NCBI GenBank assembly: GCA_963703035.1 | Contig: OY969780.1 | Location: 969,644 to 1,033,643, forward strand | Source of the DNA: an uncultured Acidobacteriaceae bacterium | Lineage (GTDB): Bacteria; Acidobacteriota; Terriglobia; Bryobacterales; Bryobacteraceae | DNA length: 64,000 nt | Reading direction: 5' to 3' | Shown here: positions 1 through 64,000 of the stretch, one piece after another | How the letters are laid out: each line of letters starts with the position of its first letter | Position numbering within the stretch: position 1 is the first letter of the stretch | Program-made: the position numbers and the translations under genes | The notes under the pieces: generated by a model | Told to the model about the DNA's origin: nothing | The model's database searches: none | The model's input: the letters and a program-made list of their open reading frames with translations, nothing else

Positions 1-1
1 T

Positions 2-805
2 CTGGGCTTACAGATTTCGAAGCGCGGCGCCGATGACGAGCTGGATCGGCTGATCGGGTCTTTTAACGAGATGAGCGGCCGGCTGAAAGCCTCGTTCGAG
101 CAAATCCGCCAGTTCTCAACTGATGTTTCGCACGAGTTGCGTACGCCCTTAACTGCGATCCAAGGCCAGCTCGAAGTCGCGCTTTTCACCGCAACTCGGA
201 AGGAGCAGCTCCAGGAGGCGATCGAGAACGCATTGCAGGATGTCGAGCGGCTCTCGAACCTCGTGCGCGCTTTGCTGCTGCTTTCACAATCGGAAACGGG
301 CCAGATCCCGATGAATAAGAGTGTCGTCAATTTGAGCGATCTGCTGAAAGAATTGGTCGATCAATTCCAGATTCCCGCCGAGGCGCACAATCTGAAGTTG
401 ATGCATGTGGAGCAGGGTCCCGTGTTGTGCGAAGCAGATCCGACGCAAATGGAACGAGTCGTCACGAATTTGCTGTCGAACGCGATCAAGTACACGCCGG
501 CCGGAGGATGGGTACGAGCGTGGGCGGAAGCCGCGGGATCGAACGCGCGGCTGGTCGTCGAAGACTCGGGTGTCGGGATACCGCAGGACCACCTGCCCCA
601 TATTTTTGATCGCTTCTATCGCGTGCCGGACCCTAATCCGGAAAAGGGCCTGGGGTTGGGATTAAGTTTCGTGGCGGCGATCGTGAAGGCGCATGGAGGC
701 GAGATTCAGGTCGAGAGTCAAAGGGGCAAAGGATCGCGCTTCGAGATTACCTTACCTATGGGCGCAGTACCGACCGCGAGCCAAGCGCCAGTTCTGCAAG
801 GGTGA
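2..805 (+). CDS. Sensor histidine kinase, C-terminal part (HisKA + HATPase_c); 5' end lies outside the window
   Basis: The frame is open from the window edge to the stop at 803-805. It has H-box SHELRTPL, N-box NLLSNAIKYTP, G1 DSGVGIP and G2 GLGLGLS. Confidence 0.9.
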   Translation: MGLQISKRGADDELDRLIGSFNEMSGRLKASFEQIRQFSTDVSHELRTPLTAIQGQLEVALFTATRKEQLQEAIENALQDVERLSNLVRALLLLSQSETGQIPMNKSVVNLSDLLKELVDQFQIPAEAHNLKLMHVEQGPVLCEADPTQMERVVTNLLSNAIKYTPAGGWVRAWAEAAGSNARLVVEDSGVGIPQDHLPHIFDRFYRVPDPNPEKGLGLGLSFVAAIVKAHGGEIQVESQRGKGSRFEITLPMGAVPTASQAPVLQG

Positions 806-836
806 TTAACACCGGCGAACTGGCTTTGGAACCCTA

Positions 837-1031
837 GTGAAGGTTCGGGACCTAATCAGACAAGTAGAAACAGCCGGGTGGAAGCTGGATCACATCACGG
901 GAAGCCACCGACAGTATCGGAAACCCGAAAAAGCCGGATCTGGTACCTTGACCATTGCCGGTCATGCGTCGGATGACGTGCCGAAAGGTACCCTGAACGC
1001 TATTCTGAAGCAAGCTGGTCTGAAGCGATGA
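837..1031 (+). CDS. hicA: HicA-family mRNA interferase toxin
   Basis: 64 aa with a GTG start. The motif ITGSHRQYRKP is typical of HicA/YcfA. It overlaps the next ORF by 4 nt (ATGA). Confidence 0.8.
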   Translation: MKVRDLIRQVETAGWKLDHITGSHRQYRKPEKAGSGTLTIAGHASDDVPKGTLNAILKQAGLKR

Positions 1032-1249
1032 AAAAATATGCTGTTGTGATTGAGAGAGGCGATACGAACTACGGTGCATATGTGCCCGACCTTCCCGGTT
1101 GCATCGCTGTTGCAAACACGAGGGCAGAAGTCGAGCGGTTAATCGCAGAAGCCATTAAGTTGCACCTGGAGAGTCTTCGAGCACACGGCGATCCCGTTCC
1201 CGAGCCAAGCTCGGAAGTGCAATATGTTGAGCCCGCGAGTGTAGCGTAG
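1028..1249 (+). CDS. hicB: HicB-family antitoxin (UPF0150-like)
   Basis: 73 aa. The N-terminus YAVVIERGDTNYGAYVPDLPGC is typical of HicB. It is translationally coupled to hicA. Confidence 0.8.
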   Translation: MKKYAVVIERGDTNYGAYVPDLPGCIAVANTRAEVERLIAEAIKLHLESLRAHGDPVPEPSSEVQYVEPASVA

Positions 1250-1328
1250 TACGCGGCAAAAGCGCAGCGAACAAAAGACGAAACACCTGTCGTAGAGAAA
1301 CCGTCAAACACACAGAAAAGGAGAAGCG

Positions 1329-1718
1329 ATGGCTGTTGAAGATCTGCGGCAGAGTGCGATGATGTCCCACCTGCTCGATGCATTAGACCGGGGCGAGGAC
1401 ATTGGCCACTACGGGCGGTTGGTATTCGCCATGGTGGGACGTTATTTTCTGACGGAAGACGAGCTTATTGACGAACTGATGAAAGACCGCGACTGCGACG
1501 AGGAGAAGGCGCGCGGTCTGGTAAAACAAGTGGAAGCACGCGGGTACAATCCACCGAAACGGGAACGCATTTTGGAGTGGATGGAGCAGCAGGATTTTCC
1601 AATTTGCGAGAGCACAAACGACGGCGAGGCGTGCAACGTCTACAAGAGCCTGAATTTCCCGCGTGAAGTGTACGACAAGATCTCTGCGTACTACGAGCAA
1701 GAGCAGACGGCGGCATAA
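1329..1718 (+). CDS. Hypothetical protein, 129 aa
   Basis: Clean ORF with AGGAG 8 nt upstream of the ATG. I recognise no family with confidence. Confidence 0.6.
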   Translation: MAVEDLRQSAMMSHLLDALDRGEDIGHYGRLVFAMVGRYFLTEDELIDELMKDRDCDEEKARGLVKQVEARGYNPPKRERILEWMEQQDFPICESTNDGEACNVYKSLNFPREVYDKISAYYEQEQTAA

Positions 1719-1736
1719 CGCGGCCAGCTGGCGCGA

Positions 1737-2711
1737 TCAACGCCTACCATCGGCGACCTGTTCGCGGCTGCAGCGCACTTCCCGAACGGCATAGATGCGG
1801 CGGCCCTGACTTTCAAAATAGGTCCGCATCAAAACTTCTCCGATCAGGCCGGTACTGAACAACATCAGTCCGGCGAACCATAGCATCGCGCCGGCAATGA
1901 GCAACGGCCCGTGCTCGACGAGGATGCTTCTTCCGAGAATCTTGTCGATAACGATATAGGCGAGGATCAGCGTGCCCGAGGCAATACCAGCGAGCCCGAA
2001 TTTCCCAAAAAAGTGCATCGGGCGCGTGAGATATCGCAAAAGAAATTTAATCGTGAGGATGTCGAAGAAGACGCGCAGCGTGCGGCTGAGGCCATAGTGT
2101 GACGTGCCGCTGAGCCGCTGGCTGCTTCTGATCGGCACCTCCGTGATGCGAGCTCCATAGAAGGTTGCGAGAGCCGGAATGAAGCGGTGAAGCTCGCCGT
2201 AGAGCTTGATGTCCTTCAGGATCTCTGACCGATAGGCCTTGAAGGTGGTGCCGAAGTCGTGCAGCTCGACTCCCGACGCGCGCTTCATGATCCAGTTTGC
2301 GATGCGCGAAGGGATCTTGCGCGTGACCGTGTTATCGACGCGGTTCTTGCGCCACCCGCTGGCGATATCATAGCCTTCATTTATCTTTTCGACAAGGGAT
2401 GGAATATCTTCCGGATCGTGTTGCAAGTCGCCATCGAGCGATACGACGATGTCGCCTTGCGCCTCATCGAAGCCCGCAGCGAGAGCCGCCGTCTGGCCGA
2501 AATTGCGGCGCAAGCGGATTACTTTCAGCCGGCAATCCGTCTCAGCCAAGTTGGCGAGAAGGTCGAAGCTGCGGTCTGTTGAAGCGTCGTCGATGAAAAG
2601 GATTTCGTATGCAGTGTGCAGACTTCCCAGTACCGCAATCAGGCGATCATAGAGCGGCAAAATAGCCGGCTCCTCGTTGTGAATGGGAATCACGATGGAG
2701 AGCATCGCCAC
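1737..2711 (-). CDS. Family 2 glycosyltransferase (DPM1/ArnC-like, membrane anchored)
   Basis: Motifs IVIPIHNEE, FIDDASTDRS and DGDLQHDP (DxD), plus two C-terminal hydrophobic helices. Confidence 0.88.
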   Translation of the reverse strand: MAMLSIVIPIHNEEPAILPLYDRLIAVLGSLHTAYEILFIDDASTDRSFDLLANLAETDCRLKVIRLRRNFGQTAALAAGFDEAQGDIVVSLDGDLQHDPEDIPSLVEKINEGYDIASGWRKNRVDNTVTRKIPSRIANWIMKRASGVELHDFGTTFKAYRSEILKDIKLYGELHRFIPALATFYGARITEVPIRSSQRLSGTSHYGLSRTLRVFFDILTIKFLLRYLTRPMHFFGKFGLAGIASGTLILAYIVIDKILGRSILVEHGPLLIAGAMLWFAGLMLFSTGLIGEVLMRTYFESQGRRIYAVREVRCSREQVADGRR

Positions 2712-2863
2712 GTACCTTTAGTGTAGCGAGGGGTATGGGGACGAGCGCCGTTGGGCCCGGTGGTGAATTTCCGCTGCGGAAATTCAAGTTGGCTGCCGAT
2801 GTGATGTAAGTGTGGAGGTGCGACGAATCTCGCGTCCAAGGCACTTCTTCAGAAGGATCGCTT

Positions 2864-3358
2864 ATGGCAGGACAGAAACCGGCGTGTGAGGCGTACGACC
2901 AGGGCAGCGAGATGGTTGAATTCAGTCTCGTGATCGTTCCCATGTTGGCTTTTGTATTTCTCATCATGAATGTGGGGTGGATGATCTTTGCCAAAGCTAC
3001 TCTGCAGGAAGCCGTGCGAGAGGGCGTAAGGTACGGGGTAACCGGCCAGGTCATGGGCGGGCAGGCCGGTGTCAGCTCCTCGGTCCGGCAAGTTGTCCTG
3101 CAATATTCCGGGAGCTTTATTCCTTCGGGTAGCGCTCAAACAGACATTTCCGTCCAGTATCTTTCACCGCAGACTCTAACGCCGCTTTCCGGGGCGGGGG
3201 CCTGCGCCGGGGGAAATGTTTTGCAGGTTAAAGTGAGCGGAATCTCGGTCAGCCCGCTCGCCGCATTGCTGATCAGTCCGGCGCCTCTGGTCATGTCCGC
3301 AGTCTCCTCGGATGTGATGGAGAGCGATCCGAACGGCATCGCGCCTTCCTGTAATTGA
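2864..3358 (+). CDS. TadE-like pseudopilin / pilus assembly protein
   Basis: TadE signature GSEMVEFSLVIVPMLAFVFLIMNVGW near the N-terminus. The ATG at 2864 is preferred over the ORF-track start at 2810 (AAGGA upstream). Confidence 0.75.
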   Translation: MAGQKPACEAYDQGSEMVEFSLVIVPMLAFVFLIMNVGWMIFAKATLQEAVREGVRYGVTGQVMGGQAGVSSSVRQVVLQYSGSFIPSGSAQTDISVQYLSPQTLTPLSGAGACAGGNVLQVKVSGISVSPLAALLISPAPLVMSAVSSDVMESDPNGIAPSCN

Positions 3359-3359
3359 T

Positions 3360-3995
3360 ATGCGAAAAAAACGCAACCTGAAGTCGTCCGAGCGAGGCAG
3401 TGCCATGGTCGAATTCACCTTGGCCATGAGCGTGTTCCTGGTGCCCTTACTGTTTGGGACGATGGTGATCGGACAGAACCTGATTCGCGAGATTGAGGTC
3501 ACGCAGGTCTGCCGTGACGCCGCCCACATGTATGCCTACGGCGTGGATTTCTCACAAACAGCAAACCAAAACCTACTTGTCGATATTGGGCAAGGACTGA
3601 ATCTGCAGACTTCCGGTGGAAACGGGGTGGTCATTCTGTCTACGGTGACCTACATCGGCCCGAACGACTGTGTTGCGGGAGGATACCAGCCAAACGGCTC
3701 GAGTTGCGCGAATATAAACCAGACTGTGTTTACGCGCCGCATCGTCGTCGGCAACGCATCACTGAAAACGAGCGCATACGGAACGCCTAATGCCAGTCTT
3801 ATCGACAGCAGTGGAAATATCAGCCAAGCTGGTTACTTAAACAACACGAGCACTCGCGCCGTAAACTTTTCCAATTTGATCCCGCTAACGTCGGGTCAAT
3901 ATGGGTTCATGGCGGAAACGTACGTTGCTACGCCCGATCTCAGCTGGTGGGGCTATCTTGGTACGACCGGAGTAAGCGCCAGATCGGTCTTCTAA
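3360..3995 (+). CDS. TadE-like pseudopilin / pilus assembly protein
   Basis: N-terminal RGSAMVEFTLAMSVFLVPLLFGTMVIG. It starts 2 nt after the previous gene. Confidence 0.75.
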   Translation: MRKKRNLKSSERGSAMVEFTLAMSVFLVPLLFGTMVIGQNLIREIEVTQVCRDAAHMYAYGVDFSQTANQNLLVDIGQGLNLQTSGGNGVVILSTVTYIGPNDCVAGGYQPNGSSCANINQTVFTRRIVVGNASLKTSAYGTPNASLIDSSGNISQAGYLNNTSTRAVNFSNLIPLTSGQYGFMAETYVATPDLSWWGYLGTTGVSARSVF

Positions 3996-4017
3996 ATCGT
4001 TCTGGCGTACTCTTTAA

Positions 4018-5592
4018 CTACTCAGATAGCCGAAGAATCTGCGATGCAATCTGCTGGAAAGCCGAGGCCAGCGTCCCCGCATTGGCGTAAATGAATAACC
4101 CAGTTGGCTGGTTGGAGTTGTAACTGGAAGCCCGTGGATCATTCGCGACACGCTCCAGAAAATCCGAATCGATCTGTTGATACGGAGTGCCACCTAGTCC
4201 GATGGTGTAGATAATCGGGGTGAAGGTTGGGTCCGAGCGAATGATGTTGGCTTGATAATCGGCAGTGTTTAGAGCTCCATTTACGATCGACAAAGGAGTG
4301 TCGACGCGTAGTTGGCCCGAATAGTTCCCAGCGCCATAATAGGGCAGCAATGACTTGTATCCCGTGACCGAGTTGCCAAAGGCATCCGTCGCAGGGAGAG
4401 CGGCAACGTCTAAACGCATTTTGTCGCTCGCAGAACCGTTAGCGAAAACGCATCCGGGTGCGTTAATCACGGGCGGTACCGGCACGCCCAGACTGTTGGT
4501 ATCGGGAAGCTGAGAATTGATCGGAACTGGCGCGGGGTTATATACCCCGGCTGTGGGCCCGGTGGGATCCGGTGTGGAATAATCCCCGATTATCACCCCG
4601 TTTAGAGTTCCTGGACCCGTGCACGAGCTCGCAGGGGTGCTGACCGGAGTTGAAGTGTTCTGCCAATCATAGCGAGTGTCAGAAAGAGTCTTGATAGGAA
4701 AACTTCCCACAATCGAGTCTGGCTGGCCGTCTGTAAACAAAACGATCACGTTCAAGGCGCCGGGCTGATTGATAACCGTTGTTATCTGGTTGTAGGCCAA
4801 GCTCAGGGCAGCCGCTGTGGTGGTGTACCCGGTGCAGACCGCCGTGCCCAGGACTGAGTTGAGACTAGGGCTATTCGATTTGAAGTGAATCGTAGATTGA
4901 TAATCCACGTTCGCAGTCGATTGAAAGGTGACGAGCCCCAGCGTGTCGCGCCCATCGACGAAATAATTCACGAAGTTTTGGGCGGAGGCGATCATAGTGC
5001 TGCACGCGCCCGCCAATTGCATTGAGAATGAACGATCAATGATCAGGACGACGTTAGCGTCCCTTCGCGTGGACTGGCCCGTTGCTGCCAGGGTCGCATT
5101 CCTGAAGCCGAGAATGGGCATGAAATAGAGGGGAGCCGTCACCGTTGCTTGCACCGTGACGGTTCGAGTGTGCGTGCCGGTTTGTACGACCTGCACGGTT
5201 GGGTTGCCTCCGACTACCACCGTTCCCATGTTCCCTGGCTGGAAGTCCGCTGCGAAATAAGTATCAGCGGTTTGCGTCGCCGAGTCGACTTGGGCCTGAG
5301 TCGTTAACCCGACGCTGAGCGACCGCCCGGCTGCGAGTGCTGCGGCATCGACAGAGGCAGAAAGCCTTGCCTTTAGCCAATAGACCACCGATCCGTCAAT
5401 AGCGAGGCCGACCAACGGGATGACGACTGTCGCCACCATGAACGTGAGCAGAATCAGGGAGGCGCCCCGCTCAGTCTCTTTTGACCTTGCAGTTATTTTG
5501 TTGCGTATGCGCAAGTCACCCGTACCACTCTTTTGGTAGTGAATTGGCCGGACAGAGTTTCTCATAGCGCAGATTGGTTCTCCAAGAGGCAT
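4018..5592 (-). CDS. TadG-like protein with von Willebrand factor A domain
   Basis: N-terminal ERGASLILLTFMVATVVIPLVGLAIDG (Tad pseudopilin-like). vWA MIDAS-like segment VVLIIDRSFSM. An alternative start lies at 5565. Confidence 0.75.
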   Translation of the reverse strand: MPLGEPICAMRNSVRPIHYQKSGTGDLRIRNKITARSKETERGASLILLTFMVATVVIPLVGLAIDGSVVYWLKARLSASVDAAALAAGRSLSVGLTTQAQVDSATQTADTYFAADFQPGNMGTVVVGGNPTVQVVQTGTHTRTVTVQATVTAPLYFMPILGFRNATLAATGQSTRRDANVVLIIDRSFSMQLAGACSTMIASAQNFVNYFVDGRDTLGLVTFQSTANVDYQSTIHFKSNSPSLNSVLGTAVCTGYTTTAAALSLAYNQITTVINQPGALNVIVLFTDGQPDSIVGSFPIKTLSDTRYDWQNTSTPVSTPASSCTGPGTLNGVIIGDYSTPDPTGPTAGVYNPAPVPINSQLPDTNSLGVPVPPVINAPGCVFANGSASDKMRLDVAALPATDAFGNSVTGYKSLLPYYGAGNYSGQLRVDTPLSIVNGALNTADYQANIIRSDPTFTPIIYTIGLGGTPYQQIDSDFLERVANDPRASSYNSNQPTGLFIYANAGTLASAFQQIASQILRLSE

Positions 5593-5667
5593 ATCGGAAA
5601 CGCGGGGGTCGGCTTGACGGTTGTTTGCGGCTTAGCCATACCGTAGGACACTGGGTCAGATACGCCG

Positions 5668-6384
5668 ATGCAGGCTACGGTTCAACTGTCGCTCGATCTA
5701 ACGGACTTGCAAGAAGCCCTTCGAACTGCCGATCTCGCGATTCGAGCTGGAGTGGACTGGCTCGAAGTGGGAACTCCGCTGATTATTGCTGAGGGCATGC
5801 GGGGCGTAAGGGAGTTGCGCGCGCGCTACCCGCGGACATCGATTGTGGCTGATCTGAAGACCATGGATGGAGGCTGGCTGGAGGCGGAGCTTATGGCCAA
5901 AGCGGGCGCTAGCATGGTCGTTGTGATGGGGCAGGCGCACGCGGAAACAGTCGAGCTTGTGGTGAAAGCCGGGGCGGATTTTGGCGTGAAGGTGATGGGA
6001 GATAACATGGCCATGCCGGATCCTGTGGAAGGCGCCAAACGGTTGGCTGATCTCGGCTGCGATTACATCGTGCATCACATCGGTTTTGATCTGCGAACCG
6101 TACGGCGCGAGCGCGGCGCGACGGTACCCACACCGCTCGATCGACTGCGCGAAGTGGTACAAGCGGCGCCCGTGCCCGTTCAAGCTGTCGGCGGTCTAAC
6201 AATTGAGCAGGCCATCAGTACCCCAACCTATGGCGCTCCGCTGGTCGTCATTGGCGCTCCGCTGGCTATTGATGCGAACGCTTTCCGGACGGCAAGCGCG
6301 GACGTGGAAGGAATATTGCGCGAGATTTGCGAAAAGGTGCATGCCTACGGTGACGTGCCCGTTGCGCGCGAGCGTGTCACGTGA
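5668..6384 (+). CDS. 3-hexulose-6-phosphate synthase / 3-keto-L-gulonate-6-P decarboxylase family (OMP decarboxylase superfamily)
   Basis: Motifs QLSLDLTDLQEAL, WLEVGTPL and VADLKTMDGG are typical of HPS/KGPDC enzymes. Confidence 0.7.
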   Translation: MQATVQLSLDLTDLQEALRTADLAIRAGVDWLEVGTPLIIAEGMRGVRELRARYPRTSIVADLKTMDGGWLEAELMAKAGASMVVVMGQAHAETVELVVKAGADFGVKVMGDNMAMPDPVEGAKRLADLGCDYIVHHIGFDLRTVRRERGATVPTPLDRLREVVQAAPVPVQAVGGLTIEQAISTPTYGAPLVVIGAPLAIDANAFRTASADVEGILREICEKVHAYGDVPVARERVT

Positions 6385-7418
6385 GCGAGTGCGTGGCCGC
6401 CTTGGTCAACTACGGCCGGGAGCCCTTTTCGGTTGAGCTTCGCGAAGTGCCAGTACCGCAGATTAGCGATCGCGAGGTGCTGCTGCGTGTGGGTGCGGTG
6501 AGTGTGTGTGGCAGCGATCTCCACCAATGGGACGGCTCGGCGAGTTGGCACGTAAACTATCCCTGCATTTTGGGGCATGAATTCGCCGGAACAATTGCGA
6601 GAACCGGACGGAGTGTCTCAAGCTTTCGGGAAGGGGATCGCGTGGTGAGCGAAACGGCCGCAGTCATCGATGAGTCATCGTCGCTGAGCCGTAGCGGGCT
6701 CTACAATCTCGATCCGGCGCGGCTTGGCTTCGGCTACGGAGTGGATGGCGCGATGACACAGTACGTCCGCGTCCCCGAACGGTGTCTGCATCGCATTCCA
6801 GACAGACTCACGTTCGAGAAAGCTGCGCTTACGGAACCCTGTTGCGTTGCCTACAACGCCGTGTGTGTCAACGGACGCGTGCGGCCCGGTGATGGCGTTA
6901 TGGTGATCGGGCCAGGGCCGATCGGGCTGCTTTGCGCGCTGATGGCGAAGCTGAGCGGTGCCGGACGCGTGATCGTAGCTGGGTTGCCGCGCGATCAGCT
7001 CCGTTTCGAAGCTGCTCGAGCGCTCGGGGCTGATGTGGCGCTCGAGAGAGGCGTTCCCGAATACGTCGCGCAGTTAGGCGATGGTCTAGGCGTGGACATT
7101 GTTGTGGACGCGTCCGGCGCCTCGGCAACTCTACAGCTTGCCATGCAAGCGGTCCGGCCGGCCGGGCAGATCATCAAAGTAGGCTGGGGGCCGCAGCCGA
7201 TGCAGTTCAGCCTCGATCCAGCCGTGCAGAAGAACATCACCATTCAGGGCAGTTTCTCCCACAACTGGCCAGTGTGGGAGCGAGTGATTTCGATGATCGT
7301 CGCCGGGCAGATCAACCTCGAGCCGGTGATCAACCGCGTCGCACCGCTCTCAGAATGGCTCGACTGTTTCGAAAAAATGCACCGCGGCGAACTGGTGAAG
7401 GCCGTATTAACGCCGTAA
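6381..7418 (+). CDS. Zinc-dependent alcohol/polyol dehydrogenase (MDR family)
   Basis: Motifs VCGSDLH, GHEFAG and GPGPIGL (Rossmann). It overlaps the upstream gene by 4 nt. Confidence 0.85.
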   Translation: MSECVAALVNYGREPFSVELREVPVPQISDREVLLRVGAVSVCGSDLHQWDGSASWHVNYPCILGHEFAGTIARTGRSVSSFREGDRVVSETAAVIDESSSLSRSGLYNLDPARLGFGYGVDGAMTQYVRVPERCLHRIPDRLTFEKAALTEPCCVAYNAVCVNGRVRPGDGVMVIGPGPIGLLCALMAKLSGAGRVIVAGLPRDQLRFEAARALGADVALERGVPEYVAQLGDGLGVDIVVDASGASATLQLAMQAVRPAGQIIKVGWGPQPMQFSLDPAVQKNITIQGSFSHNWPVWERVISMIVAGQINLEPVINRVAPLSEWLDCFEKMHRGELVKAVLTP

Positions 7419-8317
7419 TGGCGCCCAAAATCTCCGCGTTTCCGAAATGCTATCTGGATGACATCGCGAATGGCCGGATGTCCGTCTTCGAGTGGATCGA
7501 GATGGCGAAGCAGCTCGATGCGGATGGACTCGAGATGTATACCGGCTTCTTCACGAGCTTGGATGACGAGTACATCAGCCGCGTGGGTGACGCGCTCGAT
7601 CGCGCCGAGTTTGCAATGCCGATGCTGTGCTGCTCTCCTGATTTCACGAATCCTGATCGCGAGCAACGAAAGCGCGAGGTTGCCCGTGAAGCGGAGATGA
7701 TTCGTATGACGCGCCGTTTAGGTGGGCCGCGTGCGGTCTGCCGTGTGCTGACGGGCCAGCGTTATCCCGAAGTGAGCTGGCAGCAGGGAAGGGAATGGGT
7801 GCTGTCTGCGATTGAGGAGTTACTTCCGGTCGCGAGAGAGCACGACGTGGTGCTTGGGCTTGAGAATCACTACAAGGATGGATTCTGGAAATACGCGGAG
7901 TTCGCGCAAGAGATGAGCCGGTTTCTTGACATCATCAATTCCATCGCTGATCGCAAGCATTTCGGAGCGCAGTACGATCCGTCAAACGCGATCGTTGCGG
8001 GCGATGATCCGATCGAGCTCTTGCGGGCGGTCGCTGGTCGTGTCGTCAGTATGCACGCGAGTGACCGTTACTTAGCCGAAGGAACTACGCTCGAAGGATT
8101 GCGCCAGAGTGAGGGAAGCCTGGGGTATTCCGCCAACCTGCGGCATGGCGTCACAGGCAAGGGACTGAACGACTACGACTCCATCTTTCGCATTCTCGCC
8201 GCGCACAAATATGAGGGCTGGATCAGCATCGAGGACGGCCTGAACGGAATGGCCGAAATGGCGGAATCCATCGCCTTTCTCCGCAACATGGGCAGAAAAT
8301 ATTTCCCGGATCGCTAG
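7418..8317 (+). CDS. Sugar phosphate isomerase/epimerase (xylose isomerase-like TIM barrel)
   Basis: The ATG at 7418 overlaps the TAA of the dehydrogenase (TAATG). GLENHY and SIEDG motifs are present. The ORF-track start at 7274 would overlap the previous gene by 145 nt. Confidence 0.8.
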   Translation: MAPKISAFPKCYLDDIANGRMSVFEWIEMAKQLDADGLEMYTGFFTSLDDEYISRVGDALDRAEFAMPMLCCSPDFTNPDREQRKREVAREAEMIRMTRRLGGPRAVCRVLTGQRYPEVSWQQGREWVLSAIEELLPVAREHDVVLGLENHYKDGFWKYAEFAQEMSRFLDIINSIADRKHFGAQYDPSNAIVAGDDPIELLRAVAGRVVSMHASDRYLAEGTTLEGLRQSEGSLGYSANLRHGVTGKGLNDYDSIFRILAAHKYEGWISIEDGLNGMAEMAESIAFLRNMGRKYFPDR

Positions 8318-8318
8318 C

Positions 8319-9368
8319 ATGGAATCGGGTATTGCCATGGGAAATTTTGTTCAATTTGTGGGTCCGAACCACGCACTGCAACTGTTTGGCGTCAAGCTGG
8401 TCGGCGTCAATGCGGAGAACGGAAAAAGACTCCTTTTCTCAATCGTCCTGATCGTGTTCTTGAGCGTATTGGGACGCTTGTTGCGTTGGCTAGCGCAACG
8501 GGAGACACGGGACAAAGGCGCCAAGCGAGTTGCCTTCTGGACGCATCAGGGCATCTCGATCGTCCTTGCCGTGATTATGGTCGTCGGCATTATCTCGATT
8601 TGGTTTAATAACCCGACCAATCTCACAACGGCTGCGGGCCTAGTAACTGCCGGTCTCGCCTTCGCGTTACAGAAAGTAGTTACTTCGTTTGCTGGATACC
8701 TGTTGATTTTGCGAGGCAAGACGTTCAGCGTAGGCGACCGCATCACGATGGGCGGCGTGCGCGGCGACGTCGTCGCCCTGAATTTTCTGCAGACCGTGAT
8801 TATGGAAATGGGCCAGCCGGCACAGGGTGACGCGGCAGATCCGATGTGGGTTCAGGCGCGCCAGTACACGGGCCGGATCGTCCGAATTTCTAATGCCAAC
8901 ATCTTTGATGAACCGGTCTATAATTACACGCGCGAATTTCCATATATCTGGGAGGAGATGCGTCTTCCGGTTCCCTACAATGCGGACCGTGAGAAGGCCG
9001 AACAGATACTGCTCGATGCAACGCGTAGGTATACGGTGAAAATTGCAGAGATCAGCGAGGACGCGTTAAAGGCACTCGAAAAGCGTTATGTGATGAAGCG
9101 GTCGGAGCTCGAGCCGCATGTTTATTGGCGTCTCACAGACAATTGGCTCGAGATGGCCGTGCGCTTTATCGTTACTGATTACGGCATTCGCGAGATAAAA
9201 AGTAAGATCAGCCGCGACTTGCTGGCAGAGCTAGATCGCGTGGGGATTGGTATCGCGTCAGGAACCTACGAAGTGGTCGGAATGCCGCCTATCAAGGTAC
9301 AAATGGTTCCGGGAGACGGAACGAAAAATGCCGCCGCCGGAATCATGGAACAGCCGGCGCATTCGTGA
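8319..9368 (+). CDS. Mechanosensitive ion channel family protein (MscS-like)
   Basis: Three N-terminal TM helices followed by LILRGKTFSVGDRITMGGVRGDVV, the MscS beta domain signature. Confidence 0.85.
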   Translation: MESGIAMGNFVQFVGPNHALQLFGVKLVGVNAENGKRLLFSIVLIVFLSVLGRLLRWLAQRETRDKGAKRVAFWTHQGISIVLAVIMVVGIISIWFNNPTNLTTAAGLVTAGLAFALQKVVTSFAGYLLILRGKTFSVGDRITMGGVRGDVVALNFLQTVIMEMGQPAQGDAADPMWVQARQYTGRIVRISNANIFDEPVYNYTREFPYIWEEMRLPVPYNADREKAEQILLDATRRYTVKIAEISEDALKALEKRYVMKRSELEPHVYWRLTDNWLEMAVRFIVTDYGIREIKSKISRDLLAELDRVGIGIASGTYEVVGMPPIKVQMVPGDGTKNAAAGIMEQPAHS

Positions 9369-12300
9369 TCGGCGGCAGATTCGCTTTACGTAATTGCTCG
9401 TTCAGCTTTTGGAGCGGACCTGTCTTCAGCTGATCCCAGGCGCTCATCGTGCTTTGAAGATTCTTGCTTACGTCCTCGACTGCGGCTTTCGTTTGCGTAG
9501 TTGGGGCGTTATCGGACCCTTGAATGATATCGAGCAATCGCGCAAGTTCGAAATTGAGCAGGGTAAAGCTTTTCTGCGCTGCGGCGCCCGGTGCGCCGAA
9601 CGGGAACCCGCCGCGGCCTATGAGCGCCGACAATTGGGCATCAACGCTTCCGAGTGCCTCTTTCAACTCGGCATTTTGCTTCTGCTCGAGGCTCTTGACC
9701 TGGTCACGAGCCGCCCGAACTTGCCCCAGCGCGTCGTAATCTTGTTGCATCAGATTCGAGACCTGCAATGAGAGTGTGAGCTGTTCCTGCAACTCCGCGG
9801 CGGGCGTCTTGATCCGCGGGTCCATCGCGATTTCCAATGGTTCCGAGTGGGTCTCGCCTGCGGCTGTCAATTTAACCGTGTAGCCGCCAGGCAGAGCCCA
9901 GGGGCCCTGCGGAACTCGAGGGGTATTGCGGTAGATGGCGGAAATCGGATAGTCGTATCGGACCGCTCTGGGCGGAGCATAATGCAGATCCCAAACAAAT
10001 CTGTGCAGCCCCGGCTGTGCCGAGAGGATGCGCTGCGGGCGCACCCAGTAAGTCGGTACATTGAGCTCTTTTTGTAGGTCTGCTTCCGTCGTCGCGGGCT
10101 TATCCTCACTCGAATAGCGCCGCACAAGCTGATTCTTAGAATCGTAGATCTCGAGGGTCACGGGCCCGGCATTCGCGGCGATGCTGTAGTCGATAATTGC
10201 GCCATCGGGAGGGTTTTGACCGGCTGGAATTTCGGGCGGCAGCGGGGTATCGGTGTTGCGATTCCAGCGCCACCGGATCGCGTTTTCAGGCGCGAAGAGA
10301 GACGCCTTCGCCTGCCTGACATTCCCGCTCATTTGCCGCAATGGCGTGATGTCGTCCAGAATCCAGAATGACCGGCCATGCGTGCCGATGACGAGATCAT
10401 CGCCATGGATCACCAGATCTCGGACAGATGTGACGGGCAGATTCAACTGCAGCGTCTGCCAGTGATCGCCATCATCGAACGAAACAAACACGCCGATCTC
10501 AGTGCCCGCAAAGAGCAGCCCCTTTCGCTTGGGGTCTTCGCGAACAGCATTGACCACAGCTCGGTCGGGCAGGCCATTGATAATCTCCTTCCAAGTTTTG
10601 CCGCCGTCGTGCGTACGGTAGATATGCGGCTTGAGGTCGTCCAAACGGAAGCGATTGATGGCGGCATACGCCGTCGCCTCGTCGAAATGCGAGGCCTCCA
10701 TCAACGAAACCTTGCTCCAGGCGGTCAGCTCCGGCGGCGTTACGTTTTCCCAGTTCTTGCCGCCATCGTGCGTCACTTGAATCAACCCGTCATCCGTGCC
10801 GATCCAGATGAGGTTCACGTCCTTGAACGAGGGAGCAATGGTGTAGATCACGCCCCGGTGTTGTCCTTTTTCCGGATCTTGCGACTCGAAAGCCTGAATC
10901 ACCGAGGGCACTTGCCAGTGCTCGCGCGTGAGGTCGGGGCTGATGACATCCCAGCTATTGCCGCCATTGGTCGTCTTGAACAGAACGTTCGAGCCGAGAT
11001 ATAACGTGTGAGGATCGACGGGCGAGAACAGCAGCGGCATGGTTCGTACGAACCGGTATTTCCCGGGAAGCACTTGCGGGCTGACATCCTGAACGTCGCC
11101 AGTCACCCAGTTGAAGCGCGTCGCCTTGCCACCGTAAACGAGATTCGGGTTTAAGGGGTCGGGCGCAACGTATCCGTACTCTTCAACGCCCACCGGATGC
11201 CAATTGCGGAAGGTGATCGAGCCATCATCGCTTCGGCTCTCGATTCCCACCGATCCGCTTTCCTGCTGGCCGCCATACACCCAGTAAGGGAACCGATTAT
11301 CAGTAATAACGTGATAAAACTGCGCGGTCGGCTGGTTGTACCACGAGCTCCAGGTCTTTCCTCCATTGACGCTCAGCGTCGCGCCTTGGTCCACTCCGAG
11401 AAAAATGATGTCCGGATTCTGTGGATTGATCCAAATGGTGTGGTAATCATCGCCGCCGGGAGCGCCTTTTATTCCGATGAACGTCTGGCCTGCATCGATC
11501 GATCGATACGTCGTCGTATTTGCGATATAAACCTTGTCTTCGTTTTGTGGGTCCACTTGCACGCACGCAAAATCAGATCCGCGGCCCCATAGTCGTTCTT
11601 CGTTATTGATCTTGCGCCAGCTTGCGCCCGCATCATCGGAACGATAGAGGCCGCCATAGGCAGGCGAGGCGTCCATCAGCGCATACATGCGCTTGGGATC
11701 GCTTGGCGCAATGGCGAAACCGATTCTTCCCAGCCCCTGCGCGATCGTCGGAACTCCTTGCGTGAGCTGCTGCCACGTGTTTCCACCATCGGCCGATTTG
11801 TGCAGCCCGCTTCCCGGGCCGTTGAAAGAATTTCCAACTTCCCAGGGCGCTTGTCGCGCTGCCCACAAATCTGCATACACAATTTGCGGATTGCTGGGGT
11901 CGAAGGCTACTTCAACCGCGCCGGTATTTTCGTCCTTGTAGAGAACCCGATCGAAGGACTCGCCTCCGTTTGTAGAGCGGTAGACACCCCGTTCCGTATT
12001 CGGCCCGTAAGGGTGCCCTAACACCGCTATGAAAAGGCGCTTCGGATCGTGCGGGTCCACAATGATGGACGAGATCTGGTAACCATTGCGAAGCCCGAGA
12101 TGCTTCCAGGTTCGACCGGCATCCGTCGATTTATAGATGCCATCGCCGACTGAGAGATCGGGACGTTGCAACCCTTCACCGCTGCCGACGTAAAGAATAT
12201 TGGGATCGGACGGAGCGACTGCAAGAGCGCCTATGGAGCCGGTATCTTGCCCGTCGAAAATAGGCATCCACGTGTTGCCGTAATCGGTGCTCTTCCACAC

Positions 12301-12504
12301 ACCGCCATTGTTCGGGGCCATGTAGTATACATTCGGCTGCTGCACCACACCGCTGATTGCCACCGTGCGGCCCGCGCGAAAGGGTCCGATGAGGCGATAG
12401 CGCATCTCAGCGAAATAGCCGGAATCGACCTGTGCATTTGCTTTAAAGACGACACAGAAACTCAACATCAAGTTGATCAGGACAAGAAGGCGCATATTCG
12501 TCAT
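9343..12504 (-). CDS. Secreted BNR/Asp-box repeat protein (sortilin/VPS10- or GH74-like beta-propellers)
   Basis: At least 10 Asp-box motifs (STDYGNTW, STDAGRTW, SADGGNTW, THDGGKTW and others). The start is moved to 12504 (MTNMRLLVLINLMLSFCVVFKANAQ signal peptide). The 12759 start would run into the divergent neighbour. Confidence 0.85.
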   Translation of the reverse strand: MTNMRLLVLINLMLSFCVVFKANAQVDSGYFAEMRYRLIGPFRAGRTVAISGVVQQPNVYYMAPNNGGVWKSTDYGNTWMPIFDGQDTGSIGALAVAPSDPNILYVGSGEGLQRPDLSVGDGIYKSTDAGRTWKHLGLRNGYQISSIIVDPHDPKRLFIAVLGHPYGPNTERGVYRSTNGGESFDRVLYKDENTGAVEVAFDPSNPQIVYADLWAARQAPWEVGNSFNGPGSGLHKSADGGNTWQQLTQGVPTIAQGLGRIGFAIAPSDPKRMYALMDASPAYGGLYRSDDAGASWRKINNEERLWGRGSDFACVQVDPQNEDKVYIANTTTYRSIDAGQTFIGIKGAPGGDDYHTIWINPQNPDIIFLGVDQGATLSVNGGKTWSSWYNQPTAQFYHVITDNRFPYWVYGGQQESGSVGIESRSDDGSITFRNWHPVGVEEYGYVAPDPLNPNLVYGGKATRFNWVTGDVQDVSPQVLPGKYRFVRTMPLLFSPVDPHTLYLGSNVLFKTTNGGNSWDVISPDLTREHWQVPSVIQAFESQDPEKGQHRGVIYTIAPSFKDVNLIWIGTDDGLIQVTHDGGKNWENVTPPELTAWSKVSLMEASHFDEATAYAAINRFRLDDLKPHIYRTHDGGKTWKEIINGLPDRAVVNAVREDPKRKGLLFAGTEIGVFVSFDDGDHWQTLQLNLPVTSVRDLVIHGDDLVIGTHGRSFWILDDITPLRQMSGNVRQAKASLFAPENAIRWRWNRNTDTPLPPEIPAGQNPPDGAIIDYSIAANAGPVTLEIYDSKNQLVRRYSSEDKPATTEADLQKELNVPTYWVRPQRILSAQPGLHRFVWDLHYAPPRAVRYDYPISAIYRNTPRVPQGPWALPGGYTVKLTAAGETHSEPLEIAMDPRIKTPAAELQEQLTLSLQVSNLMQQDYDALGQVRAARDQVKSLEQKQNAELKEALGSVDAQLSALIGRGGFPFGAPGAAAQKSFTLLNFELARLLDIIQGSDNAPTTQTKAAVEDVSKNLQSTMSAWDQLKTGPLQKLNEQLRKANLPPITNAPAVP

Positions 12505-12548
12505 CCGGTTATGTAAACAACAGGTGCTATTGTATCGACCAGCAAGAT

Positions 12549-13487
12549 ATGACGGATTCCGGTTTGCGCAATTCACCGCGTTTAGGTGAACCGTGGCCCG
12601 CTCTGCCTCTCGAAGCATGGCAGGACACGTATGACACCTTGCACATGTGGCTTCAGATTGCCGGGAAAATCCGCATGGAATTTGCGCCGCCGCAGAATCA
12701 CTGGTGGAACACGGCTCTGTACGTAACCACCCGCGGTTTGACGACCTCCCCAATCCCATATCAGTCGCGGGCTTTTGAGCTTCAGTTCGACTTCATCGAT
12801 CACAATCTAGTAATCCAGACCTCCGAGGGAGGAATCAGAGCGGTCAAACTTGCATCGAAACCCGTCGCGGAATTTTATGGCGAAGTGATGTCGAGCCTGC
12901 ACGCGGAGGGCATTCAGGTCGCAATCAATACGAAGCCGCAGGAAGTTGCAAACCCGATTCCTTTCGATCAGGATGAGACGCATCGATCCTATGATGCGGA
13001 GTACGCCAACCGCTTCTGGCGAATTCTGCTCTCGACGCACGCCGTGCTGCAGGAATTCCGCGCAGAGTTTCTGGGCAAGTCCAGCCCAGTGCACTTCTTT
13101 TGGGGCAGTTGCGATCTCGCATGCACGCGCTTTTCGGGCCGCCCTGCTCCGCCGCGCAAAGGCGTGATCACCTCCGAAGCCTACTCCGAGGAATGCAGTA
13201 GCATCGGCTGGTGGCCGGGCGGAGCAGACGTGAAAGGCCCGGCTTTCTACGCCTACATGGCTCCCGAGCCGCCGCAATATGGAGAGCAGCGCGTGCAGCC
13301 AGATAATGCGTTTTACAGCCGCCAGCTTCGCGAATTTCTTCTGATGTACGACGACGTGCGGAGCGCAAAATCACCGCGCGCCGAAATTCTCGAATTCGCG
13401 CACAGCATCTATGAGGCCGGAGCTGATCTGGCGGACTGGAACCGCGCATCTCTGGAGAAGAATTTGAGTAGTGTTCGGGCTACCTGA
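12549..13487 (+). CDS. Conserved hypothetical protein, 312 aa
   Basis: Long clean ORF with coding-like composition. I cannot name a family with certainty. Confidence 0.6.
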   Translation: MTDSGLRNSPRLGEPWPALPLEAWQDTYDTLHMWLQIAGKIRMEFAPPQNHWWNTALYVTTRGLTTSPIPYQSRAFELQFDFIDHNLVIQTSEGGIRAVKLASKPVAEFYGEVMSSLHAEGIQVAINTKPQEVANPIPFDQDETHRSYDAEYANRFWRILLSTHAVLQEFRAEFLGKSSPVHFFWGSCDLACTRFSGRPAPPRKGVITSEAYSEECSSIGWWPGGADVKGPAFYAYMAPEPPQYGEQRVQPDNAFYSRQLREFLLMYDDVRSAKSPRAEILEFAHSIYEAGADLADWNRASLEKNLSSVRAT

Positions 13488-13768
13488 GGACTCCCGGCGA
13501 GAACACGTAATTCGCCACCTTCGTGTCGAACACTACGCTGTTTCCGCACCCGCCCTGTCGTAGTCGAGAGCCCAGTCGTAGGTCTTGCGTCTCCACAGGA
13601 TCGTGTCAATCGTGGGGTAGAACGAGTCCATACCGTAATCGGCTGTGGACCGCCGACGGTTTAAGCATTCAACATCGCCGCCCGGGCGTGCGCTGTAGCG
13701 AGAACGCGAGGCGGAGCAGTACGTACACTGCACACAATAGTGCGCGGAAGCAGAAGCTAACTACAAAA

Positions 13769-14398
13769 TCACTTGAACTCGAGGATCTCTTTCTCTTTTG
13801 CCTTCGCGGCCTGATCGATCTTTGTGATCTGCCCATCGGTCAGCTTTTGAATCGAGTCAAGCGCCTGCCGCTCGTCATCCTCGCTGATCACTTTGTCCTT
13901 CAGCATTTTCTTCAGCTGCTCGTTGGCTTCTCGACGGATGTTGCGCAGCCCGACACGGCGCTCCTCAGCGATATGGCTCAGCTTCTTCGCGAGATCCCGG
14001 CGCCTCTCCTCCGTCAACGGCGGAATCGGAACGCGCACAATCTTGCCATCATTTGAAGGATTCAAACCGAGGTCTGCGCCGCGAATCGCCTTCTCAATCA
14101 CTCCCATCATCGATGCATCCCAGGGCTGAACCGTGATCATCGCCGGCTCCGGCACGTGCAGCTGCGCCACCTGGTTCAGCGGCACTGGCGATCCGTAATA
14201 GTCGACGCGCACGCTGTCGAGCAAACCGATCGAGGCGCGCCCCGTTCGGATATGTGCCATCTCCTGCTGTAAGTCGGTCAGCACTTTTTCCATGCGCGTC
14301 CGCGCGTTGGCTTCGACTTCTTTGATATTTCGAAATGCGCCAGTCGGCGGCGTCGCGGCGCCTCGCTGTTGTGATGGGGCTTGCTGCTCGTGTTTCAT
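13769..14398 (-). CDS. frr: Ribosome recycling factor
   Basis: Motifs MEKVLTDLQQEMAHIRTGRAS, VQPWD and IPPLTEERR. It has an N-terminal extension of about 20 aa relative to E. coli Frr. Confidence 0.95.
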   Translation of the reverse strand: MKHEQQAPSQQRGAATPPTGAFRNIKEVEANARTRMEKVLTDLQQEMAHIRTGRASIGLLDSVRVDYYGSPVPLNQVAQLHVPEPAMITVQPWDASMMGVIEKAIRGADLGLNPSNDGKIVRVPIPPLTEERRRDLAKKLSHIAEERRVGLRNIRREANEQLKKMLKDKVISEDDERQALDSIQKLTDGQITKIDQAAKAKEKEILEFK

Positions 14399-14416
14399 GT
14401 CTCCGCTCTCTTGCGA

Positions 14417-15148
14417 CTAGCGAATTAGAGTGCCGACGGCTTCGCCCATCGCCATTCGCATTATATTGCCGTTCACATTCAGGTCGAAAACCGTGATCGG
14501 CATACAATTATCCCGGCACATCGCGACGGCGGCGGCATCCATAACGCCCAGGTCTTTCGAGAGCACCTCTGTATAACTGACTTCCGGATACTTCACCGCG
14601 TTCCCGAACTTCTTGGGATCTTTATCGTACACGCCGTCAACACTGGTGCCCTTCGCGATGATCTCGGCGTGAATTTCGAGGCCCCGCAGAGTGGCTGCCG
14701 TATCCGTAGAGAAGTACGGATTCGAAGTCCCTGCCGCAAACAGGACAGCGCGGCCTTTCTCGAGATGGCGAATGGCCCGACGCCGTATGTAGGGCTCGGC
14801 AACCTGATGCATCTCGATCGCGGTCATAACGCGCGTAGGAACGCCCTGCCGCTCGAGCGCATCCTGAAACGCGAGCGCATTGATCACGGTTGCAAGCATT
14901 CCCATGTGATCGCCGGTTACGCGATCCATGCTGTACGCGGCCGCCGCGACGCCGCGGAAAATGTTTCCGCCACCCACGACCAGACCGATCTGCACGCCGG
15001 CTCGCGCCACTTCGGCAACTTCGGCGGCCAGCGCCATGACGCGATCCGGATCGAGTCCAAAAGATTGCGGACCAGCGAGTGCTTCGCCGCTGATTTTCAG
15101 AAGAACCCGTTGATACTGTGGCATATGTAAGCCGGAAGCGCTCATCAA
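14417..15148 (-). CDS. pyrH: UMP kinase
   Basis: Motifs [23 protein letters not shown] and FTTDTAAxLR-like [11 protein letters not shown]. Confidence 0.95.
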
Positions 15149-15161
15149 AGCGAGCGGCCGG

Positions 15162-16139
15162 TTATGCTGTCACGGGAAGCGGGCTTTCTTCTACGCCGGC
15201 CGCATCCATCGCATCACCTACTTTGTAGCGAATGAACCGGGCCACGCTGATATCTCCGCCGAGTTTCGCTCCAGCGTTCCGTATGAGGTCCCCGACGGAA
15301 ATCGTGTTCTCGCGGATGAATGGCTGTTCGAGTAAACATACCTCTTCGTAGAATTTGCTCATCCGGCCCTCGACAATTTTGTCGAGCATTTTTTCCGGCT
15401 TACCCTCGCTCCGTACCCGCTCCCGCTGAATGTCGCGTTCTTTTTCGAGAAGGTCCTTCGGAATATCACCTTTATTGACGCACTGCGGGGCAGACGCGGC
15501 GATCTGCATGGCGAGGTCGCGCACCAGAGTCTGGAACTCCGGTTTGTGAAGCACGCCTTCCGCGCTCACTTTCACTTCGACCAGCACCCCGATTTGTCCA
15601 CCGGTGTGAATGTAATTGGCGGCCCCGCCGGTGCCGTGCACCTCGAAGATCACAAACCGTGAAACCGCGATATTCTCGCCGAGCTTCGCGATCTTCGTCT
15701 TAACCAGCTCGCCAACCGTCGTGCCTTGATCTTTCGCGAACTTCTGCTCATATAAGGCCTGATGCGCTTTGAAGTTCGCCCGTTCGGCCTCTGTCACTTC
15801 CTCAAGCCGCACGACTTTCGGCTTGGTTTCGGCAATGTGCGCGGCGACGTCGGCGGTTAAGCTCTGGAAATCTTCCGTGCGCGCCACGAAGTCCGATTCG
15901 CAATTCACCTCTACAAGCACGCCCAATTTGGCATCCGGGCTGATGAATGATCCAATCAATCCCTGCTTCGTCGACCGGCTTTGCTTCTTGCTGGCGGACG
16001 CGATGCCTTGCTTGCGAAGGAAGACCTCCGCTTCTTCGACATTTCCGTTTGTCGCTTCCAGCGCCCTTTTGCAATCCATGTAACCTGCGCCCGTTCTGTC
16101 GCGCAGTTTCTTTACCAGCTGTGGTGTAATTTCCGCCAT
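15162..16139 (-). CDS. tsf: Translation elongation factor Ts
   Basis: [27 protein letters not shown] (UBA-like N-domain). GAGG lies 7 nt upstream of the ATG at 16139. The ORF-track start at 16187 is rejected. Confidence 0.93.
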
Positions 16140-16244
16140 CAATTCCTCTGATCTTTTATCCTCTAATACGCAGGCTCGTATGCGCACCCCGTCCGGCCAA
16201 GCGTCTTCGGCAGGTCGCGCGCCCGAGATATAGCGTGAAACGGA

Positions 16245-17150
16245 CTAGTGTTCGCTTACGGTCGTGCTCGCGACTTCTTCGGGTGCCTCAGTTCCAGGTC
16301 CCTTGCGGGGGGGTGTTTCCGGTTCCTCGCTGGTTGCCAGACTTTCTGACATCAACTGCTCCGCATACTTCGGATCCAGATACTGGGTATACTCTTCTTC
16401 AACCGCGTGCTCGCCCGCCGCTTCGTCTTCGCTAACGATCTTTTCAGCGGCGAAATCCTGCTCGGTTGCGAGTGACCGTCCTTCGACCACCGCGTCGGCA
16501 ATCTTGGTTGTAAACAGCCGGATAGCCCTCAGCGCGTCATCATTGCCGGGAATGACGTAATCCACCTCATCCGGATCGCAGTTTGTATCAACAACGGCTA
16601 CGACGGGAATGCCCAGCTTGCGAGCTTCCTTCACTGCGATCGCTTCTTTATTCGAATCGATCACAAACAGCAAGTCCGGCAAGCCGTTCATGTCTTTGAT
16701 CCCGGCCAAATTTTGCTGCAGATGCTTGCGCTCGCGCTCCAGCCGCCCCACTTCTTTCTTCGCGCGGCCCTCGTAAGCATTGTCGGTCGACATCGCGTCC
16801 AGCTCTTTCAGACGCTTGATCGACCGCTGCACCGTCATAATGTTCGTCAGCAATCCGCCGAGCCAGCGCTGATTCACGTAATACTGAGAGCACCGCGTGG
16901 CCTCTTCAGCAACCGCCTCCTGCGCCTGGCGCTTCGTGCCGACAAACAGCACAGTCTTGCCCTGCGCCGCCATCTCGCCGACATAGCGCATGGCGTCTTT
17001 GAAAAGCTTCAGCGTCTTCTGTAGGTCGACAATATAGATTCCGTTACGTTCGCCGAAGATGTACTCCTTCATCTTCGGATTCCAGCGCTTGGTCTGGTGC
17101 CCGAAGTGAACGCCTGCTTCGAGCAGCTCTTTCATTGAAATTGATGGCAA
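16245..17150 (-). CDS. rpsB: 30S ribosomal protein S2 (with about 60-aa acidic C-terminal tail)
   Basis: [22 protein letters not shown] and the canonical S2 core. Confidence 0.97.
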
Positions 17151-17332
17151 CCTGCCTCCTTAATTCGTAACGGACCCGATCACGTAACTGCGCGGCCCAA
17201 AGCGGAATTTGCGCGTTGTCGATTGTGTCCGGTTTTGCCAAACGCAGGAGACGGCTTCTGCCGTTTGTACGTGTCTGCAAACACGCCCGAAGCGTCTGGC
17301 ACGGTTGAGTGTGGAACGAAACAAGCGAAGAA

Positions 17333-17731
17333 CTACCGCTTCGAGAACTGGAAGCGCTTGCGGGCACCCTTTTGTCCGTACTTCTTTCGTTCATGCGCGC
17401 GAGCATCTCGCGTGAGAAATCCAAGCTGCTTCAATTTGCCTCGCAGTTCGGAGTTAAATTCAATCAAGGCCCGGGCGATCCCAAGCCGCGCTGCCCCCGC
17501 CTGTCCACTGATTCCGCCGCCATGCGCCAGGATCAGGATGTCGAAGCGCTCCGCGGTCTCGGTCGCAAGCAGCGGCTGCCGCACATAAGCGCGAGCCGAT
17601 TCGCTCACAAAATAATTCTCAAAGGCGCGGCCGTTCACCGTGATCTGACCCTTGCCCGGCCGCAAAAACACGCGGGTTGTGGCGGTCTTACGCCTTCCTG
17701 TTCCTAACTGTTGTACTAACTTCGCTGGCAC
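17333..17731 (-). CDS. rpsI: 30S ribosomal protein S9
   Basis: [12 protein letters not shown] and C-terminal [17 protein letters not shown]. Confidence 0.97.
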
Positions 17732-17763
17732 TAAGATTCCTTTTCGTTATTTCCAATCTTTAT

Positions 17764-18198
17764 TCATTGGTTTAGCGCAAGCGGAACAGGCTTCTGCGCC
17801 TGATGCGGATGATGCTCGCCCGCGTAGACCTTCAGTTTCCGGTACATCTGCTTGCCGAGTTTGGTTTTCGGCAGCATTCCCGAGATCGCGAGCTCTACCA
17901 TGCGCTCTGGACGCGTTTCGCGCATTCGGTGCGCACGCGTCTCGATCAGGCCGCCAGGATAGCCCGTATGCCGCCGGTACATCTTTTGGCCCTCTTTGCC
18001 GCCCGTGAGCTTGACTTTGGCGGCATTTATAATGACCACGTGATCTCCGGTGTCAATCGACGGCGCATACATCGGCTTGTGCTTACCCATCAAAAGCGTT
18101 GCCGCGCGGCTCGCGACCCTGCCGAGGACCGCGGAATCGGCATCGATGACGTGCCAGGCACGTACGATCGCGTGCTTCGAGGGGACTTCGGTTTGCAT
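17764..18198 (-). CDS. rplM: 50S ribosomal protein L13
   Basis: WHVIDADSAVLGRVASRAATLLMGKHKP and HTGYPGG. Confidence 0.97.
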   Translation of the reverse strand: MQTEVPSKHAIVRAWHVIDADSAVLGRVASRAATLLMGKHKPMYAPSIDTGDHVVIINAAKVKLTGGKEGQKMYRRHTGYPGGLIETRAHRMRETRPERMVELAISGMLPKTKLGKQMYRKLKVYAGEHHPHQAQKPVPLALNQ

Positions 18199-18399
18199 AG
18201 ACAGACTGATTCTCTTCGCTTCGATGGCTCGAACACACTAGTCTAGCGAATCGGAAATTTGGGTGTCAAACCGCGGGTTAGGAGGTAGTGGCTCAATTTG
18301 AGAATCAAGACACTCAAGCGGTATCTGCTTTTCTCAATCCACAGGGATGCGCAAGAGTGCGAAATGGGACTCTGTGAAGGGGAGCACGGAAATTTAGCG

Positions 18400-18507
18400 C
18401 TACTTCAGCGATCGATACACTCTGCTCCAGCCGCCGAACTGGGCCAATTTGAACTCTTTCGTGAACTGCCTGCGAGACAATCCCGCTGGCTCAATTCTCC
18501 ATTCCAT
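18400..18507 (-). pseudogene. Possible relic of an IS3-family OrfA (HTH_Tnp_1) N-terminus
   Basis: Minus-strand translation MEWRIEPAGLSRRQFTKEFKLAQFGGWSRVYRSLK*. The RRxFTxEFK segment resembles IS3 OrfA N-termini. The frame then degenerates and stops. It lies in a lower-GC spacer. Confidence 0.25.
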
Positions 18508-18653
18508 GAATTTTGAGTAACGGCTCAATCCATTACGGGTGTCATTTCGCGAATATCGGCTTGAGCCCGATGCATTTTCAGTCTGATGGCGGTCGTAATC
18601 TCCGGTAATTGCCAGCTGCTCCGCGGGCGGCGCGCGCAACGTTACTGTTTCCG

Positions 18654-19796
18654 TTATTGCTCGACCTGAAGCTTGACCCAGCCCGGCAAGGTTGAGGGTT
18701 GCCCCCCCGCAAACACAATCCGCCGGGTCTTCGGAAACGGTACTCCTTCGCGAATTGCCTTTCCAAAGCTCGGGACTGCGCGCAGAATCTTGCGATATGA
18801 GGTCTGCTCCGTATCCAGAAAGCCGGCCTTCGAAACAAATCCGCTTCCCCACCCGAGGCACAGCAGGCATGCCTCGTTTGATTGCTGCGCACGCTCGAGT
18901 TCCTGGCCCAACCCCCGCACGCTCTCAGATACGCCCGCCAGCCCCGCCATTTCCGCATACCGTGCGTGAATCGCAAGCTGCGCCGCTGCATGCTGGTTTG
19001 CTGCCTCTAGAATCACCTTCGGCTCCGGCGTCGTGCGCCAGCCTAAAGCACGCATCACTTCCGGATTTTCATAAAATGTGCGTTCTTCCCACTCGCCGCC
19101 AAATCCACTTCCCGCCACAGCCATCTCCGCGAAAACCGCGGTCGCGGTCGAGATCCTCTCGCCTGGAACGCTTCCCCGACCGGCAACCTTCCATGACAGC
19201 TGCGGCTTTTCGGGCGACCGCGTATCGAGCGTCGACACACGCGTAAGAAATACTTTGAACGTCGATGCCGGAACCGGCTCACTATCCCCAGCGGCCACCA
19301 CCTTCATCTGCGAGCCGCCTGCGCTCACTTCCGCTGCCTCGCCAATTCGACGGCCCACCCGGTCGCCTTCAACGGTAGCTGCAATGCGCTCGATCGTGCT
19401 CGCTGTCCAGCGCGAAGAAATCACACTCGTCCGCAGCGCTCCCTTCAGCGCCGAGCCCCGCAGATACGCACCCCGGTAATCTGCGGCAAACGTCGGGATG
19501 AACAGCGATTCAGGCGGCGCGGAGTTCCAGATCGAGGTCAACCCTGCATCTTCAAATGGAATCCGGCGTTGTGAGAAATTCTGCGCGAACCCGCCCCAGG
19601 TCGCAAAATCCAGTCGGGTCGCCCGCCTCAGTTGCGCGAGGTACCCCTCCAGCCGGGGCCCGCGCGCCAGCAGCTTGAAGATCCTCGGCTGGTCGAGAAC
19701 GTTTACCTGATCCTTCCAGACCATGTAATCGATCGGTGAAAGCTCGCGCCCATCCCCGGCCAGAAGCGGCGTGAGAACTGTGATTCTATACTTCAC
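18654..19796 (-). CDS. csm5: Type III CRISPR RAMP protein Csm5 (Cas7-like)
   Basis: Motifs MKYRITVLTPLLAGDG, GSALKGALRT, CLGWGSGF, FPKTRRIVF and LPGWVKL, the classical Csm5 pattern. Confidence 0.8.
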   Translation of the reverse strand: MKYRITVLTPLLAGDGRELSPIDYMVWKDQVNVLDQPRIFKLLARGPRLEGYLAQLRRATRLDFATWGGFAQNFSQRRIPFEDAGLTSIWNSAPPESLFIPTFAADYRGAYLRGSALKGALRTSVISSRWTASTIERIAATVEGDRVGRRIGEAAEVSAGGSQMKVVAAGDSEPVPASTFKVFLTRVSTLDTRSPEKPQLSWKVAGRGSVPGERISTATAVFAEMAVAGSGFGGEWEERTFYENPEVMRALGWRTTPEPKVILEAANQHAAAQLAIHARYAEMAGLAGVSESVRGLGQELERAQQSNEACLLCLGWGSGFVSKAGFLDTEQTSYRKILRAVPSFGKAIREGVPFPKTRRIVFAGGQPSTLPGWVKLQVEQ

Positions 19797-20970
19797 TCAC
19801 CGCCTCCCCGCTCTTAATTTCCAAATCTTTGGTTGCCGGCTCGTCGCACGGGCGTGGCTCGAAGCCCTCGCTTGGCGTTTCAACCGCGCGCGGGTCTTCC
19901 AGGCCGTCTCGGTCTGGCAGTCTCAGCGCGAGCGCCAGCCCCGACCTGTACACCGGATGCGCGAAACCGTCCGGCGCCACATCCACGGCCGCGCCGATCG
20001 GCTCTGCCTCGGCCGCCATCACCGATCCCTCTACGATCATTCGTACGCGCTTCTTCTCGGTTGCCGGTCCCCGGCCGTTCTCTACGTAACCGCCGCGAAC
20101 GTCGGCCTCGTACGCGCCGGCCGCCCAATCGATGCGATCGCCCAACGCAGGCGAGTACAACGACAACAGCCAGTAAAGAGACGCTTCACTCCCCGTATCT
20201 GCCCTCGAGCTGCCGTTCTTCGGGGCGTGGCCCAGCTTCGGCAGAAATACATTCGGCCATCGTCCCTCTTGAAACTCGGGCGCTTCTGCCTGGCCCCAAC
20301 CAATCGTCCGCCGTCCTCCGAAACCGCTGTCCCCAAGCAGGCGAAATGCACCCCTCACCCGATCTTTCCAGACTGAAGCCACCCCCTCATCCGCGAATCT
20401 GGCGACCCCCCACAATCCCGAGCCCGGCTCAAACTCGATGCATCCGTGCGCGTCGACGTGCGCAGCACTTTGCGTTACGCGATCTACCGCCGCGCTGCTC
20501 CGTACGACCGTTCGGAATGGGCTTGCGTTGGGGCGATCCCGCCGCAACAAACAGCCGCTCTCGGCATCCGCAACCCATTGATCTGCCAGAACCGTTTCTC
20601 CTCTTAACATGGATTCAATGAGGCTGACCGGGACAAAACGTGCTGCCTTCCAGCGCACTTTTGTCAAAAACACCGGGCTTGACGTCGTTACTGATCCAGC
20701 CGTCGGCGGCCATAAGGTCGAAGGCGGTGTTGCAAACAACGTCTCAGCCTGATACGGAAAGAGCGAGCTGAATATGACTCCCGGTGCCGGCTTTCGCGCC
20801 GTCTCGTCTAACCACTCCTCTAAAAATCCCAAGTCCCGCATTGCGAGCGTGACTGCCGAATACAGCCGGTCGCTGCGGAATAGCGAGTCCACGCGATTCC
20901 GTCCGCCTTCTCCCGGACCGCTGCGCCACGCGCCGCGCGGCCGCAGCCGTATCAACATCGCCGGCTGCAT
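19786..20970 (-). CDS. csm4: Type III CRISPR RAMP protein Csm4 (Cas5)
   Basis: N-terminal FRSDRLYSAVTLAM (compare SDTLFSAL of Csm4/Cmr3), G-rich loop LGDSGFGGRRTIGWGQ, and YWLLSLYSP. Confidence 0.8.
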   Translation of the reverse strand: MQPAMLIRLRPRGAWRSGPGEGGRNRVDSLFRSDRLYSAVTLAMRDLGFLEEWLDETARKPAPGVIFSSLFPYQAETLFATPPSTLWPPTAGSVTTSSPVFLTKVRWKAARFVPVSLIESMLRGETVLADQWVADAESGCLLRRDRPNASPFRTVVRSSAAVDRVTQSAAHVDAHGCIEFEPGSGLWGVARFADEGVASVWKDRVRGAFRLLGDSGFGGRRTIGWGQAEAPEFQEGRWPNVFLPKLGHAPKNGSSRADTGSEASLYWLLSLYSPALGDRIDWAAGAYEADVRGGYVENGRGPATEKKRVRMIVEGSVMAAEAEPIGAAVDVAPDGFAHPVYRSGLALALRLPDRDGLEDPRAVETPSEGFEPRPCDEPATKDLEIKSGEAVSEV

Positions 20971-20973
20971 TTC

Positions 20974-21807
20974 TTACGCTAGTTTTTCGGCGAAATCGTC
21001 GCTGCCGGCCAATTGCTGCAGCGCCGGCAAGTCCGCGCTAGAAAGCAGCGTGCTCTCGTCCGCGCCCTTCGCGTAATAATCCTTGCTGCGCCACGTGAGT
21101 TTCAGGTCCGTAAGGCCGATGCGTCCACTACCCCGGCTCCCACCGCCTCCGAGAGCATCATCGGCCAGCAATCGCAACCCTTCCGCCACTCGCGCCAACA
21201 GCGGGCGGTCTTCGGGGCACAGCACATCCAGGACCATGCGAAAACGAAATCGTGCGCCGGCCGGAACGCGCTCGAGCGTGCGAGGATTCGCCTGTGACGT
21301 GATCCGGTCTACCGCGTTCTCGCTCTTCACTTCTGTCAATTCATCGTCGAGGTTCTCGCGCATTTGCGGCGTAATACTGTCCACCACAAGCGGCGCATCA
21401 TAAACTGTCAGCCGCGCCGGAGTCGCCATCCCGCCTTCAATCGCCTCTCCGGTCACCTTCTCTACGCGTCCCGGATTCCGCCCGAACAAAACGCAAATCT
21501 CATCGTCCGGCCGGTCGCTCTGATGAATTCGCACCTCCTGTCCTTTCCGCTTCGATAGATAGACCAACTCGCCCGGTACAGCCAGCCCCAGAGTCTGTTC
21601 GAGCAGCGAGCGCAACCGGCCACGCAATGAGCTGCCCGGTATATAGGGAATCCCGAACGCGTCCTTTATCACCGGATTGTCCGCGCCCCCAATCTCGAGC
21701 GACCCTTTTCCCGCGCCGATGTGCAATCCTGTCTGGCACTGAATCTCGCCTTCCAAAATCAGCTTGCCCAAAAATGTCAATTCCGTAGCTGCGCTATGAG
21801 AGCTCAT
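20974..21807 (-). CDS. csm3: Type III CRISPR backbone RNase Csm3 (Cas7)
   Basis: GLHIGAGKGSLEIGGADNPVIKDAFGIPYIPGSSLRGRLRS and C-terminal LGGGGSRGSGRI. Confidence 0.88.
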   Translation of the reverse strand: MSSHSAATELTFLGKLILEGEIQCQTGLHIGAGKGSLEIGGADNPVIKDAFGIPYIPGSSLRGRLRSLLEQTLGLAVPGELVYLSKRKGQEVRIHQSDRPDDEICVLFGRNPGRVEKVTGEAIEGGMATPARLTVYDAPLVVDSITPQMRENLDDELTEVKSENAVDRITSQANPRTLERVPAGARFRFRMVLDVLCPEDRPLLARVAEGLRLLADDALGGGGSRGSGRIGLTDLKLTWRSKDYYAKGADESTLLSSADLPALQQLAGSDDFAEKLA

Positions 21808-21831
21808 GCGTTATCAATCCTGTTCTGCGCC

Positions 21832-22398
21832 TTACTCGTTATACGCGATAATCGCTTCAAATAAATCCCGAAACCGCTCATACCCCCGCGTATCGTTTTT
21901 CCGCGTGACTTGCAGCAGCAGCCGCTCAAGCGCATCCAGGCTCCGCAGCGAATGCCGCGCAATCGTGTACGCAAGGCGCGCCCGCACCATCACAAACTCG
22001 TGCTGGCGTTCATTCTCCGGAGCCCGCGTCGCCCGCCGAACAGCGTTGTATAACCGCCGCAGCTGGCTCTTTGTACCCGAATCCATATCGCGCATCCGGC
22101 TCACCACCACGTGCGCCTGATTGTCCAGATACAAGCTGTCGTTGATCAGTTTTTCCAAATCGATCTCCGGTGGACCTTCGCCGCGCCGCTCACCTGCACC
22201 ACGCGGACCGCCTCCGAAACGTTGCTCCCGGCCGCGATCTCCAGGTCTATCACCGCCGCGCTCGCCTCGGCCGTCTCCTCCTCCTCGTTCCTGTGACCCG
22301 CGCTCGTTTCCTCTCGGGCCGCCTCCGCGGTTCTCGCGCGGCGGCCGATTCTCTGCGCCCTTGCGCTCTTCCGTCTTCTTCTCGTCAATCTCAGGCAT
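21832..22398 (-). CDS. csm2: Type III CRISPR small subunit Csm2 (Cas11) with RGG-rich N-terminal tail
   Basis: C-terminal helical half SQLRRLYNAVRR...ARLAYTIARH...FRDLFEAIIAYNE fits Csm2. Residues 1-80 are Arg/Gly/Glu low complexity. Confidence 0.72.
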   Translation of the reverse strand: MPEIDEKKTEERKGAENRPPRENRGGGPRGNERGSQERGGGDGRGERGGDRPGDRGREQRFGGGPRGAGERRGEGPPEIDLEKLINDSLYLDNQAHVVVSRMRDMDSGTKSQLRRLYNAVRRATRAPENERQHEFVMVRARLAYTIARHSLRSLDALERLLLQVTRKNDTRGYERFRDLFEAIIAYNE

Positions 22399-22432
22399 TT
22401 CAAATTCCTTTCTGCCAAACCAGCCGCTCTCA

Positions 22433-23911
22433 CTAGCTTCCGATTGCGAGACGCGCCCACTCCAATCCCACCCGCGCCGAAGCCCGCAGCTTGAAACCCG
22501 CCGTCTTCTTCCCTACCAGGTTTGTTATCACCGTGTTTCGGATATGGTTCAGCTCTTTCCCGCGCGCTTCCGGAATCACGCGCGAGAGCCGCATGGCCGT
22601 CCGCCAGGGCTTATCGACGCGAATCGCTTTATTGCTCCGGGTGGCACGCGCCGAAAAAGCCTCTCGATAAATCGCCGCCAAGTCATTGATGTACTCGGGC
22701 GAATATCCAAACTCCCGCACCAATCGCACCAGCCCCGCCTTCAGTTCTTCCGCATCGCCCAACCGCTTCCATTCGAGAGTTCTCCCGAATAAGTGAAACG
22801 TGCCGGCTTCTGTCGCCTTGGCCGCCCGCAATTGTGTCGCGGCTTCTTCAAACACCATCGCCGCCGGGCTATCAGCCTCGGGCGCAATCGCCAGCGCCAT
22901 GCTGATCGTCTTTCCTTCCAAGCTCGGAAATGCTTCGGCATGCTGCTCAATGAATTTCTTGAACAGCCGCTCAATTTCCTGCGCCAGCAGGGTCAGCGCA
23001 TCCCATGTCCCGATCAGCGCGAACTCCTCGCCGCCGCGATATAAGATCGTCACGTTGCGGAAGAAATCCGGCATCGTGCACAGCAGCGCCAGTTCGCCCG
23101 CGAAGAACTCCTTAGATGACGCCGAGAGCTGTATGTGCTCTTCAATCGACCCGGCGCCTTTCAACAACGCGTCGAACTGATCGACGTCACCCCGCAGCAC
23201 TCCCCATCGCGCGGCGCCTTCCGCTCGTTGCGCCAAATCCGGCAACGATGCCGGGCGAGCGCCACTGTCATCCATAGCGAACCGGCGCGGAAAGAGAATT
23301 GCCTCTTCATCCAACCCGGGCTGATCGATCAACCGCCAGACATGCTCTCCTTCATCCCAGCTAAGCTGTGCCGGAGCGCCGCTCGACCAGCCAACCTTCG
23401 ACGCAGAAATCAACTTCTCAGCAAAATGCCCAAAATAGCTCTCCGCATCGGGATCCCGCGCTTCCACAAACGTCGCGAAAAAGCCATCTGAGCCGTTCAT
23501 CGCCAGAGGCGTCGCAGCCTTCGCGAATAACGCATCATCAAGGCGTTTCCGAGCTACTGGCCACGCGCCCAAATTTTCGGTGCTCGCCCAAATCAACCGC
23601 AAAGCGCTCCCGGAAAGCTTCATCACAGCGCCACTCGCGCGTTCGAGAAACGCATTCGCACGCGGAATATCTTCTTCAGCGAGAACCAGAAGGAATTGTT
23701 CAGCGCTGCTCGATCCCAACAGCATTCGCGACAGCTTCAGTTCTGCCAACAGCGCTCGCGGCAGAACCTCGCAGAACAGTGTCAGCCACGCGCAACGGCC
23801 CATCAGATCAGCCGTCTGTTCAACCGCGCCGCCCAGCTGCCCGGAGGATCGTGCCGTCAGGAACTCTTCGGCGCCGAGCAGTTGAGCTTGCAGAAAAACT
23901 TGCAGCGACAT
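22433..23911 (-). CDS. cas10: Minimal Cas10/Csm1-like protein (492 aa; Palm/cyclase domain with GGEEF; no HD domain, no zinc finger)
   Basis: Motifs RWGVLRGDVDQFD, ILYRGGEEFALIGTWD, ISMALAIAP and AKATEAGTFHLFG follow the Cas10 Palm2 pattern. It is the first gene of the csm operon. No H-D dyad region or CxxC pairs are present. Confidence 0.72.
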   Translation of the reverse strand: MSLQVFLQAQLLGAEEFLTARSSGQLGGAVEQTADLMGRCAWLTLFCEVLPRALLAELKLSRMLLGSSSAEQFLLVLAEEDIPRANAFLERASGAVMKLSGSALRLIWASTENLGAWPVARKRLDDALFAKAATPLAMNGSDGFFATFVEARDPDAESYFGHFAEKLISASKVGWSSGAPAQLSWDEGEHVWRLIDQPGLDEEAILFPRRFAMDDSGARPASLPDLAQRAEGAARWGVLRGDVDQFDALLKGAGSIEEHIQLSASSKEFFAGELALLCTMPDFFRNVTILYRGGEEFALIGTWDALTLLAQEIERLFKKFIEQHAEAFPSLEGKTISMALAIAPEADSPAAMVFEEAATQLRAAKATEAGTFHLFGRTLEWKRLGDAEELKAGLVRLVREFGYSPEYINDLAAIYREAFSARATRSNKAIRVDKPWRTAMRLSRVIPEARGKELNHIRNTVITNLVGKKTAGFKLRASARVGLEWARLAIGS

Positions 23912-24029
23912 GAGACCAGGTCGTAGCGGCCCGCAACCTCGCGGGCTTGGCGTGTTCAGACGTGAATGCTTCCAAGCCTAACACACGGGCTTACCCCCGT
24001 CAGCCTTATCGTAAGAGACACTAGACTGC

Positions 24030-24929
24030 GTGCGCGGCCGGACCACTTTTATCACGCGGCATCCCGTCGTCAGCTATTTCGTGCTGACGTTCGCGGTCTC
24101 TTGGACAGCCGCGCTTTGTGTGGCGGCTCCCTATCTCATCCGCCAGGCCCCACTTCCGAAGCTGACCGGCATCCTAATGTTCCCGGCTATGCTTCTCGGC
24201 CCTAGTTTCGCGGGTATCATCTTGACCGGGATTGTAGACGGAAAACGCGGCTTGCGCGATCTCCTCTCCCGCTTATCGCTCGCGCGCATCGCAGGACGCT
24301 GGTACGCAGCTCTCCTGATCCCCCCGCTTCTGGTCCTGACCGTTCTCTTCTGTTTGACAGCCCTCGTATCTCCCGCTTACCGTCCCAATTTCTTTCTTAT
24401 GGGTGTCTTCTTCGGCGTCCCTGCGGGATTCGTTGAAGAAATCGGCTGGACAGGCTATCTGTTCCCCAAAATGGCTTCGCGGCACAATGCATTGGCTTCG
24501 AGCATCGGATTAGGATTGCTATGGAGCGCCTGGCATTTACCCGTCATCAATTTCCTGGGCGCCGCCACACCCCACGGTTCTTACTGGTTTCCGTTTTTCC
24601 TCGTATTTGCGGTAGCTATGACGGCCATGCGCGTGCTGATCTGCTGGATCTACACCAACACGAAGAGCGTCCTTATAGCGCAGCTCATGCATGTCAGCTC
24701 GACAGGCTCCCTGGTCGTGTTTAGCGCTCCGCGTGTGATACCAGCGCAAGAAGTCATATGGTACGGGCTTTACAGCGTTGCGCTATGGCTCACGGTCGGC
24801 ATCGTTATCAGACGTTACAGCAAGCGTCTAACGCGCCAGACGGCCCAGTGCGCCGCCTCGGGAGCAACTGAGATCAATGCCTCCACAGCGCCGCAGCAGC
24901 CTCTTGCACCCCCACCCGAAATCCGATAA
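24030..24929 (+). CDS. CPBP family intramembrane glutamic endopeptidase (CAAX protease/Abi)
   Basis: Polytopic membrane protein with motif 1 VEEIGWTGY and motif 2 LLWSAWHL. GTG start. Confidence 0.8.
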   Translation: MRGRTTFITRHPVVSYFVLTFAVSWTAALCVAAPYLIRQAPLPKLTGILMFPAMLLGPSFAGIILTGIVDGKRGLRDLLSRLSLARIAGRWYAALLIPPLLVLTVLFCLTALVSPAYRPNFFLMGVFFGVPAGFVEEIGWTGYLFPKMASRHNALASSIGLGLLWSAWHLPVINFLGAATPHGSYWFPFFLVFAVAMTAMRVLICWIYTNTKSVLIAQLMHVSSTGSLVVFSAPRVIPAQEVIWYGLYSVALWLTVGIVIRRYSKRLTRQTAQCAASGATEINASTAPQQPLAPPPEIR

Positions 24930-24964
24930 TGTAACGCAAGTACCTATCAAAATAGGAGCTACTC

Positions 24965-26119
24965 ATGCCCGATCCGGAAATAACCCCAGCAACCGCCGTC
25001 GCGCCCGTCTCTCCCGCGGTTCAGTTGGATGCCACTACGCCTGCCGAAAGCATGCTGTCACTGCTGCAATCGGCTTACGCAGCGTTTCAGCTGCAAAATG
25101 TCCCAAGTTCGAAACAGGTTGCCACTCTCGCCAAGGCGCTCTTTGACTCTGCCAAGGTCACCGCTTCGCCCGTCGAAGTTCTCGTCCTCGAACTGCTCAA
25201 AAATCAGGTATGTCTGTTCGAGCCCTTCACGAGAGCCGTCGTCCGGCAAGGAGAAGGTCGCTTCTCCGACGCCCTCAAAGAGATTGACACGGCGCTCCGC
25301 ATCGCCCAAGGATCCATCGCAAGCGTAGATCAGTACGCCCGCACGCCTGATCACGACGCGGATCTTATTGAAACCCTCCAGCCGACTTCGCAGTTGATGT
25401 TGATCCTCCTCAAAGGCTACAAAGCTACAATTCGCGCGGATGTTGTTGGCTTTCAAGGAAGGATTTCCGAGTATCTCGACCTCCTCAGGGAAGCCATAGC
25501 CGAGTTCAACAAGGGAAACGATCTTCCGCCCACCGACGATCCTTCTGTCCTGATGGTTGCTGGAATTGTCTCCAGCCTTGCTGATCGCCTCGAGACTCGC
25601 GTCAGGTTTTTCGAACTGACACCCGGACCGCCTCCGGCCGTGCCAACCGGAAAGAAAATCTTTCTCATTCACGGAAAGAACGAGGCGAAGCGGCGGGAAC
25701 TCGGCGACCTCCTGAAAGATAAACTAAATCAGCAAGTCGTCATTCTCGAAGACCAGCTCGACGCTGGAATGACGATTATCGAGAAATTCACGAAGTACGC
25801 ATCCGAGTGTTGCTATGCCTTTGCCTTGCTGACCCCCGATGATTTCGTCAAGAGCGGTGAGACTAGCATCTTTCAGGCGCGGCCCAACGTCCTGTTTGAG
25901 ATCGGCTGGTTTTACGGCAAATTCGGTCGCGATCGGGTGATGCTGGTTCTCCAGGAAGGAACCGATATCCCTTCTGATCTCAGCGGGATCGTATACGTCA
26001 AATTTAATGCTAGCGTCGGTGAGCAATTCCTGCGTTTCCAGGAAGAGCTCACACGTATCGGCCTCATTGGCCAGAAGCCCGCACGCAAGCCGCGCAGCCG
26101 CACCGCCGTCACGCAGTAA
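24965..26119 (+). CDS. TIR-like domain protein (CAP12/Pycsar-effector type TIR at the C-terminus, unassigned helical N-terminal domain)
   Basis: Residues about 230-350: KKIFLIHGKNE...AFALLTPDD...ARPNVLFEIGWFYGKFGRDRVMLVL...IPSDLSGIVY. This matches the pattern of the predicted nucleotide-binding TIR-like family. Confidence 0.75.
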   Translation: MPDPEITPATAVAPVSPAVQLDATTPAESMLSLLQSAYAAFQLQNVPSSKQVATLAKALFDSAKVTASPVEVLVLELLKNQVCLFEPFTRAVVRQGEGRFSDALKEIDTALRIAQGSIASVDQYARTPDHDADLIETLQPTSQLMLILLKGYKATIRADVVGFQGRISEYLDLLREAIAEFNKGNDLPPTDDPSVLMVAGIVSSLADRLETRVRFFELTPGPPPAVPTGKKIFLIHGKNEAKRRELGDLLKDKLNQQVVILEDQLDAGMTIIEKFTKYASECCYAFALLTPDDFVKSGETSIFQARPNVLFEIGWFYGKFGRDRVMLVLQEGTDIPSDLSGIVYVKFNASVGEQFLRFQEELTRIGLIGQKPARKPRSRTAVTQ

Positions 26120-26140
26120 AAACGCGGGATAATTCACCGA

Positions 26141-26899
26141 ATGATCATCTTCATCACAGGAGCCACAGCCGGTTTCGGAAGGGCCATGGCGCGTCGATTT
26201 GCACCCGACGGCGCGAAAATCATCGGAACCGGCCGGCGCAAGAACCGCCTCGAAGAACTCAAGCAGGAGCTCGGTACGAATTTTTGGCCGCTGCCCTTCG
26301 ATGTCGGTGATCGTAAGCAGGTCGAACGCGCCATATCGAGCTTGCCTCCCGAATTCGCCGCGGTCGATGTCCTGGTCAACAATGCGGGAGGCGCTCTCGG
26401 CCTCGATCCGGCTTATAAGGCGAATCTCGACGATTGGGACGCCATGGTCGATGCCAACGTGAAAGGTGTCCTCTATTGCACTCGCGCCCTGCTGCCCGGC
26501 ATGGTCGAACGCAACCGCGGGCACGTCATCAACATGGGCTCCTCAGCCGCCGAATGGCCCTATCCGGGCGGCAATGTCTACGGCGCAACCAAGGCGTTCG
26601 TCCATCAATTCAGCATGAACCTCCGCGCCGATCTGTTTGGAACCGAGGTTCGCGTCACCGACGTCCAGCCAGGTCTAGTCGCCGGCACTGAATTCTCTGA
26701 AGTGCGTTTCAAAGGCGATAAGAAGCGGGCGCAGTCGGTCTACGAAGGAACCCAACCATTAACTGCGGAGGACGTCGCCGAAACCGTGTATTGGGTTGCG
26801 ACCCGTCCTCCGCATTTCAACGTAAACACAATCCAGATCATGCCCGTCGGCCAAGCCTTCGGCCCCCTGCCCGTAAAGAAACAGAACCGGGAGCCGTAG
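26141..26899 (+). CDS. SDR family NADP-dependent oxidoreductase (YdfG-like)
   Basis: ITGATAGFG, NNAG and a YxxxK-type catalytic region (YGATKAF). Confidence 0.88.
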   Translation: MIIFITGATAGFGRAMARRFAPDGAKIIGTGRRKNRLEELKQELGTNFWPLPFDVGDRKQVERAISSLPPEFAAVDVLVNNAGGALGLDPAYKANLDDWDAMVDANVKGVLYCTRALLPGMVERNRGHVINMGSSAAEWPYPGGNVYGATKAFVHQFSMNLRADLFGTEVRVTDVQPGLVAGTEFSEVRFKGDKKRAQSVYEGTQPLTAEDVAETVYWVATRPPHFNVNTIQIMPVGQAFGPLPVKKQNREP

Positions 26900-26913
26900 C
26901 GACCGGAGCGCTT

Positions 26914-27945
26914 CTAAAAACTGCGCTGCGGCCGATACCCCGGCCGCGCCCGAATTTTATATTTCCGCATTGCATCCGGCGTCAGCTGAATGCTGATCCT
27001 GCGGAATCCCTCATTCGGGTTCGGTTGTGGATAGTAAGTAACTGTATAGCTATTCCCGAGATCTTCACGAATCAGCTCAAACGCTTCCACCTGCGTTTGC
27101 CACGTCTTCGCAAAATAGCTCTTCCCGCCCGTGGTCGCCGAAATACGCTTAAAAATTGAGCTCGATATCGGATCGTTCGTCACCGCGCTGGTCGAGATCA
27201 CATAAATCGGAATGCCTTCATCCTCAGCCACGGCGCGCACATCATCGGGCGCCACCATGCTCGCATTATCGGGTCCGTTAGAAAACACGATCACCACTTT
27301 TCGCCCCGGCACTCTTGCAGCGTCACGCAGCGTCAGCAGAAGACAATTGTAAAGAGCCGAATCGTCTCCTGCCACCGCCTTTCGCAACCCGGCAATCGCC
27401 GTTGAGCGGTCACGGCTCAGCGGAACAGCGCGGTTCAAGTTCCGGCTATACGTGTAAACAGCGATTGAATCGGCGCGATCCAAGCCGCGAATGAAATCGG
27501 CGATCGCATCCGATGCGTACACGAATCCCCGGTACATGTAGTTGCTCGTATCGAACAGAACAAACACATTCGTGCCCGTCATCGCATCCGACCGCAGGTC
27601 CACAACCCCCGGCCCCGGATTGCCGTTACCCACGTTTGCCCTTCCCGCAGGAAGCGGCTTGGTCTGCCCGTTGTCAAGCACCTGCATCGGCGCCCGCGTG
27701 CCTTCTGCGAACGTGGCCATTTTCTGCGGAATCTCGTCTTCGTATATTTTGAAGTCCGCCGGCTTCAGCCCGTTCACGTAATGACCCTTCTGGTCGGTAA
27801 CCGTGAAGCTCAGGACCACCATGTCCACCTTTACGTGAAAGGTAGTCTGATCCTGGTCTTGCGCCTGTACCCGGCCATGCATCCACACAGCCGCCCCGCA
27901 TCCCACCAACCCTATCGCCCCCAAAACACGCCCGAATCTCTTCAC
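26914..27945 (-). CDS. VWA domain protein (acidobacterial VWFA-related family), secreted
   Basis: Signal peptide, then FHVKVDMVVLSFTVTDQKGHYVNGLKPADFKIYEDE. vWA core VFVLFDTSNYM. Confidence 0.8.
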   Translation of the reverse strand: MKRFGRVLGAIGLVGCGAAVWMHGRVQAQDQDQTTFHVKVDMVVLSFTVTDQKGHYVNGLKPADFKIYEDEIPQKMATFAEGTRAPMQVLDNGQTKPLPAGRANVGNGNPGPGVVDLRSDAMTGTNVFVLFDTSNYMYRGFVYASDAIADFIRGLDRADSIAVYTYSRNLNRAVPLSRDRSTAIAGLRKAVAGDDSALYNCLLLTLRDAARVPGRKVVIVFSNGPDNASMVAPDDVRAVAEDEGIPIYVISTSAVTNDPISSSIFKRISATTGGKSYFAKTWQTQVEAFELIREDLGNSYTVTYYPQPNPNEGFRRISIQLTPDAMRKYKIRARPGYRPQRSF

Positions 27946-27955
27946 CTTGCCCTTC

Positions 27956-30900
27956 CTAATTCTGTGATGTATTCAGTCCCGCGCGCTGGTTGCTGCGCTG
28001 CTTGACGTTCTCTCCTACCGTATGCAGAGAGCGCAAAACTGCCGGCCAGTCTTCCAAATGCGTTGCAAAAATATTCTCGATCATCGAACGGTTCCACTCC
28101 GGTACGTAGGAGTCCAGCTCCTCGATCGGCGCACCCACTTCATCCGCCAGCGTGGCGTAGTAGAGGTTGTCCGATTCCCAGCTCTCCGCAAGAATCCGGC
28201 TTGAGTAGCCCATCAGCGCTGGAAACGTGCGCAGATACAAAAGGCCCGGCCGGTATGAGTGCGTGAGCGTCGGTTTCGGCGTGCCGAATGAGCGCGCCAT
28301 CGCATCGCGCGTCAGGTCCGGATTGTTCTGCTCCGCCAAAGCCGCAATCGCGCTCGATGCTGCGTCGGGGGAAACGTCTCGAAGAGCCGCATCCTGCGCC
28401 AGTGCGTAGAGTTCTGACGTCGGCACTTGCGAGACTGCCTTCCGGAAATCTCCCGCATTCAGTTCATCTCGCAGGCGCTCCACTCGCGCAGGCGTCGCGA
28501 ACCGCCCATACGCTTCAAAAACCCGCCCCTGCAGTGACGGATCCAAAGCGGCTGCCGCCAGCAGGTTCCGCCCCCGCTGGACGTGCAGCGACACCCAGCG
28601 CACTTGCTCCGCTTTCACATTCCTCCATCTGGTCACCGTCACATCCACAATCATCTGCGGCACCAGATCTGCCCAAATCAGCGCTTGCTCGCGCTTCGGC
28701 GTCAAAAAGTTTTGCTCGGCTTCGGCGATCGCGTAGGGAATCGCCACCAGCGATCCCATCAGCCGTCCGCCCGAGCTTGCCGGCCATCCACTTCCAGTAA
28801 TTTCCGTCGGGCGCCACGAAGCTGGTGTCTCCGGAGGACCAATGAAATCGTGGCCTCGCACGAACAGCGGATTCGTCAACAGTAACTGCGCCCCCGCCGG
28901 AGCATAGTAACAGTACACAAGCCCTACCAAAGAGTCCCGCAGGAATGGCGCAAGCAGCGTCTGCGCATCCTTCTTTCCAGAGTTCTTCGCCAAGTCCTCG
29001 AAGCTAACCTTTTTCTCCTCGCCAATGTGTCGTTCGCTCCAGTAACCCACTGACATCGCGCTCTTCTCCGCCGATGAAAGCGAGCCGCGCAGCGATTCGG
29101 TATCCTCCAGACGCCCCAGTTGCTCGTCGATTTTCTTCATCGTCTTCGGGTCCAGCGAGCCCTTCCCCATCAGATCCGCCACCGTGAATAGGCTATCCAG
29201 AGGAATCAAACGCTGCGCGTCAAAAATGCGCAAGAAACTTTCCGATGGCGAGTAAGCTCCGGGCCCTACCGGCCCGTGCACCTTGCCGACTAGCAGTTCG
29301 ACCATTTGCTCGTGCAGGGATCCGCTCGGCCGAACCTGTACCGCCGATAACAGCGCCTCTACTCCCGACCGCCCCGCCGCGAACACCTCCGCCTCCTGCT
29401 TCACGTGATCAAAAGGTTCGATCACCTTCGCAAAGGTTGCGTCGACTGAATTCGGCCCAATTGCATTCTGGCGCGCGAGGATATCCCACAGCTCGATTAG
29501 CGCCTGCACGGTCCCGATCGCGTCGGCTTTCGCGAGCCCATCATGCATGGCCGAGAGGTCCGTGCACGTATCCAGATAGTGCTCGATCGACGCCTCGCTT
29601 AACAGGGGCTCGTCCGCGAACACGACATACTGTGCCCCATAGCGTCTATAACCCGCTATCAGCCGCGCTGCCAGTTGCGCCGACATCGGCTTCGGCCGGT
29701 TGCGGTCCACATCGTTCAGCGTCAGAAAGATTTTTAGCGGTTCATTTTCAACCGTCTTCCGGCTGAGCCCGAACAGCGCTTCCAAAAGATCATCGCTCGT
29801 TTTCCACGAACTCGCGGATCGCGTCAGCCGGCCGTCATACTTCCCATGCGGGTGCTTGATGAACAGATTCCGCCAAACATCCAGGTTGCCCGGAACGTGA
29901 GGCTGTCCGTTCGCATCAATTCGGAGTGACGTGGTCAGCAATAACAACTCGGTGCTCGAGCGGAAAACAGGTCGCGCCGGTCCCGGGCTGGTGATCTTCC
30001 CGCGTAGCGCTTCATAAAACCGCTTCATGCGCTCCGGTTGCGCCAAATAGGCCACAGTCGGCCCGTTCATTCGCGATAGCGCATCGAAGTAACTCGCCAG
30101 CCATCCGTCGTCGACAGCGATCAGCTTGTCGAAAAACGCCCCCGGGTTGCTCGGCGGCACTCCCACCAGCGAAGCCCAAACTTTCGGCGAGCCAGGCACA
30201 GCGGCAGCCCCGTTCCGGATCTGAAACATGCTGCCGAAGAAATCTAAGACGTGTGCGTAAATCTTGAGCTTGGCCGCCGATGCTTCCCGGCGCAAAGCCT
30301 CCGCCGTCTCGCGATCTAACCGCGATAGTCCCAGATACAAGCGGCACAGCGATGGATCGGAAAGGAACGCGTCGACAAAATCGGCCTGCCCCGTCTTCCC
30401 CAGCGCCGACAACCAGTACTCCGCGTTATATAAAACAGGCACCTGCGTGGACGCAAACGCCAACTCGAAACGCCGGTTCGCGCGAAGGTCCTGCTCCAGC
30501 TGCGTTAACGGAAATCCCGAATCGATCGTGAGAAAAGCCCGTGTCGCATTCACCGTCTCGAGAACGATGTCCGCCCCGCACGATCCGCGCATGCGATACC
30601 CCAGCGTCTTCAGCAACCGCCCCGTTTCTTCGCTGTCGCAAGTCGGGATCACGATCTTCCGGTCCTTGTTCGTCATCGCCTGTAATTCCCGAGCCTGTCC
30701 TATATACCGGATCAGCAATCGCAGGTATTCGGTCTGTACCAAAGCTTCATTCCCCGAGGCTTCGTAACCATTCGTCACAACATTCCGCGCCAGAGACGGA
30801 AGCAGATCTTCAGGCGCGAGTTCGGGTGACAGCGCCGCCATGCGCGCAAATGAAGAAAGCGGGCCCGGAATCGTCACTGTGCTGAAGAGGTTCACGGGCG

Positions 30901-31330
30901 TCTTTCTCGCCGGCATGTTCAAATCGTCGCCGCCCGCCCCCCGGTACTGCTTCAGATCGCTCGAGAGTTCTGTGTCCCGTCCTTGCATGAAATCCAACAG
31001 GACCGCTTGCCGCAATGCCAATTTCCGCTTCGCCGGATCATTCTCTTCGGCAGCCCACTTCAAGTACGCGTCCCTGCTCCCCGGATCGCCATGCCGCTCG
31101 AGAAATTCCGCTAGAGCAGCCGCGCCTGCGCTGTTTCCCGGCTTCGCCGCTGCTTCTTCCAGAACCGACCGCGCGCCCGGCAAGTCGCCGCTCGATTCGT
31201 GCTGCATCACCTGTTGCTGCAAGTCCCCTGGTGAGGCGCCGCGCATCGGCCCCATCGCAATGCAGCCGAAAGTCGCGGCCAGCGCGACGTAGAAAAAAGT
31301 TCTTCCGGCAGAATCAGCTTTCATACCCAC
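27956..31330 (-). CDS. Large secreted hypothetical protein, 1124 aa
   Basis: Uninterrupted ORF with an N-terminal hydrophobic signal-like segment. It ends 10 nt before the VWA gene. No family recognised. Confidence 0.65.
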   Translation of the reverse strand: MGMKADSAGRTFFYVALAATFGCIAMGPMRGASPGDLQQQVMQHESSGDLPGARSVLEEAAAKPGNSAGAAALAEFLERHGDPGSRDAYLKWAAEENDPAKRKLALRQAVLLDFMQGRDTELSSDLKQYRGAGGDDLNMPARKTPVNLFSTVTIPGPLSSFARMAALSPELAPEDLLPSLARNVVTNGYEASGNEALVQTEYLRLLIRYIGQARELQAMTNKDRKIVIPTCDSEETGRLLKTLGYRMRGSCGADIVLETVNATRAFLTIDSGFPLTQLEQDLRANRRFELAFASTQVPVLYNAEYWLSALGKTGQADFVDAFLSDPSLCRLYLGLSRLDRETAEALRREASAAKLKIYAHVLDFFGSMFQIRNGAAAVPGSPKVWASLVGVPPSNPGAFFDKLIAVDDGWLASYFDALSRMNGPTVAYLAQPERMKRFYEALRGKITSPGPARPVFRSSTELLLLTTSLRIDANGQPHVPGNLDVWRNLFIKHPHGKYDGRLTRSASSWKTSDDLLEALFGLSRKTVENEPLKIFLTLNDVDRNRPKPMSAQLAARLIAGYRRYGAQYVVFADEPLLSEASIEHYLDTCTDLSAMHDGLAKADAIGTVQALIELWDILARQNAIGPNSVDATFAKVIEPFDHVKQEAEVFAAGRSGVEALLSAVQVRPSGSLHEQMVELLVGKVHGPVGPGAYSPSESFLRIFDAQRLIPLDSLFTVADLMGKGSLDPKTMKKIDEQLGRLEDTESLRGSLSSAEKSAMSVGYWSERHIGEEKKVSFEDLAKNSGKKDAQTLLAPFLRDSLVGLVYCYYAPAGAQLLLTNPLFVRGHDFIGPPETPASWRPTEITGSGWPASSGGRLMGSLVAIPYAIAEAEQNFLTPKREQALIWADLVPQMIVDVTVTRWRNVKAEQVRWVSLHVQRGRNLLAAAALDPSLQGRVFEAYGRFATPARVERLRDELNAGDFRKAVSQVPTSELYALAQDAALRDVSPDAASSAIAALAEQNNPDLTRDAMARSFGTPKPTLTHSYRPGLLYLRTFPALMGYSSRILAESWESDNLYYATLADEVGAPIEELDSYVPEWNRSMIENIFATHLEDWPAVLRSLHTVGENVKQRSNQRAGLNTSQN

Positions 31331-31393
31331 AGCAGTTCACCTACGCCCGTCGTTCAATATAGCTAGGTTTTCTACTCTACCATTTATCGCCCG

Positions 31394-32461
31394 TCAACGG
31401 CGCTCCTGGACGATAGTCACTTCAACCGGCAGCGTGTAATGCACCGCATAGCTTCCGTAATTCCGGTCATGCTCCTGCGGCTGCGCCGCCCCACTGGCAT
31501 CCATAGCTTTGGCAAGCAACGTGGTACGCGTGCTTTGCGCCGGGGTGCGCCATTCACATTCCCACCGGCGCCATGCATAGTGCTGCGCCTCATCCATGAA
31601 CCGAACCGCCTGCCAGTTCCGTCCGGCATCCACGCTCACCTCTACACTTGTGATATCCGACTCGCCTGACCACGCGGCTCCCACCACCCGATACACGCTG
31701 TTTGCCGGGACAATTTCACCCCAACGCGGCCGCGCGATCTGCGATTTCACCATCATCGCCGTGAGCGGATGCCGCACGACATTCTCTGCGTCCCCATTCC
31801 AATACGCATACTCGGTAGTTTGCCAATAGCCCTGAAACGGCTCGTGCATCACCCGAATGTGCGTCAGCCACTTCACCGAAGCCATCGCGTAATACCCCGG
31901 CACAATCGCGCGCGCCGGATACCCATGCTCGGCTGCCAGATCGGCGCCGTTCATCTTGTAGGCCACCAGCACTTCCGGTTGCATAGCTTTGTCGATCGGC
32001 AAGCTTCGCGCAAAGCGGATTGAGCCTGGCGGCTTGGGCCCATTCGACGGCTCGCCTCGATCCGCGCCTTCGAGTACTACCTCGCTTGCGCCATCTATAG
32101 GTTGAGCCCGGTTCAGCAGCTCTCTTAATGGCACACCCGTCCACTCGGCTGTCCCCACCGCGCCGACCACCCACTGCACGCCGCTCTCCCGCGGGATCAA
32201 AAAACTCCGGCTATTTCCCGCACACTCGAGCGTAACCACGCGCGTCTGCGATCCCATGCTGCGTAACTCCTCGTAGCCGATACGAAACGGATTCTTTACA
32301 TCTCCGTCGATCCGCAGCTCATACCCCGCAGCGTCGAGCCTTGGAATCGGGAAGTGATTCCGGACGTAAAACAACTCATTCGGCGTCAGAAAACCATCGA
32401 GCGCATCAAACGGCGACTCGAGATTCAGCGGTTCTCTCTCGCGAACAATCAAGAACAACAA
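31394..32461 (-). CDS. Sulfite oxidase-family molybdopterin oxidoreductase
   Basis: FYVRNHFP, the LECAGNSR cysteine-ligand motif, and a C-terminal Mo-co dimerisation-like domain. No obvious signal peptide. Confidence 0.82.
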   Translation of the reverse strand: MLFLIVREREPLNLESPFDALDGFLTPNELFYVRNHFPIPRLDAAGYELRIDGDVKNPFRIGYEELRSMGSQTRVVTLECAGNSRSFLIPRESGVQWVVGAVGTAEWTGVPLRELLNRAQPIDGASEVVLEGADRGEPSNGPKPPGSIRFARSLPIDKAMQPEVLVAYKMNGADLAAEHGYPARAIVPGYYAMASVKWLTHIRVMHEPFQGYWQTTEYAYWNGDAENVVRHPLTAMMVKSQIARPRWGEIVPANSVYRVVGAAWSGESDITSVEVSVDAGRNWQAVRFMDEAQHYAWRRWECEWRTPAQSTRTTLLAKAMDASGAAQPQEHDRNYGSYAVHYTLPVEVTIVQERR

Positions 32462-32476
32462 TGATACGTTACCGTC

Positions 32477-34132
32477 ATGCGCCTCAGATCATGCTCCTCC
32501 GGCCGCCTCGGATTCCTCCTCTTCTCAGCCGCCCTCGCCTGCACCATGGCCCAGGCAAGCCGCGCACCCGTGCCGCCCGAGATCGCTCACGGATACAACA
32601 CAATCACCGAAACAGACTTGAGAGCCGATCTCCAATTCATCGCCTCAGACGCGCTCGAAGGCCGCATGTCTCTTCAGCCCGGCGATGATGCCGCAGCACA
32701 GTGGATTGCCTCCGAGTTCGCAAAAGACGGGCTCACGCCGCCCGCCTCGGGCAGTTACTTTCAGCCCGTTCCCCTCACCGAATTTCGGGCCGACCGCGCC
32801 CGCTCTTATGTCGCGCTCAAGCGCGGCACAACCGAAAAGCAATGGAAATTTCCCGACGCCTATGGCGCGTTCCCGCGAGACGTCGATGTCACCGCAAATC
32901 TCATCTTCGCCGGATTCGGAATCACGGCGCCTGAGCTCAACTACGACGATTACGCGGGCATCGACGCGAACGGGAAAATCGTTCTACTCTTCGATCATGA
33001 GCCGCAAGAAACCGATCCGCACTCCATCTTCAACGGTACCGGCAACACTCGGTACGCGACCACCCGCGTCAAGGTCTTGAATGCCCAGAAACACGGAGCC
33101 CTAGGCGTGCTCATCGTCGCCGAGCCGAACCGGAAGCATCCCTCTAACCAGGAAAGAATGGCTCGCATAGGCGGCACCACCACACGCGCCATTCCGCTCC
33201 CCGCGCAAGCTTTGGCCGATGATGAGCTGCACACTCCCTCCGCGATCATTTCAGATGCCATCGCTCGGGAACTCTTGGCGACTGCCGGCGCAAGTCCCTC
33301 GGATCTGCAAACCGTTATCGACCGCGATCTCAAGCCGCAGTCGCGGCCTCTTCCCGACACCACCGTCACGATTTATTTCCGCAATCTGTCCACCCGATCG
33401 GGAACCACCTACAACGTCGCCGGACTTCTCGAAGGCAGCGATCCGAACATTAAGACCGAAACCATATTGATCAGCGCGCACCACGACCACGACGGCAAAA
33501 GCCTCGATCAGATCTGGCATGGCGCAGACGACAATGGCTCAGGAACGGTAGGCGTCGTCGAACTGGCGCGCGCTTTCAGCGCTAACCCCGCGAAACCGAA
33601 GCGTTCCATCCTCTTCGTAGTCTTCGCCGCCGAGGAGCGAGGCTTGCTCGGATCTTTCTATATGACCCAGCATCCTCTGCGCCCCCTCGCTACCACCCGC
33701 GCCATGATCAATTTCGATATGATCGGGCGCGATGAAACGCCCAGCAACCAGACCAACGGCCTGATCGATATCCCATCCGACACGACCAATCGCCTCAATC
33801 TGATCGGCGCAACCTACAGTCCCGATTACAACCGCACCGTTCAACAAGAGGACCGGTACGTCGGGCTAACGCTTGACTATCGATTCGATCACGAATCGGC
33901 GCTCAACATTTTCTTCCGCAGCGACCAGTTCCCGTTCGTGCTGCATAACGTCCCCGCCTTCTGGTGGTTCACAGGCTTCCATCCCGATTACCACCACATC
34001 ACCGACACAGCCGACAAGATTGACTATGGAAAGATGGCCAAAATCCTGCGCCTTGCCTATCTCTCGGCATGGCAATTTGCAAACGAGCCGACTCCGCCGC
34101 GCTTCATCGAGAACCCCGCCGGCCGAACCTGA
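32477..34132 (+). CDS. M28 family metallopeptidase with PA domain
   Basis: Signal peptide, SAHHDHDG and GADDNGSGTVGVVELARAF. Confidence 0.85.
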   Translation: MRLRSCSSGRLGFLLFSAALACTMAQASRAPVPPEIAHGYNTITETDLRADLQFIASDALEGRMSLQPGDDAAAQWIASEFAKDGLTPPASGSYFQPVPLTEFRADRARSYVALKRGTTEKQWKFPDAYGAFPRDVDVTANLIFAGFGITAPELNYDDYAGIDANGKIVLLFDHEPQETDPHSIFNGTGNTRYATTRVKVLNAQKHGALGVLIVAEPNRKHPSNQERMARIGGTTTRAIPLPAQALADDELHTPSAIISDAIARELLATAGASPSDLQTVIDRDLKPQSRPLPDTTVTIYFRNLSTRSGTTYNVAGLLEGSDPNIKTETILISAHHDHDGKSLDQIWHGADDNGSGTVGVVELARAFSANPAKPKRSILFVVFAAEERGLLGSFYMTQHPLRPLATTRAMINFDMIGRDETPSNQTNGLIDIPSDTTNRLNLIGATYSPDYNRTVQQEDRYVGLTLDYRFDHESALNIFFRSDQFPFVLHNVPAFWWFTGFHPDYHHITDTADKIDYGKMAKILRLAYLSAWQFANEPTPPRFIENPAGRT

Positions 34133-34168
34133 CGCGGCAGGTCGAAAGATCTTACTCGCATACAGACA

Positions 34169-34489
34169 TTACCGCCGGCTCCTCCGCTTCTTCACATCGG
34201 GGTAAAGGCAGCTCGTTAGGTCATTCGGATAGGCGATACCAACGCTGCCCACGGAGACCTGCAGGTCGGCATCCGCCGATTCCCTGAAGATTCGTGGGTC
34301 ACGACGAAGCCGGCATTCTTCTTGCGAGCCGGAGAGGCGCACGATGATCGCTGTGTCCTCGATTCGTGTGACACGGCCATAAAGTTCGTACTGAGCGGCA
34401 AGCCGCCCATCATAGTCGAGATGCGTGAGTGAGATGTGAACCGATTTCCCGATGAGTTCGGGTAAGGAAAGCGGTGGGCGCGAGTTCAA
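34169..34489 (-). CDS. Hypothetical protein, 106 aa
   Basis: ORF only; no recognisable motif. Confidence 0.4.
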   Translation of the reverse strand: MNSRPPLSLPELIGKSVHISLTHLDYDGRLAAQYELYGRVTRIEDTAIIVRLSGSQEECRLRRDPRIFRESADADLQVSVGSVGIAYPNDLTSCLYPDVKKRRSRR

Positions 34490-34568
34490 GGAAGTGCTGC
34501 CGTTCCACTGCTAAGACCTTTTGATTTAGGGTTTCACGACAGCCAAATCAAATTATGTCTGGTGGTTT

Positions 34569-37500
34569 TTAGAAAGAGAACTTGAGATTGATCTCAATCG
34601 TCCTTGGGCCGCCCGATTGAAAAAGCGGAGTAAGTCCGTTCGTCGGACTGCCCGAGCCCAGCATCAAATTCTGCATCGAAGCGGGCTGGCCGAATAACGC
34701 GCTTCCAAAATAGCCGATGGGAGTTGAAAAATTTGCCTGATTGAAAAGATTGAACGCGTTCACGCCCAAATCAAGAGAAGTCGAGCCGAACAGCCGGAAC
34801 TGACGCCGCAAGCTCGAGTCAATCTGAAATAGACCGGGTCCCATTAGCACATTTCTCCCGAGCGTTCCATTAGTAAGTCCGGCCGCCGATGCAAACGCCG
34901 CTGGATTCAACTCCCGGCCGCCTGGAACCGAGTTGTTCTTGATCCAGATCGGTACGCCAGGGGCCAAGTCCGCTCGCCCGGTGTTTGCAAAAGCCAAACC
35001 AATGCTTCTATCTGTTGTCGTCACGTCGAACGGGAACCCTGTGCGGGCCTGTAACGTGGAACTCAGGTTCCAGTCGCGAAACCAGGTCCCGCGCAAGCCA
35101 CTCGCGTGCCAGGAAGGGAGCCGGTAGCTGATGGATGCGTTCAGATTATGCCGGACGTCGAAATTGGACGAGCCTCGATCGTCCGCGTTGCTGGAGCCGG
35201 GCGGAACCAGGAAAATCGAGGAACCTTGAGAGCCGGTATCAATTGAATGACCCCAGGTGTAGGAGACCAACGTGTAAAGATTGGATGTCAAGTTGCCCGT
35301 GAACTGTGCCTGAAACGCCTCGTAATCAGACGTGCCGTAACTCGTAAAAGAGGTTTCCTGCAGAAGTGTGCCGGCTGGATCGACAGTCCCGTCCAAGCGG
35401 AGCAGTCTGCGACCCGCGGAGCCCACGTACGCGAGTGAAAGCGTGGACCGCCCCTCGATGGACTTTTCAATCGAAGTTCGCCACTCCCATACTTTGGGCA
35501 GGAAAAGCGGCGGCGCTTCTGCGAAAGGCCCCTCGTATACCGGGGTGGCATTGCTGCGGGAAGGCAAGTACTGCCACATATTCAACGGTGAAAGATTGAC
35601 AGCAAAAAGAAGCGATCCGAGAGCATCGTCATAAAAAACTCCGGCACCCGCGCGAAAGACCAGATCGGGTCGCTTGAAGTGATACGCCAGTCCGAGTCGT
35701 GGGGCAAACTGCGTGTAATGCCAAGTCCAGTTCGATTCATTGAGGGCGGAAAATCCTCCGGCCGGCTGAAAGGCGGTATTAGGGCCGCTCCAAGCACCAG
35801 CCGCTGCTAAACCGGTTGCCGACGATATAGTCTTGGGAGGCGTGAATTCCCATCGGAATCCGTAGAGAAGAGATAGCCGGTCATTTACATGGAACGTGTC
35901 TTGCGCAAAGGCTGATCCCATAGGAATCTGGCCGGTGAAGATGGTCGGCTTCCCGAAAGACGCGGTCACGCCGAGAGGATCTCCTCGAAGGAGCGCTTCC
36001 ACTCCTGCTGAAACGATCGATGTAGTCCAAAAAAAGTCGCCTAGCTCGGTTCGCGGCAGCAACCGAATGTAATCGGCGCCGAGGCGCAAGTCGTGTGCGC
36101 CATGCTGCCTCGCAAACGTATAGGCTCCCTCCCATTGATTCTGATACGTGCGCTCTGCCGTACCGGAAGCCAGTTGTCCTATGCCCGCGATCGACAGAGC
36201 AGTGATCCTCCGCGGATTGGCGGGAACGATAACAGGAGGGCCCTGCGAAATTATTATCTCGATCTCTTGGGGTAGCGGATAAGAGAAGGCATCAAATGCG
36301 GCTTGTTCGCGAACTGAATTGGCGCTCCACTGCGACGTGTCTAGTACGCGCGAAAAATTAAAGCGAAAATCGTGAATCGCTCCTTTCCATTCCATGGTCG
36401 AGCCCACGGTTGCGGTGAGCGAATGGAATACTGCGTTTGTGGTTTCGAGTTGTTCTGTTATCGACCGCGAAGGAACGTAGGCATAACGTGCAAAGAGCCG
36501 CCCTTTCTGGCCCAGTATCTGGTCGATTCGCGCGCTGTAATTTTCAACCGATGCTTGTTTTTCAAGCGGCAGGGTAGCCAGAGACTCGTCCGGACGTAAA
36601 CTCGGGACCGCCGGCAACGGAAATGCATTGAGTAGAAGCGCGTATGGATTTCCCTTGGCGGCGCGAGCGGATACCGATGGAACCGGCATGAGCTGCAGCG
36701 CCGTATCGTCGACGTTGACGTTTTCGACCGCCGCAAAGAAGAAAGTGCTGTTCGAAAGCAACGGCCCTCCCAGGCTCCCTCCGTAGCCGTTCAAGGATGC
36801 AGGCTGTAACGGCGAATCATACTTTTGCGCAAACCAATCCGAGCTGTCCAGCTGTCCAGGCCGGATATAGGCGAACGCGCCCCCATGAAAATCGTTCGAG
36901 CCCGAGCGTGTTTCGATACGGATCTGTGCGCCGGGCCGGTCGCCGTACTCGGGCGCAAAATCCGAAGAGCGAAGCTCTACTCGTTGAATCTCCTCCTTAG
37001 AAGCCAAATCCTGCGTGCTTCCAATCACCGTCATGCCTGGCAAGCTCGATCCCGGATAGGTCCCGGGTGTCGCGGACACGCCAAGGCCAGTGTTGCCGCT
37101 GACTCCATCGACGCGAACTGTGTTTGTATTCGGCCGCTGACCATTCACTGTGAATTGGCCGCCATCCCCAGCCGATGCCGGCGTCACCGTCGACCCCGGT
37201 ACGAGTCCGTAGAAGGCATGGAGATCGCGTCCGTTCGCCGGCAGCGTACTCGTCGCAGACTGCCGGCTCACTGCTAAACCGTTACCGGCCGGGTCGCTCT
37301 CGTCGCGTGTGCTCTGTACCGTAATTTCCTGCTGCAAGGGCAAGAGCTCGATCATGAAATCGGCCACCCGGGTTTGTTCCGGCTGCACGCTGACGCCCGT
37401 TTGCGTAACCGTTCGAAATCCATGGGCGCGAATGGTGATCTTATACTTAGCCGGAGCGAGCTCCGCGCTCATATACCGGCCCTGCGCGTCGCAGAAGGTC

Positions 37501-37661
37501 TTCTGCCGCGCACCGGTCGCCTCGCTTTGAATCTGCAGTTCCGCCCCGGGTATCACTGCACCCGAGCGATCCCGAACCACTCCACTGAGAAACCCGCCCG
37601 CGTGTGCAAAAAGCGACGGACCCACTGCAGTCACGAGAATGAGGCAGGTCTTCAGGAGCAT
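34569..37661 (-). CDS. TonB-dependent receptor-like outer membrane protein with N-terminal carboxypeptidase-regulatory-like domain
   Basis: Signal peptide, then GVVRDRSGAVIPGAELQIQSEATG (CarboxypepD_reg), a long beta-barrel region and the terminal aromatic residue ...NLKFSF. Confidence 0.82.
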   Translation of the reverse strand: MLLKTCLILVTAVGPSLFAHAGGFLSGVVRDRSGAVIPGAELQIQSEATGARQKTFCDAQGRYMSAELAPAKYKITIRAHGFRTVTQTGVSVQPEQTRVADFMIELLPLQQEITVQSTRDESDPAGNGLAVSRQSATSTLPANGRDLHAFYGLVPGSTVTPASAGDGGQFTVNGQRPNTNTVRVDGVSGNTGLGVSATPGTYPGSSLPGMTVIGSTQDLASKEEIQRVELRSSDFAPEYGDRPGAQIRIETRSGSNDFHGGAFAYIRPGQLDSSDWFAQKYDSPLQPASLNGYGGSLGGPLLSNSTFFFAAVENVNVDDTALQLMPVPSVSARAAKGNPYALLLNAFPLPAVPSLRPDESLATLPLEKQASVENYSARIDQILGQKGRLFARYAYVPSRSITEQLETTNAVFHSLTATVGSTMEWKGAIHDFRFNFSRVLDTSQWSANSVREQAAFDAFSYPLPQEIEIIISQGPPVIVPANPRRITALSIAGIGQLASGTAERTYQNQWEGAYTFARQHGAHDLRLGADYIRLLPRTELGDFFWTTSIVSAGVEALLRGDPLGVTASFGKPTIFTGQIPMGSAFAQDTFHVNDRLSLLYGFRWEFTPPKTISSATGLAAAGAWSGPNTAFQPAGGFSALNESNWTWHYTQFAPRLGLAYHFKRPDLVFRAGAGVFYDDALGSLLFAVNLSPLNMWQYLPSRSNATPVYEGPFAEAPPLFLPKVWEWRTSIEKSIEGRSTLSLAYVGSAGRRLLRLDGTVDPAGTLLQETSFTSYGTSDYEAFQAQFTGNLTSNLYTLVSYTWGHSIDTGSQGSSIFLVPPGSSNADDRGSSNFDVRHNLNASISYRLPSWHASGLRGTWFRDWNLSSTLQARTGFPFDVTTTDRSIGLAFANTGRADLAPGVPIWIKNNSVPGGRELNPAAFASAAGLTNGTLGRNVLMGPGLFQIDSSLRRQFRLFGSTSLDLGVNAFNLFNQANFSTPIGYFGSALFGQPASMQNLMLGSGSPTNGLTPLFQSGGPRTIEINLKFSF

Positions 37662-37674
37662 TCAACTCTGGTTC

Positions 37675-39294
37675 TCACGGAGCCGTCTGTTGCAAGAGAG
37701 CAAGCTTCTCCACGCTTTGAAGTTCATCAGGCAATCTTCTCAAAATATCTGCTCCAGTTTGCTGCGAGTAACTGCCGCCCAGAAGCCGGCTCAAAGACGT
37801 ATCCAATTCCTTGCACGCAACGAGCAGTTCAGCCGCCCCAGCCTGCCACGACGCTTCCGGACGGTTGCGGGTTTCGCCCGACGCGCCGCCCAATTGATTT
37901 GCCGGCGAATTCACGAGTGGGGCCAAATTCTCGCGCAACTGCGATGCCGCCTGTTCAATCGCAAGCGCATGACGATGCTGCAGGGAGCGCAGAATCTCCC
38001 GATCCGCAGCTCCAAAGCGCAGCTCCAGTGCGGGAGAAAAGGTTTGAGCCAGCACATCCAAGGCATGCGCCTGCGCCACGAGCGAACTACTGAGGTCTAA
38101 GGCACGATCGGTAATCTCCTGGAATGGCTGTGGCCCGCCGCTTCTTGACTCCAAAAGTGAACGTAGAGGGGCGGATGTGCCCGTCGAGGAACTATCAGGC
38201 GCATGGATTGCTTTTCCCGCCGGTGACGGCTGGCCGGAATCAAAGTGTGTTCTCGCATTCGATATTTGAGCCAGAGCTTGCCGGATCTCCCGTTCGCGAT
38301 TACCTGAAATGCCTACGCCGGAGACGACAACGTGCTGCCGCGATGAATCGACGTTAACCGTAAGCGGCTCGCCTGCATCTGCTCCAATTGCATTCAACGC
38401 CGCAAACACGCGCAGCTCGTCTTGTGGGCTCACTTTGCTTTCGGTGTCCGCGCCGGCGGGTGCCGCTGGTTTTATTGCTGCAATCACCGGCCGCGCAGAG
38501 GGCATTTCGCCGGACTCGGCCATCGTCACATCTTCCCGGTCTTCAAAATGGAACTGCCCTTCCACGGGCCTAAAGCTGTCGGCCCGCAAGGTCAACGATG
38601 CGATACGAAGGACGCCCTCCGAGGTTTGCGTTCGCAGGCGATAGAATCGGCTGGCTCCGTTCTCGCCTCGGACGGAAACGACCTGATCGCGCTTGTCCTG
38701 TAACCGGTCCCGCCAGGCGGCAAACGAGCGCGCACTCAGCGGATCATCCCAACTATAGTTCGCCTGTACGAACAACGCTCGGGTGTGTTCGGGACCGGAA
38801 TCCCCTACACCGCCCATTGCAGGGTGGCCTTGTCTTTGAAGCATTGCCGGCCGGTACCAGCTTCGCCCATTCCAGGTGACTCGCACTCTCCCATGCGCCG
38901 GCGTGCGCACCGCGGCTGCATGGGCCAATAATTGCGTCACGCTTCGATGCGGTGTATCGCGGTAGTAAAAGAACGCCAGTACGGCGAGACCGCAGGCTAA
39001 AGCGCTAAGTGCCCCTAAGGCTGGAGAGAAGCGAAACTTGCTTTGCCGGCGATTTAAGCTCGCGATCGGAACGTGTAACGGGCGCCATTCGTGAGACGAC
39101 TCGAGAGCCGGTTTCAGCACCCGGTTGTGGTACTCGGAATATGCGTTGGCAGCGCTCCTCAGTTCTTCTAAACGCAGACGGCAGCGCATGCACTCCTGCA
39201 GGTGAATTTCAATCCTCGCCGCCGCCTTCCCATGTGTCTCTTCATCCGCAAACCGGATCAGATCTTTTTCGGACGCATGAATCGGATTAGGCAT
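37675..39294 (-). CDS. Anti-sigma factor (zf-HC2) with large periplasmic domain
   Basis: HLQECMRCRLRLEEL zinc-finger motif and one TM helix. The ATG at 39294 overlaps the sigma gene stop by 8 nt. An alternative start lies at 39324. Confidence 0.65.
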   Translation of the reverse strand: MPNPIHASEKDLIRFADEETHGKAAARIEIHLQECMRCRLRLEELRSAANAYSEYHNRVLKPALESSHEWRPLHVPIASLNRRQSKFRFSPALGALSALACGLAVLAFFYYRDTPHRSVTQLLAHAAAVRTPAHGRVRVTWNGRSWYRPAMLQRQGHPAMGGVGDSGPEHTRALFVQANYSWDDPLSARSFAAWRDRLQDKRDQVVSVRGENGASRFYRLRTQTSEGVLRIASLTLRADSFRPVEGQFHFEDREDVTMAESGEMPSARPVIAAIKPAAPAGADTESKVSPQDELRVFAALNAIGADAGEPLTVNVDSSRQHVVVSGVGISGNREREIRQALAQISNARTHFDSGQPSPAGKAIHAPDSSSTGTSAPLRSLLESRSGGPQPFQEITDRALDLSSSLVAQAHALDVLAQTFSPALELRFGAADREILRSLQHRHALAIEQAASQLRENLAPLVNSPANQLGGASGETRNRPEASWQAGAAELLVACKELDTSLSRLLGGSYSQQTGADILRRLPDELQSVEKLALLQQTAP

Positions 39295-39844
39295 GCACAG
39301 CCTCCGCCAGTCGCGAGATCGCACGCCTCAGAAACTCATTCACTGTCGACGAGCTAATCCCTATCACCTCGGCGATCTCCCGATAGCGCAGTCCTTCCGA
39401 GCGAAGATATAAACAATTCCTCTGCTGCGGCGATAACGTGTTGAGTGCTGCGTGCAAACACTGCATTTTTTCGCGATCGAGAATCCTGCGCTCCGGTGAT
39501 TCGGTGATCTCATACGTGAGCCGGTCCCAATCTAAGCTGGCTACGCGAAATACTTTCTCGCGCGACCGCACCTTGAGTGCCATATTGTGCGCCACGCGAA
39601 ACAGCCAAGCTCGCATGTTGAGGATGGTTTCGCCTTTGCACATCGTTTGGTAAAGTCGCAGGTACACTTCCTGGGTCACCTCTTGCGCTTGTGCCTCCGG
39701 AATCCCGAGATAAAGCACATACGAGCAGATATCGGCTCGCGTCTGCTGATAAATCTGCTCCACATCGTACTCGAGCCTTGTGGCCCCCTGTTCCGGCGAA
39801 TCGCTCAGAACCGGATGCTCCTCGAAAGTGAGTGAAATAGGCAC
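39287..39844 (-). CDS. ECF-type RNA polymerase sigma-70 factor
   Basis: Region 2 (WLFRVAHNMAL) and region 4 HTH (YREIAEVIGISSSTVNEFLRRA). Confidence 0.88.
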   Translation of the reverse strand: MPISLTFEEHPVLSDSPEQGATRLEYDVEQIYQQTRADICSYVLYLGIPEAQAQEVTQEVYLRLYQTMCKGETILNMRAWLFRVAHNMALKVRSREKVFRVASLDWDRLTYEITESPERRILDREKMQCLHAALNTLSPQQRNCLYLRSEGLRYREIAEVIGISSSTVNEFLRRAISRLAEAVHA

Positions 39845-39847
39845 ATT

Positions 39848-40468
39848 TCAATGGCCGAATCGAAAGCCAAAATCAGCCGTCCAGGAAAGCCATGCTTGCC
39901 TTCGATCTCCATAGTTCGAAAACCCAGTCGAATAACCCCGCACTGAAGTTCCGAGCCAATAATGGCGTTTCCGGTCCAACGCGAGACGGCTACCCAGGCT
40001 CGCTTGGGCTAGCAAAGCGTCGCGGAATTGGCCGTAATCGGCGTGCCAGGCGTACGCGCCGCCCATCCCTAGAAATAGCTCTACACGGCCGCTAACGATG
40101 GGCAGAATGCCTTTGGCCCCAAATGGCAAAATCGTAACGCGCGTCCTCTCGGTTTCGGGCACAATGACGCACGCCGGACAACCTGGACCGATGCTCACCA
40201 AAGTCTGTCCGCTGGATATGACCGGAAGGAAAAGCACAGTATGAGTCGCCGGCAATAACGTGTCGACACCGGTCTCAAGCGCAAAATACTTCCAAAGCCG
40301 ATATTCATAGCGGCCGCTAAATAGAGGTCCGCCGCGTTCGTCAAACTCATTGTAGGAGTAGGTCTGGCCACCCGCGCTCAATGTAACCGTGCCGGTATGA
40401 GACGGCTCTTGTGCCGAAAGCGTCAGGGCGCTAACAGCCAGGGAGAACGCCAAGAATGATCTATTCAC
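39848..40468 (-). CDS. Putative outer membrane beta-barrel protein
   Basis: Signal peptide MNRSFLAFSLAVSALTLSAQE with alternating hydrophobic pattern. It lies 3 nt upstream of the sigma gene. Confidence 0.5.
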   Translation of the reverse strand: MNRSFLAFSLAVSALTLSAQEPSHTGTVTLSAGGQTYSYNEFDERGGPLFSGRYEYRLWKYFALETGVDTLLPATHTVLFLPVISSGQTLVSIGPGCPACVIVPETERTRVTILPFGAKGILPIVSGRVELFLGMGGAYAWHADYGQFRDALLAQASLGSRLALDRKRHYWLGTSVRGYSTGFSNYGDRRQAWLSWTADFGFRFGH

Positions 40469-41161
40469 ATCTGGAAAGACCCTGCCGAACTGGTTTTAAC
40501 GACAGGCTTGAAAGCTTTTTTGCCGTGTCATGCAACGCCAGTCTGCCGTGTGTCCCGGCGCAGCGAATATTGCCTCGCGCTTACTGCCCAACAGTCGCTA
40601 CACGTCGGAGTTATTGCCGGATCCGAGCTCAACCGGCGCGCGCCCATCGGCCACGGCCGACTCTGGGATTGCTAGAACAGGTGTGAGGCCGTCGGCGTAT
40701 CCGATGTCAAATAACATGGCTTTCGATACTACGGTGCAGATTTACGCGGCAAGTTGATCACAAACAGAGCTGCTTGCCCTTAACCTCGCGTGGATCGGCG
40801 CGTTCCTTTTGAGACCCGCGAGACGGTGCGGGAGTAGTCTTCGGCTTCGGACATATTTACCAGGGCCGCCAGGGCATGGTCAGCTCCGGCGTACTCGGGG
40901 CTCGTATTAGGCCTTGTGTTCCTTGTCTGCGGCAGCCTGACTCCGGGACAGATACTCCATTCCGCAATCGACCTTCATAACGGCATTTCTCTGGTAGAAC
41001 GCTTAACCGGCTGGAAAACGGTCCCGCTTCCGATCCAGCCGCATAAGTTGCATCGACGGATAACCCATCATTTCCTGAGCACCATCGCCTCGGCGGCTCC
41101 GGCAAGAGCGAAGGCAGTCAGGTATGTGTCAGCCCAGAACTTTTGTCCGCCGGTCCGGGTG

Positions 41162-42037
41162 CTAATTCTTCTTTTCCCAGTGATAGAAGAGATCACCCGT
41201 CCCGTTTTTCACCGTGTAATCGTCAGGAGGTTGGAACAAGCTCGGCGCGGGCTCTGAACGCTGAATATTCGTCAGCTTATAAGTTGTTTCGCCCATTCTC
41301 GGATCGTCGCTCTTGCTCATCACTAATACCTTCAAATCCGGCGAATACCAGCTTTCCGTCGTAATGACAAGCGGCTGAACATTTCCGATCCGCCCCGCCG
41401 GAATTGTTCGTGTGATGCGCGTCCCTTGCGCTGGCACGCCCTCTACGGTCTGCGTGCCTAGGTCTGTTTTCGAGATATCGTGATCGTCCGGCGCACCCTC
41501 GCGCTTGATCATAACCTGATTTCTGCCCCCGGAGTTCGGTGCCGGCCCCACAGAAGTGTAAAAAAATGTCTTGGTCGCGGCGAGTGGAGGCGGCATCATC
41601 CCTATAGCGCCGGCGTTCTTGCCCGCAGGAATCGACAACTTGATCGCGGTCTTCGTTTGCGCGTCAAGCGTCCAATGCACCTGAGCTATGGGGTCGTCGA
41701 TCATCACAATGTGCGGAGCATCTCCATTCTTTCCCGTCAAGCCAGCAAGCTCCTCCTCCCGCCTCACCCGGCCTTGACTGTCGCGCGCAACGCTGCCTGA
41801 CGTCGTCTGCTCGATACGGTTCCCATCTGCCAGCACCTGTACTCGTTGCGTGCTTGTTTCTGCCGAATATGGCGCGCCCCCAACCGTCCCCATCGGAACC
41901 GCCATAGCGGTAGTGATGCCAGCCGCCCCGAATTCAACGTCGGGCAATTGAATCGCCACCTGCTTTTGCCCGGATACCGCCGTTTGCCCGAGCGCACATC
42001 CTACACATAGACCCGAAATTAAAATCAACTTACGCAT
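41162..42037 (-). CDS. Secreted hypothetical protein, 291 aa
   Basis: Signal peptide MRKLILISGLCVGCALGQTA. It lies downstream of a sigma/anti-sigma pair. Confidence 0.6.
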   Translation of the reverse strand: MRKLILISGLCVGCALGQTAVSGQKQVAIQLPDVEFGAAGITTAMAVPMGTVGGAPYSAETSTQRVQVLADGNRIEQTTSGSVARDSQGRVRREEELAGLTGKNGDAPHIVMIDDPIAQVHWTLDAQTKTAIKLSIPAGKNAGAIGMMPPPLAATKTFFYTSVGPAPNSGGRNQVMIKREGAPDDHDISKTDLGTQTVEGVPAQGTRITRTIPAGRIGNVQPLVITTESWYSPDLKVLVMSKSDDPRMGETTYKLTNIQRSEPAPSLFQPPDDYTVKNGTGDLFYHWEKKN

Positions 42038-42075
42038 CTCGTTTCTCTATCTCCTTTATTCACGTCATGAACTCG

Positions 42076-42531
42076 TCACTGCACCAGCCGCACGGCTCGG
42101 GCTACCCCATCCTGCCCTACCAGCAAATCTGCACTGATCCTTTCCTCACCCGTAACGGACGTAACGGGCACTCCAATCTCGCCAAGCTGCGAAACCGGAA
42201 TCTGGACGCGGACGATGACCGGCTGCTCCAGAGGTACTTCGCTCTCCGCATACGGAAGCGCGATGAATCCCGATCTCGCGCGCGCTGCCGGAATCGTGGC
42301 CATCGCGTGTTCTGAAGCTGCGCTACGCTCCCAATGCATCCACGCCAGATACAAACTGGCTGCGATCGCCAGTGCCGCTGCCATCCGCACACGCCGCCGG
42401 TACCGCGCGCTTTCCTTCAACCTGGCTCGGAACGCCATTCGCATCCGCGCCTCAAAGGTCGCACCCGCAGTCTGCGGCGTCGCCCTCACAAGCCGTCGAA
42501 ATCGATCCTCTAATTCGTCCTCGTCATTCAT
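42076..42531 (-). CDS. Putative membrane anti-sigma factor
   Basis: The start at 42531 directly abuts the sigma gene stop. It has a single TM helix (MAAALAIAASLYLAWM). No zf-HC2 motif, so the call rests on position. Confidence 0.5.
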   Translation of the reverse strand: MNDEDELEDRFRRLVRATPQTAGATFEARMRMAFRARLKESARYRRRVRMAAALAIAASLYLAWMHWERSAASEHAMATIPAARARSGFIALPYAESEVPLEQPVIVRVQIPVSQLGEIGVPVTSVTGEERISADLLVGQDGVARAVRLVQ

Positions 42532-43154
42532 ACCGGACACCTCTCGCCCTTGCGCAACTTTGCCGCCAAAATCGCGCGGGCCCTGTGCAATCTCGATCGC
42601 ACCGTCCCGATTGCACAACCTAGTCGTTCCGCGGCTTCAACGTAACTCAAGCCCTCTAAATCACACAGCACAACCACCTCGCGATAGTTCGGCGCCAAGC
42701 TGAAAATCGCTGTCCGCAAATTCTCGAGTTCCTGCCCTTTACTTAATTCCTCGACCACGCCTGCGCCCAAGTCGCTTGCTTCAACGGCTGCCTTCAAACC
42801 GCACGTCCGGTCGCGCGAAAGATGCCGCCGTACCTTGTTGCGCGCCGCTCCGATCAAATATCCTTGTAACGCTCCCTGCTCTTCGGCATACAGCTTGCGT
42901 TCTGAAAGCAGCATCAGAAACACCTCTTGCGTTACCTCTTCCGCTGTCTCCCGGTTTCCTGACATGTGCAGGGCAAACCGGAAAACCGGAGCTTCATGAC
43001 GCCGAAAAAGTATCACGAATGCGTCCTCATCTCCTTTGCTCGAGAGCTGCAGCAGCTTGCTATCGCTCAGTTCCTCATACGGCCGTCTGTTCCTCACGCC
43101 GTCTGCAACGCCTTCCCACAACGTATTACCGCGAACGGCCGAAAAGGTTCCCAA
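42528..43154 (-). CDS. ECF-type RNA polymerase sigma-70 factor
   Basis: Region 2 (FRFALHMSGNRETAEEVTQEVF) and region 4 (LSYVEAAERLGCAIGTVRSRLHRAR). Confidence 0.88.
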   Translation of the reverse strand: MGTFSAVRGNTLWEGVADGVRNRRPYEELSDSKLLQLSSKGDEDAFVILFRRHEAPVFRFALHMSGNRETAEEVTQEVFLMLLSERKLYAEEQGALQGYLIGAARNKVRRHLSRDRTCGLKAAVEASDLGAGVVEELSKGQELENLRTAIFSLAPNYREVVVLCDLEGLSYVEAAERLGCAIGTVRSRLHRARAILAAKLRKGERCPV

Positions 43155-43175
43155 AACTTTTGTCGCAACCCACCC

Positions 43176-44042
43176 TCACACAGAGGGCGATAAATGATGC
43201 CGTGCATAGGACTGAAACACGGCTTCACAATCCTCCGTCGGGGAATCTACGAATCTGCCGCGCAGGATCGCCGCCAAGTCTCCTAGCGCAAGCCGTAGAA
43301 GTTGAGCCGAAAGCCGCGTCCGCTCGCTATTTTGCTCTGACATTCCGGCATTCGCCACTCTCAGCGCATACGGCAGCGCAGCCGGCAATGATGCTTGAGT
43401 CTTATCGGTATAGAAGTAATACACGATCGGATATAGGACGAGATCTACCCGCGCCTGCACCAAACCTGCGCTGAAGTCGGTAAGCGCCCGTTCCGCATTC
43501 TCTCCGTTAATCGAAGAGCCCATTTCCTGTTCTGCGCGATTCAAAAGTGAGATGCGCCTCGCCAAGTTGCGTGTCCGTCCGACGGCTGCCTGCACGAGAA
43601 CAATCGACGAAATGCTTGCCGTGAGTATTCCAAATCCGAGCAGCGCTTCAAACGTGACAAGCAGGTGTAGCCAAACTGGAACGGGACCGTAGTCGCCCAG
43701 ACCGAGCGTCGTCACAATGTTGAGAGAAAAATAGACCATCGGCCAGAATCCCACTGGAGGCTGGCCCACTTGAACTTTGAAGTGGCCCGTAGGCATGGCC
43801 CAATAGATAAGCGCGAATCCCACGCACACGGACATCGCCCAGATAAAAATAACCAGCACAATCGAAAGCGGGCCCGCACTGCTGAGCAGCCGCGGAATGT
43901 GCCGGAATAGATTGAACACGTTTCTCGCGACAAAGTCGCTCAGGGATCCGGTCGCGGATGGATTGAACAGGTCCCGGAACACCTCACGCAACGTAAGCAG
44001 GACGATCAGAGAGCCCAGAGCCGCCGGCCAGTAGCTCCACAT
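43176..44042 (-). CDS. Potassium channel family protein (Ion_trans_2-like)
   Basis: TM helices and a pore-loop-like TTLGLGDYGP. The ATG at 44042 is preferred. The GTG at 44141 would overlap the divergent cupin gene 5' to 5'. Confidence 0.7.
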   Translation of the reverse strand: MWSYWPAALGSLIVLLTLREVFRDLFNPSATGSLSDFVARNVFNLFRHIPRLLSSAGPLSIVLVIFIWAMSVCVGFALIYWAMPTGHFKVQVGQPPVGFWPMVYFSLNIVTTLGLGDYGPVPVWLHLLVTFEALLGFGILTASISSIVLVQAAVGRTRNLARRISLLNRAEQEMGSSINGENAERALTDFSAGLVQARVDLVLYPIVYYFYTDKTQASLPAALPYALRVANAGMSEQNSERTRLSAQLLRLALGDLAAILRGRFVDSPTEDCEAVFQSYARHHLSPSV

Positions 44043-44118
44043 GTTCTCTTCAGCGTAGGACGAAGCATCAGCTCGCAAAGAAAGCCTGGTTGTGGGAGCA
44101 TTTCCATCAGGAACTGCT

Positions 44119-44439
44119 ATGCCGTTTGTGGACGTCAGCACCCTGCCTGTGATCGAGCGCTTGCCCGGTTGGTATGGACGATATTTCCACTCGCCGAGCT
44201 TAACCTTCGCGCATTACGATTTCACGCGCGGCGCTTCCATTCACGAACATTTCCATGTGCAGGAAGAAATGTATGAAGTGCTTGAGGGCGGGCTCGAAAT
44301 GACCATAGACGGCGTGACCGAGATTGCCCGGCCCGGTTTCGTCGCTATCGTGCCGAGTGGCATTCCGCATTCCGTCAAAGCACTTACCGACGGCCGGGTC
44401 ATAATCGTCGACTATCCCCGCAGGCGTGAGTTCGACTAG
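44119..44439 (+). CDS. Cupin domain protein
   Basis: GASIHEHFHVQEEMYEVLEG and PSGIPHS cupin motifs. The ATG at 44119 is used. Confidence 0.8.
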   Translation: MPFVDVSTLPVIERLPGWYGRYFHSPSLTFAHYDFTRGASIHEHFHVQEEMYEVLEGGLEMTIDGVTEIARPGFVAIVPSGIPHSVKALTDGRVIIVDYPRRREFD

Positions 44440-45272
44440 CCCGGCGGCATCCACGCCTGGAGCATCGCGCTAATTTCTCCTGAGTCCGCCGCTTCGTTCG
44501 CAAATGTAAATCCGCCCTCGTCGCGCATCTCTCGTGCGGCACGCAGAAACATTCCCAGAGCGGCGCGGCAGAGAGCGCTGCCCACGCTGACGCGCTTCAC
44601 TCCCATCGCGGACAAAGCATCTAGACTCAGTGGAACGCCTTGGAGCCCCATCAGGACGTTCACCGGCCGATCCACAGAGCTCGCCACGGCGGCAATCTCC
44701 TCCTTGCCGGCCAAGCCCGGCGCATACAGAACATCTGCCCCCGCTTCTTGATAAGCCTGCAGCCGCGCAATCGTATCCTTTAGGTCACGCCGCCCGTGCA
44801 AGTAGTTTTCTGCGCGCCCCGTCAGCGTGAAAGTAAAAGGAAGCGCCTGCGCCGCCACTGCCGCAGCGCGAATTCGCTCCGCCGCAAATTCCTTCTCATA
44901 AATCGGATCGTCCGGGTTTCCGGTTGCATCTTCGATCGAGCCCCCAACAACTCCCGCCGCTGCCGCAAGTGCGATCGTTTCCTCGACAACCTCGGGCGCA
45001 TCGCCGAACCCGTTCTCGAGATCCGCGCTTACCGGCAGGTCGCTCGCAGACACAATCCCGGAAAGATGCCTCTTCACCTTGTCGCGCCCGAGCGTATTAT
45101 CCAACTGGCCGGCAGAGAAAGCAGCGCCCATGCTGGTGGTCGCCAGCGCTTCGAACCCCAAGGATGCCAGTAGCCGCGCAGTGCCGATATCCCACGGATT
45201 CGGAATAACGAAAGCACCGTCCCGCTCATGCAGCGCACGAAATGCGCGCCCCTTTTCGAACTGTGTCCGCAT
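44436..45272 (-). CDS. Isocitrate lyase/PEP mutase family protein
   Basis: FVIPNPWDIGTARLLASLGFEALATTS, GGSIED and EAGADVLY. Confidence 0.85.
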   Translation of the reverse strand: MRTQFEKGRAFRALHERDGAFVIPNPWDIGTARLLASLGFEALATTSMGAAFSAGQLDNTLGRDKVKRHLSGIVSASDLPVSADLENGFGDAPEVVEETIALAAAAGVVGGSIEDATGNPDDPIYEKEFAAERIRAAAVAAQALPFTFTLTGRAENYLHGRRDLKDTIARLQAYQEAGADVLYAPGLAGKEEIAAVASSVDRPVNVLMGLQGVPLSLDALSAMGVKRVSVGSALCRAALGMFLRAAREMRDEGGFTFANEAADSGEISAMLQAWMPPG

Positions 45273-45509
45273 GCGTCGATCATACCGGCTCTTTGAGAGC
45301 CGAATCTCTCCGCTTTAGAAGAGATCGCCGAGGCTGGGTGGCGGAATAGAAAACCCCGCATTCCTCCAGGTTTCCTCGGTCTCCCACACGCCCTTTAAAA
45401 TCTCGCCCTATCCGCGAGATTCCCACCTTCCCAACCCGCCGAAGTACCCGGAGCCTTCTTCAAAATAATCCAAGAAGCAAAAGTGCCTCGTATCCGTCTA
45501 CGGGATACT

Positions 45510-46385
45510 ATGCGCAAATACTTTATTGGATCGATATTGTTGTGTGTCTGGCTGGGGTCATTTCCGAGCGGGGCCGCACAGAATACGACGCAGAACGTGA
45601 GGCTCGATCAGGAGCTGCAGATTCCAGGAGACGTGCTGAAACCTGGGAATTACACGTTTTCTGTCGAAGACACGATGCGGGACCGTGCAATCGTTCGAAT
45701 TGAGAATGCCGATAAGGAGAAGCATTATTTGGTGCTCGCCGTACCGAACACGAAGCCTTTGGGCGAAGCCGTGCAAAACGGGCTGATTCTGTTTCAGTCC
45801 AAAAATGATAAAAAGCAGGTGCTGAAGGGATGGGCTTGCCCCGGTTGCGCGACAAGCCTGGAGTTTGTGTATCCAAGACTTGAGGCAGCGAAGATCACCG
45901 CGGATAGCGGCGAATCTGTACTGGCGGTGGATCCGGAATCAGACAAATTGCCTGTCAAGCTTGGGGCGGACGACATGAAGGTAGTCACGCTGTGGCTTTT
46001 GTCGCCAAAGCGGGTAACGGCCGAAGACAAGGAGAAGGGAGTGGTTGCCAAGAAATATAAAGCGCCTCAGAGCAATGCGGCCACCACGACCGAGACGGCG
46101 GAAGTAACGCCGGGCGCCGTATCAAGCGAAACAGCTAGTGCTGCACCAAATATGGCTCAGCGCACGAGCGCCAATCCGCCTCCGCCAGCGCAGCCGGCAG
46201 AAGTGGCTCAAAACCAAACGCCAGGTGAGTCGCCGAATCCTGCGCCGGTTCGGACTACGGGTGAGCGCAGCGAACGTCTGCCGAAAACAGCGAGCAACAC
46301 ATTCTCCTTTGCACTTTTGGGCCTGCTGGCGCTGATGGCCGGAGCGGGACTGCGAGTGAGGCGTGTGCGGCGGTTGCGCGGCTAG
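45510..46385 (+). CDS. Secreted sortase-substrate candidate (C-terminal LPKTAS sorting signal)
   Basis: Signal peptide MRKYFIGSILLCVWLGSFPSGAAQ. The C-terminus is LPKTAS, then the hydrophobic stretch NTFSFALLGLLALMAGAGL, then the basic tail RVRRVRRLRG. Confidence 0.75.
   Translation: MRKYFIGSILLCVWLGSFPSGAAQNTTQNVRLDQELQIPGDVLKPGNYTFSVEDTMRDRAIVRIENADKEKHYLVLAVPNTKPLGEAVQNGLILFQSKNDKKQVLKGWACPGCATSLEFVYPRLEAAKITADSGESVLAVDPESDKLPVKLGADDMKVVTLWLLSPKRVTAEDKEKGVVAKKYKAPQSNAATTTETAEVTPGAVSSETASAAPNMAQRTSANPPPPAQPAEVAQNQTPGESPNPAPVRTTGERSERLPKTASNTFSFALLGLLALMAGAGLRVRRVRRLRG
46278..46295 (+). other. LPKTAS cell-wall-sorting-like motif codons
   Basis: ctg ccg aaa aca gcg agc, in frame with the 45510..46385 gene. 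Confidence 0.8.
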
Positions 46386-46406
46386 CGGCAGTGTTAGCAT
46401 TCCCAC

Positions 46407-46757
46407 ATGAAAGTGACCCCGAGGAGCGTCGGGTTCGCACCCGAAATCGTATCTGAGTGGAAGAAAATTGCGCTGGTCGGCGCGGCGGGCATGCTGCTGG
46501 GATTTGCAACCGCTGCTGCATTCAACGGAGCACTGACGCGTTTGGTCGAGCATGAGGTGCAGCGCTCGTCCGGGCCCGGCAGTTTTACGGTAGTTTCGCA
46601 AGTCCCAGAAACAGTACGTACCCCAGCGAGACCTCTCGATGCGGAGGAACTGGCGAAACTGAGAGTACGGAACCGGCGGCTGCAGGCTTTAGTGGACGTT
46701 CTTCGCCGCCGGGCGCGAGAGCACAACCGGCAGCAAAGCGTCGAAAACGGGGAATGA
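46407..46757 (+). CDS. Hypothetical membrane-anchored protein, 116 aa
   Basis: One TM helix (IALVGAAGMLLGFATAAAF) and a basic coiled C-terminus. It overlaps the sortase gene by 4 nt. Confidence 0.55.
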   Translation: MKVTPRSVGFAPEIVSEWKKIALVGAAGMLLGFATAAAFNGALTRLVEHEVQRSSGPGSFTVVSQVPETVRTPARPLDAEELAKLRVRNRRLQALVDVLRRRAREHNRQQSVENGE

Positions 46758-47410
46758 AATTTCAACTGATCAACGTGTCAATAGAAGCGCTCGTGGTCTC
46801 GGCCGGGGTGGTGCTGTTGGGCATGTCCGGATGGGATCTAGTGAAGTTCACCGCATTTCAGAAGCATCCCGAGTGGTTCGGGGCTTCGAACGAGACGGTA
46901 CTGCGCCGGCAGGACGTTCGGCGTGCTTCTTCGCGAGGTGGGCCGAATGGAGCCGTTCCGCGAGTTATAGGCAGGCTCGAGATTCCGAGACTTCATGCAT
47001 CCGTGCTGGTGCTGGACAAGGACGACGATGAGAGTCTGAGCCTGGCAGCCGGGCATGTGCCCGGAACCGCGTGGCTGGGGAGCGAAGGAAACAGCGTCAT
47101 CGCCGGACACCGGGACACAGCGTTTCGCGCGCTGCGGAACATCAGAGTAGGCGACCGCGTTCGCATCGAAAGCGGGCGGACTTACGACTACATTGTGGAT
47201 TCAGTGCGGATCGTAGCCCCAGATGATCTCCGCGTTCTGCGGGATCATGGCGGGGCAATGTTGACGCTGATTACCTGCTATCCCTTCGGGTACATAGGAG
47301 ACGCGCCGAAGCGATATGTTGTGCGAGCGAAGTTGAAGGAAGTGGCCGTGATCGCTGATGGCGATCAGTACAAGATGGAAGAGAAATACGCTCCGGCGGG
47401 CTCGTTGTAG
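46754..47410 (+). CDS. Sortase family transpeptidase
   Basis: N-terminal TM anchor, catalytic His (VIAGHRDT), TLITC cysteine motif and a downstream Arg (RYVVRA). Confidence 0.88.
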   Translation: MKFQLINVSIEALVVSAGVVLLGMSGWDLVKFTAFQKHPEWFGASNETVLRRQDVRRASSRGGPNGAVPRVIGRLEIPRLHASVLVLDKDDDESLSLAAGHVPGTAWLGSEGNSVIAGHRDTAFRALRNIRVGDRVRIESGRTYDYIVDSVRIVAPDDLRVLRDHGGAMLTLITCYPFGYIGDAPKRYVVRAKLKEVAVIADGDQYKMEEKYAPAGSL

Positions 47411-48243
47411 AGGCCCATGGTCATCAGCGTCATGGGATGAGCGATTCGGAGCCCGTTCTCGAGGTACCAACGGAGCAACTCTGTATTGCGCGAGGGGATG
47501 ATGATGCCGGGCCCCTCGAAAGCGCCGGCCGCGGCAATTAGAGCCTGCAGGTCGAGATTTGACTCTGCGACTGCATGCCCGAAGTAGCCGAAGGCAGAAG
47601 CATAGCCTGTAATTCGGCCATGCCGCTCTACGACAAAAGCTGTACCCTGAGCGATTCCGTCGCGCAGTTCGCCAGAGCGGGTGTGGCCGTGCACGCGCTC
47701 GCATACGTGATCCGCGGAGCCGAGGTCGGCTTCTGTTGCGGGGCGTACGCTACAGCCTTCGATGGTCTTTTTGAGAGGATCGCCGTTCATCACGGACATG
47801 GGTTCGCGTACCTGGAAACCGAGTTTTGTATAAAGCGATAGCGAGCGGTTGTGATACGCGGCCTGCAGCAGGCGAACTCCGGGGAACGCACGCTGCCGGG
47901 CGCGTTCGATGACGGCTTCCATGAGGATGCGTCCAATGCTCCGGTTCTGAACGTCGGGCGCGACCGTAATGGGGCCGACGCCTGCGATAGCGGAGCGCTC
48001 GTCGAGGCAGTTGCTGCCCACCAAGCGGCCATCAGATTCCGCGACTACGCAGTAAAATCCGGGATGGGAAAATAGCATCCCGAGTATGCCAATTCCGGCT
48101 TCGGGCGATGGAAGTTCGACGCCGAAAGCGTGTTTGGTGCTGATGCTCGCGAAAGCGTTGTAGCAAATCGTTCCACAGAGGGCCGCGTCTTCCGGTGTCG
48201 CGCGGCGAATTTGAACGGGCAAATGCAAACCTGGAGTTGACAT
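47365..48243 (-). CDS. GNAT family N-acetyltransferase
   Basis: IRRATPEDA and the acetyl-CoA motif RSIGRILMEAVIERAR. The start is set at ATG 48243. Confidence 0.8.
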   Translation of the reverse strand: MSTPGLHLPVQIRRATPEDAALCGTICYNAFASISTKHAFGVELPSPEAGIGILGMLFSHPGFYCVVAESDGRLVGSNCLDERSAIAGVGPITVAPDVQNRSIGRILMEAVIERARQRAFPGVRLLQAAYHNRSLSLYTKLGFQVREPMSVMNGDPLKKTIEGCSVRPATEADLGSADHVCERVHGHTRSGELRDGIAQGTAFVVERHGRITGYASAFGYFGHAVAESNLDLQALIAAAGAFEGPGIIIPSRNTELLRWYLENGLRIAHPMTLMTMGLYNEPAGAYFSSILY

Positions 48244-48374
48244 ATCCTGATGTAGATGCGAGACGGAAATCGCGGGATTAATTGTAACGCGGCGCGCGCA
48301 AGATTTCACAGGCAAAATGTCAGGGGCGTACAATTCTGAGGGGAGAGTTTTCTTCCATCGGAGGTCTCTGAGCG

Positions 48375-48689
48375 ATGTGCTTGGCGATACCAGCTAGATT
48401 GATCGAGACGCCATCTGTTGAGGACGATCGAGCGTTGGTCGAAGTAGCTGGCGTGAAGCGGCACATCAATACGGGCCTGCTGCAAGATGACCCCCCGAGC
48501 ATCGGCGACTGGGTTTTGGTCCACGTCGGATTTGCGATGAGCAAGATCAGTGAAGAACAAGCTCTCGATCAACTACAGACGCTGTCAAAATTAGGAGAGG
48601 TGCAGGCCGCTATGGAAGAGGTGCGGGGCTACGGCTCCGCTGATTTCGAGTTTGGCGACGCTGGATCTGTTACAGGAAACGGATCTTAA
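48375..48689 (+). CDS. hypC: Hydrogenase assembly chaperone HypC/HupF family
   Basis: Invariant N-terminus MCLAIPARLIE. Confidence 0.92.
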   Translation: MCLAIPARLIETPSVEDDRALVEVAGVKRHINTGLLQDDPPSIGDWVLVHVGFAMSKISEEQALDQLQTLSKLGEVQAAMEEVRGYGSADFEFGDAGSVTGNGS

Positions 48690-48698
48690 GGGGAGCCG

Positions 48699-49826
48699 AT
48701 GAAATATGTTGATGAGTTCCGCGAAGCTGGGGTAATCAACAAAGCAGCTGAAGAAATTCGGCGTCTGGCAGATCCGGGCCGCCATTACCGATTTATGGAA
48801 GTGTGCGGGGGCCATACGCATGCCATTTACCGCTTCGGCCTCAAAGATCTTCTACCGCCGAATATCGAGCTCATTCATGGTCCCGGCTGCCCAGTGTGCG
48901 TTCTTCCGATGGGGCGAATTGATGACGGCCTCTCGGTAGCCAGAGACCCAAACGTCGTCTTCACGGCTTTCGGCGACATGATGCGCGTACCCGGCACGCA
49001 CGGGAGTCCGCTGGAACACAAGGCACGCGGAATGGATGTGCGAATCGTGTACTCGCCTTCCGACGCTTTGAAGCTGGCGCAGAAGAATCCCGATAAGCAC
49101 GTGCTCTTTTTCGCCATTGGTTTCGAAACAACCGCTCCTTCGACCGCGCTCACTCTGATTCGAGCAAAGAGCCTCGGCCTGCAGAATTTTTCGGTTTTCT
49201 GTAATCACGTCACGATCATTCCGGGCATACGCGCTATTCTCGATTCGCCCGACATGCGCATTGACGCGTTCATCGGACCCGGGCACGTTTCCACTGTGAT
49301 CGGTTGCCGACCCTATGAGTGGGTAGCGGCTCGCGAGCACAAGCCCATCGTTGTATCAGGTTTCGAGCCTGTCGATATCTTGCAGTCCATTGTCATGCTT
49401 CTCCGGCAACTGAACGCAGGCGACACGAAAGTGGAGAACCAATACGCGCGCGTCGTGCCTTGGGAAGGAAATCGTGCCGCACTGAAAGCCATGGCAGAGG
49501 TTTTCGAACTGCGGCCCTACTTCGAATGGCGCGGCATGGGCTTTATTTCGCAGTCGGCTTTAAAGATTCGAGCCAGCTACGCTGCCTGGGATTCCGAACA
49601 GCGCTTTTCGGTTCCCGGCGTTCGCGTCACCGATCCAAAAGCCGCGCAATGTGGTGAAGTGCTCAAAGGCGCTCTGAAACCCGTTCACTGCAAACTGTTC
49701 GGAAAAGAATGCACGCCTGAGCATCCCATCGGCGCTCTCATGGTCTCCTCCGAAGGCTCTTGTGCCGCTTACTACAATTACGAACACCGTAAGACGCCCT
49801 TGACGAGTATCGCTGTGCCTGCCTGA
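48699..49826 (+). CDS. hypD: Hydrogenase maturation protein HypD
   Basis: MKYVDEFR, GPGCPVCV, GFETTAPS and GPGHVS. Confidence 0.95.
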   Translation: MKYVDEFREAGVINKAAEEIRRLADPGRHYRFMEVCGGHTHAIYRFGLKDLLPPNIELIHGPGCPVCVLPMGRIDDGLSVARDPNVVFTAFGDMMRVPGTHGSPLEHKARGMDVRIVYSPSDALKLAQKNPDKHVLFFAIGFETTAPSTALTLIRAKSLGLQNFSVFCNHVTIIPGIRAILDSPDMRIDAFIGPGHVSTVIGCRPYEWVAAREHKPIVVSGFEPVDILQSIVMLLRQLNAGDTKVENQYARVVPWEGNRAALKAMAEVFELRPYFEWRGMGFISQSALKIRASYAAWDSEQRFSVPGVRVTDPKAAQCGEVLKGALKPVHCKLFGKECTPEHPIGALMVSSEGSCAAYYNYEHRKTPLTSIAVPA

Positions 49827-49833
49827 GCCGATC

Positions 49834-50874
49834 ATGAGCACGGCGCCTCCGAAGATTCGCTTCCGCGATCCTCAAATCGAGATGGCGCATGGCGCCGGGG
49901 GCAAGGCAAGCCGTAGATTGATTGAAGGCCTGTTCGCTCCTCTCCTATTCGGCACACGCTCCGAGCCGTTGGGCGACGCCGCGCATGTCCGCGTCAACGG
50001 GTCAAACGTAGTCATCACCACGGACAGTTTCGTAGTCAAGCCGCTTCGTTTCCCAGGTGGCTCAATCGGTGAGCTTGCGGTCAACGGAACGGTGAATGAC
50101 CTCGCCGTCTCCGGCGCTGCTGCGGAGATCCTTGTAGTCACCTACGTCCTCGAAGCCGGCTTGGGAACCGAGGCACTTGAAGCCGAAGTCCGCGCCATGG
50201 CGCAAGCTGCGGAACGGGCCGGAGTTGCCATTGTGGGAGGCGATACCAAAGTAGTCGAGCATGGGAAAGCCGACCGCATGTATATCACAACGGCCGGAGT
50301 TGGGCGGCCCATTCCAAATCTGACGCTTAGACCCGATAGCGTTCGTCCCGGCGACAAAGTCGTGCTCACCGGCCCTGTTGGGGATCACGGGATCACGATC
50401 TTACTGGCACGAGGCGAACTCGACCTCGAAGGCGATATCTGCTCGGATACGAGATCCGTGCTTCCGCTCGTGCAAGCGCTGGCACGGGCAGCGGCCGCCG
50501 GAGTTCGATGGATGCGTGATCCAACTCGCGGTGGAGTGGCAACGTGTCTAAATGAGCTGGCTCGCGATTGCGATCTATGCGTCACGATCTTCGAAGAGGA
50601 TGTCCCGGTCCGCGATACCGTTCGTGGCGCGTGCGAGCTACTCGGTTTGGATCCGCTGCACATCGCCAATGAGGGCCAATTCCTCGCGATCGTGGCGCCC
50701 GAACACGCTGAAACTGCACTCAGCGCACTGCGAGCGACACCGGGAGGCGGCGAAACCGTAATCATCGGCGAAGTTCGAGAGCAGCCCTCAGGCACCGTGT
50801 TGGGCCGGACCGCATATGGTGGAACACGCGTAATCGACATGTTAGTCGGCGATCCGTTGCCGAGGATTTGTTGA
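49834..50874 (+). CDS. hypE: Hydrogenase maturation protein HypE
   Basis: AIR-synthase-like fold motifs (HGAGG) and the C-terminal PRIC thiocyanation motif. Confidence 0.95.
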   Translation: MSTAPPKIRFRDPQIEMAHGAGGKASRRLIEGLFAPLLFGTRSEPLGDAAHVRVNGSNVVITTDSFVVKPLRFPGGSIGELAVNGTVNDLAVSGAAAEILVVTYVLEAGLGTEALEAEVRAMAQAAERAGVAIVGGDTKVVEHGKADRMYITTAGVGRPIPNLTLRPDSVRPGDKVVLTGPVGDHGITILLARGELDLEGDICSDTRSVLPLVQALARAAAAGVRWMRDPTRGGVATCLNELARDCDLCVTIFEEDVPVRDTVRGACELLGLDPLHIANEGQFLAIVAPEHAETALSALRATPGGGETVIIGEVREQPSGTVLGRTAYGGTRVIDMLVGDPLPRIC

Positions 50875-50876
50875 CC

Positions 50877-52064
50877 ATGCCGTCCACCACAACTGAACTC
50901 GCCCGCCACGTCGAAGAAGGCTGCGCCGAGCGGAACAAACTTTTTGAAAACTTCTTCGCCCGCGAGTCGGCGGCGCTTGCTGTTGCGTGTCGCGAGATGT
51001 CCGAACGTTTCTTAAAGGGAGGACGTTTACTTGCGTTCGGCAAAGGACCGTATGCAACCGATGCGCAACATGTGTCGGTTGAATTCGTTCATCCGGTAAT
51101 CGTCGGTAAGCGCGCCCTGCCCGCGCTCGATCTGTCGCCGCTATTTTCTCCGTGGCTGCGCGCAACTCTACAGCCGGAAGACATCGTGATGGGATTTGGT
51201 CCGCCGGACGGAGATGCCGAAGTTCAGGAATCCCTCAGAAGCGCGGCCACACGCGGCGCCATGACCTTCGCGCTGCCTGGCGTGGGAGGCTTCTACGCAT
51301 TGGAAACGCCAACGCAGGATCCGTTCATACATCAGGAACTGGTCGAGATGCTGTATCACACGCTATGGGAAACCGTGCATGTCTTCTTCGAGCACCGTGA
51401 GCTCGGACTCGACGTCGGAGAGGCCGGGTTTCTCTATCCGTTCTTGGGCCAAGACAAGCAGGAAACCGATACCGTACTCGACGATGTCGCGAGCTCGATC
51501 ATACGAAAGGTCCGCGATGATGCGATCCTTCGCGAGCAGGTCGCAAGAGAAGAATCGGATCGGATTGGGAATGCGGCGCTCGCGATCGGCGAGCGAGTAC
51601 GCCGCGGCGGCAAATTGATTCTGTTCGGGAACGGCGGATCCGCAACCGACGCAAATGATTGGACAATCGATTGCATCGCGCCGCCGGCCGGCTACCATCC
51701 CATTTCCGCTGTATCGCTGTCTTTCGAGCCCGCGAACATTACTGCAGTCGCCAATGACGTCGGCACGGAACTCATCTTCTTACGCCAGTTGATCGCGCAA
51801 GCTCGCCCCGAGGATGTCGCGATCGGCATCTCCACCAGTGGCGGTTCGAAGAACGTCATTCTCGCGCTCGAAGAAGCACGCAAGCGTGGCCTGCTCACGG
51901 CCGCTTTGTTGGGATATGACGGGGGAGAGATCGTGCGCCGCGGCCTCGCGGACCATCCGCTCGTGGTCCGTTCCGATTACATCCCCCGCATCCAGGAAGT
52001 GCAGGCGTTCATGTATCACACCCTCCGTGAACTGCTGGAGACGACCGCGTATGGCGGCCTTTGA
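50877..52064 (+). CDS. Tandem SIS-domain protein (GmhA/phosphoheptose-isomerase-like x2)
   Basis: Two SIS-like halves: GGRLLAFGKGPYATDAQHVSVEF, and GGKLILFGNGGSATDANDWTIDC plus ISTSGGSKNV. The ATG lies 3 nt after the hypE stop. Confidence 0.75.
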   Translation: MPSTTTELARHVEEGCAERNKLFENFFARESAALAVACREMSERFLKGGRLLAFGKGPYATDAQHVSVEFVHPVIVGKRALPALDLSPLFSPWLRATLQPEDIVMGFGPPDGDAEVQESLRSAATRGAMTFALPGVGGFYALETPTQDPFIHQELVEMLYHTLWETVHVFFEHRELGLDVGEAGFLYPFLGQDKQETDTVLDDVASSIIRKVRDDAILREQVAREESDRIGNAALAIGERVRRGGKLILFGNGGSATDANDWTIDCIAPPAGYHPISAVSLSFEPANITAVANDVGTELIFLRQLIAQARPEDVAIGISTSGGSKNVILALEEARKRGLLTAALLGYDGGEIVRRGLADHPLVVRSDYIPRIQEVQAFMYHTLRELLETTAYGGL

Positions 52065-52293
52065 ACTTTTCGGAACCGCGAGCTGTCCATTTACGCAAGA
52101 AGTCCGTGATTGGCTGGATTGGAAGGGGCGCGATTTTATCGAATTCGATGTCGAGGCCGACCCGGAAGCTTTGCAGAGGATGCAAACTTTAACGGGCGGG
52201 CAACGAACCGTACCCGTTCTTGTCGAAAACGGCAAGGTGGTTCAGATCGGGTGGCAGGGCCGCGGCTGCGTAGTGAAAACAGATTCTGCCTGA
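52051..52293 (+). CDS. Glutaredoxin-like small protein, 80 aa
   Basis: MAAFELFGTASCPFTQEVRDWL...QRTVPVLVENGKVV has a thioredoxin-fold pattern with a single Cys in CPFT. It overlaps the SIS gene by 14 nt and hypF by 1 nt (TGATG). It is hidden inside a longer ORF-track entry (51814..52293). Confidence 0.7.
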   Translation: MAAFELFGTASCPFTQEVRDWLDWKGRDFIEFDVEADPEALQRMQTLTGGQRTVPVLVENGKVVQIGWQGRGCVVKTDSA

Positions 52294-54551
52294 TGACCGC
52301 GTTCGCCATCTGCGTGAGTGGCGTCGTGCAAGGCGTGGGCTTTCGTCCTTTCGTGTACCGGCTGGCGCGGGACCACAATCTCCGCGGTTGGGTCTTAAAT
52401 CACGAAAATGGCGTAACGATTCACGTCGAAGGTTGCCAAACCAGCGTTGAGAGTTTTATCACGGCACTGAAGAGCGAGGCTCCACCCGCGGCTCAAATCA
52501 GCTCGCTCGAAATCCGGGAAATCCAACCGGCAGGGTTCTCCGAATTCGTCATTCGCGAGAGTGAGCGTTCGCGTTCGCCTTCGACTCGTATCTCACCTGA
52601 TCTGCCGGTTTGCGACGACTGCTTGGCTGAGTTGTTCGATCCGGGGAACCCAAGACATTTATACCCATACATCAATTGCACGAACTGCGGACCGCGCTTT
52701 AGTGTTATCGAGAGTCTTCCCTACGATCGCTCCGGGACGACGATGAGCAGTTGGCCTATGGATGCGTTGTGCGCCCGGCAATATCACGATCCGCTTGATC
52801 GGCGCTTTCATGCGCAGCCGATCGCGTGTCCTGATTGCGGTCCACACTATTTCTTCGAAGATTCTTGCCGGAAAGTGACCGGGGATGCGGAAAGCATAGC
52901 CGCGGCGGTCGAACTGCTCTGTGCGGGAGGCATCCTCGCTGTCAAGGGTATCGGCGGATATCATCTCGCCTGCGACGCCCGAAACGAAAAAGCAGTTCAC
53001 GCACTCCGCGAACGAAAATTCCGCAAACAGAAGCCGTTTGCCGTCATGGCAAGCAACATCGATGTGGCTGGCGCGCTCGTCGATCTCTCGACAGAGAGCG
53101 AAGAACTTCTGCGTTCACAAGCACGGCCGGTTGTTCTTGCACCTGCAACGATCGAACTCGTCGGCGTTGCGGCCGGAAATCATGAGCTCGGAGTCATGCT
53201 TCCGTATGCGCCGCTGCATCATCTGGTGTTCGCCGCGGGTGCGCCCGAAGTGCTGGTCATGACCAGCGCAAACCGGTCTAGTGAGCCGATCGCCTACCGC
53301 GATGAAGACGCGCGCGAGCACTTGTTGGGCATTGCAGACGCGTTCCTGATCGGCGAGCGTCCCATCGCTCGCCGCGTCGACGATTCGGTAGCTCGCGCCG
53401 GAACATTGGGGCCGATGATTCTACGCCGATCCCGCGGCTACGCGCCAGGAGCGGTCACCACGCTTCCCGGCACCGAGCCGATGCTGGCGCTGGGTGCGGA
53501 TCTTAAAAACACGATCACGCTGGTAGTCGGCGGCCAAGCTTTCGTCAGTCAACATATCGGCGATCTGGATCAGCACCAGTCCCTTGCAGCGTTCGAGGAG
53601 ACGATCCGCGACTTGACGGCCATGTACAAACTGGACATGTCCGATCTCACGATCGTGCACGATAGCCATCCCGAGTACGTTTCTACGCTTCATGCGCTCG
53701 AGCTTCGAGGCCGCAGCCGATACGCTGTCCAGCATCACCGCGCGCACATAGCCTCCGTACTGGCGGAGAGACAATGTTGGGACCGGCGCGCCGTCGGGGT
53801 CAGCTTTGACGGAACCGGGTATGGAGACGATGGAAGCATCTGGGGAGGTGAGTTCTTCACCGGTAGCATGGAAGCCGGGTGGACGCGGGCACTTCACCTT
53901 CGCAATGCGCGGCTGCCGGGAGGCGATGCCGCGGCCCGCTCTCCAGTGCAATGCGCAGCAGGGTTTCTGACCGAAATAGAGGGATGTCCTGACCTGCTCG
54001 AGGCGCCGTTCGATTTCCCACGCCGCTACCGCAACTCTCTGCAGCTCATGGCCAAACAAATGCGCACCTTCGAGACTTCGTCCATGGGCCGGCTGTTTGA
54101 TACGGTTGCGGCGCTTTTGGGCTTCACGCGCGAGATCACGTTCGAAGGTCAAGCCGCGATATGGCTTGAGCAGATGGCGTTGAACGCTCCCCGGTCGTCC
54201 TGTTATCCGTTCCCGCTCGTGGATAGAACGTTGGACTATCGCCCCCTGCTCTCAGCGATTCTTACAGACCGGGTTCGTGGAAGTGACCCCGCCGGAATCG
54301 CGCGCCGCTTCCACGCCGCGATCGCTCATAGTACTTGGCAAGCGGTTCAGCAACTGTGTGAAGCGAACTCGATCAATTTAGTTGTGTTGTCCGGAGGTGT
54401 TTTTCAAAACCAGCTGCTGCTGGCGGAGATCGCCCGTTGCGCAGAACGGAGCCGTATTGAGATCTGGACAAACAGAACCGTGCCTCCGAACGACGGCGGC
54501 ATCAGTCTCGGTCAGGCAGCATCGGCGACGATTTCTGCAGCGTGCGGTTAA
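52293..54551 (+). CDS. hypF: Carbamoyltransferase HypF
   Basis: Acylphosphatase domain GVVQGVGFRPFVYRLA, zinc fingers CDDCLAEL...NCTNCGPRF...CPDCGP, and YrdC- and Kae1-like domains. The start is set at ATG 52293. Confidence 0.95.
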   Translation: MTAFAICVSGVVQGVGFRPFVYRLARDHNLRGWVLNHENGVTIHVEGCQTSVESFITALKSEAPPAAQISSLEIREIQPAGFSEFVIRESERSRSPSTRISPDLPVCDDCLAELFDPGNPRHLYPYINCTNCGPRFSVIESLPYDRSGTTMSSWPMDALCARQYHDPLDRRFHAQPIACPDCGPHYFFEDSCRKVTGDAESIAAAVELLCAGGILAVKGIGGYHLACDARNEKAVHALRERKFRKQKPFAVMASNIDVAGALVDLSTESEELLRSQARPVVLAPATIELVGVAAGNHELGVMLPYAPLHHLVFAAGAPEVLVMTSANRSSEPIAYRDEDAREHLLGIADAFLIGERPIARRVDDSVARAGTLGPMILRRSRGYAPGAVTTLPGTEPMLALGADLKNTITLVVGGQAFVSQHIGDLDQHQSLAAFEETIRDLTAMYKLDMSDLTIVHDSHPEYVSTLHALELRGRSRYAVQHHRAHIASVLAERQCWDRRAVGVSFDGTGYGDDGSIWGGEFFTGSMEAGWTRALHLRNARLPGGDAAARSPVQCAAGFLTEIEGCPDLLEAPFDFPRRYRNSLQLMAKQMRTFETSSMGRLFDTVAALLGFTREITFEGQAAIWLEQMALNAPRSSCYPFPLVDRTLDYRPLLSAILTDRVRGSDPAGIARRFHAAIAHSTWQAVQQLCEANSINLVVLSGGVFQNQLLLAEIARCAERSRIEIWTNRTVPPNDGGISLGQAASATISAACG

Positions 54552-54673
54552 CCGATTCAACCCGGTTGCTGCAAAAAACTTCGTCTGCATTGTCGAAATT
54601 GTGATAAATTCTAGCTGCGAAGTAACGCAGTGTCTTGCGGCGCATCGTATTTGTAGCCGCAAAGAGGAGGCCC

Positions 54674-55738
54674 ATGTCAATGGCGACCACGTCACCCCCC
54701 CAGTCAACTCCGCGCAATACCGGCGTTTCAGAAGTTCACATCATCTGGTTAACAGCAGGCCTGAGCTGTGACGGCGACACCATCTCCGTGACGGCCGCAG
54801 AACAACCGAGCATTGAAGATATTTTGATGGGCGCCATACCTGGCCTGCCAAAGGTTCATCTCCACAATCCGGTATTGGCGATGGAAGTCGGAGACGACTT
54901 CATGAAGCACTTCTATCTAGCCGAAAAAGGCCAGCTGGACCCATTCGTTCTGGTCGTAGAAGGCTCAATCCCGAACGAGCGCATAAAGAGCGAAGGGTAT
55001 TGGGCTGCTCAAGGAACCGATTACAATACTGGCCAACCCATCACCACCTGTGAATGGATTGACCGGCTAGCGCCCAAGGCTTGGGGCGTGATCGCCTGCG
55101 GTACTTGTGCCACGTACGGCGGGATCCACGCGATGGCGGGCAATCCGACCGGTGCGATGGGCCTGACTGACTATCTCGGCAAATCGTTTCGCTCCGCCGG
55201 CGGCCTCCCTATCGTCAACGTACCAGGATGTCCGGTACAACCCGACAATATGATGGAGACGGTGTTGTACCTGCTCTATCAGGCTGCTGGACTGTCGCCT
55301 ATCATTCCGCTCGACGATCAGTTGCGGCCCACGTGGCTGTTCGGAAAGACCGTTCACGAAGGCTGCGACCGCGCCGGGTATTATGAGCAGGGCGATTTTG
55401 CACACGAGTATGGTTCGCCAAAATGTCTGGTCAAGATCGGATGTTGGGGACCTGTTGTTAACTGCAACGTCACCAAACGCGGCTGGATGCGCGGCATTGG
55501 CGGTTGTCCCAATGTAGGCGGTATCTGCATCGCTTGCACGATGCCCGGCTTTCCCGATAAGTTCATGCCTTTTATGGATCAACCCCCCGGCGCAACATTG
55601 TCTTCAACTGTGGCGGTTAGCTACGGGCGGGCAATGCGCGCGCTGCGATCCATCACCAACAACACAGCCAACAAGGAACCGAAATGGCGGCACACCGGGA
55701 CCACCTTGACTACTGGCTATCAACCCACAACATATTGA
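54674..55738 (+). CDS. hhyS: [NiFe]-hydrogenase small subunit, group 1h type, no Tat signal
   Basis: LSCDGD, GTCATYGG, PGCPVQPDN and CIACTMPGFPDKF. GAGGAGG lies upstream of the ATG at 54674. The N-terminus lacks an RRxF motif. Confidence 0.9.
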   Translation: MSMATTSPPQSTPRNTGVSEVHIIWLTAGLSCDGDTISVTAAEQPSIEDILMGAIPGLPKVHLHNPVLAMEVGDDFMKHFYLAEKGQLDPFVLVVEGSIPNERIKSEGYWAAQGTDYNTGQPITTCEWIDRLAPKAWGVIACGTCATYGGIHAMAGNPTGAMGLTDYLGKSFRSAGGLPIVNVPGCPVQPDNMMETVLYLLYQAAGLSPIIPLDDQLRPTWLFGKTVHEGCDRAGYYEQGDFAHEYGSPKCLVKIGCWGPVVNCNVTKRGWMRGIGGCPNVGGICIACTMPGFPDKFMPFMDQPPGATLSSTVAVSYGRAMRALRSITNNTANKEPKWRHTGTTLTTGYQPTTY

Positions 55739-55754
55739 GGAACGAGTAACTGAA

Positions 55755-57554
55755 ATGGCAACCGTAGCAGAACCCTTAACCGGCCAGGAACAGAGGAAGA
55801 GAAACCTAGTCGAGATGAACTGGGATCCGATCACTCGGATCGTCGGGAGTCTAGGCATCTTCACGAAAATCGATTTCGAGAACAAAGAGGTCGCCGAGTG
55901 TTACAGCACCTCCTCGATCTTTCGTGGGTACAGCATTTTCATGCAGGGTAAGGATCCTCGCGACGCTCCGTTCATCACGTCCCGGATCTGCGGCATTTGC
56001 GGCGACAATCACGCGACTTGCGCCGTTTACGCCGCCAACATGGCTTGCGGCATGGCTACGCCGGTCTTGGGGGATTGGATCATTAACTTGGGTGAAGCGG
56101 CCGAGTACATGTTCGACCACAATCTTTATCAGGACAATCTCGTTGGCGTCGATTTCTGCGAAGCAATGGTGAAGCAGACCAATCCCGGCGTGCTCTCCAA
56201 AGCCGAATCTACGATGTCGCCGAATAGCTCCAAGCACGGCTTTCGCACTATCGCGGACATCATGCGTTCACTCAACCCGTTCACGGGCGAGTTCTATCGT
56301 GAAGCCCTGGTGATGAGCCGCCTGACGCGCGAGATGTTCTGTCTCATGGAAGGCCGGCACGTTCACCCCTCCACGCTGTATCCCGGCGGGACTGGCACAG
56401 TGCCTACACCCCAGCTCTTCACCGATTACCTGGTCCGGCTCATGAAGTACGTCGAGTTCATGAAGAAGGTCGTCCCGATGCACGACGACCTGTTCGACTT
56501 CTTCTATGACGCGTTGCCCGGTTATGAAAAGGTCGGCCAGCGCCGTGTCCTCATGGGTTGCTGGGGAGCATTCAACGATCCAATCGCCTGCGACTACAAA
56601 TACGAGCACATGTCCGACTGGGGCCGGAAGATGTATGTGACGCCCAGTGTGATCGTCGATGGACAGATAGTGACCAATGACCTCGTCGATATTAACCTCA
56701 ACATGCGCATCCTGCTGGGCAGCTCGTATTACGACGACTGGGCACAAACGGGCGAGACTTTCGTAAAGACAGATCCACTTGGCAACCCGATCGACAAACG
56801 GCATCCTTGGAACCAGACCACTACTCCGAGGCCGCAGAAGCGCGATTTCAGGGAACACTATACCTGGGTCATGTCGCCGCGCTGGCTCGACAAGCGCACC
56901 GGAGATCATCTGGCATTGGACACCGGCGGCGGTCCGCTCCCGCGGCTATGGTCCACGGCCTTGAATGAGTTGGTCGATATCGGCTACATCAAATCGACCG
57001 GCCATAGCGTCCAGATCAACCTGCCGAAGACAGCTCTGCTCCCTGAGACGCAGTTCGAATGGAAGATCCCGCAGTGGAGCAACGCGATCGAACGCGATCG
57101 CGCTCGGACCTATTTCCAGGCGTACGCGGCCGCGGCGGCGCTGTATTTCGTGGAGAAGGCGCTCGAATGCGTGCGAAAAGGCGATACGAAAACGTGGGCA
57201 GACTTCAAGGTTCCCGACGAAGCCATTGGATGCGGATTCCATGAAGCCGTCCGCGGCGTGCTTTCGCACCACGTCGTCATTCGCGATCGGAAGATCGCCA
57301 ACTATCATCCCTATCCGCCGACACCGTGGAACGCCAGTCCTCGAGACAGTTACGGAACTCCGGGACCGTACGAAGACGCTATTCAGAACACGCCGATCTT
57401 CGAAGAAAACGGGCCCGAGAATTTCAAAGGCATCGATGTCATGCGCGCGGTCCGTAGCTTTGATCCATGCTTACCATGCGGCGTCCACATGTACCTGGGC
57501 AACGGCAAGGTTCTGAAAACCGAACATTCCTCGACCATGGGTTCGCACGCTTAG
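55755..57554 (+). CDS. hhyL: [NiFe]-hydrogenase large subunit, group 1h/5 (high-affinity type)
   Basis: L1 motif TSRICGICGDNH (55977-56012) and L2 motif SFDPCLPCGVH (57456-57488). Confidence 0.93.
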   Translation: MATVAEPLTGQEQRKRNLVEMNWDPITRIVGSLGIFTKIDFENKEVAECYSTSSIFRGYSIFMQGKDPRDAPFITSRICGICGDNHATCAVYAANMACGMATPVLGDWIINLGEAAEYMFDHNLYQDNLVGVDFCEAMVKQTNPGVLSKAESTMSPNSSKHGFRTIADIMRSLNPFTGEFYREALVMSRLTREMFCLMEGRHVHPSTLYPGGTGTVPTPQLFTDYLVRLMKYVEFMKKVVPMHDDLFDFFYDALPGYEKVGQRRVLMGCWGAFNDPIACDYKYEHMSDWGRKMYVTPSVIVDGQIVTNDLVDINLNMRILLGSSYYDDWAQTGETFVKTDPLGNPIDKRHPWNQTTTPRPQKRDFREHYTWVMSPRWLDKRTGDHLALDTGGGPLPRLWSTALNELVDIGYIKSTGHSVQINLPKTALLPETQFEWKIPQWSNAIERDRARTYFQAYAAAAALYFVEKALECVRKGDTKTWADFKVPDEAIGCGFHEAVRGVLSHHVVIRDRKIANYHPYPPTPWNASPRDSYGTPGPYEDAIQNTPIFEENGPENFKGIDVMRAVRSFDPCLPCGVHMYLGNGKVLKTEHSSTMGSHA

Positions 57555-57562
57555 GAGATTCC

Positions 57563-57754
57563 ATGCCACACACGGAAAAATCAAAGATTTCTTCTCATAC
57601 AGAAGGCACGAACCGGGGCGAAGAGGTCTTGAAGAGTAAAGGACCGGAACCCGGGCGCGAGACCGGTACGCGTACGGCTCGAGATTCAACCAGCATCAGT
57701 CCGAAATCGCGCGATCCCATCGACCCTCGTATGCCACACATGCCCCCTCCGTAG
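57563..57754 (+). CDS. Small hydrophilic hypothetical protein, 63 aa
   Basis: AGGAG at 57553-57557, 5 nt before the ATG. It is highly charged and Pro-rich and looks disordered. It is part of the ORF-track entry 57467..57754. Confidence 0.45.
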   Translation: MPHTEKSKISSHTEGTNRGEEVLKSKGPEPGRETGTRTARDSTSISPKSRDPIDPRMPHMPPP

Positions 57755-57772
57755 CTGGGAGCGGAAAGGCTA

Positions 57773-58315
57773 ATGCCAGACAACGAGATCCGCTCTCAGG
57801 AGTGGATCGATAAAATCGAGGAGTTAGTCCGACAGGCGGAATCTCTTCCCGACTCAAAGGCGCGGGCGGTCGCGGTCGATCTTGTGCAAGCGGTGGTGGA
57901 TTTTCACGCCGCTGGGCTGAATCGCGTAATGGAAATTATTGCTGATTCCGGCGGCACAACAGCCGCAGTGATCGATCGGATCGCGGCCGACGATCTGACC
58001 AGCAGCATGCTGCTCTTGCATGATCTGCATCCGGACGATCTGGAAACCCGAATCAAACGCGCTGTCTGCAAGCTGCAAGAAATGTTTGCATCTCTCGGTG
58101 CGAAGTTGTCGTTGGTAGCCATTGAAGACGGCACTGTGCGGTTGGACTTCGACTCCGCTCGGACCTGGTCGGGAACACCGGTGAAGGCCAGCGTCGAGAA
58201 CGCGATCGTTCAAGCAGCTCCTGAAATCTCTCGCGTCATCATCGAAGGATTGAAGGAGACGCCTCCTGCCAATTTCGTGCCCGTCTCCGAACTGTTTGCC
58301 GGATCGCGCGCATGA
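57773..58315 (+). CDS. Hydrogenase-cluster conserved hypothetical (NifU C-terminal-like?)
   Basis: 180 aa, co-directional and tightly spaced within the hhy cluster. The family assignment is uncertain. Confidence 0.6.
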   Translation: MPDNEIRSQEWIDKIEELVRQAESLPDSKARAVAVDLVQAVVDFHAAGLNRVMEIIADSGGTTAAVIDRIAADDLTSSMLLLHDLHPDDLETRIKRAVCKLQEMFASLGAKLSLVAIEDGTVRLDFDSARTWSGTPVKASVENAIVQAAPEISRVIIEGLKETPPANFVPVSELFAGSRA

Positions 58316-58968
58316 GCAAGCCTGGCGATGTGACTATCGGCCGTGGATTGGCGTCGCTTCGCAAGTTCGTGCAAAAGGCGCCGGAACCCGAGCGCTGTGA
58401 CCTATGCTCGCTGGCAATCGGGGAACAGCATCAGCATCTTTTCGATCCGCAGGCGCGCCGACTGTTGTGCACGTGCGACGCGTGCGCGATTTTGTTCAAC
58501 AGCAACGGGCAGACGAACTTCCGCCGCGTTCCGCGTGACACCCGGCATTTGAGCGAATTCGTGCTCTCCGATCAAGGCTGGAATAGTCTCGCCATTCCGA
58601 TCGGACTGGCCTTTGTCTATTCATCCAGCGTGACGAATCAAATACTCGCGGTATATCCCAGCCCGGCAGGCGCGACCGAGTCCGAGCTCGAGAAGGACGC
58701 CTGGGATGACATCGTTGCGGAAAATCCGGTGCTCGCAAAACTGGTCCCAGATGTGGAGGCCCTGCTGATCAATCGAATGAACGGCGCACGAGACTACTTT
58801 CTCGCCCCGATTGATGAGTGCTATAAGCTGACCGGCATTGTTCGGAAATATTGGCGTGGGTTCTCAGGTGGAGAAGAGGGCCTCGACCGGATTCGACAAT
58901 TCTTCGATACATTGAAAGAACGCTCGTACTCCCCTACCGGGATTCAATATGCCGGAACTCTCGTTTGA
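58312..58968 (+). CDS. Hydrogenase-cluster conserved hypothetical, Cys-rich N-terminus
   Basis: CDLCSLAIGEQHQHLFDPQARRLLCTCDACAILF. It overlaps the upstream gene by 4 nt. Confidence 0.6.
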   Translation: MSKPGDVTIGRGLASLRKFVQKAPEPERCDLCSLAIGEQHQHLFDPQARRLLCTCDACAILFNSNGQTNFRRVPRDTRHLSEFVLSDQGWNSLAIPIGLAFVYSSSVTNQILAVYPSPAGATESELEKDAWDDIVAENPVLAKLVPDVEALLINRMNGARDYFLAPIDECYKLTGIVRKYWRGFSGGEEGLDRIRQFFDTLKERSYSPTGIQYAGTLV

Positions 58969-59602
58969 GATCCTCTCCGCGAATCCAGTACGTGATATGA
59001 TCACGCCCGCACTGGCCTTCGATCTGCGCGTCACGAATGCGTTTCCGGAGCAGCCGATTGAGGCCATTCTGTTGCGCTGCCAGATCCAGATTGAGGTGGC
59101 ACGACGGCGCTACAGTTCCGCGGAGCAAGCTCAGCTTCGGGATCTCTTTGATGAGCCGGCCCGCTGGGGCGATACGCTCCGGCCCATCACGTGGACCAAC
59201 ACGTCTGTTACTATCCCGGCATTCTCAGGCAGTACCATCTGTCCCGTTATGGTGCCATGCACGTTCGATCTGAACGTCGGCACAGCGAAATATTTCCACG
59301 GAATCGCAGATGGAGACATCCCGCTGACTTTTCTATTCAGTGGTTCCGTCTTTTATAAGTCCGGAGAGGGCGCGTTACAGGTGGGGCCGATCTCGTGGAA
59401 TAAGGAAGCGCGATTTCGTTTGCCCGTACAGCTCTGGAGAAGTGCAATAGACCTCCACTATCCCAATGCCGCCTATGTCCTTCTGCGCCGTGATGTCTTC
59501 GAGGACCTGTATCGCTTCAAGATCAGCAAAGGGTTGGCATCTTTCGACGATGCGATTCAAAGCATGTTGACCATCACAGAACGGGAGCGCTCCGCGTCAT
59601 GA
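58949..59602 (+). CDS. Hydrogenase-cluster conserved hypothetical
   Basis: 217 aa. It overlaps the upstream gene by 20 nt and the downstream gene by 4 nt. Confidence 0.6.
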   Translation: MPELSFEILSANPVRDMITPALAFDLRVTNAFPEQPIEAILLRCQIQIEVARRRYSSAEQAQLRDLFDEPARWGDTLRPITWTNTSVTIPAFSGSTICPVMVPCTFDLNVGTAKYFHGIADGDIPLTFLFSGSVFYKSGEGALQVGPISWNKEARFRLPVQLWRSAIDLHYPNAAYVLLRRDVFEDLYRFKISKGLASFDDAIQSMLTITERERSAS

Positions 59603-60783
59603 CCTCCGCGATCGTCGATAAGATTGCGCGCGCGGTGCTCTATGAGGGCTATCTTCTTTACCCGTACCGGCACTCTGCTTTAAAGAACCAGCAACGCTGG
59701 AATTTCGGGGTGCTCTATCCGCCGGCATGGGCGGCTCGGCAAACCGGCTCGGATCGATCATATTTCCAAATGGAATGCGTTGCGCTCGGCAGCCCGGAAG
59801 CACGACTCGACATTTCCGTGCGGTTTTTGCAACTCCTCTCGCGCGAGCAGGCGGTCGAGCAAAGTATCAACGTCTCCGCGCTTTCGGTATCAGAACTCAC
59901 GGCCAATCCACATAGCGACTCGATTTCGCTGCCCGGCCCGCTCGAGGGTCAAGTCGAGATTTTCGCGCTGCCGATCCGCCCGGATCTCTTTTGTCTGACC
60001 GTGCAGTTCCGAAACACGACTCGCTGCGCCGCAGAAACTCGCGACGATGCTCTCATGCATTCCTTCGCTTCGGCGCACGCGGTTCTCCGGATTAGCAATG
60101 GCGAGTTTGCGTCCCAGACTGACCCGCCGGACGAATTTCGGGACGCCGTTACAGCCTGTCAGAACACGGGCGTGTGGCCGGTGCTCGTCGGCGAGAATGG
60201 AGCGCGCGACACGATGCTCGGCTCCCCGATCATCCTTTACGACTATCCGCAAATCGCGCCTGAAAGCAAAGGCGACCTGTTCGACGGAACCGAAATTGAC
60301 GAGATTCTGACGTTGCGCATTCTGACGTTGACGGATGAAGAGAAACAAGAGATGCGACGGTCAGACGAGCGCGCCCGGCGAATCTTGGAGCGGCTGGAAA
60401 CAAGCCCCCCCGAGGACCTTCTCGAACTGCACGGCGCCATGCGGAACCTCCAACAGCGGCAAAATGACGCTTGGAGCGCCTGGGACACGGTAGAAGGTCC
60501 GCCGCTCGGCACCGCCGCTGTTTCAGGAATTGAGCTGAAGAAAGGCGACCGCGTGCGGCTCCGGCCGGGGAAGCGCGCAGATATTTTCGACACGCTACTC
60601 CAGGGTAAAATCGCGATCATCGAATCGGTAGAGCAGGATTTCGAAGGCAATATACATTTCGCTGTGGTGCTCGAAGACGACCCTGGCCGGGATTTCGGCG
60701 AGATGCGGCAGGCCGGACATCGCTTCTTTTTCTCAATCGAAGAGGTAGAGCTGCTTCCATCCTCGGCTTCAACGAAGACCTGA
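59599..60783 (+). CDS. Hydrogenase-cluster conserved hypothetical, 394 aa
   Basis: Clean ORF, translationally coupled upstream, ending 2 nt before the endopeptidase gene. Confidence 0.6.
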   Translation: MTSAIVDKIARAVLYEGYLLYPYRHSALKNQQRWNFGVLYPPAWAARQTGSDRSYFQMECVALGSPEARLDISVRFLQLLSREQAVEQSINVSALSVSELTANPHSDSISLPGPLEGQVEIFALPIRPDLFCLTVQFRNTTRCAAETRDDALMHSFASAHAVLRISNGEFASQTDPPDEFRDAVTACQNTGVWPVLVGENGARDTMLGSPIILYDYPQIAPESKGDLFDGTEIDEILTLRILTLTDEEKQEMRRSDERARRILERLETSPPEDLLELHGAMRNLQQRQNDAWSAWDTVEGPPLGTAAVSGIELKKGDRVRLRPGKRADIFDTLLQGKIAIIESVEQDFEGNIHFAVVLEDDPGRDFGEMRQAGHRFFFSIEEVELLPSSASTKT

Positions 60784-60785
60784 TA

Positions 60786-61313
60786 ATGCCTGGATCCGTC
60801 TTAATAGCCGGTATCGGCAACATCTTCCAGGGCGACGATGCCTTCGGTGTAGCCGTCGCTCAGCGACTCATAACGCTAGGCCTGCCCGAACACGTCAAAG
60901 TCTTGGATATCGGTATCCGAAGCATCGATCTCGGGTTTGCGCTGCTGGACGAATATGGCTTGACGATTCTAGTGGACGCGGCTGCTCGCGGCGGCGAACC
61001 AGGGACGCTGTACACGATTGAGATTCAGCCCGGCGACGTACCGGATATCTGCGACGGAGATGCAGTTGTCAATTCGCACAGTCTGGATCCCGTTCGTGTA
61101 TTGGCGCTGGCAAAGAGCATGGGCGCAAAATTCAATCGCGTGTTGCTGATCGGCTGTGAACCGCTGGTCGTGGATCATGACGAAAGCGGACACATCGGGT
61201 TGAGTGAAGTAGTCCAAGCCGCCGTGGATCGAGCCGTCAAAAACGTCCGGCAATTAGTACAGGAATTTACAGTAATGACCGAACAGGAGGTGTATTCCCA
61301 TGAACACGTTTAA
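60786..61313 (+). CDS. Hydrogenase maturation endopeptidase (HybD/HupD family)
   Basis: VLIAGIGNIFQGDDAFGVAV, LVDAA and a conserved His region (NSHSLDP). Confidence 0.88.
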   Translation: MPGSVLIAGIGNIFQGDDAFGVAVAQRLITLGLPEHVKVLDIGIRSIDLGFALLDEYGLTILVDAAARGGEPGTLYTIEIQPGDVPDICDGDAVVNSHSLDPVRVLALAKSMGAKFNRVLLIGCEPLVVDHDESGHIGLSEVVQAAVDRAVKNVRQLVQEFTVMTEQEVYSHEHV

Positions 61314-61407
61314 GATCACTGCTATCGCGGCGGCGGCGCTGCTTACTGCGGGGCTGATTATGAACTGGGCAGATCTCAAGAGATACCTAAAGATCGAGCG
61401 CATGTGA
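61300..61407 (+). CDS. Possible 35-aa single-pass membrane peptide
   Basis: MNTFKITAIAAAALLTAGLIMNWADLKRYLKIERM. GGAGG at 61286-61290, 9 nt upstream. It is below the ORF-track size cutoff and overlaps the endopeptidase stop by 14 nt. Confidence 0.45.
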   Translation: MNTFKITAIAAAALLTAGLIMNWADLKRYLKIERM

Positions 61408-61423
61408 ACTTTAAGGCGAGAGG

Positions 61424-61792
61424 ATGCACGAACTCTCGATCGCGCTGAGCATTATCGAGGGAGTTGAAGAGGAGATCGGAAGGCGGCACGACGCACGCGT
61501 GGCAGTTGTCTATCTGAAGCTCGGTCCGTTATCTGGCGTGGTCAAAGACGCACTGCTTTTTTCGTACGATCTTGCTTGTGAAGGTACGTCGCTTGCCGGT
61601 TCGAGACTCGAAATCGAGGAAATTCCGGTCTCATTGTATTGCCCGGCATGTGATCAGGAACGGCCGGCGGTCTCAATCACCAACTTATGTTGCGACGTTT
61701 GCGGCACCCCGAGCGCTGAAATCCGGAAGGGCTCGGAACTGGAAGTCTTTGCATTGGAATTGAGCGATGAGCACGCCACCACGGCTGGTTGA
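61424..61792 (+). CDS. hypA: Hydrogenase nickel insertion protein HypA
   Basis: MHELSIA N-terminus and the CPAC...CDVCG zinc site. Confidence 0.93.
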   Translation: MHELSIALSIIEGVEEEIGRRHDARVAVVYLKLGPLSGVVKDALLFSYDLACEGTSLAGSRLEIEEIPVSLYCPACDQERPAVSITNLCCDVCGTPSAEIRKGSELEVFALELSDEHATTAG

Positions 61793-62444
61793 GGTCCGGC
61801 AAAAGGTCCTGAAGCGAAACGACCTGCTGGCCCGCGAGCTTCGCGAGCGCTTTCGTGCGGCAGGCGTTTACGTCGTGAGCCTTGTCTCGAGCCCCGGATC
61901 GGGGAAGACGGCGTTTCTCGAAAAGACTCTGACGCTGTTGAAACCGAAGGCGCGCATCGCCGCGCTCGTCGGCGATCTCGCAACGGACAACGACGCAGCC
62001 CGCTTGGCGCGAAGCATGGCGCCTGTGCGACAGATCACTACCGGTACCATCTGTCATCTCGATGCGGAGATGATCACCAAAGCGCTCGATGGTTGGCGGC
62101 TTGAAGACCTGGATCTGCTGTTTATCGAGAACGTCGGTAACCTGGTTTGCCCTTCGAGCTACGACCTGGGGGAGAATCTTCGAACGGTTCTCATGTCCGT
62201 CACCGAAGGAGAGGACAAACCGCTGAAATATCCAACCATCTTTAATACCGCCGATATCGCCATAATTACAAAAACCGACTTGGCACAAGCTGTCGAGTTT
62301 GATTGGCAGGCAGCAAAGCGAAACATTGCCGCGGTTCGATCCGGCATGGAGGTCTTAGCTGTGTCTTCCAAGACAGGCGACGGCATGGAAACCTGGGTGC
62401 AACACTTACTCCATTCCGTCTCTTCGATCATCCCTCCGCTCTAA
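61767..62444 (+). CDS. hypB: Hydrogenase nickel incorporation GTPase HypB
   Basis: P-loop SPGSGKTAF, ENVGNLVCP and the TKTDL G4 motif. Confidence 0.93.
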   Translation: MSTPPRLVEVRQKVLKRNDLLARELRERFRAAGVYVVSLVSSPGSGKTAFLEKTLTLLKPKARIAALVGDLATDNDAARLARSMAPVRQITTGTICHLDAEMITKALDGWRLEDLDLLFIENVGNLVCPSSYDLGENLRTVLMSVTEGEDKPLKYPTIFNTADIAIITKTDLAQAVEFDWQAAKRNIAAVRSGMEVLAVSSKTGDGMETWVQHLLHSVSSIIPPL

Positions 62445-62612
62445 GCCCGTTTTCATCTTCCGTCGTGGCGCGCTCCGCAGCCGCCATCGCGGCAGTCACA
62501 AATATCGGATTCTTTAACAATTCCTTTTACTTCAAGAAGTTACTTGCATCCTGGGCTTTGCCCGAGACGGTGCCGGTGAGATGTTTCGCTCAGGCCCGAT
62601 TCGGAGGTCCTC

Positions 62613-64000
62613 TTGAAACACATCGTCTTAGGATTTGCAGCCGTTCTGTGGATAACGTGCAGCGTAGCTTCCGCCCAAACACCGACCACAATCAATCTGT
62701 CCTCACAAGCACGTAATGCGGACTTCTCAGGCTTCTCTTTTACTAGACCAACATCCATCGGTTCGGTCTTGCCGTCGACGTGTAAGGTGGGCCAGCTCTT
62801 TTTTAATACTGCCGCTCCACCGGGGGCAAGCGTGTTCGGCTGTAGTCAACAGAATACCTGGTCAGTTGTCGGCGGGTATGCGCTGCCGCCGGCCGGTTCA
62901 AATACTCTGGGCGGTGTCAGTATTCCGAATAATTCCGGTTTGACTCTGAGCAGCAATGGGATTCTTTCTGTAAATATCGGTACCGGCGCGGGCACTGTGG
63001 CTGCCGGAAACGATGCCCGGATCGTGAACGCGTTACAGCCTGGATCTCTGATTCCGGCGGGTAACGTCACTGGGCTCGCCCGCTCCGCGACAACGGACGC
63101 CACGAATGCGTCTAACATCTCTGCCGGGACCCTCAGCACAGCGTTATTTCCAACGACGATTTCCAGCAATACAACCGGCAATGCCGCGACTGCGACGGCA
63201 TTCGCCGCAACGCCGGTTGGATGTTCTGCGAGTCAATATATGACAGGCATCTCTGCCAGAGGCGCTGCAATCTGCGCCCAAGTTGGCTATTCACAGGTAA
63301 GTGCAACTCCGGCCCTGTACAACCAAATGCTCCAGGCCGGCGGAACCGGGCTGACACCGCGGGCGAATCTCAATTTTGCGGCGGGCCCCAACGTAACCAT
63401 TACGCCCTCTGACAACGGGACGAATACGACCACACTCACTTTCTCTGCCGGCAGTGCTCTCTATGGCGTGAATGCAAGTGCACCCATCAACAGCAGTGGC
63501 GGGACAAATCCTACAATCTCTTGCCCGACGTGCGCTATCGGGAGCGCTCCATTTACGAACTACACTCTGCTCCTCGGGCAAGGCGGACAGGCAATCACGT
63601 CACTTGGTAGCACCGGAAGCACGACGCAAGTGCTTCACGGTAACGCTTCAGGCGTTCCATCCTGGAGTGCGGTGAATTTGGCAACCGATGTTACAGGAAA
63701 GCTGTCGAGCACATCCATCACTGGCCTGGCGGCGAGCGCCACAACGGACACGACCAATGCCGCAAATATCTCGAGCGGCACCCTGACCCCCGCGCGTCTT
63801 CCAACACCCGGCGCTTCGACACTGGGTGGAATCGAGAGCTCCCTAGCCCAACCCCACCAGTGGATCAATTCAATTTCCATTGCGGGGGTTGCCGGTTCGA
63901 GTCAACCAGCCTTCACCGATATTGCGGGCTCGCTCACTGCATCGCAACTGCCGTCTCTAACCGGGGACACGACCACCAGCGCTGGATCAACAGTAACGAC
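62613..64000 (+). CDS. Secreted repeat protein (tail-fibre-like Ser/Thr/Gly/Ala-rich); 3' end outside the window
   Basis: My own translation. TTG start 5 nt after GGAGG (62603-62607). Signal peptide LKHIVLGFAAVLWITCSVASA|Q. There is no stop codon from 62613 to the window end. It is absent from the ORF track, presumably because it has no stop. Confidence 0.7.
   Translation, partial: MKHIVLGFAAVLWITCSVASAQTPTTINLSSQARNADFSGFSFTRPTSIGSVLPSTCKVGQLFFNTAAPPGASVFGCSQQNTWSVVGGYALPPAGSNTLGGVSIPNNSGLTLSSNGILSVNIGTGAGTVAAGNDARIVNALQPGSLIPAGNVTGLARSATTDATNASNISAGTLSTALFPTTISSNTTGNAATATAFAATPVGCSASQYMTGISARGAAICAQVGYSQVSATPALYNQMLQAGGTGLTPRANLNFAAGPNVTITPSDNGTNTTTLTFSAGSALYGVNASAPINSSGGTNPTISCPTCAIGSAPFTNYTLLLGQGGQAITSLGSTGSTTQVLHGNASGVPSWSAVNLATDVTGKLSSTSITGLAASATTDTTNAANISSGTLTPARLPTPGASTLGGIESSLAQPHQWINSISIAGVAGSSQPAFTDIAGSLTASQLPSLTGDTTTSAGSTVT
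63069..63133 (+). repeat. Intragenic repeat copy 1 (TGLARSATTDATNASNISAGTL)
   Basis: Pairs with 63720-63785. The offset is about 651 nt (217 codons). Confidence 0.7.
63720..63785 (+). repeat. Intragenic repeat copy 2 (TGLAASATTDTTNAANISSGTL)
   Basis: Same motif as 63069-63133. A second shared motif follows each copy at different distances: LPPAGSNTLGGV near 62890 and LPTPGASTLGGI near 63800. Confidence 0.7.

Follow-up and report, generated by a model that had tools for sequence, protein, structure and literature searches.

How does a type III CRISPR effector serve its host when no CRISPR array stands beside it? The question is raised by an operon of a soil bacterium, located in a 64-kb stretch of DNA (the window) from a genome of 5.0 Mb.

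A five-gene type III-A-derived operon

The minus strand from 18654 to 23911 contains five tightly packed ORFs. They had been read by motif in the first-pass annotation as co-directional cas10, csm2, csm3, csm4 and csm5 genes, and the ORFs of the window bore out both the positions and the spacing, with gaps of 34, 24 and 3 nt from cas10 onward and then an 11-nt overlap of csm4 and csm5.

22433–23911, minus strand: cas10 (csm1), 492 aa, compact and without HD domain (PF22335, partial TIGR02578, AlphaFold2, Foldseek)
21832–22398, minus strand: csm2, Cas11 small subunit, 188 aa (TIGR01870 and PF03750 at residues 91–187)
20974–21807, minus strand: csm3, Cas7 backbone RNase, 277 aa (TIGR02582; catalytic Asp motif GADNPV)
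19786–20970, minus strand: csm4, Cas5, the Cas10 partner binding the crRNA 5' handle, 394 aa (TIGR01903, PF17953 Csm4_C)
18654–19796, minus strand: csm5, Cas7-like cap subunit, 380 aa (TIGR01899; overlaps csm4)

Gene identities were examined by profile search using Pfam, NCBIfam (bit scores against the cut-offs) and PADLOC, and these searches agree with the motif reading. Csm2 through Csm5 pass their TIGR cut-offs: Csm2 with 41 bits (cut-off 30.6), Csm3 at 4e-58 (196.7, cut-off 90), Csm4 at 1e-34 over model positions 3–303 of 304 (119.9, cut-off 55) and Csm5 at 6e-12 (45.7, cut-off 38.3), the last also matching PADLOC Csm5 models down to 3e-17. GADNPV is found in 49/49 Csm3 family members. At its N-terminus Csm2 carries ~90 disordered residues enriched in Arg-Gly and in acidic side chains, and the character of this RG-rich extension is conserved (family medians: Gly 24%, Arg/Lys 21%, RG/GR dipeptides 7).

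Cas10 was recognized by PF22335 (2e-15) and by positions 491–732 of the 753 in TIGR02578 (121.9, under the cut-off of 170). The protein had been described as reduced, and it is indeed missing the HD domain. Palm1 (residues ~1–130) is followed by a linker, Palm2 (~230–370, with GDVD and GGEE) and a helical D4 domain (~380–492). In the family profile, residues 6–101 align to ~250–350 of solved Csm1 and residues 214–392 to ~515–685. The top Foldseek matches of the AlphaFold2 model (pLDDT 85, pTM 0.86) are all type III-A Csm1, with TM-scores of 0.7–0.75 (query) and ~0.5 (target). DVD or DID is present in 72/78 family members. GGDD, GGED, GGEE or GGDE occupies the GGDD position in ~80% of the family, and in ~15–20% the position is degenerate (GGDG, GGDN, AGDG, EGDG, GVAG, SNDG and others). 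In the window's Cas10, GGEE replaces GGDD and keeps acidic residues at the catalytic motif. Family-wide, the Palm motifs are mostly intact but drifting. The locus is a genuine type III-A-derived effector operon of five genes whose Cas10 lacks HD.

One flank of the operon consists of frr, pyrH, tsf, rpsB, rpsI and rplM; the other contains genes for CPBP, TIR, SDR and VWA proteins, a 1124-aa protein, a Mo-oxidoreductase and an M28 peptidase. Repeat scans of the 64 kb turned up neither a tandem array nor any family of direct repeats spaced as in CRISPR, and neither an Rfam family nor a tRNA was detected there. PADLOC models for Cas6, Cas1, Cas2, Csm6, Csx1 and CARF matched none of the other 60 ORFs of the window, where a SAVED gene was likewise absent; the sole PADLOC match among these ORFs was the TIR protein. 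The earlier observation that the window holds no array, cas6, adaptation module or CARF/Csm6-type gene thus stands.

An array-less family and its probable function

A search with Cas10 returned 1312 matches, of which the best 120 are all 430–518 aa long with 64–100% identity. Clustering at 50% gave roughly 20 full-length clusters (450–506 aa), with identity down to 36%. Full-length Cas10 proteins of 750–814 aa align over the C-terminal half only, at ~30% identity. About 90 related loci (800 kb) all have the same five genes, the ORFs are intact in each full-length locus, and the family is limited to Acidobacteriota. CRISPR-like repeats were found neither in 85 of these loci (791 kb) nor in the window, under conditions in which a synthetic positive control was detected; the absence covers up to 10 kb on each side of the related operons plus the 64-kb window. 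Among the called genes of four distant loci (L090–L093) there was no cas6, cas1 or cas2 family.

The operon occupies a core-genome setting, ileS-lspA-lgt-...-BIG-VWA-SDR, then cas10 to csm5, then an AAA ATPase gene, and both synteny and gene order are retained in relatives with Cas10 identity as low as 33%. Loci that differ more in Cas10 also tend to differ more in the flanking 1124-aa gene (correlation of identities: Spearman 0.74, Mantel p 0.001). Ka/Ks is 0.04–0.16 for the five operon genes versus 0.07–0.09 for flanking genes. No close relative was found among 72,556 plasmids or 50,697 phage records. In Acidobacteriota, then, the operon has one fixed chromosomal position and is inherited vertically under strong purifying selection. 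Membership in this large array-less family, which was invisible to the first-pass annotation, is the strongest point in the analysis.

The ribosomal genes are another matter. The first-pass annotation placed the operon next to rplM-rpsI; this link is not a feature of the system, and rplM never lies downstream in the related loci. What follows the operon there, in 23/30 loci with enough sequence, is a gene for an ExeA-like AAA ATPase, of which no trace is left in the window. Between csm5 and the rplM promoter (TTGACA-18-TAGACT at 18240–18269) lies one further feature, read from the sequence.

18398–18507, minus strand: frameshifted remnant of an IS3-family transposase OrfA

The repaired OrfA peptide matched Pfam HTH_Tnp_1 weakly (E 0.0018, under the cut-off). 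A local rearrangement put rplM next to the operon, and the IS3 remnant marks replacement of the usual ATPase gene.

On balance, the operon seems to encode a Csm complex that binds and cleaves RNA and that was domesticated (exapted) for a host function, working without a CRISPR array and outside adaptive immunity. Repurposing had been one of the options offered earlier, and for an array-less, vertically inherited and selected family we now rate it the most likely. Purifying selection persists family-wide without array, cas6, adaptation genes or CARF/SAVED genes in cis, and complete genomes from the same bacterial families are reported to lack CRISPR. For both reasons the bound RNA probably comes from a source other than a CRISPR array, which is what points to domestication. 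Vertical inheritance and strong selection without an array likewise suggest that a role in adaptive immunity has probably been lost. [quoted passage not shown] Genome tables for three complete Acidobacteriaceae genomes, those of Granulicella tundricola, G. mallensis and Terriglobus saanensis, give "CRISPR repeats 0"; these genomes may carry the operon.

From the family assignments, the ribonucleoprotein would have a base of Cas10 and Csm4, a Csm3 backbone, a minor filament of Csm2 with RG-rich tails and a Csm5 cap. It would bind RNA, and Csm3, with its conserved catalytic Asp, is predicted to cleave complementary RNA. The Palm domains of Cas10 may provide an optional nucleotide-signalling output. 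DNase activity is not expected because the HD domain is absent. Candidate host roles are RNA-level regulation or innate surveillance. Several considerations count against domestication. Many ordinary type III loci have neither array nor cas6 and depend on those of other loci in trans (PMC12669027). Assembly of type III complexes without crRNA is not known. An apparently active cyclase motif, which most members keep, normally implies a cOA-sensing effector somewhere.

The main rival is a distant array acting in trans. The operon would then be part of an ordinary antiviral type III-A system whose array, cas6 and cas1-cas2 are supplied by other CRISPR-Cas loci of the genome, which we consider unlikely. 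In favour of such an arrangement, arrays are missing from most III-B, III-C, III-E and III-F loci, and Cas6 acts in trans for many type III systems (PMC12669027). The conserved Csm3 Asp and mostly conserved cyclase motif are as expected of a working immune effector, and the window is a small part of the genome. Against this, some 90 loci share the same core-genome position with no array or other cas gene nearby, their divergence follows the chromosome, unlike that of defence islands, and copies on plasmids or phages were not found in the records searched. Published genomes of the same families that are reported to be without CRISPR, and cas genes without any CRISPR in Solibacter, also argue against an array in trans, as does decay of the cyclase motif in 15–20% of members while the proteins remain under purifying selection.

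The cas10 leader and the TIR and CPBP neighbours

Alignment of related loci revealed a conserved stretch immediately upstream of cas10.

23912–23985, minus strand: cas10 promoter and 5' leader

It contains an extended -10 element, TGTGTTAGGCT, at 23975–23985, whose invariant positions fit TGnTAnnnT. A weak hairpin 1 (23950–23970), hairpin 2 (GCCCGC...GCGGGC, 23929–23946) and a conserved tail, CGCUACGACC (23919–23928), follow. The conserved hairpin upstream of cas10 stands out as a lead. We wondered whether the complex could be self-guided, the leader being a solitary repeat-like element, a stem-loop with handle-like tail CUACGACC, and an RNA cut from the 5' end of its own mRNA serving as a fixed, genome-encoded guide. 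Such a complex would resemble self-regulation of the CreA/CreR or tracr-L kind. Hairpin 2 covaries (91.7% of cells paired, compensatory changes in 4/6 pairs), and 64 related loci each contain a single copy of the element. Its layout, a GC stem-loop with ~8–10 conserved nt after it, may resemble that of type III repeats, which would count for a self-guided complex. Nucleotide-level conservation extends through cas10 codons 2–8 to about 23888, with third positions at 1.5–2.0 bits (codon 5: 0.57) versus ~0.2 further on. These near-invariant synonymous sites carry conservation roughly 30–38 nt past the tail, similar to the length of a crRNA spacer.

Other observations make a self-guided complex quite improbable. 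Between tail and AUG, neither length nor sequence is constant. As a guide, the RNA would have the sequence of the cas10 sense strand, for which the window and viral contigs yielded no complementary target. The AU-rich codons that follow the start are equally consistent with ordinary selection for an initiation region free of structure. Three further points count against both self-guidance and domestication: the leader hairpins are missing from distant family members, a threshold as loose as E ≤ 10 gave no match of the leader to an Rfam CRISPR-DR family, and its folding energy is unexceptional, being no better than for shuffled sequences (z = +0.79).

Beyond the leader lie two genes divergent from cas10, at whose involvement in the system the first-pass annotation had hinted.

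24030–24929, plus strand: CPBP (Rce1-like) membrane protease (PF02517, 3.5e-11)
24965–26119, plus strand: helical-bundle and TIR protein of the CAP12/Pycsar-type TIR class (PF10137, PADLOC, AlphaFold2)

They could form a TIR-coupled defence: on recognizing a target, Cas10 would make a nucleotide second messenger, and activation of the adjacent membrane-associated CPBP/TIR NADase by this messenger would lead to abortive infection. The TIR gene is 1 kb from cas10, its domain is of the CAP12/Pycsar/CBASS effector class (PF10137 at residues 231–348, 2.5e-33; PADLOC PDC-S35, 5.6e-42, aligned to the TIR domain alone), and the GGEE of the window's Cas10 keeps the acidic residues. Type III loci with TIR-SAVED and CARF-TIR effectors are known (PMC11229360). 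Such coupling is nevertheless very doubtful. CPBP and TIR are restricted to the window and to one close relative (L001/L004), where they are fused into one 699-aa protein; upstream sequence is available for more than 40 loci, and just 2 independent ones have the pair. In unrelated taxa the TIR family turns up sporadically, and homologues in Smithella, Methanothrix and others stand alone with no Csm or CPBP neighbours. The AlphaFold2 model consists of a 7-helix bundle (26–218) and the TIR domain (231–364). Foldseek matched only the TIR domain of TIR-STING, and the all-helical N-terminus showed no CARF, SAVED, STING or cNMP-binding fold; the protein has no known cyclic-nucleotide sensor. The CPBP and TIR genes are a lineage-specific insertion outside the conserved module, including the cas10 promoter and leader, and the TIR gene is most likely an independent single-gene defence candidate.

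That the operon is a functionless leftover of a lost CRISPR-Cas locus, as the Solibacter cas genes were taken to be in 2011 (PMC3174227) and as the loss of HD domain, array, cas6, adaptation genes and csm6 might suggest, is extremely improbable and in our view refuted by the selection analysis, the more so with every ORF intact, Csm3 76–96% identical family-wide, promoter and leader conserved and gene order kept across the family.

Comparison with known systems

The TIR domain of the neighbour resembles those of TIR-SAVED and CARF-TIR type III effectors and of CBASS/Pycsar (CAP12/Pycsar/TIR-STING class). Unlike these effectors, the window TIR protein has no SAVED, CARF, STING or cNMP-binding sensor and its gene is not co-conserved with the operon.

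Canonical type III-A systems (Staphylococcus epidermidis, Streptococcus thermophilus, Lactococcus lactis) have the same gene order, cas10-csm2-csm3-csm4-csm5. 4/5 window proteins exceed NCBI III-A equivalog cut-offs, the Cas10 model superposes on solved Csm1, and the catalytic Asp of Csm3 is retained. The differences are a Cas10 stripped of its entire HD nuclease domain (~250 aa) and of most inter-palm sequence, the lack of array, cas6, cas1/2 and csm6 at the operon, the RG-rich disordered N-terminus of Csm2, and a core-genome seat with vertical inheritance in place of a mobile defence island.

The first-pass annotation had suggested correspondence with recently proposed reduced type III variants. 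[quoted passage not shown] The likeness extends to reductive evolution of a type III effector and absence of adaptation modules. Domain loss is the opposite and the match fails: the window operon has lost HD, its Palm motifs are largely preserved and its Cas7 retains the Asp. Csx26 and a Cas7-11i fusion are also absent, and the Cas11 subunit is encoded separately as Csm2.

Array-less RAMP modules derived from type III systems are found in Haloarchaea and Asgard archaea and are not known to include Cas10. They persist without a CRISPR array, typically with HNH or PD-(D/E)xK nucleases (PMC12669027). The operon is likewise type III-derived and kept array-less. It differs from these modules in having no associated nuclease, a bacterial host (Acidobacteriota), a recognizable Cas10 and the full Csm2–5 set.

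The Csm operon and its shortened Cas10

The first-pass annotation had read five minus-strand genes at 18654-23911 as cas10, csm2, csm3, csm4 and csm5. Their positions proved exact: consecutive genes are 34, 24 and 3 nt apart, and csm4 and csm5 overlap by 11 nt. A profile check with Pfam, NCBIfam and PADLOC agreed with the proposed identity of all five proteins.

Genes of the operon, with the matching NCBI model for each Csm subunit
22433-23911, minus strand, cas10 (profile-assigned Cas10/Csm1)
21832-22398, minus strand, csm2 (TIGR01870)
20974-21807, minus strand, csm3 (TIGR02582)
19786-20970, minus strand, csm4 (TIGR01903)
18654-19796, minus strand, csm5 (TIGR01899)

Csm2, Csm3, Csm4 and Csm5 each score above the curated type III-A equivalog cut-off of their NCBI model, and the PADLOC III-A models concur on the Csm subunit assignment. 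Cas10 is matched by Pfam PF22335 (2e-15). Against TIGR02578 it scores 121.9, under the cut-off of 170, since the alignment covers only model positions 491-732 of 753 and leaves half of the model without a match. The catalytic aspartate motif of Csm3, GADNPV, is present in 49/49 members of the family, by which we mean the related operons of Acidobacteriota with short, HD-less Cas10 proteins. This result suggests that RNA cleavage is the activity retained by all members. Residues ~1-90 of Csm2, the Cas11 small subunit, form a disordered N-terminal region with many Arg-Gly and acidic residues, resembling an RGG box, whose character is kept family-wide. Canonical Csm2 proteins are not known to have such an RG-rich N-terminal region.

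Cas10 had been described as reduced, and it is. The HD domain is absent and the protein starts at the equivalent of residue ~250 of Csm1. Residues 6-101 of the family profile correspond to residues ~250-350 of solved Csm1 (Palm1), and residues 214-392 correspond to ~515-685 (Palm2). An AlphaFold2 model made from an 18-sequence alignment (pLDDT 85, pTM 0.86) was compared with known structures using Foldseek. The top matches are all type III-A Csm1 chains, with TM-scores of 0.7-0.75 on the query and ~0.5 on the target. The window Cas10 therefore consists of Palm1, a short linker, Palm2 and D4, and the HD nuclease domain is wholly missing. It carries GDVD as the first metal-binding motif and GGEE at the GGDD position. 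The DVD/DID motif is retained in 72/78 Cas10 proteins of the family. The GGDD position reads GGDD, GGED, GGEE or GGDE in ~80% of them and lacks one or both acidic residues in ~15-20% (GGDG, GGDN, AGDG, EGDG, GVAG, SNDG, GASD, GLGE or GIEG). Judged from these sequences, DNase activity appears to have been lost in the family, and some lineages seem able to do without cyclase activity.

Family, synteny and inheritance

The protein collection contains more than 1300 relatives of the window Cas10. Of these, the best 120 are 430-518 aa long with 64-100% identity, and those among them with a named source come from Acidobacteriaceae, Bryobacteraceae or Acidobacteriota. In the 50%-identity library ~20 full-length Cas10 clusters of 450-506 aa were recovered, down to 36% identity. 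Canonical Cas10 proteins (750-814 aa) align to the family over the C-terminal half only, at ~30% identity. Related loci were fetched from genomes (4) and metagenomes (80) and for distant members (8). The order cas10-csm2-csm3-csm4-csm5 is kept at every sufficiently long locus (~90 loci), and Csm3 is 76-96% identical to that of the window.

Upstream of the operon lies a core-genome block comprising ileS, lspA, lgt, a 1124-aa protein, an 'acidobact_VWFA' protein and a divergent ydfG-like SDR, with a GFO-family oxidoreductase at some loci. The following pair is conserved as far as the distant relatives:

26914-31330, minus strand, 1124-aa protein followed by the 'acidobact_VWFA' protein (conserved upstream pair)

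Two distant loci, L091 and L092, have the same arrangement despite Cas10 identity of just 33-41%. In L092, identity to the window is 71% for the VWA protein and 48% for the 1124-aa protein, against 33% for Cas10; the ATPase encoded downstream of csm5 at related loci is 71% identical in L092. Neighbours so much more conserved than Cas10 argue that such distant loci still belong to Acidobacteriota and that the common synteny reflects shared descent.

The 1124-aa protein, which matched no Pfam or NCBIfam family, and the VWA protein were also considered as partners of the operon, given that the synteny reaches loci with Cas10 at 33% identity. The former has a putative lipoprotein-type signal ending in Cys and the latter a putative N-terminus of signal-peptide type. 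Because both N-termini look export-like and both proteins are conserved far above Cas10, the partner reading was rejected in favor of synteny by descent.

At a distance of 55-200 nt downstream of csm5, 23/30 loci with enough sequence carry a gene for an ExeA-like AAA ATPase of ~304 aa, as in this example from a related locus:

L009:15304-16218, plus strand, ExeA-like AAA ATPase (downstream of csm5)

The ATPase matches TIGR03015 (XrtA/PEP-CTERM-associated ATPase) at 1e-85, which is under the cut-off, and Pfam AAA_22 at 5e-27. Its gene has its own conserved promoter (TTGCCG...TATGATGG), and it may be a partner of the operon or a mere syntenic neighbour.

Selection on the operon was estimated from locus pairs with Ks of 0.1-1. 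Median Ka/Ks is 0.07 for cas10, 0.05 for csm2, 0.04 for csm3, 0.16 for csm4 and 0.13 for csm5; values for the SDR, VWA and 1124-aa genes in the flank are 0.07-0.09. Locus pairs that differ more in Cas10 also differ more in the neighbouring 1124-aa gene (Spearman 0.74 between pairwise identities, Mantel p 0.001), a correlation no weaker than the one linking the two flanking genes (0.55). No close relative of Cas10 was found among 72,556 plasmid records, the sole match being to an Arcobacter plasmid (28.5% identity over Palm2), and Csm3 had no match among 50,697 phage records. The inheritance of the operon is vertical, purifying selection acts on it, and it does not behave like a defence island. 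The low Ka/Ks values, divergence that tracks the chromosome and lack of close relatives in these plasmid and phage records also rule out a decaying remnant.

The flanks in the window were also as described, with frr, pyrH, tsf, rpsB, rpsI and rplM downstream and genes for a CPBP protein and a TIR protein upstream. Further upstream lie genes for the SDR, the VWA protein, the 1124-aa protein, a Mo-oxidoreductase and an M28 peptidase. The adjacency to rplM-rpsI that had been pointed out is local to the window, as no related locus has rplM downstream. The ATPase gene usual downstream of csm5 has left no trace in the window. Between csm5 and the promoter of rplM (18240-18269), which is the gene's own, lies the following element:

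18398-18507, minus strand, frameshifted remnant of an IS3-family OrfA (SRRQFTKEFKLA...VRRLEQSVSIAEVA)

The remnant is weakly supported (Pfam HTH_Tnp_1, E 0.0018) and probably marks the rearrangement that placed the ribosomal operon beside csm5.

Elsewhere in the window, a cluster of three genes occupies 34569-39844 (minus strand). Separately, a 1138-aa Sortilin/BNR-repeat ORF (9343-12759, minus strand) overlaps a DUF5996 gene (12549-13487, plus strand) by ~210 nt at 12549-12759, and the true start of the 1138-aa ORF is probably further downstream. The genes of the cluster are:

39287-39844, minus strand, ECF-type sigma factor
37675-39324, minus strand, 549-aa protein with a weak zf-HC2 anti-sigma motif
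34569-37661, minus strand, 1030-aa protein with CarboxypepD_reg and an outer-membrane beta-barrel

Possible sources of guide RNA and the adjoining TIR gene

The 64 kb had been said to lack a CRISPR array, cas6, cas1/cas2 and any CARF/Csm6 gene, and repeat and PADLOC scans confirmed it. The window contains no CRISPR-like spaced repeats, and neither Rfam families nor tRNAs were found in it. None of the other 60 window ORFs is matched by the PADLOC models of Cas6, Cas1, Cas2, Csm6, Csx1 or CARF, the sole PADLOC match among them being the TIR protein adjoining cas10; CARF and SAVED likewise have no match in the window. In 85 related loci (791 kb) there is no CRISPR-like array in cis, within 10 kb either side of the gene, by a repeat search that detected a synthetic array used as positive control. 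The Pfam families of cas6 and cas1-cas2 are missing from the called genes of the closest relative, L001, and of the related loci L090-L093.

A distant array might nevertheless supply the crRNA in trans, in which case the operon would be unusually conserved but otherwise an ordinary split locus. Solibacter usitatus is a member of the Bryobacteraceae in current taxonomy. The complete 9.9-Mb genome of strain Ellin6076 is without CRISPR, and its three cas genes, Acid_0892, 0893 and 0895, were taken by the authors as leftovers (Challacombe et al. 2011, PMC3174227). Three cas genes that profiles can detect in a span of five genes is, we infer, the pattern this operon would give. 'CRISPR repeats 0' is also the entry for three complete Acidobacteriaceae genomes, from Granulicella tundricola, G. 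mallensis and Terriglobus saanensis, taken whether or not they carry the operon. These genomes speak indirectly against a distant array; in its favour, many type III loci have no array and borrow Cas6 and crRNAs in trans (PMC12669027). We consider the split locus rather unlikely.

Another possible source of guide RNA is the operon itself. A conserved promoter and 5' element, here called the leader, precedes cas10:

23912-23985, minus strand, cas10 promoter and leader (~74 nt, single-copy, common to 64 loci; conservation runs on to ~23888)

A search with hairpin and tail finds exactly one leader per locus, besides 3 chance matches. The leader starts with TGTGTTAGCCT, in which T1, T3, G4, T6, A7 and T11 are invariant, a pattern that would fit an extended -10 promoter (TGnTAnnnT). 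Transcription is predicted to start near 23968, ~6-8 nt past the TGnTAGCCT element. Hairpin 1 is weakly supported, with 65% of cells paired. Hairpin 2 (GCCCGC-loop-GCGGGC) is 91.7% paired with compensatory changes in 4/6 pairs, and its covariation score was reached by no shuffle; RNAalifold returns a 4-bp core only. The tail, CGCUACGACC at 23919-23928 (consensus CG[CG]YNNGACC), is followed by 4-13 variable nt and then AUG. Third positions of cas10 codons 2-8 hold 1.5-2.0 bits, except for codon 5 (GTN, 0.57), and ~0.2 bits further on. These early codons are AU-rich (CAA, TTT, TTG, CAA) in a genome of 58% G+C.

With its GC stem-loop and the brief conserved stretch behind it, the leader may resemble a CRISPR repeat that ends in an 8-nt handle, and for this reason we considered whether the complex could be guided by an RNA processed from the operon's own mRNA leader. 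Several results make this improbable. Rfam at E <= 10 returns two chance-level matches and no CRISPR-DR family, distant family members retain the -10 element without the hairpins, and the leader folds no better than shuffled sequence (z = +0.79). A complementary target is absent from viral contigs and from the window; the 23-mer at the start of the cas10 ORF has no match in viral contigs and no second copy in the window at up to 3 mismatches. The same data would fit a cis-regulatory leader of ordinary kind whose initiation region is unstructured.

The upstream TIR and CPBP genes had been proposed as part of the system.

24030-24929, plus strand, CPBP protein (confined to the window and the closest relative)
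24965-26119, plus strand, TIR protein (confined, at the operon, to the window and the closest relative)

Neighbourhood comparison argues otherwise. In the closest relative (83% Cas10 identity) CPBP and TIR are fused into one 699-aa protein (L001:7789-9888). In the window they are separated by a stop codon and a 35-nt gap, with an AGGAG ribosome-binding site ahead of the TIR start. At every remaining locus the position next to the start of cas10 is taken by the SDR or another gene, which makes the pair an insertion confined to the lineage of the window. The TIR protein also has full-length homologues, at 36-54% identity, in a scatter of unrelated taxa that includes Smithella and Methanothrix, where the gene is solitary, with no Csm or CPBP gene beside it. 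At L095:3338-5622 in Methanothrix, and also at L096 and L097, the homologue adjoins a TIR_2-TPR protein and a SLATT-domain protein, a group that looks like a small defence cluster.

The TIR domain matches PADLOC PDC-S35, a single-gene candidate (5.6e-42, TIR part only), as well as CBASS TIR effectors and PycTIR. In an AlphaFold2 model (pLDDT 85) a seven-helix bundle at residues 26-218 precedes the TIR domain. Foldseek finds only the TIR domain of TIR-STING and no CARF, SAVED or STING sensor. TIR-SAVED and CARF-TIR effectors share the TIR domain but have a fused sensor, whereas the window protein has the helical bundle without a significant sensor match. Sparse occurrence, standalone homologues and this helical N-terminal domain led us to reject the protein as the general receptor of a Cas10 signal, and coupling of Cas10 to TIR within the window lineage is highly improbable as well. 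Our preferred reading is a separate TIR defence candidate whose gene came to lie beside cas10.

Proposed function and comparison with known systems

Together the five proteins would form a ribonucleoprotein of Csm type, which would bind an RNA and cut RNA complementary to it. Binding of the target would, in most members, turn on nucleotide synthesis by Cas10, acting on a receptor that may be encoded at an unlinked site, and no DNA would be cleaved. The RNA carried is probably not CRISPR-derived. On balance we favor, by a little, the reading that a type III-A effector has here been domesticated for a host function, which would be regulation at the RNA level or innate surveillance. A fuller scenario is offered tentatively, as possible but doubtful: an ancient III-A effector was captured by an ancestor common to a large group of Acidobacteriota and has since been kept as a chromosomal, CRISPR-independent, RNA-guided host machine, using a genome-encoded non-CRISPR RNA possibly derived from its own leader.

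Type III CRISPR-Cas effectors are usually regarded as mobile, fast-turnover, array-dependent immune modules. The family differs in being a core-genome fixture of abundant soil bacteria, old enough for Cas10 to have diverged to 33% identity, and in having no array in cis at any examined locus yet being under strong purifying selection. If the operon is array-independent, it becomes possible to test what RNA a type III complex loads without an array, what a cyclase-competent Cas10 signals to without a CARF effector, and how immune effectors become domesticated for host roles. For engineers of small type III tools, the short Cas10 and the RG-rich tail of Cas11 could be of interest as well.

No description of the family was found by searching full texts or in the supplementary files of the 2025 classification (PMC12669027), which are silent on Acidobacteria. 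A 2024 type III survey excluded Cas10 proteins <500 aa (PMC11229360), which would remove most of this family. It may have gone unremarked because its Cas10 is just under 500 aa.

The operon appears to work like, and to descend from, a type III-A Csm complex. It shares with canonical type III-A a Cas10 with two Palm domains and Csm2-Csm5 in one operon, and it differs in the absence of HD and, in cis, of an array, cas6, cas1-cas2 and csm6 or another CARF/SAVED effector. A canonical type III-A complex carries a crRNA and cuts RNA complementary to it every 6 nt; of the features behind that activity, the catalytic motif of Csm3 is present. In type III-A, cas6 and cas1-cas2 are often supplied in trans.

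A match to one of the recently proposed reduced type III variants had been suggested, but the operon is not III-G, III-H or III-I. In those types the Palm is inactivated or lost, HD is kept and the Cas7 Asp is lost; III-G has Csx26, III-H has a Cas11 replacing the Cas10 C-terminal domain, and III-I has a Cas7-11i fusion (PMC12669027). The window operon displays the opposite pattern, with HD absent, Palm motifs mostly intact, the Cas7 Asp kept, and Csm2 and the Cas7 proteins encoded as separate genes.

HRAMP/ARAMP, an array-less RAMP module typically tied to an HNH or PD-(D/E)xK nuclease (PMC12669027), is the closest analogue in concept. The operon has no array in cis, a clear Cas10 and no nuclease gene conserved beside it. 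HRAMP/ARAMP is archaeal and is not known to include Cas10. If the operon is indeed a captured machine guided by a non-CRISPR RNA, it would be a natural type III complex with a fixed guide, and a bacterial, Cas10-containing counterpart of archaeal HRAMP/ARAMP.

Follow-up and report, generated by a model that had tools for sequence, protein, structure and literature searches.

A compact, HD-less Cas10 at the head of an array-less, vertically inherited type III-A-like csm operon in Bryobacterales-like Acidobacteria

The solved Cas10/Csm1 subunits of type III-A complexes (Enterococcus italicus, 9g9c; Lactococcus lactis, 9ash/6xn5; S. thermophilus, 6ifn; T. onnurineus, 4uw2/6mur) have the same Palm1-Palm2-D4 fold as the protein described here. 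Further points of likeness are the acidic residues of the DxD and GGDD type in Palm2, the position of the gene at the head of a csm2-csm5 operon and the catalytic Asp of Csm3. Compared with a canonical Csm1 of about 750-800 aa, however, the present Cas10 is about 260-290 aa shorter, both the HD domain and the zinc finger are gone, and the linker is reduced. In contrast to canonical III-A systems, the Palm1 motif GDxSGIQ is not conserved, and no array, cas6 or csm6 is found adjacent to the operon.

An HD domain is recognisable in only 39% of 1113 type III loci, and 61% are without it (PMC11229360). Hence, a sequence-only reading of the same DNA, which took a typical Cas10 to start with an HD domain, overstated the rarity of its absence. 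HD-less, cyclase-positive Cas10s are already the majority, and the value of a follow-up lies here in the array-less, vertically conserved operon. More surprising than a small Cas10 is that an array-less operon of five genes was inherited across an order of soil Acidobacteria with nearly all loci intact.

The operon lies on the minus strand of the window, i.e. the whole 64-kb stretch of DNA that was analysed, in the order cas10-csm2-csm3-csm4-csm5 with cas10 first:

22433-23911, minus strand: cas10/csm1, compact form (492 aa plus stop, ATG start)
21832-22398, minus strand: csm2/cas11, with an N-terminal RG/RGG-rich extension of ~80 aa
20974-21807, minus strand: csm3/cas7, with the catalytic loop GGADNPVIKD
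19786-20970, minus strand: csm4/cas5 (Pfam/NCBIfam match)
18654-19796, minus strand: csm5 (NCBIfam match)

Csm2, Csm3, Csm4 and Csm5 score above the NCBIfam III-A cutoffs (TIGR01870, TIGR02582, TIGR01903 and TIGR01899). The gene order is common to 83 loci, every locus long enough to show the operon has it, and only few loci lack an intact copy of one of the five genes. The Csm3 loop GGADNPV[VI]KD is present in 84/84 loci, including the most distant ones, and aligns with Csm3 of solved complexes. The cas10 ORF thus encodes a complete large subunit, and together the five genes make up a Csm effector module of type III-A-like composition. Downstream of the operon the window continues with rplM-rpsI-rpsB-tsf-pyrH.

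Coordinates and codons of the 492-aa minus-strand ORF, including the positions given for GDVD and GGEEF in the sequence-only reading, were confirmed. SMALAIAP, AKATEAG and LLGSSSAEQFLLVLAEED were all located in the translation as well. The ORF is divided as follows:

23513-23911, minus strand: Palm1 domain, aa 1-133 (AlphaFold2 secondary structure; hhalign to Cas10 residues 275-400; weak Pfam Csm1_B match)
23207-23512, minus strand: reduced linker/D2 region, aa 134-235 (residues 135-156 disordered, then a small beta domain)
22772-23206, minus strand: Palm2 cyclase/polymerase domain, aa 236-380 (Pfam PF22335, E = 2e-15; alignments to PDB Cas10)
23180-23191, minus strand: GDVD metal-binding loop, aa 241-244
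23021-23035, minus strand: GGEEF, aa 293-297 (codons GGC GGC GAG GAG TTC)
22436-22771, minus strand: C-terminal helical D4 domain, aa 381-492 (AlphaFold2, Foldseek, hhalign)

Pfam Cas10-Cmr2_palm2 (PF22335) matches aa 236-367 with 57.4 bits against a cutoff of 27, and Csm1_B gives a weak match below its cutoff on aa 35-111 (E = 7e-4). The NCBIfam Csm1 model (TIGR02578) is matched with E = 3e-35, covering only positions 491-732 of 753, and its equivalog trusted cutoff is missed (121.9 bits vs 170). The shortest PADLOC Cas10 profile matched has 519 positions and is longer than the protein itself. An AlphaFold2 model computed with 45 homologs (pLDDT 81, pTM 0.85) predicts a beta-alpha-beta-beta-alpha-beta unit for residues 4-133, followed by the disordered stretch 135-156, the small beta domain, a second palm (236-380) and a helical C-terminal domain (381-490). 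The fold of the first unit and its alignment to Palm1 of Cas10 agree with the earlier assignment of the N-terminal ~130 aa as Palm1-like. All of the top 50 listed Foldseek matches in the PDB (50/50) are Cas10/Csm1 and cover the whole query including D4. The best match is 9g9c_A (E = 1.2e-17), and the best query-normalised TM-scores against solved Csm1 are 0.72-0.75. A plain GGDEF fold without Cas10 domains was not seen.

In an hhalign comparison with a profile of five full-length Cas10 proteins (755-814 aa), query residues 11-488 align to residues 275-780 with a probability of 99.9. According to this alignment, the HD domain (residues 1 to ~265) and the zinc finger are lost, and Palm1, Palm2 and D4 are retained. 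GDVD is aligned with ADID and GGEEF with GGDD, both of 7uzw_F and of the full-length profile. The metal-binding acidic residues thus align with those of Cas10 Palm2, and the description of the Palm2 pattern as intact holds. Judged by its sequence and its predicted fold, the ORF 22433-23911 is a genuine Cas10/Csm1 and not a plain GGDEF cyclase. Relatives carry the public labels 'Csm1' (JGI) and, for some at NCBI, 'Cas10/Cmr2 second palm domain-containing protein'.

The absence of the HD nuclease and of the zinc finger, both proposed from the sequence at the outset, is borne out. The alignment begins only at residue 275 of full-length Cas10, the dipeptide HD does not occur in the protein, and an HD dyad is likewise missing from the csm2-csm5 products. 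A divergent ORF (24030, plus strand) starts 118 nt upstream of cas10; a gap this short cannot hold a separate HD gene, as had been argued before. The full 492-aa translation contains three Cys residues (40, 47 and 278) and no CxxC pair. By alignment and AlphaFold2, the canonical zinc-finger positions C423/C426/C437/C440 fall into the gap of the shortened linker, which includes the disordered residues 134-156. In Palm1, AQLLGAEE takes the place of the canonical GDxSGIQ, and the GR of the KGRS motif is retained as G38 and R39. A Cas10 of ~494 aa that is unrelated to the acidobacterial family (P0248) has CxxC motifs; because of its similar length, small size is not unique to the present Cas10.

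At E<=1e-3, 1312 homologs were found. The best 120 of these 1312 have 430-518 aa, mostly 487-512, at 64-83% identity. Near-full-length matches have 457-518 aa. When representatives clustered at 50% identity were searched exhaustively, relatives of the short form (457-494 aa) were met as far down as ~36% identity; the next ones beyond that are full-length Cas10 proteins of 755-814 aa that match Palm2 and D4 only. Since the lengths are conserved across homologs, the short form is stable and under selection, and a truncation does not explain it. Among GTDB representative genomes, at least 141 stretches from species-level genomes encode a relative; 80 of the 141 were retrieved, and 80/80 belong to Bryobacterales, Bryobacteraceae or Terriglobia MAGs. 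No description of a compact Cas10 family of Acidobacteria was found in the literature.

The position of GGEEF varies within the family. Among 79 distinct loci it reads GGDDF in 60, GGEDF in 6, GGEEF in 2 and GGDEF in 1, and is degenerate in 10 (GGDG, GGDN, GGNS, EGDG, EGEG). GG[DE][DE] is therefore intact in 69/79 loci (87%), and GD[VILA]D is found in 79/79. Only the present genome and its closest relative carry GGEEF, so the weight that the first inspection gave to this variant was too great for a family with the consensus GGDDF. Since both carboxylates are preserved by the conservative replacement to GGEE, cyclase activity of the present Cas10 is plausible from its sequence. The earlier suggestion of a retained cyclase can thus be upheld for this protein, but not for the family as a whole. 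Because the motif is degenerate in 10/79 loci and in 8/22 deep representatives, the family must owe its conservation to something other than signalling.

Two further elements were found in the leader of cas10:

23975-23985, minus strand: extended -10-like element TGnTAnnCT (invariant columns in 82 loci; kept in distant members)
23919-23946, minus strand: 5' leader hairpin GCCCGC/GCGGGC, then conserved CGCUACGACC (compensatory changes)

We infer that TGnTAnnCT is a putative cas10 promoter; a simple sigma-70 scan did not call the element. The leader hairpin is absent in those family members that are most distant. The idea that the hairpin and CGCUACGACC represent a fossil CRISPR repeat or a self-derived guide is not supported, as a second copy occurs in no locus. 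Metagenomes were also scanned, with exact matches required, for arrays whose repeats end in CGCUACGACC; the matches listed were only chance pairs and coding tandem repeats. Rfam gave no match at E<=1 on 17-27 kb.

Some features of the locus had escaped the sequence-only reading, namely the absence of an array, cas6 or effector and the deep vertical conservation of the operon. TRF and repeat finders detected no CRISPR array in the 64-kb window, and 83 related loci showed none in the +-10 kb around the operon (TRF/repeat finders on three loci; k-mer scan of 84 sequences, 1.66 Mb). The lone k-mer match, in locus L017, is a coding tandem repeat at the C-terminus of csm4. Genes for cas6, cas1/cas2 and csm6/CARF/SAVED are missing from the ORFs of the window, and cas6, cas1/2 and CARF/SAVED are missing from the conserved flank clusters within +-10 kb of the 83 related loci. 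Searches of the other 41 ORFs of the window gave no match to a defence family in PADLOC or to a Cas or CARF family in Pfam. Since array, cas6 and CARF/SAVED genes are absent nearby, both a guide and a signal receptor are hypothetical.

All flank ORFs of the retrieved loci were clustered. Recurrent neighbours are a PEP-CTERM-type AAA ATPase (71 loci), a short-chain dehydrogenase (55) and a VWA protein together with a protein of 1124 aa (49). The remaining flank genes are housekeeping genes, e.g. for tRNA synthetases, Lgt/LspA and fatty-acid oxidation. The more Cas10 differs between loci, the more its neighbours tend to differ as well (Spearman rho 0.37-0.63), and even at 34-40% Cas10 identity the block with the 1124-aa and VWA proteins upstream and the AAA ATPase downstream is kept. 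Synteny and co-divergence indicate that the module has long been passed on vertically in the chromosomes of Bryobacterales-like Acidobacteria and is not a mobile defence island. A mobile or viral origin was rejected, as no viral contig in IMG/VR encodes a relative. Defence systems are usually patchy and mobile. Long vertical residence is unusual for a defence module.

The AAA ATPase that follows csm5 in 71 loci was considered as a sixth subunit and is treated as a syntenic neighbour. Its gene has its own conserved sigma-54-type promoter (TGGC-N8-TTGC spacing) and is absent from the present 64-kb window. Its adjacency survives at 34% Cas10 identity, and a functional link to the operon may exist.

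The best explanation, which we hold with moderate confidence, is a Csm module that is guided in trans, cleaves RNA by Csm3 and in the present genome makes a nucleotide messenger, without ssDNase activity. The five Csm proteins would assemble on a guide RNA encoded away from the operon, most simply a crRNA from an array elsewhere in the genome that is processed by Cas6 in trans. Complementary RNA would be cleaved by the complex through the strictly conserved Csm3 aspartate. Upon target binding, the Palm1/Palm2 pocket with GDVD and GGEE would, in this genome, probably produce a nucleotide second messenger, to be read by a receptor encoded elsewhere. Cas10 itself would have no ssDNase activity. 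Cas6 supplied in trans is considered the rule among type III loci, many of which have no array (PMC12669027); moreover, 133 of 1113 type III loci have an HD-less, cyclase-positive Cas10 without a known effector (PMC11229360). Supply in trans therefore has precedent. Several observations count against this explanation. Neither an array nor cas6 nor an effector lies nearby, in the window or within +-10 kb of the 83 loci. The cyclase motif is degenerate in 10/79 loci and 8/22 deep representatives, and the nucleotide-binding motif GDxSGIQ of Palm1 is not conserved. In addition, the operon is syntenic and co-diverging, in contrast to the usual patchy and mobile occurrence of defence systems.

In a different reading, possible but clearly less probable, the Csm complex is exapted and has ceased to act in adaptive immunity. 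It would then use a fixed host RNA or no CRISPR guide at all and cleave or regulate host transcripts, and the cyclase would be optional and decaying. In favour of this are the deep vertical conservation of the operon, which sits among housekeeping genes in at least 141 species-level genomes and keeps its synteny even at 34-40% Cas10 identity, and the repeated loss of the cyclase motif next to an invariant Csm3 active site. The lack of a nearby array, cas6, adaptation genes and effector and the unusual RGG-rich tail of Csm2 point in the same direction, and tight nucleotide-level constraint on the cas10 leader and the first codons suggests regulated expression. However, the search for a guide RNA gave no candidate: the conserved leader hairpin is single-copy and absent in those members that are most distant. 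Array-less type III loci using crRNA in trans are common, and 87% of the loci retain GG[DE][DE], which also argues against exaptation. Rather doubtful is the more specific proposal of a Csm complex domesticated in Bryobacterales-like Acidobacteria, with no array, Cas6 or cOA effector, a host RNA as guide or host transcripts as targets, and a scaffold Cas10 that is losing its cyclase in some lineages. If true, a type III effector would here have been exapted in nature for a role outside defence.

The genes on the other side of the putative cas10 promoter were considered as a candidate effector:

24030-24929, plus strand, divergent from cas10: CAAX-protease ORF
24965-26119, divergent upstream of cas10: TIR ORF (PF10137, E = 2.5e-33; PADLOC PDC-S35, E = 6e-42)

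TIR-SAVED effectors are known in type III systems, and the TIR ORF lies 1.05 kb upstream of cas10 behind the divergent CAAX gene. The GGEE-bearing Cas10 might thus signal to this adjacent pair, the effector acting via NAD+ depletion. We regard this as improbable, because the CAAX/TIR pair occurs in only 2/84 loci and the 230 aa before the TIR domain show no CARF/SAVED signature even at E<=5. Moreover, in the closest relative CAAX and TIR are one fused gene of 699 aa, which is split by a frameshift here, and PDC-S35 is a stand-alone defence candidate. With no sensor domain detected, the TIR neighbour was rejected as a cOA effector, and both genes are regarded as an unrelated insertion.

That the operon is a decaying type III-A remnant with cas10 as a truncated pseudogene is very improbable. 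A short protein without HD domain and zinc finger in a locus without array or accessory genes might give this impression, but length and sequence are conserved among >1300 homologs at 60-83% identity, with the short form found down to ~36%, nearly all loci have the five genes undamaged, the active site of Csm3 does not vary and AlphaFold2 predicts a confident fold; the conservation data effectively refute a truncation. Practically negligible is the chance of an ordinary GGDEF/GGEEF diguanylate cyclase that adjoins RAMP genes by accident, as might be read from the GGEEF motif and a weak NCBIfam SiaD match (E = 0.022): a Pfam GGDEF match is missing, the family consensus is GGDDF, the gene order is that of a Csm module, and such an identity is refuted by the Foldseek matches, with all top 50 listed structural neighbours being Cas10/Csm1 including D4, and by the hhalign alignment to full-length Cas10.

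If active, the present Cas10 would be near the smallest Palm1-Palm2-D4 core that is able to sit in a Csm complex and to signal. It would show which parts are needed for cyclase activation and help in engineering smaller type III tools. The operon, found in at least 141 species-level genomes, also provides a tractable test of whether an orphan type III system borrows crRNA and effectors in trans or has been repurposed by the host.

Among known systems, HD-less, cyclase-positive Cas10s such as the III-B Cmr2 of Vibrio metoecus (PMC8682760) likewise have no DNase domain and presumably act by RNA cleavage and/or nucleotide signalling. HD-less Cas10 loci normally carry an ancillary effector (NucC, Csm6/Csx1 etc.) and often an array, however, whereas none is found near the present operon. 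[quoted passage not shown] III-G is also without an array, and a supply of crRNA in trans was proposed for it (PMC12669027). [quoted passage not shown] The present operon reverses the III-G/III-H pattern: HD is lost, the Palm2 motif is mostly intact and the Cas7 Asp is invariant. mCpol of the Panoptes system (PMC12657230) is similar in being a miniaturised palm enzyme of the Cas10 family without HD. In contrast to mCpol, which is a stand-alone cyclase with a 2TM-beta effector and without Cas5, Cas7 or Cas11, the acidobacterial Cas10 combines two palms with D4 and is embedded in a Csm operon.

Over the ~80 nt 5' of the cas10 ATG, conservation reaches 90–100% between species whose Cas10 proteins are only 60–65% identical, as seen in a nucleotide alignment of 82 loci. 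In this alignment an extended -10-like box, TGnTAnnCT, is invariant in the upstream region, and a 6-bp hairpin in the leader, followed by CGCYACGACC, shows compensatory changes at 6/6 pairs. Synonymous sites of cas10 codons 2–9 are also conserved there (0.79 vs 0.52 elsewhere, p=1e-4). The features discussed here, in window positions unless a related locus is named, are:

22159–22398, minus: RG/RGG-rich extension of Csm2, aa 1–80
23882–23995, minus: conserved cas10 upstream/start region (alignment of 82 loci)
24030–26119, plus: CAAX/Rce1-like protease ORF and CAP12/Pycsar-type TIR ORF
26914–31330, minus, and 26141–26899, plus: recurrent upstream neighbours of the csm operon
L001 (closest relative) 15226–16298, with counterparts at this position in 70 further loci: AAA ATPase gene

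High nucleotide-level conservation across loci was found for the first ~25 codons of csm2 as well. The N-terminus of its product, Csm2/Cas11, is an RG/RGG-rich extension of ~80 aa, including …NRGGGPRGNERGSQERGGGDGRGERGG…, which is probably disordered. Length around the csm4 C-terminus differs from locus to locus. In one of them, L017 (14083–14262), the CRISPR array scan flagged ~48-nt tandem repeats in this region, which are not a CRISPR array.

Upstream of the operon, a 1124-aa protein, a VWA protein and a short-chain dehydrogenase recur in 49–55 of ~80 loci, and the first two are retained in the most distant family members. The VWA protein is of the Acidobacteria type (TIGR03436); the 1124-aa protein has no family match, and the leader 5' of its gene is conserved (TGGTAGAGT…TTGGGGG). 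The CAAX protease/TIR pair is present in only 2/84 loci. It forms a single fused 699-aa gene in L001 (7789–9888) and is split in the window by a frameshift near ...VTQVP/ELLMPDPE, the TIR ORF upstream of cas10 corresponding to PADLOC PDC-S35.

Window ORFs outside 14399–34571 gave Pfam matches, at ~34500–64000, to NiFe hydrogenase subunits, HypA/HypD/HypF maturation proteins, a sortase, ECF-type sigma factors and a large outer-membrane beta-barrel protein; none of these ORFs had a defence-family match.

In 71 loci the gene next after csm5 encodes a 300-aa XrtA/PEP-CTERM-type AAA ATPase (TIGR03015-like, E 4e-89). The gene has a conserved promoter of its own, of the sigma-54 type (TTGGnnCnnnAATTGC), and AGTATGATGG is conserved where its start is predicted. 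It is absent from the window (gap 18199–18653), where rplM-rpsI occupy its place. A good match to a sigma-70-type promoter, TTGACA-18-TAGACT (18240–18269, minus), precedes rplM within this 455-nt gap after csm5, which suggests that transcription of the ribosomal genes is independent of that of the csm genes. Among the related loci, adjacency of csm operon and AAA ATPase gene is still kept at Cas10 identity as low as 34%.

Follow-up and report, generated by a model that had tools for sequence, protein, structure and literature searches.

The protein described here joins a TIR domain of the well-known CAP12/Pycsar clade to a rare, sensor-like helical domain that has not been described. It is encoded in a 64,000-nucleotide stretch of DNA, referred to here as the window, in which a lineage-specific insertion brought its gene to the side of cas10, outside the csm operon itself. 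We propose, with roughly even credence, that the protein is a self-contained, single-protein sensor-NADase defence effector. The positions of the features on which this proposal bears are given in Table 1.

Table 1. Positions of the features discussed in the text, counted from the first nucleotide of the window.
Feature	Position	Strand	Remarks and basis
Gene for the helical-domain-TIR protein, 384 aa	24965..26119	+	ATG start, stop codon at 26117-26119; ORF listing, translation
Ribosome-binding site, AGGAG	24954..24958	+	6 nt 5' of the ATG of the TIR gene; read from the sequence
Predicted seven-helix, weakly TPR-like solenoid, aa 26-218	25040..25618	+	AlphaFold2; no Pfam family
TIR domain of the CAP12/Pycsar clade, aa 229-365, with beta-hairpin at aa 294-303	25649..26059	+	PF10137; PDB profile; Foldseek
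Codon of Glu312, predicted catalytic glutamate	25898..25900	+	R306, N308 and D338 complete the NADase site; HMMER alignment to SfSTING
CPBP/CAAX (Rce1-like) membrane-protease homologue	24030..24929	+	35 nt upstream of the TIR gene; PF02517, E = 3.5e-11
Lineage-specific 2.1-kb insertion carrying the CPBP/CAAX and TIR genes	23993..26140	.	In the divergent SDR-cas10 intergenic region; blastn

A CAP12/Pycsar-type TIR domain behind a helical domain

A protein identical to the translation is on record at NCBI, and the AGGAG site preceding its gene was also conserved in the closest relative (locus L086). When the two orthologues were compared, dN/dS was 0.09 overall, 0.07 for the N-terminal domain and 0.06 for the TIR domain, which shows that strong purifying selection acts on both domains.

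A sequence-only reading of the window had placed the C-terminal part of the protein in the TIR-like family of CBASS (Cap12) and Pycsar effectors, and this assignment was correct. The Pfam family PF10137 (CAP12-PCTIR_TIR) spanned aa 231-348, covering essentially the whole profile (positions 1-118 of 119) with an E-value of 2.5e-33, and its score of 115 bits, compared with a gathering cut-off of 24.7, puts the match far beyond chance. The motifs that had been quoted for this family were all found where they had been reported, namely KKIFLIHGKNE at aa 230-240, FALLTPDD at aa 286-293, ARPNVLFEIGWFYGKFGRDRVMLV at aa 305-328, and IPSDLSGIVY at aa 335-344. In the PDB, a profile built from 35 family members matched the Cap12/TIR-STING chains 7un8 (E = 2.9e-13) and 9lmq, as well as PycTIR (8jsj), and no significant solved relatives were found beyond these. 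The TIR-STING filament structures 9lmq and 7un8 were also nearest to the TIR part in Foldseek (E about 1e-5). In the full-length AlphaFold2 model (mean pLDDT of 84), this part was characterized by the alternation of strands and helices of a TIR-type fold, with the strands of a hairpin at aa 294-297 and 300-303; a beta-hairpin of this kind, between the central strands, has been described as distinctive of the CAP12/Pycsar TIR clade (PMC13142454). Among the PADLOC models, the best match was to PDC-S35 (E = 5.6e-42), followed by the CBASS TIR effector (1e-18) and PycTIR (2e-11). Five PDC-S35 models were matched in all, and these matches, like those to PycTIR and to the models for CBASS TIR effectors, were confined to aa ~228-367.

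In a HMMER alignment with SfSTING, RPNVLFE of the window protein was paired with RDNVVFE and PSDL with PTDL, so that R306, N308, E312, and D338 fell on R78, N80, E84, and D110, respectively; the chain numbering in this match is 8 residues off that of the paper, and the offset was set by counting along the alignment. In SfSTING, R78 and N80 contact NAD, E84 is catalytic, and D110, contributed by the opposing TIR, completes the site (PMC9402430). The choice of Glu312 as the candidate catalytic residue, together with the position given for its codon, was therefore well founded, as it aligns with E84. Among the 35 aligned homologues, R306, N308, and E312 were invariant, and D338 was retained in at least 90%. 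The TIR enzyme looks catalytically competent; the activity itself we infer.

The N-terminal part had been described as helical, unassigned, and recognizable neither as CARF or SAVED nor as a cyclic-nucleotide-binding domain, and each of these points stood. When aa 24-226 were modelled alone with AlphaFold2 (21 homologues), an all-helical structure with seven long helices was obtained (pLDDT of 93.7, pTM of 0.88). The domain belonged to no Pfam family, the only matches at E ≤ 5 being DUF6859 (E = 0.094) and TPR_2 (E = 0.24), and the first ~225 residues had no PADLOC match. Foldseek searches of the PDB and BFVD returned nothing at E < 0.01; in the PDB, the top geometric overlaps (TM of 0.57-0.59) were with helical repeats of designed proteins and with Bro1 domains, in their TPR-like core. 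The sequence-profile search of the PDB gave only designed repeats, MIT proteins, and TPR proteins for this part, all of them non-significant, and the HMM of the domain produced weak, multi-stretch matches to TPR_12 proteins. The identities of CARF, SAVED, STING, and cNMP-binding domains were excluded by Pfam, PADLOC, the PDB profile, and Foldseek, by which no cOA sensor domain of any similar kind was found in the window protein; TPR-S was likewise rejected (hhalign probability of 0.1). The conserved motifs of the domain are QN, Q-x-EGRF, IRAE-x-VGYQG, and ADRLETR, and conservation is highest at polar residues and a glycine, namely Q44, E97 (in EGRF), G165 (in GYQG), and R212 (in ADRLETR). On the basis of the model, the N-terminal domain is predicted to be an alpha-solenoid with weak TPR-like similarity, belonging to an undescribed family.

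The csm operon and the insertion at its side

The sequence-only reading had noted a Cas10 operon about 1 kb away, and a csm1-5 operon does begin 1054 bp from the TIR gene, on the opposite strand. It encodes a 492-amino-acid Cas10 with a second palm domain and without an HD domain, followed by Csm2, Csm3, Csm4, and Csm5. The cyclase motif of this Cas10 is GGEE, not GGDD. Among the best 120 of 1669 Cas10 homologues (E ≤ 1e-5), which were 64-83% identical and, where named, acidobacterial, the motif was GGDD in 76, GGED in 25, and GGEE in 2. The Cas10 complex is highly conserved among close homologues and is without a known responder gene.

From this proximity, it had been suggested that the helical domain could sense a Cas10 product and so represent a new type of sensor. 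The protein would then be an ancillary effector of a type III CRISPR system, in which the domain senses a nucleotide (cOA or similar) made by the adjacent short Cas10 and activates the TIR NADase. That GGDD is mostly kept in the Cas10 family would suit such a role, as would the absence of any CARF or SAVED effector seen near these Csm loci, which leaves a responder missing, and the retention of the TIR gene and cas10 together in both the window and L086. There are also known type III TIR effectors, TIR-SAVED and TSR1 (= TIR-SAVED-Crn4), in which a TIR NADase lies next to a type III complex (bioRxiv 10.64898/2026.09.16.751991). However, TIR-SAVED and TSR1 sense cA3 through SAVED, whereas the window protein has neither SAVED nor CARF, its N-terminal domain is unlike any known cOA sensor, and its family is not one that accompanies type III loci. 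No CRISPR array was detected in the window by two repeat finders, and cas6 and cas1/2 were likewise not found there.

The comparative evidence bears on this suggestion from both sides. From the side of the TIR family, the Cas10, Csm2-5, CPBP, and VWA proteins of the window were searched by tblastn against 20 loci with full-length relatives and 60 loci with TIR-only relatives (80 in all, each extending as far as 10 kb to either side), and none gave a match. As Csm3 of the window is a typical Csm3 (PADLOC, E = 1e-59), relatives near the family loci should have been detectable. From the side of Cas10, three assembled genomes were compared together with four contigs from metagenomes; in these, both the csm operon and its flank were syntenic, with genes for a ~1100-amino-acid protein, a VWA protein, and an SDR divergent from cas10-csm2-5. 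These provided seven related short-Cas10 loci with readable flanks, which is a small count. The TIR gene was absent from six of the seven (L087, L088, L089, L090, L092, and L094), in all of which the SDR gene directly adjoins cas10; only L086, the closest relative, with a Cas10 83% identical to that of the window, has the CPBP and TIR genes between them. Blastn comparison with L087, L088, and L092 allowed the insertion to be mapped: homology ends at ~23957-23992 on the cas10 side and returns at 26138-26141, at the SDR start, and these loci have 76-140 bp where the window holds 2.1 kb.

Given the mapped insertion and the six loci without it, the TIR gene is no component of the Csm locus, and the best account of its place beside cas10 is a clustering of defence genes rather than signalling. 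The suggested sensor for a Cas10 product fails on these same results, with no detectable csm relative within 10 kb at any of the 20 family loci, and the co-occurrence with short-Cas10 loci that had been proposed as a check amounts to one in seven, that one being the closest relative. The role of an ancillary type III effector is consequently most improbable. We give just as little weight to its wider form, in which the seven-helix domain would be a new receptor for a nucleotide from an HD-less, array-less Cas10, with the family elsewhere answering the same or a related signal from unlinked genes; if true, no all-helical sensor of the cOA type would have preceded it, and this Csm lineage would gain its first identified effector. 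The fallback offered by the sequence-only reading, that of an independent defence gene, is the better one, the link to Cas10 having failed the comparative test. This serves as a caution: the adjacency to cas10 in a single genome was no evidence of a functional link, and it was the comparison of synteny that settled the matter.

The CPBP gene lies within the same insertion. The two genes could form a module, acquired together and acting together; the TIR protein might, for instance, be tethered to the membrane or released by proteolysis. They are close, with no terminator-like site found between them, they share one insertion and have stayed together in the window and in L086, and in L086 they were called as a single 699-amino-acid product. 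The latter, however, is due to two indels, of 4 nt and 1 nt, in the tail of the CPBP gene, which is not conserved, with the TAA, AGGAG, and ATG all kept. As these two small indels explain the product, a true CPBP-TIR fusion was rejected; the product is probably an artefact of assembly or gene calling, or an incidental read-through. Homologues of CPBP with 65-76% identity were very numerous, those named being from Acidobacteriaceae, and none of the best 120 had a TIR domain; the two contexts inspected were unrelated, among housekeeping genes. No relative of the CPBP protein adjoined another member of the TIR family (0 of the 80 TIR loci). From these results, CPBP was ruled out as a regular partner of the TIR. 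A functional CPBP-TIR pairing is not supported, and we consider the two-gene module very unlikely.

Distribution and gene neighbours of the family

The helical domain is rare. An exhaustive search with its HMM retrieved only 68 proteins at E ≤ 1e-3 among 1.84 billion cluster representatives (50% identity). The domain is almost always fused to this type of TIR: most of the matches listed were 350-445 amino acids long and had an N-terminal helical domain, and PF10137 was C-terminal in each of the five proteins of this type that were scanned. Two proteins were arranged otherwise: in P0130, the order was reversed, with TIR_2 (PF13676) N-terminal and the helical domain C-terminal, and in P0122, the helical domain was preceded by an N-terminal region weakly matching the whole DUF4062 profile (E = 2.9e-4, under the cut-off). 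DUF4062 was recently reported to be the NIR NADase effector domain (bioRxiv 10.64898/2026.09.04.749371). With its fusions to PF10137, TIR_2, and a DUF4062/NIR-like region, the helical domain is therefore a recurrent partner of NADase-type domains and behaves as a module.

A scan of one genome per species yielded 20 loci with full-length relatives in other species. Their hosts were Acidobacteriota, Smithella, Dechloromonas, Azoarcus, Verrucomicrobiota, several Bacteroidota, and the archaeon Methanothrix. The family is patchily distributed across bacterial phyla and one archaeon, mostly as a solitary gene. All-against-all clustering of 323 neighbouring ORFs from the 20 loci revealed no family-wide partner gene beyond close relatives, and in at least five loci (L007, L018, L020, L003, and L016) the nearest neighbour on the same strand was more than 150 bp away. 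The neighbours also varied from one member to another: P0017 lies among MazE/PIN and housekeeping genes, P0027 has a patatin gene 36 nt upstream, and the two contexts are unlike each other. A patchy, cross-domain distribution and a variable gene context are typical of defence genes.

The 133 neighbours within 4.5 kb were a mixture of housekeeping genes and scattered defence genes, the latter comprising mad3/mad8, AriA, phospholipase effectors, SAVED-TIR, AbiLi, methyltransferases, TIR_2, and TPR-S; no Cas or RAMP families were among the top-listed neighbour families, which further counts against an effector of Cas10. We infer a defence role from family membership and from a modest, unquantified enrichment of defence genes nearby. 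Not everything points the same way. Several family loci sit among housekeeping genes, and the N-terminal domain was found neither in PLSDB plasmids nor in GenBank phages nor in IMG/VR viral contigs; as plasmids and phages often carry defence genes, this absence counts against the defence reading. The protein might thus have no immune function. It could instead be a regulatory or stress protein linked to NAD, or a domesticated remnant, with no functional meaning to its proximity to Cas10. This is improbable, as the strong purifying selection and the full conservation of the NADase site speak for an enzyme that is active, the distribution and context of the family resemble those of defence genes, and its closest TIR relatives are either defence effectors or candidates for this role.

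Genes encoding TPR-S (PF20308) were present in tight operons at 5 of the 20 family loci, representing three independent lineages. They are on the same strand, with 16-30 nt to the next gene, and either adjoin the family member or lie one gene from it. In L001, an alpha/beta-hydrolase-TPR-S protein is encoded 27 nt upstream of the family gene, and in L013, a 1804-amino-acid DUF7379-LCAT-CHAT-TPR-S protein is encoded 16 nt upstream, each on the same strand; in L014, L015, and L019, a patatin gene and then a gene for a 681-amino-acid TPR-S protein follow downstream. Such operons fit a signal-producing TIR better than a terminal NADase. Together with the patatin gene preceding P0027, they raise the possibility, for the family or part of it, of a ThsB-like TIR in a Thoeris-like system, in which the helical domain senses, the TIR makes an NAD-derived nucleotide, and a separate effector responds. 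The likeness to Thoeris ThsB and its TPR effectors lies both in these operons and in a TIR having its own putative sensor. In type VIII Thoeris, the TPR domain of ThsI is the proposed sensor of cADPR and had earlier been predicted to act in TIR signalling, and the screen for Thoeris systems had PF10137 among its TIR families (bioRxiv 10.64898/2025.12.03.692087).

In the window, however, neither a TPR-S protein nor a second TIR was present, the immediate neighbours being CPBP and SDR, and the helical domain is unrelated to TPR-S. This would leave only the upstream CPBP membrane protein, or else a gene elsewhere, for the part of the responding effector. No relative of the CPBP protein was found at the other family loci, and its two close homologues whose contexts were inspected lie among housekeeping genes. 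Moreover, most family loci have no candidate partner, the TPR-S proteins could be separate systems of the same island, and the TIR is of the effector-type PF10137 clade, whose characterized members deplete NAD+ as effectors (PMC9402430; PMC13142454). A signal-producing role is therefore unlikely for the window protein.

Proposed mode of action and comparison with known systems

In the single-protein effector that we propose, the N-terminal helical solenoid would be both the sensor and an autoinhibitory module. By analogy with SfSTING/Cap12 and PycTIR, the protein would be inactive as a monomer. The helical domain would bind a cue, most likely a phage protein or a small molecule, and the bound cue would drive TIR-TIR assembly. 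This assembly would complete a composite active site, with D338 acting in trans, so that NAD+ would be depleted and the infection aborted. TIRs of the CAP12/Pycsar clade are reported to turn into active NADases by oligomerization (PMC13142454; PMC9402430). In the full-length model, how the two domains are oriented to each other is uncertain (pTM of 0.58), which makes autoinhibition a conjecture.

Among the known systems, Cap12/SfSTING (7UN8; also 9LMQ) has a TIR of the same PF10137 clade, which is the best match among solved structures in both sequence and fold, with an identical R/N/E/D set, to which the hairpin predicted at aa 294-303 can be added. Its sensor, however, is a C-terminal STING domain, which binds c-di-GMP produced by a CD-NTase of the same operon, whereas the window protein has an all-helical sensor candidate at its N-terminus and no cyclase partner. 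Neither STING nor another cyclic-oligonucleotide-binding domain was found in the window protein by Pfam or PADLOC, and CD-NTase models had no match in the 10 genes from 18654 to 31330. PycTIR (8JSJ) has a TIR of the same family and the same domain order, with an N-terminal regulatory region and a C-terminal TIR. Unlike PycTIR, the window gene has no adjacent pyrimidine cyclase, no cyclase other than Cas10 being found among the window neighbours by Pfam and PADLOC, and the PADLOC model for PycTIR matches the TIR part only.

The closest TIR of all PADLOC models is that of PDC-S35, a single-gene candidate that likewise has its TIR at the C-terminus. The match is limited to model positions 117-255 of 264, corresponding to the TIR half, and the ~115-residue N-terminal region of PDC-S35 differs from the 200-residue helical domain of the window protein. 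A literature search of the searchable library found no mention of PDC-S35, of SfSTING E84A, or of TPR-S with TIR.

The idea of a receptor for a Cas10 signal, which was the main attraction of this finding, is the reading that the comparative evidence most clearly disfavours. The pairing with TPR-S provides a concrete test of whether a TIR of the CAP12/Pycsar clade can produce signals, beyond its role as a terminal effector. Small in size, without a described relative, confidently folded in the model, and nearly exclusive to proteins with NADase-type domains, the helical domain is tractable for asking what such sensors recognize. If the proposed single-protein effector is correct, it would add one more sensor module to those coupled to NAD+-destroying TIRs in bacteria and archaea.

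Csm module and its flanks

The csm1-5 module, which includes an HD-less Cas10, was highly conserved among its close homologues, with identities of 64-83% for Cas10 (best 120 of 1669 matches), 83-96% for Csm3 and 96-98% for the Csm2 C-terminus. All named Cas10 homologues among these best 120 of 1669 matches were acidobacterial, and the module looks vertically inherited. No cas6, cas1/2 or CRISPR array was found in the whole 64-kb window, and none of the genes seen near the module was a CARF or SAVED responder; the module has possibly been repurposed.

Synteny on one flank, comprising a protein of about 1100 aa, a VWA protein and an SDR, was stable among close homologues. The VWA and 1124-aa proteins, the latter without a Pfam or PADLOC match, were kept beside the SDR at 71-95% identity in L086, L087, L088 and L092, the only related Csm loci with a long enough flank. 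The other flank carried an AAA_16/AAA_22 ATPase in the relatives. Gene order on this side thus differed between the window and its relatives: after csm5 came rplM, rpsB, tsf, pyrH and frr in the window, but the AAA_16 ATPase and then a GFO_IDH gene in L086-L088.

Coordinates of the features described
Feature	Location	Strand	Remarks
csm1-5 module	window 18654-23911	-	Cas10 of 492 aa; related loci L086-L094
csm5-side flank	window 16245-18198, 18198-18654		
VWA-domain protein and 1124-aa protein	window 26914-31330	-	VWA protein of 343 aa; adjoin SDR gene
TIR gene	window 24965-26119	+	
C-terminal tail of TIR protein	window 26060-26116		aa 366-384; disordered, basic; KPARKPRSRTAVTQ
CPBP-TIR protein call	L086:5789-7888	-	699 aa
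TPR-S arrangements	L001:8283-9878, L013:4424-9835, L014:11119-14331, L019:4274-7497		

Divergence and C-terminal tail of the TIR gene

In L086, from the closest related genome, a single protein call covered both the CPBP and TIR genes. This read-through was the product of indels of 4 nt and 1 nt, both located in the tail of CPBP; the sequence of the stop codon was still conserved, as were the RBS and the ATG. Between the window and L086, the TIR gene had a dS of 1.15, about twice the synonymous divergence of the flanking genes (0.52-0.64 for CPBP, SDR, cas10 and csm3). The difference could reflect noise from saturation, codon usage or a history of its own for the TIR gene. The TIR protein ended in a tail comparable to the lysine-/arginine-rich tails of several homologues, such as the Methanothrix members (KRKKTSKRSAKRPAKKRN).

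Domain partners and distribution of the helical and TIR domains

The helical domain was also observed behind other N-terminal regions: a TIR_2 domain (P0130), a weak DUF4062/NIR-like domain (P0122) and a 167-aa extension without an assigned family (P0149). In three lineages, members of the helical-TIR family were tightly adjoined, on the same strand, by TPR-S (PF20308) proteins, either fused to an alpha/beta-hydrolase or to LCAT/CHAT, or with a patatin gene ahead. A neighbour of one TIR-only relative (L072) was also weakly TPR-S-like.

PF10137-type TIR domains related to that of the window were encoded on 135 viral or prophage contigs of IMG/VR, with 31-44% identity in the 80 kept (L098-L177). 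The helical N-domain was absent from all of these contigs; mobile elements therefore commonly carry this TIR clade, but behind different N-terminal regions.
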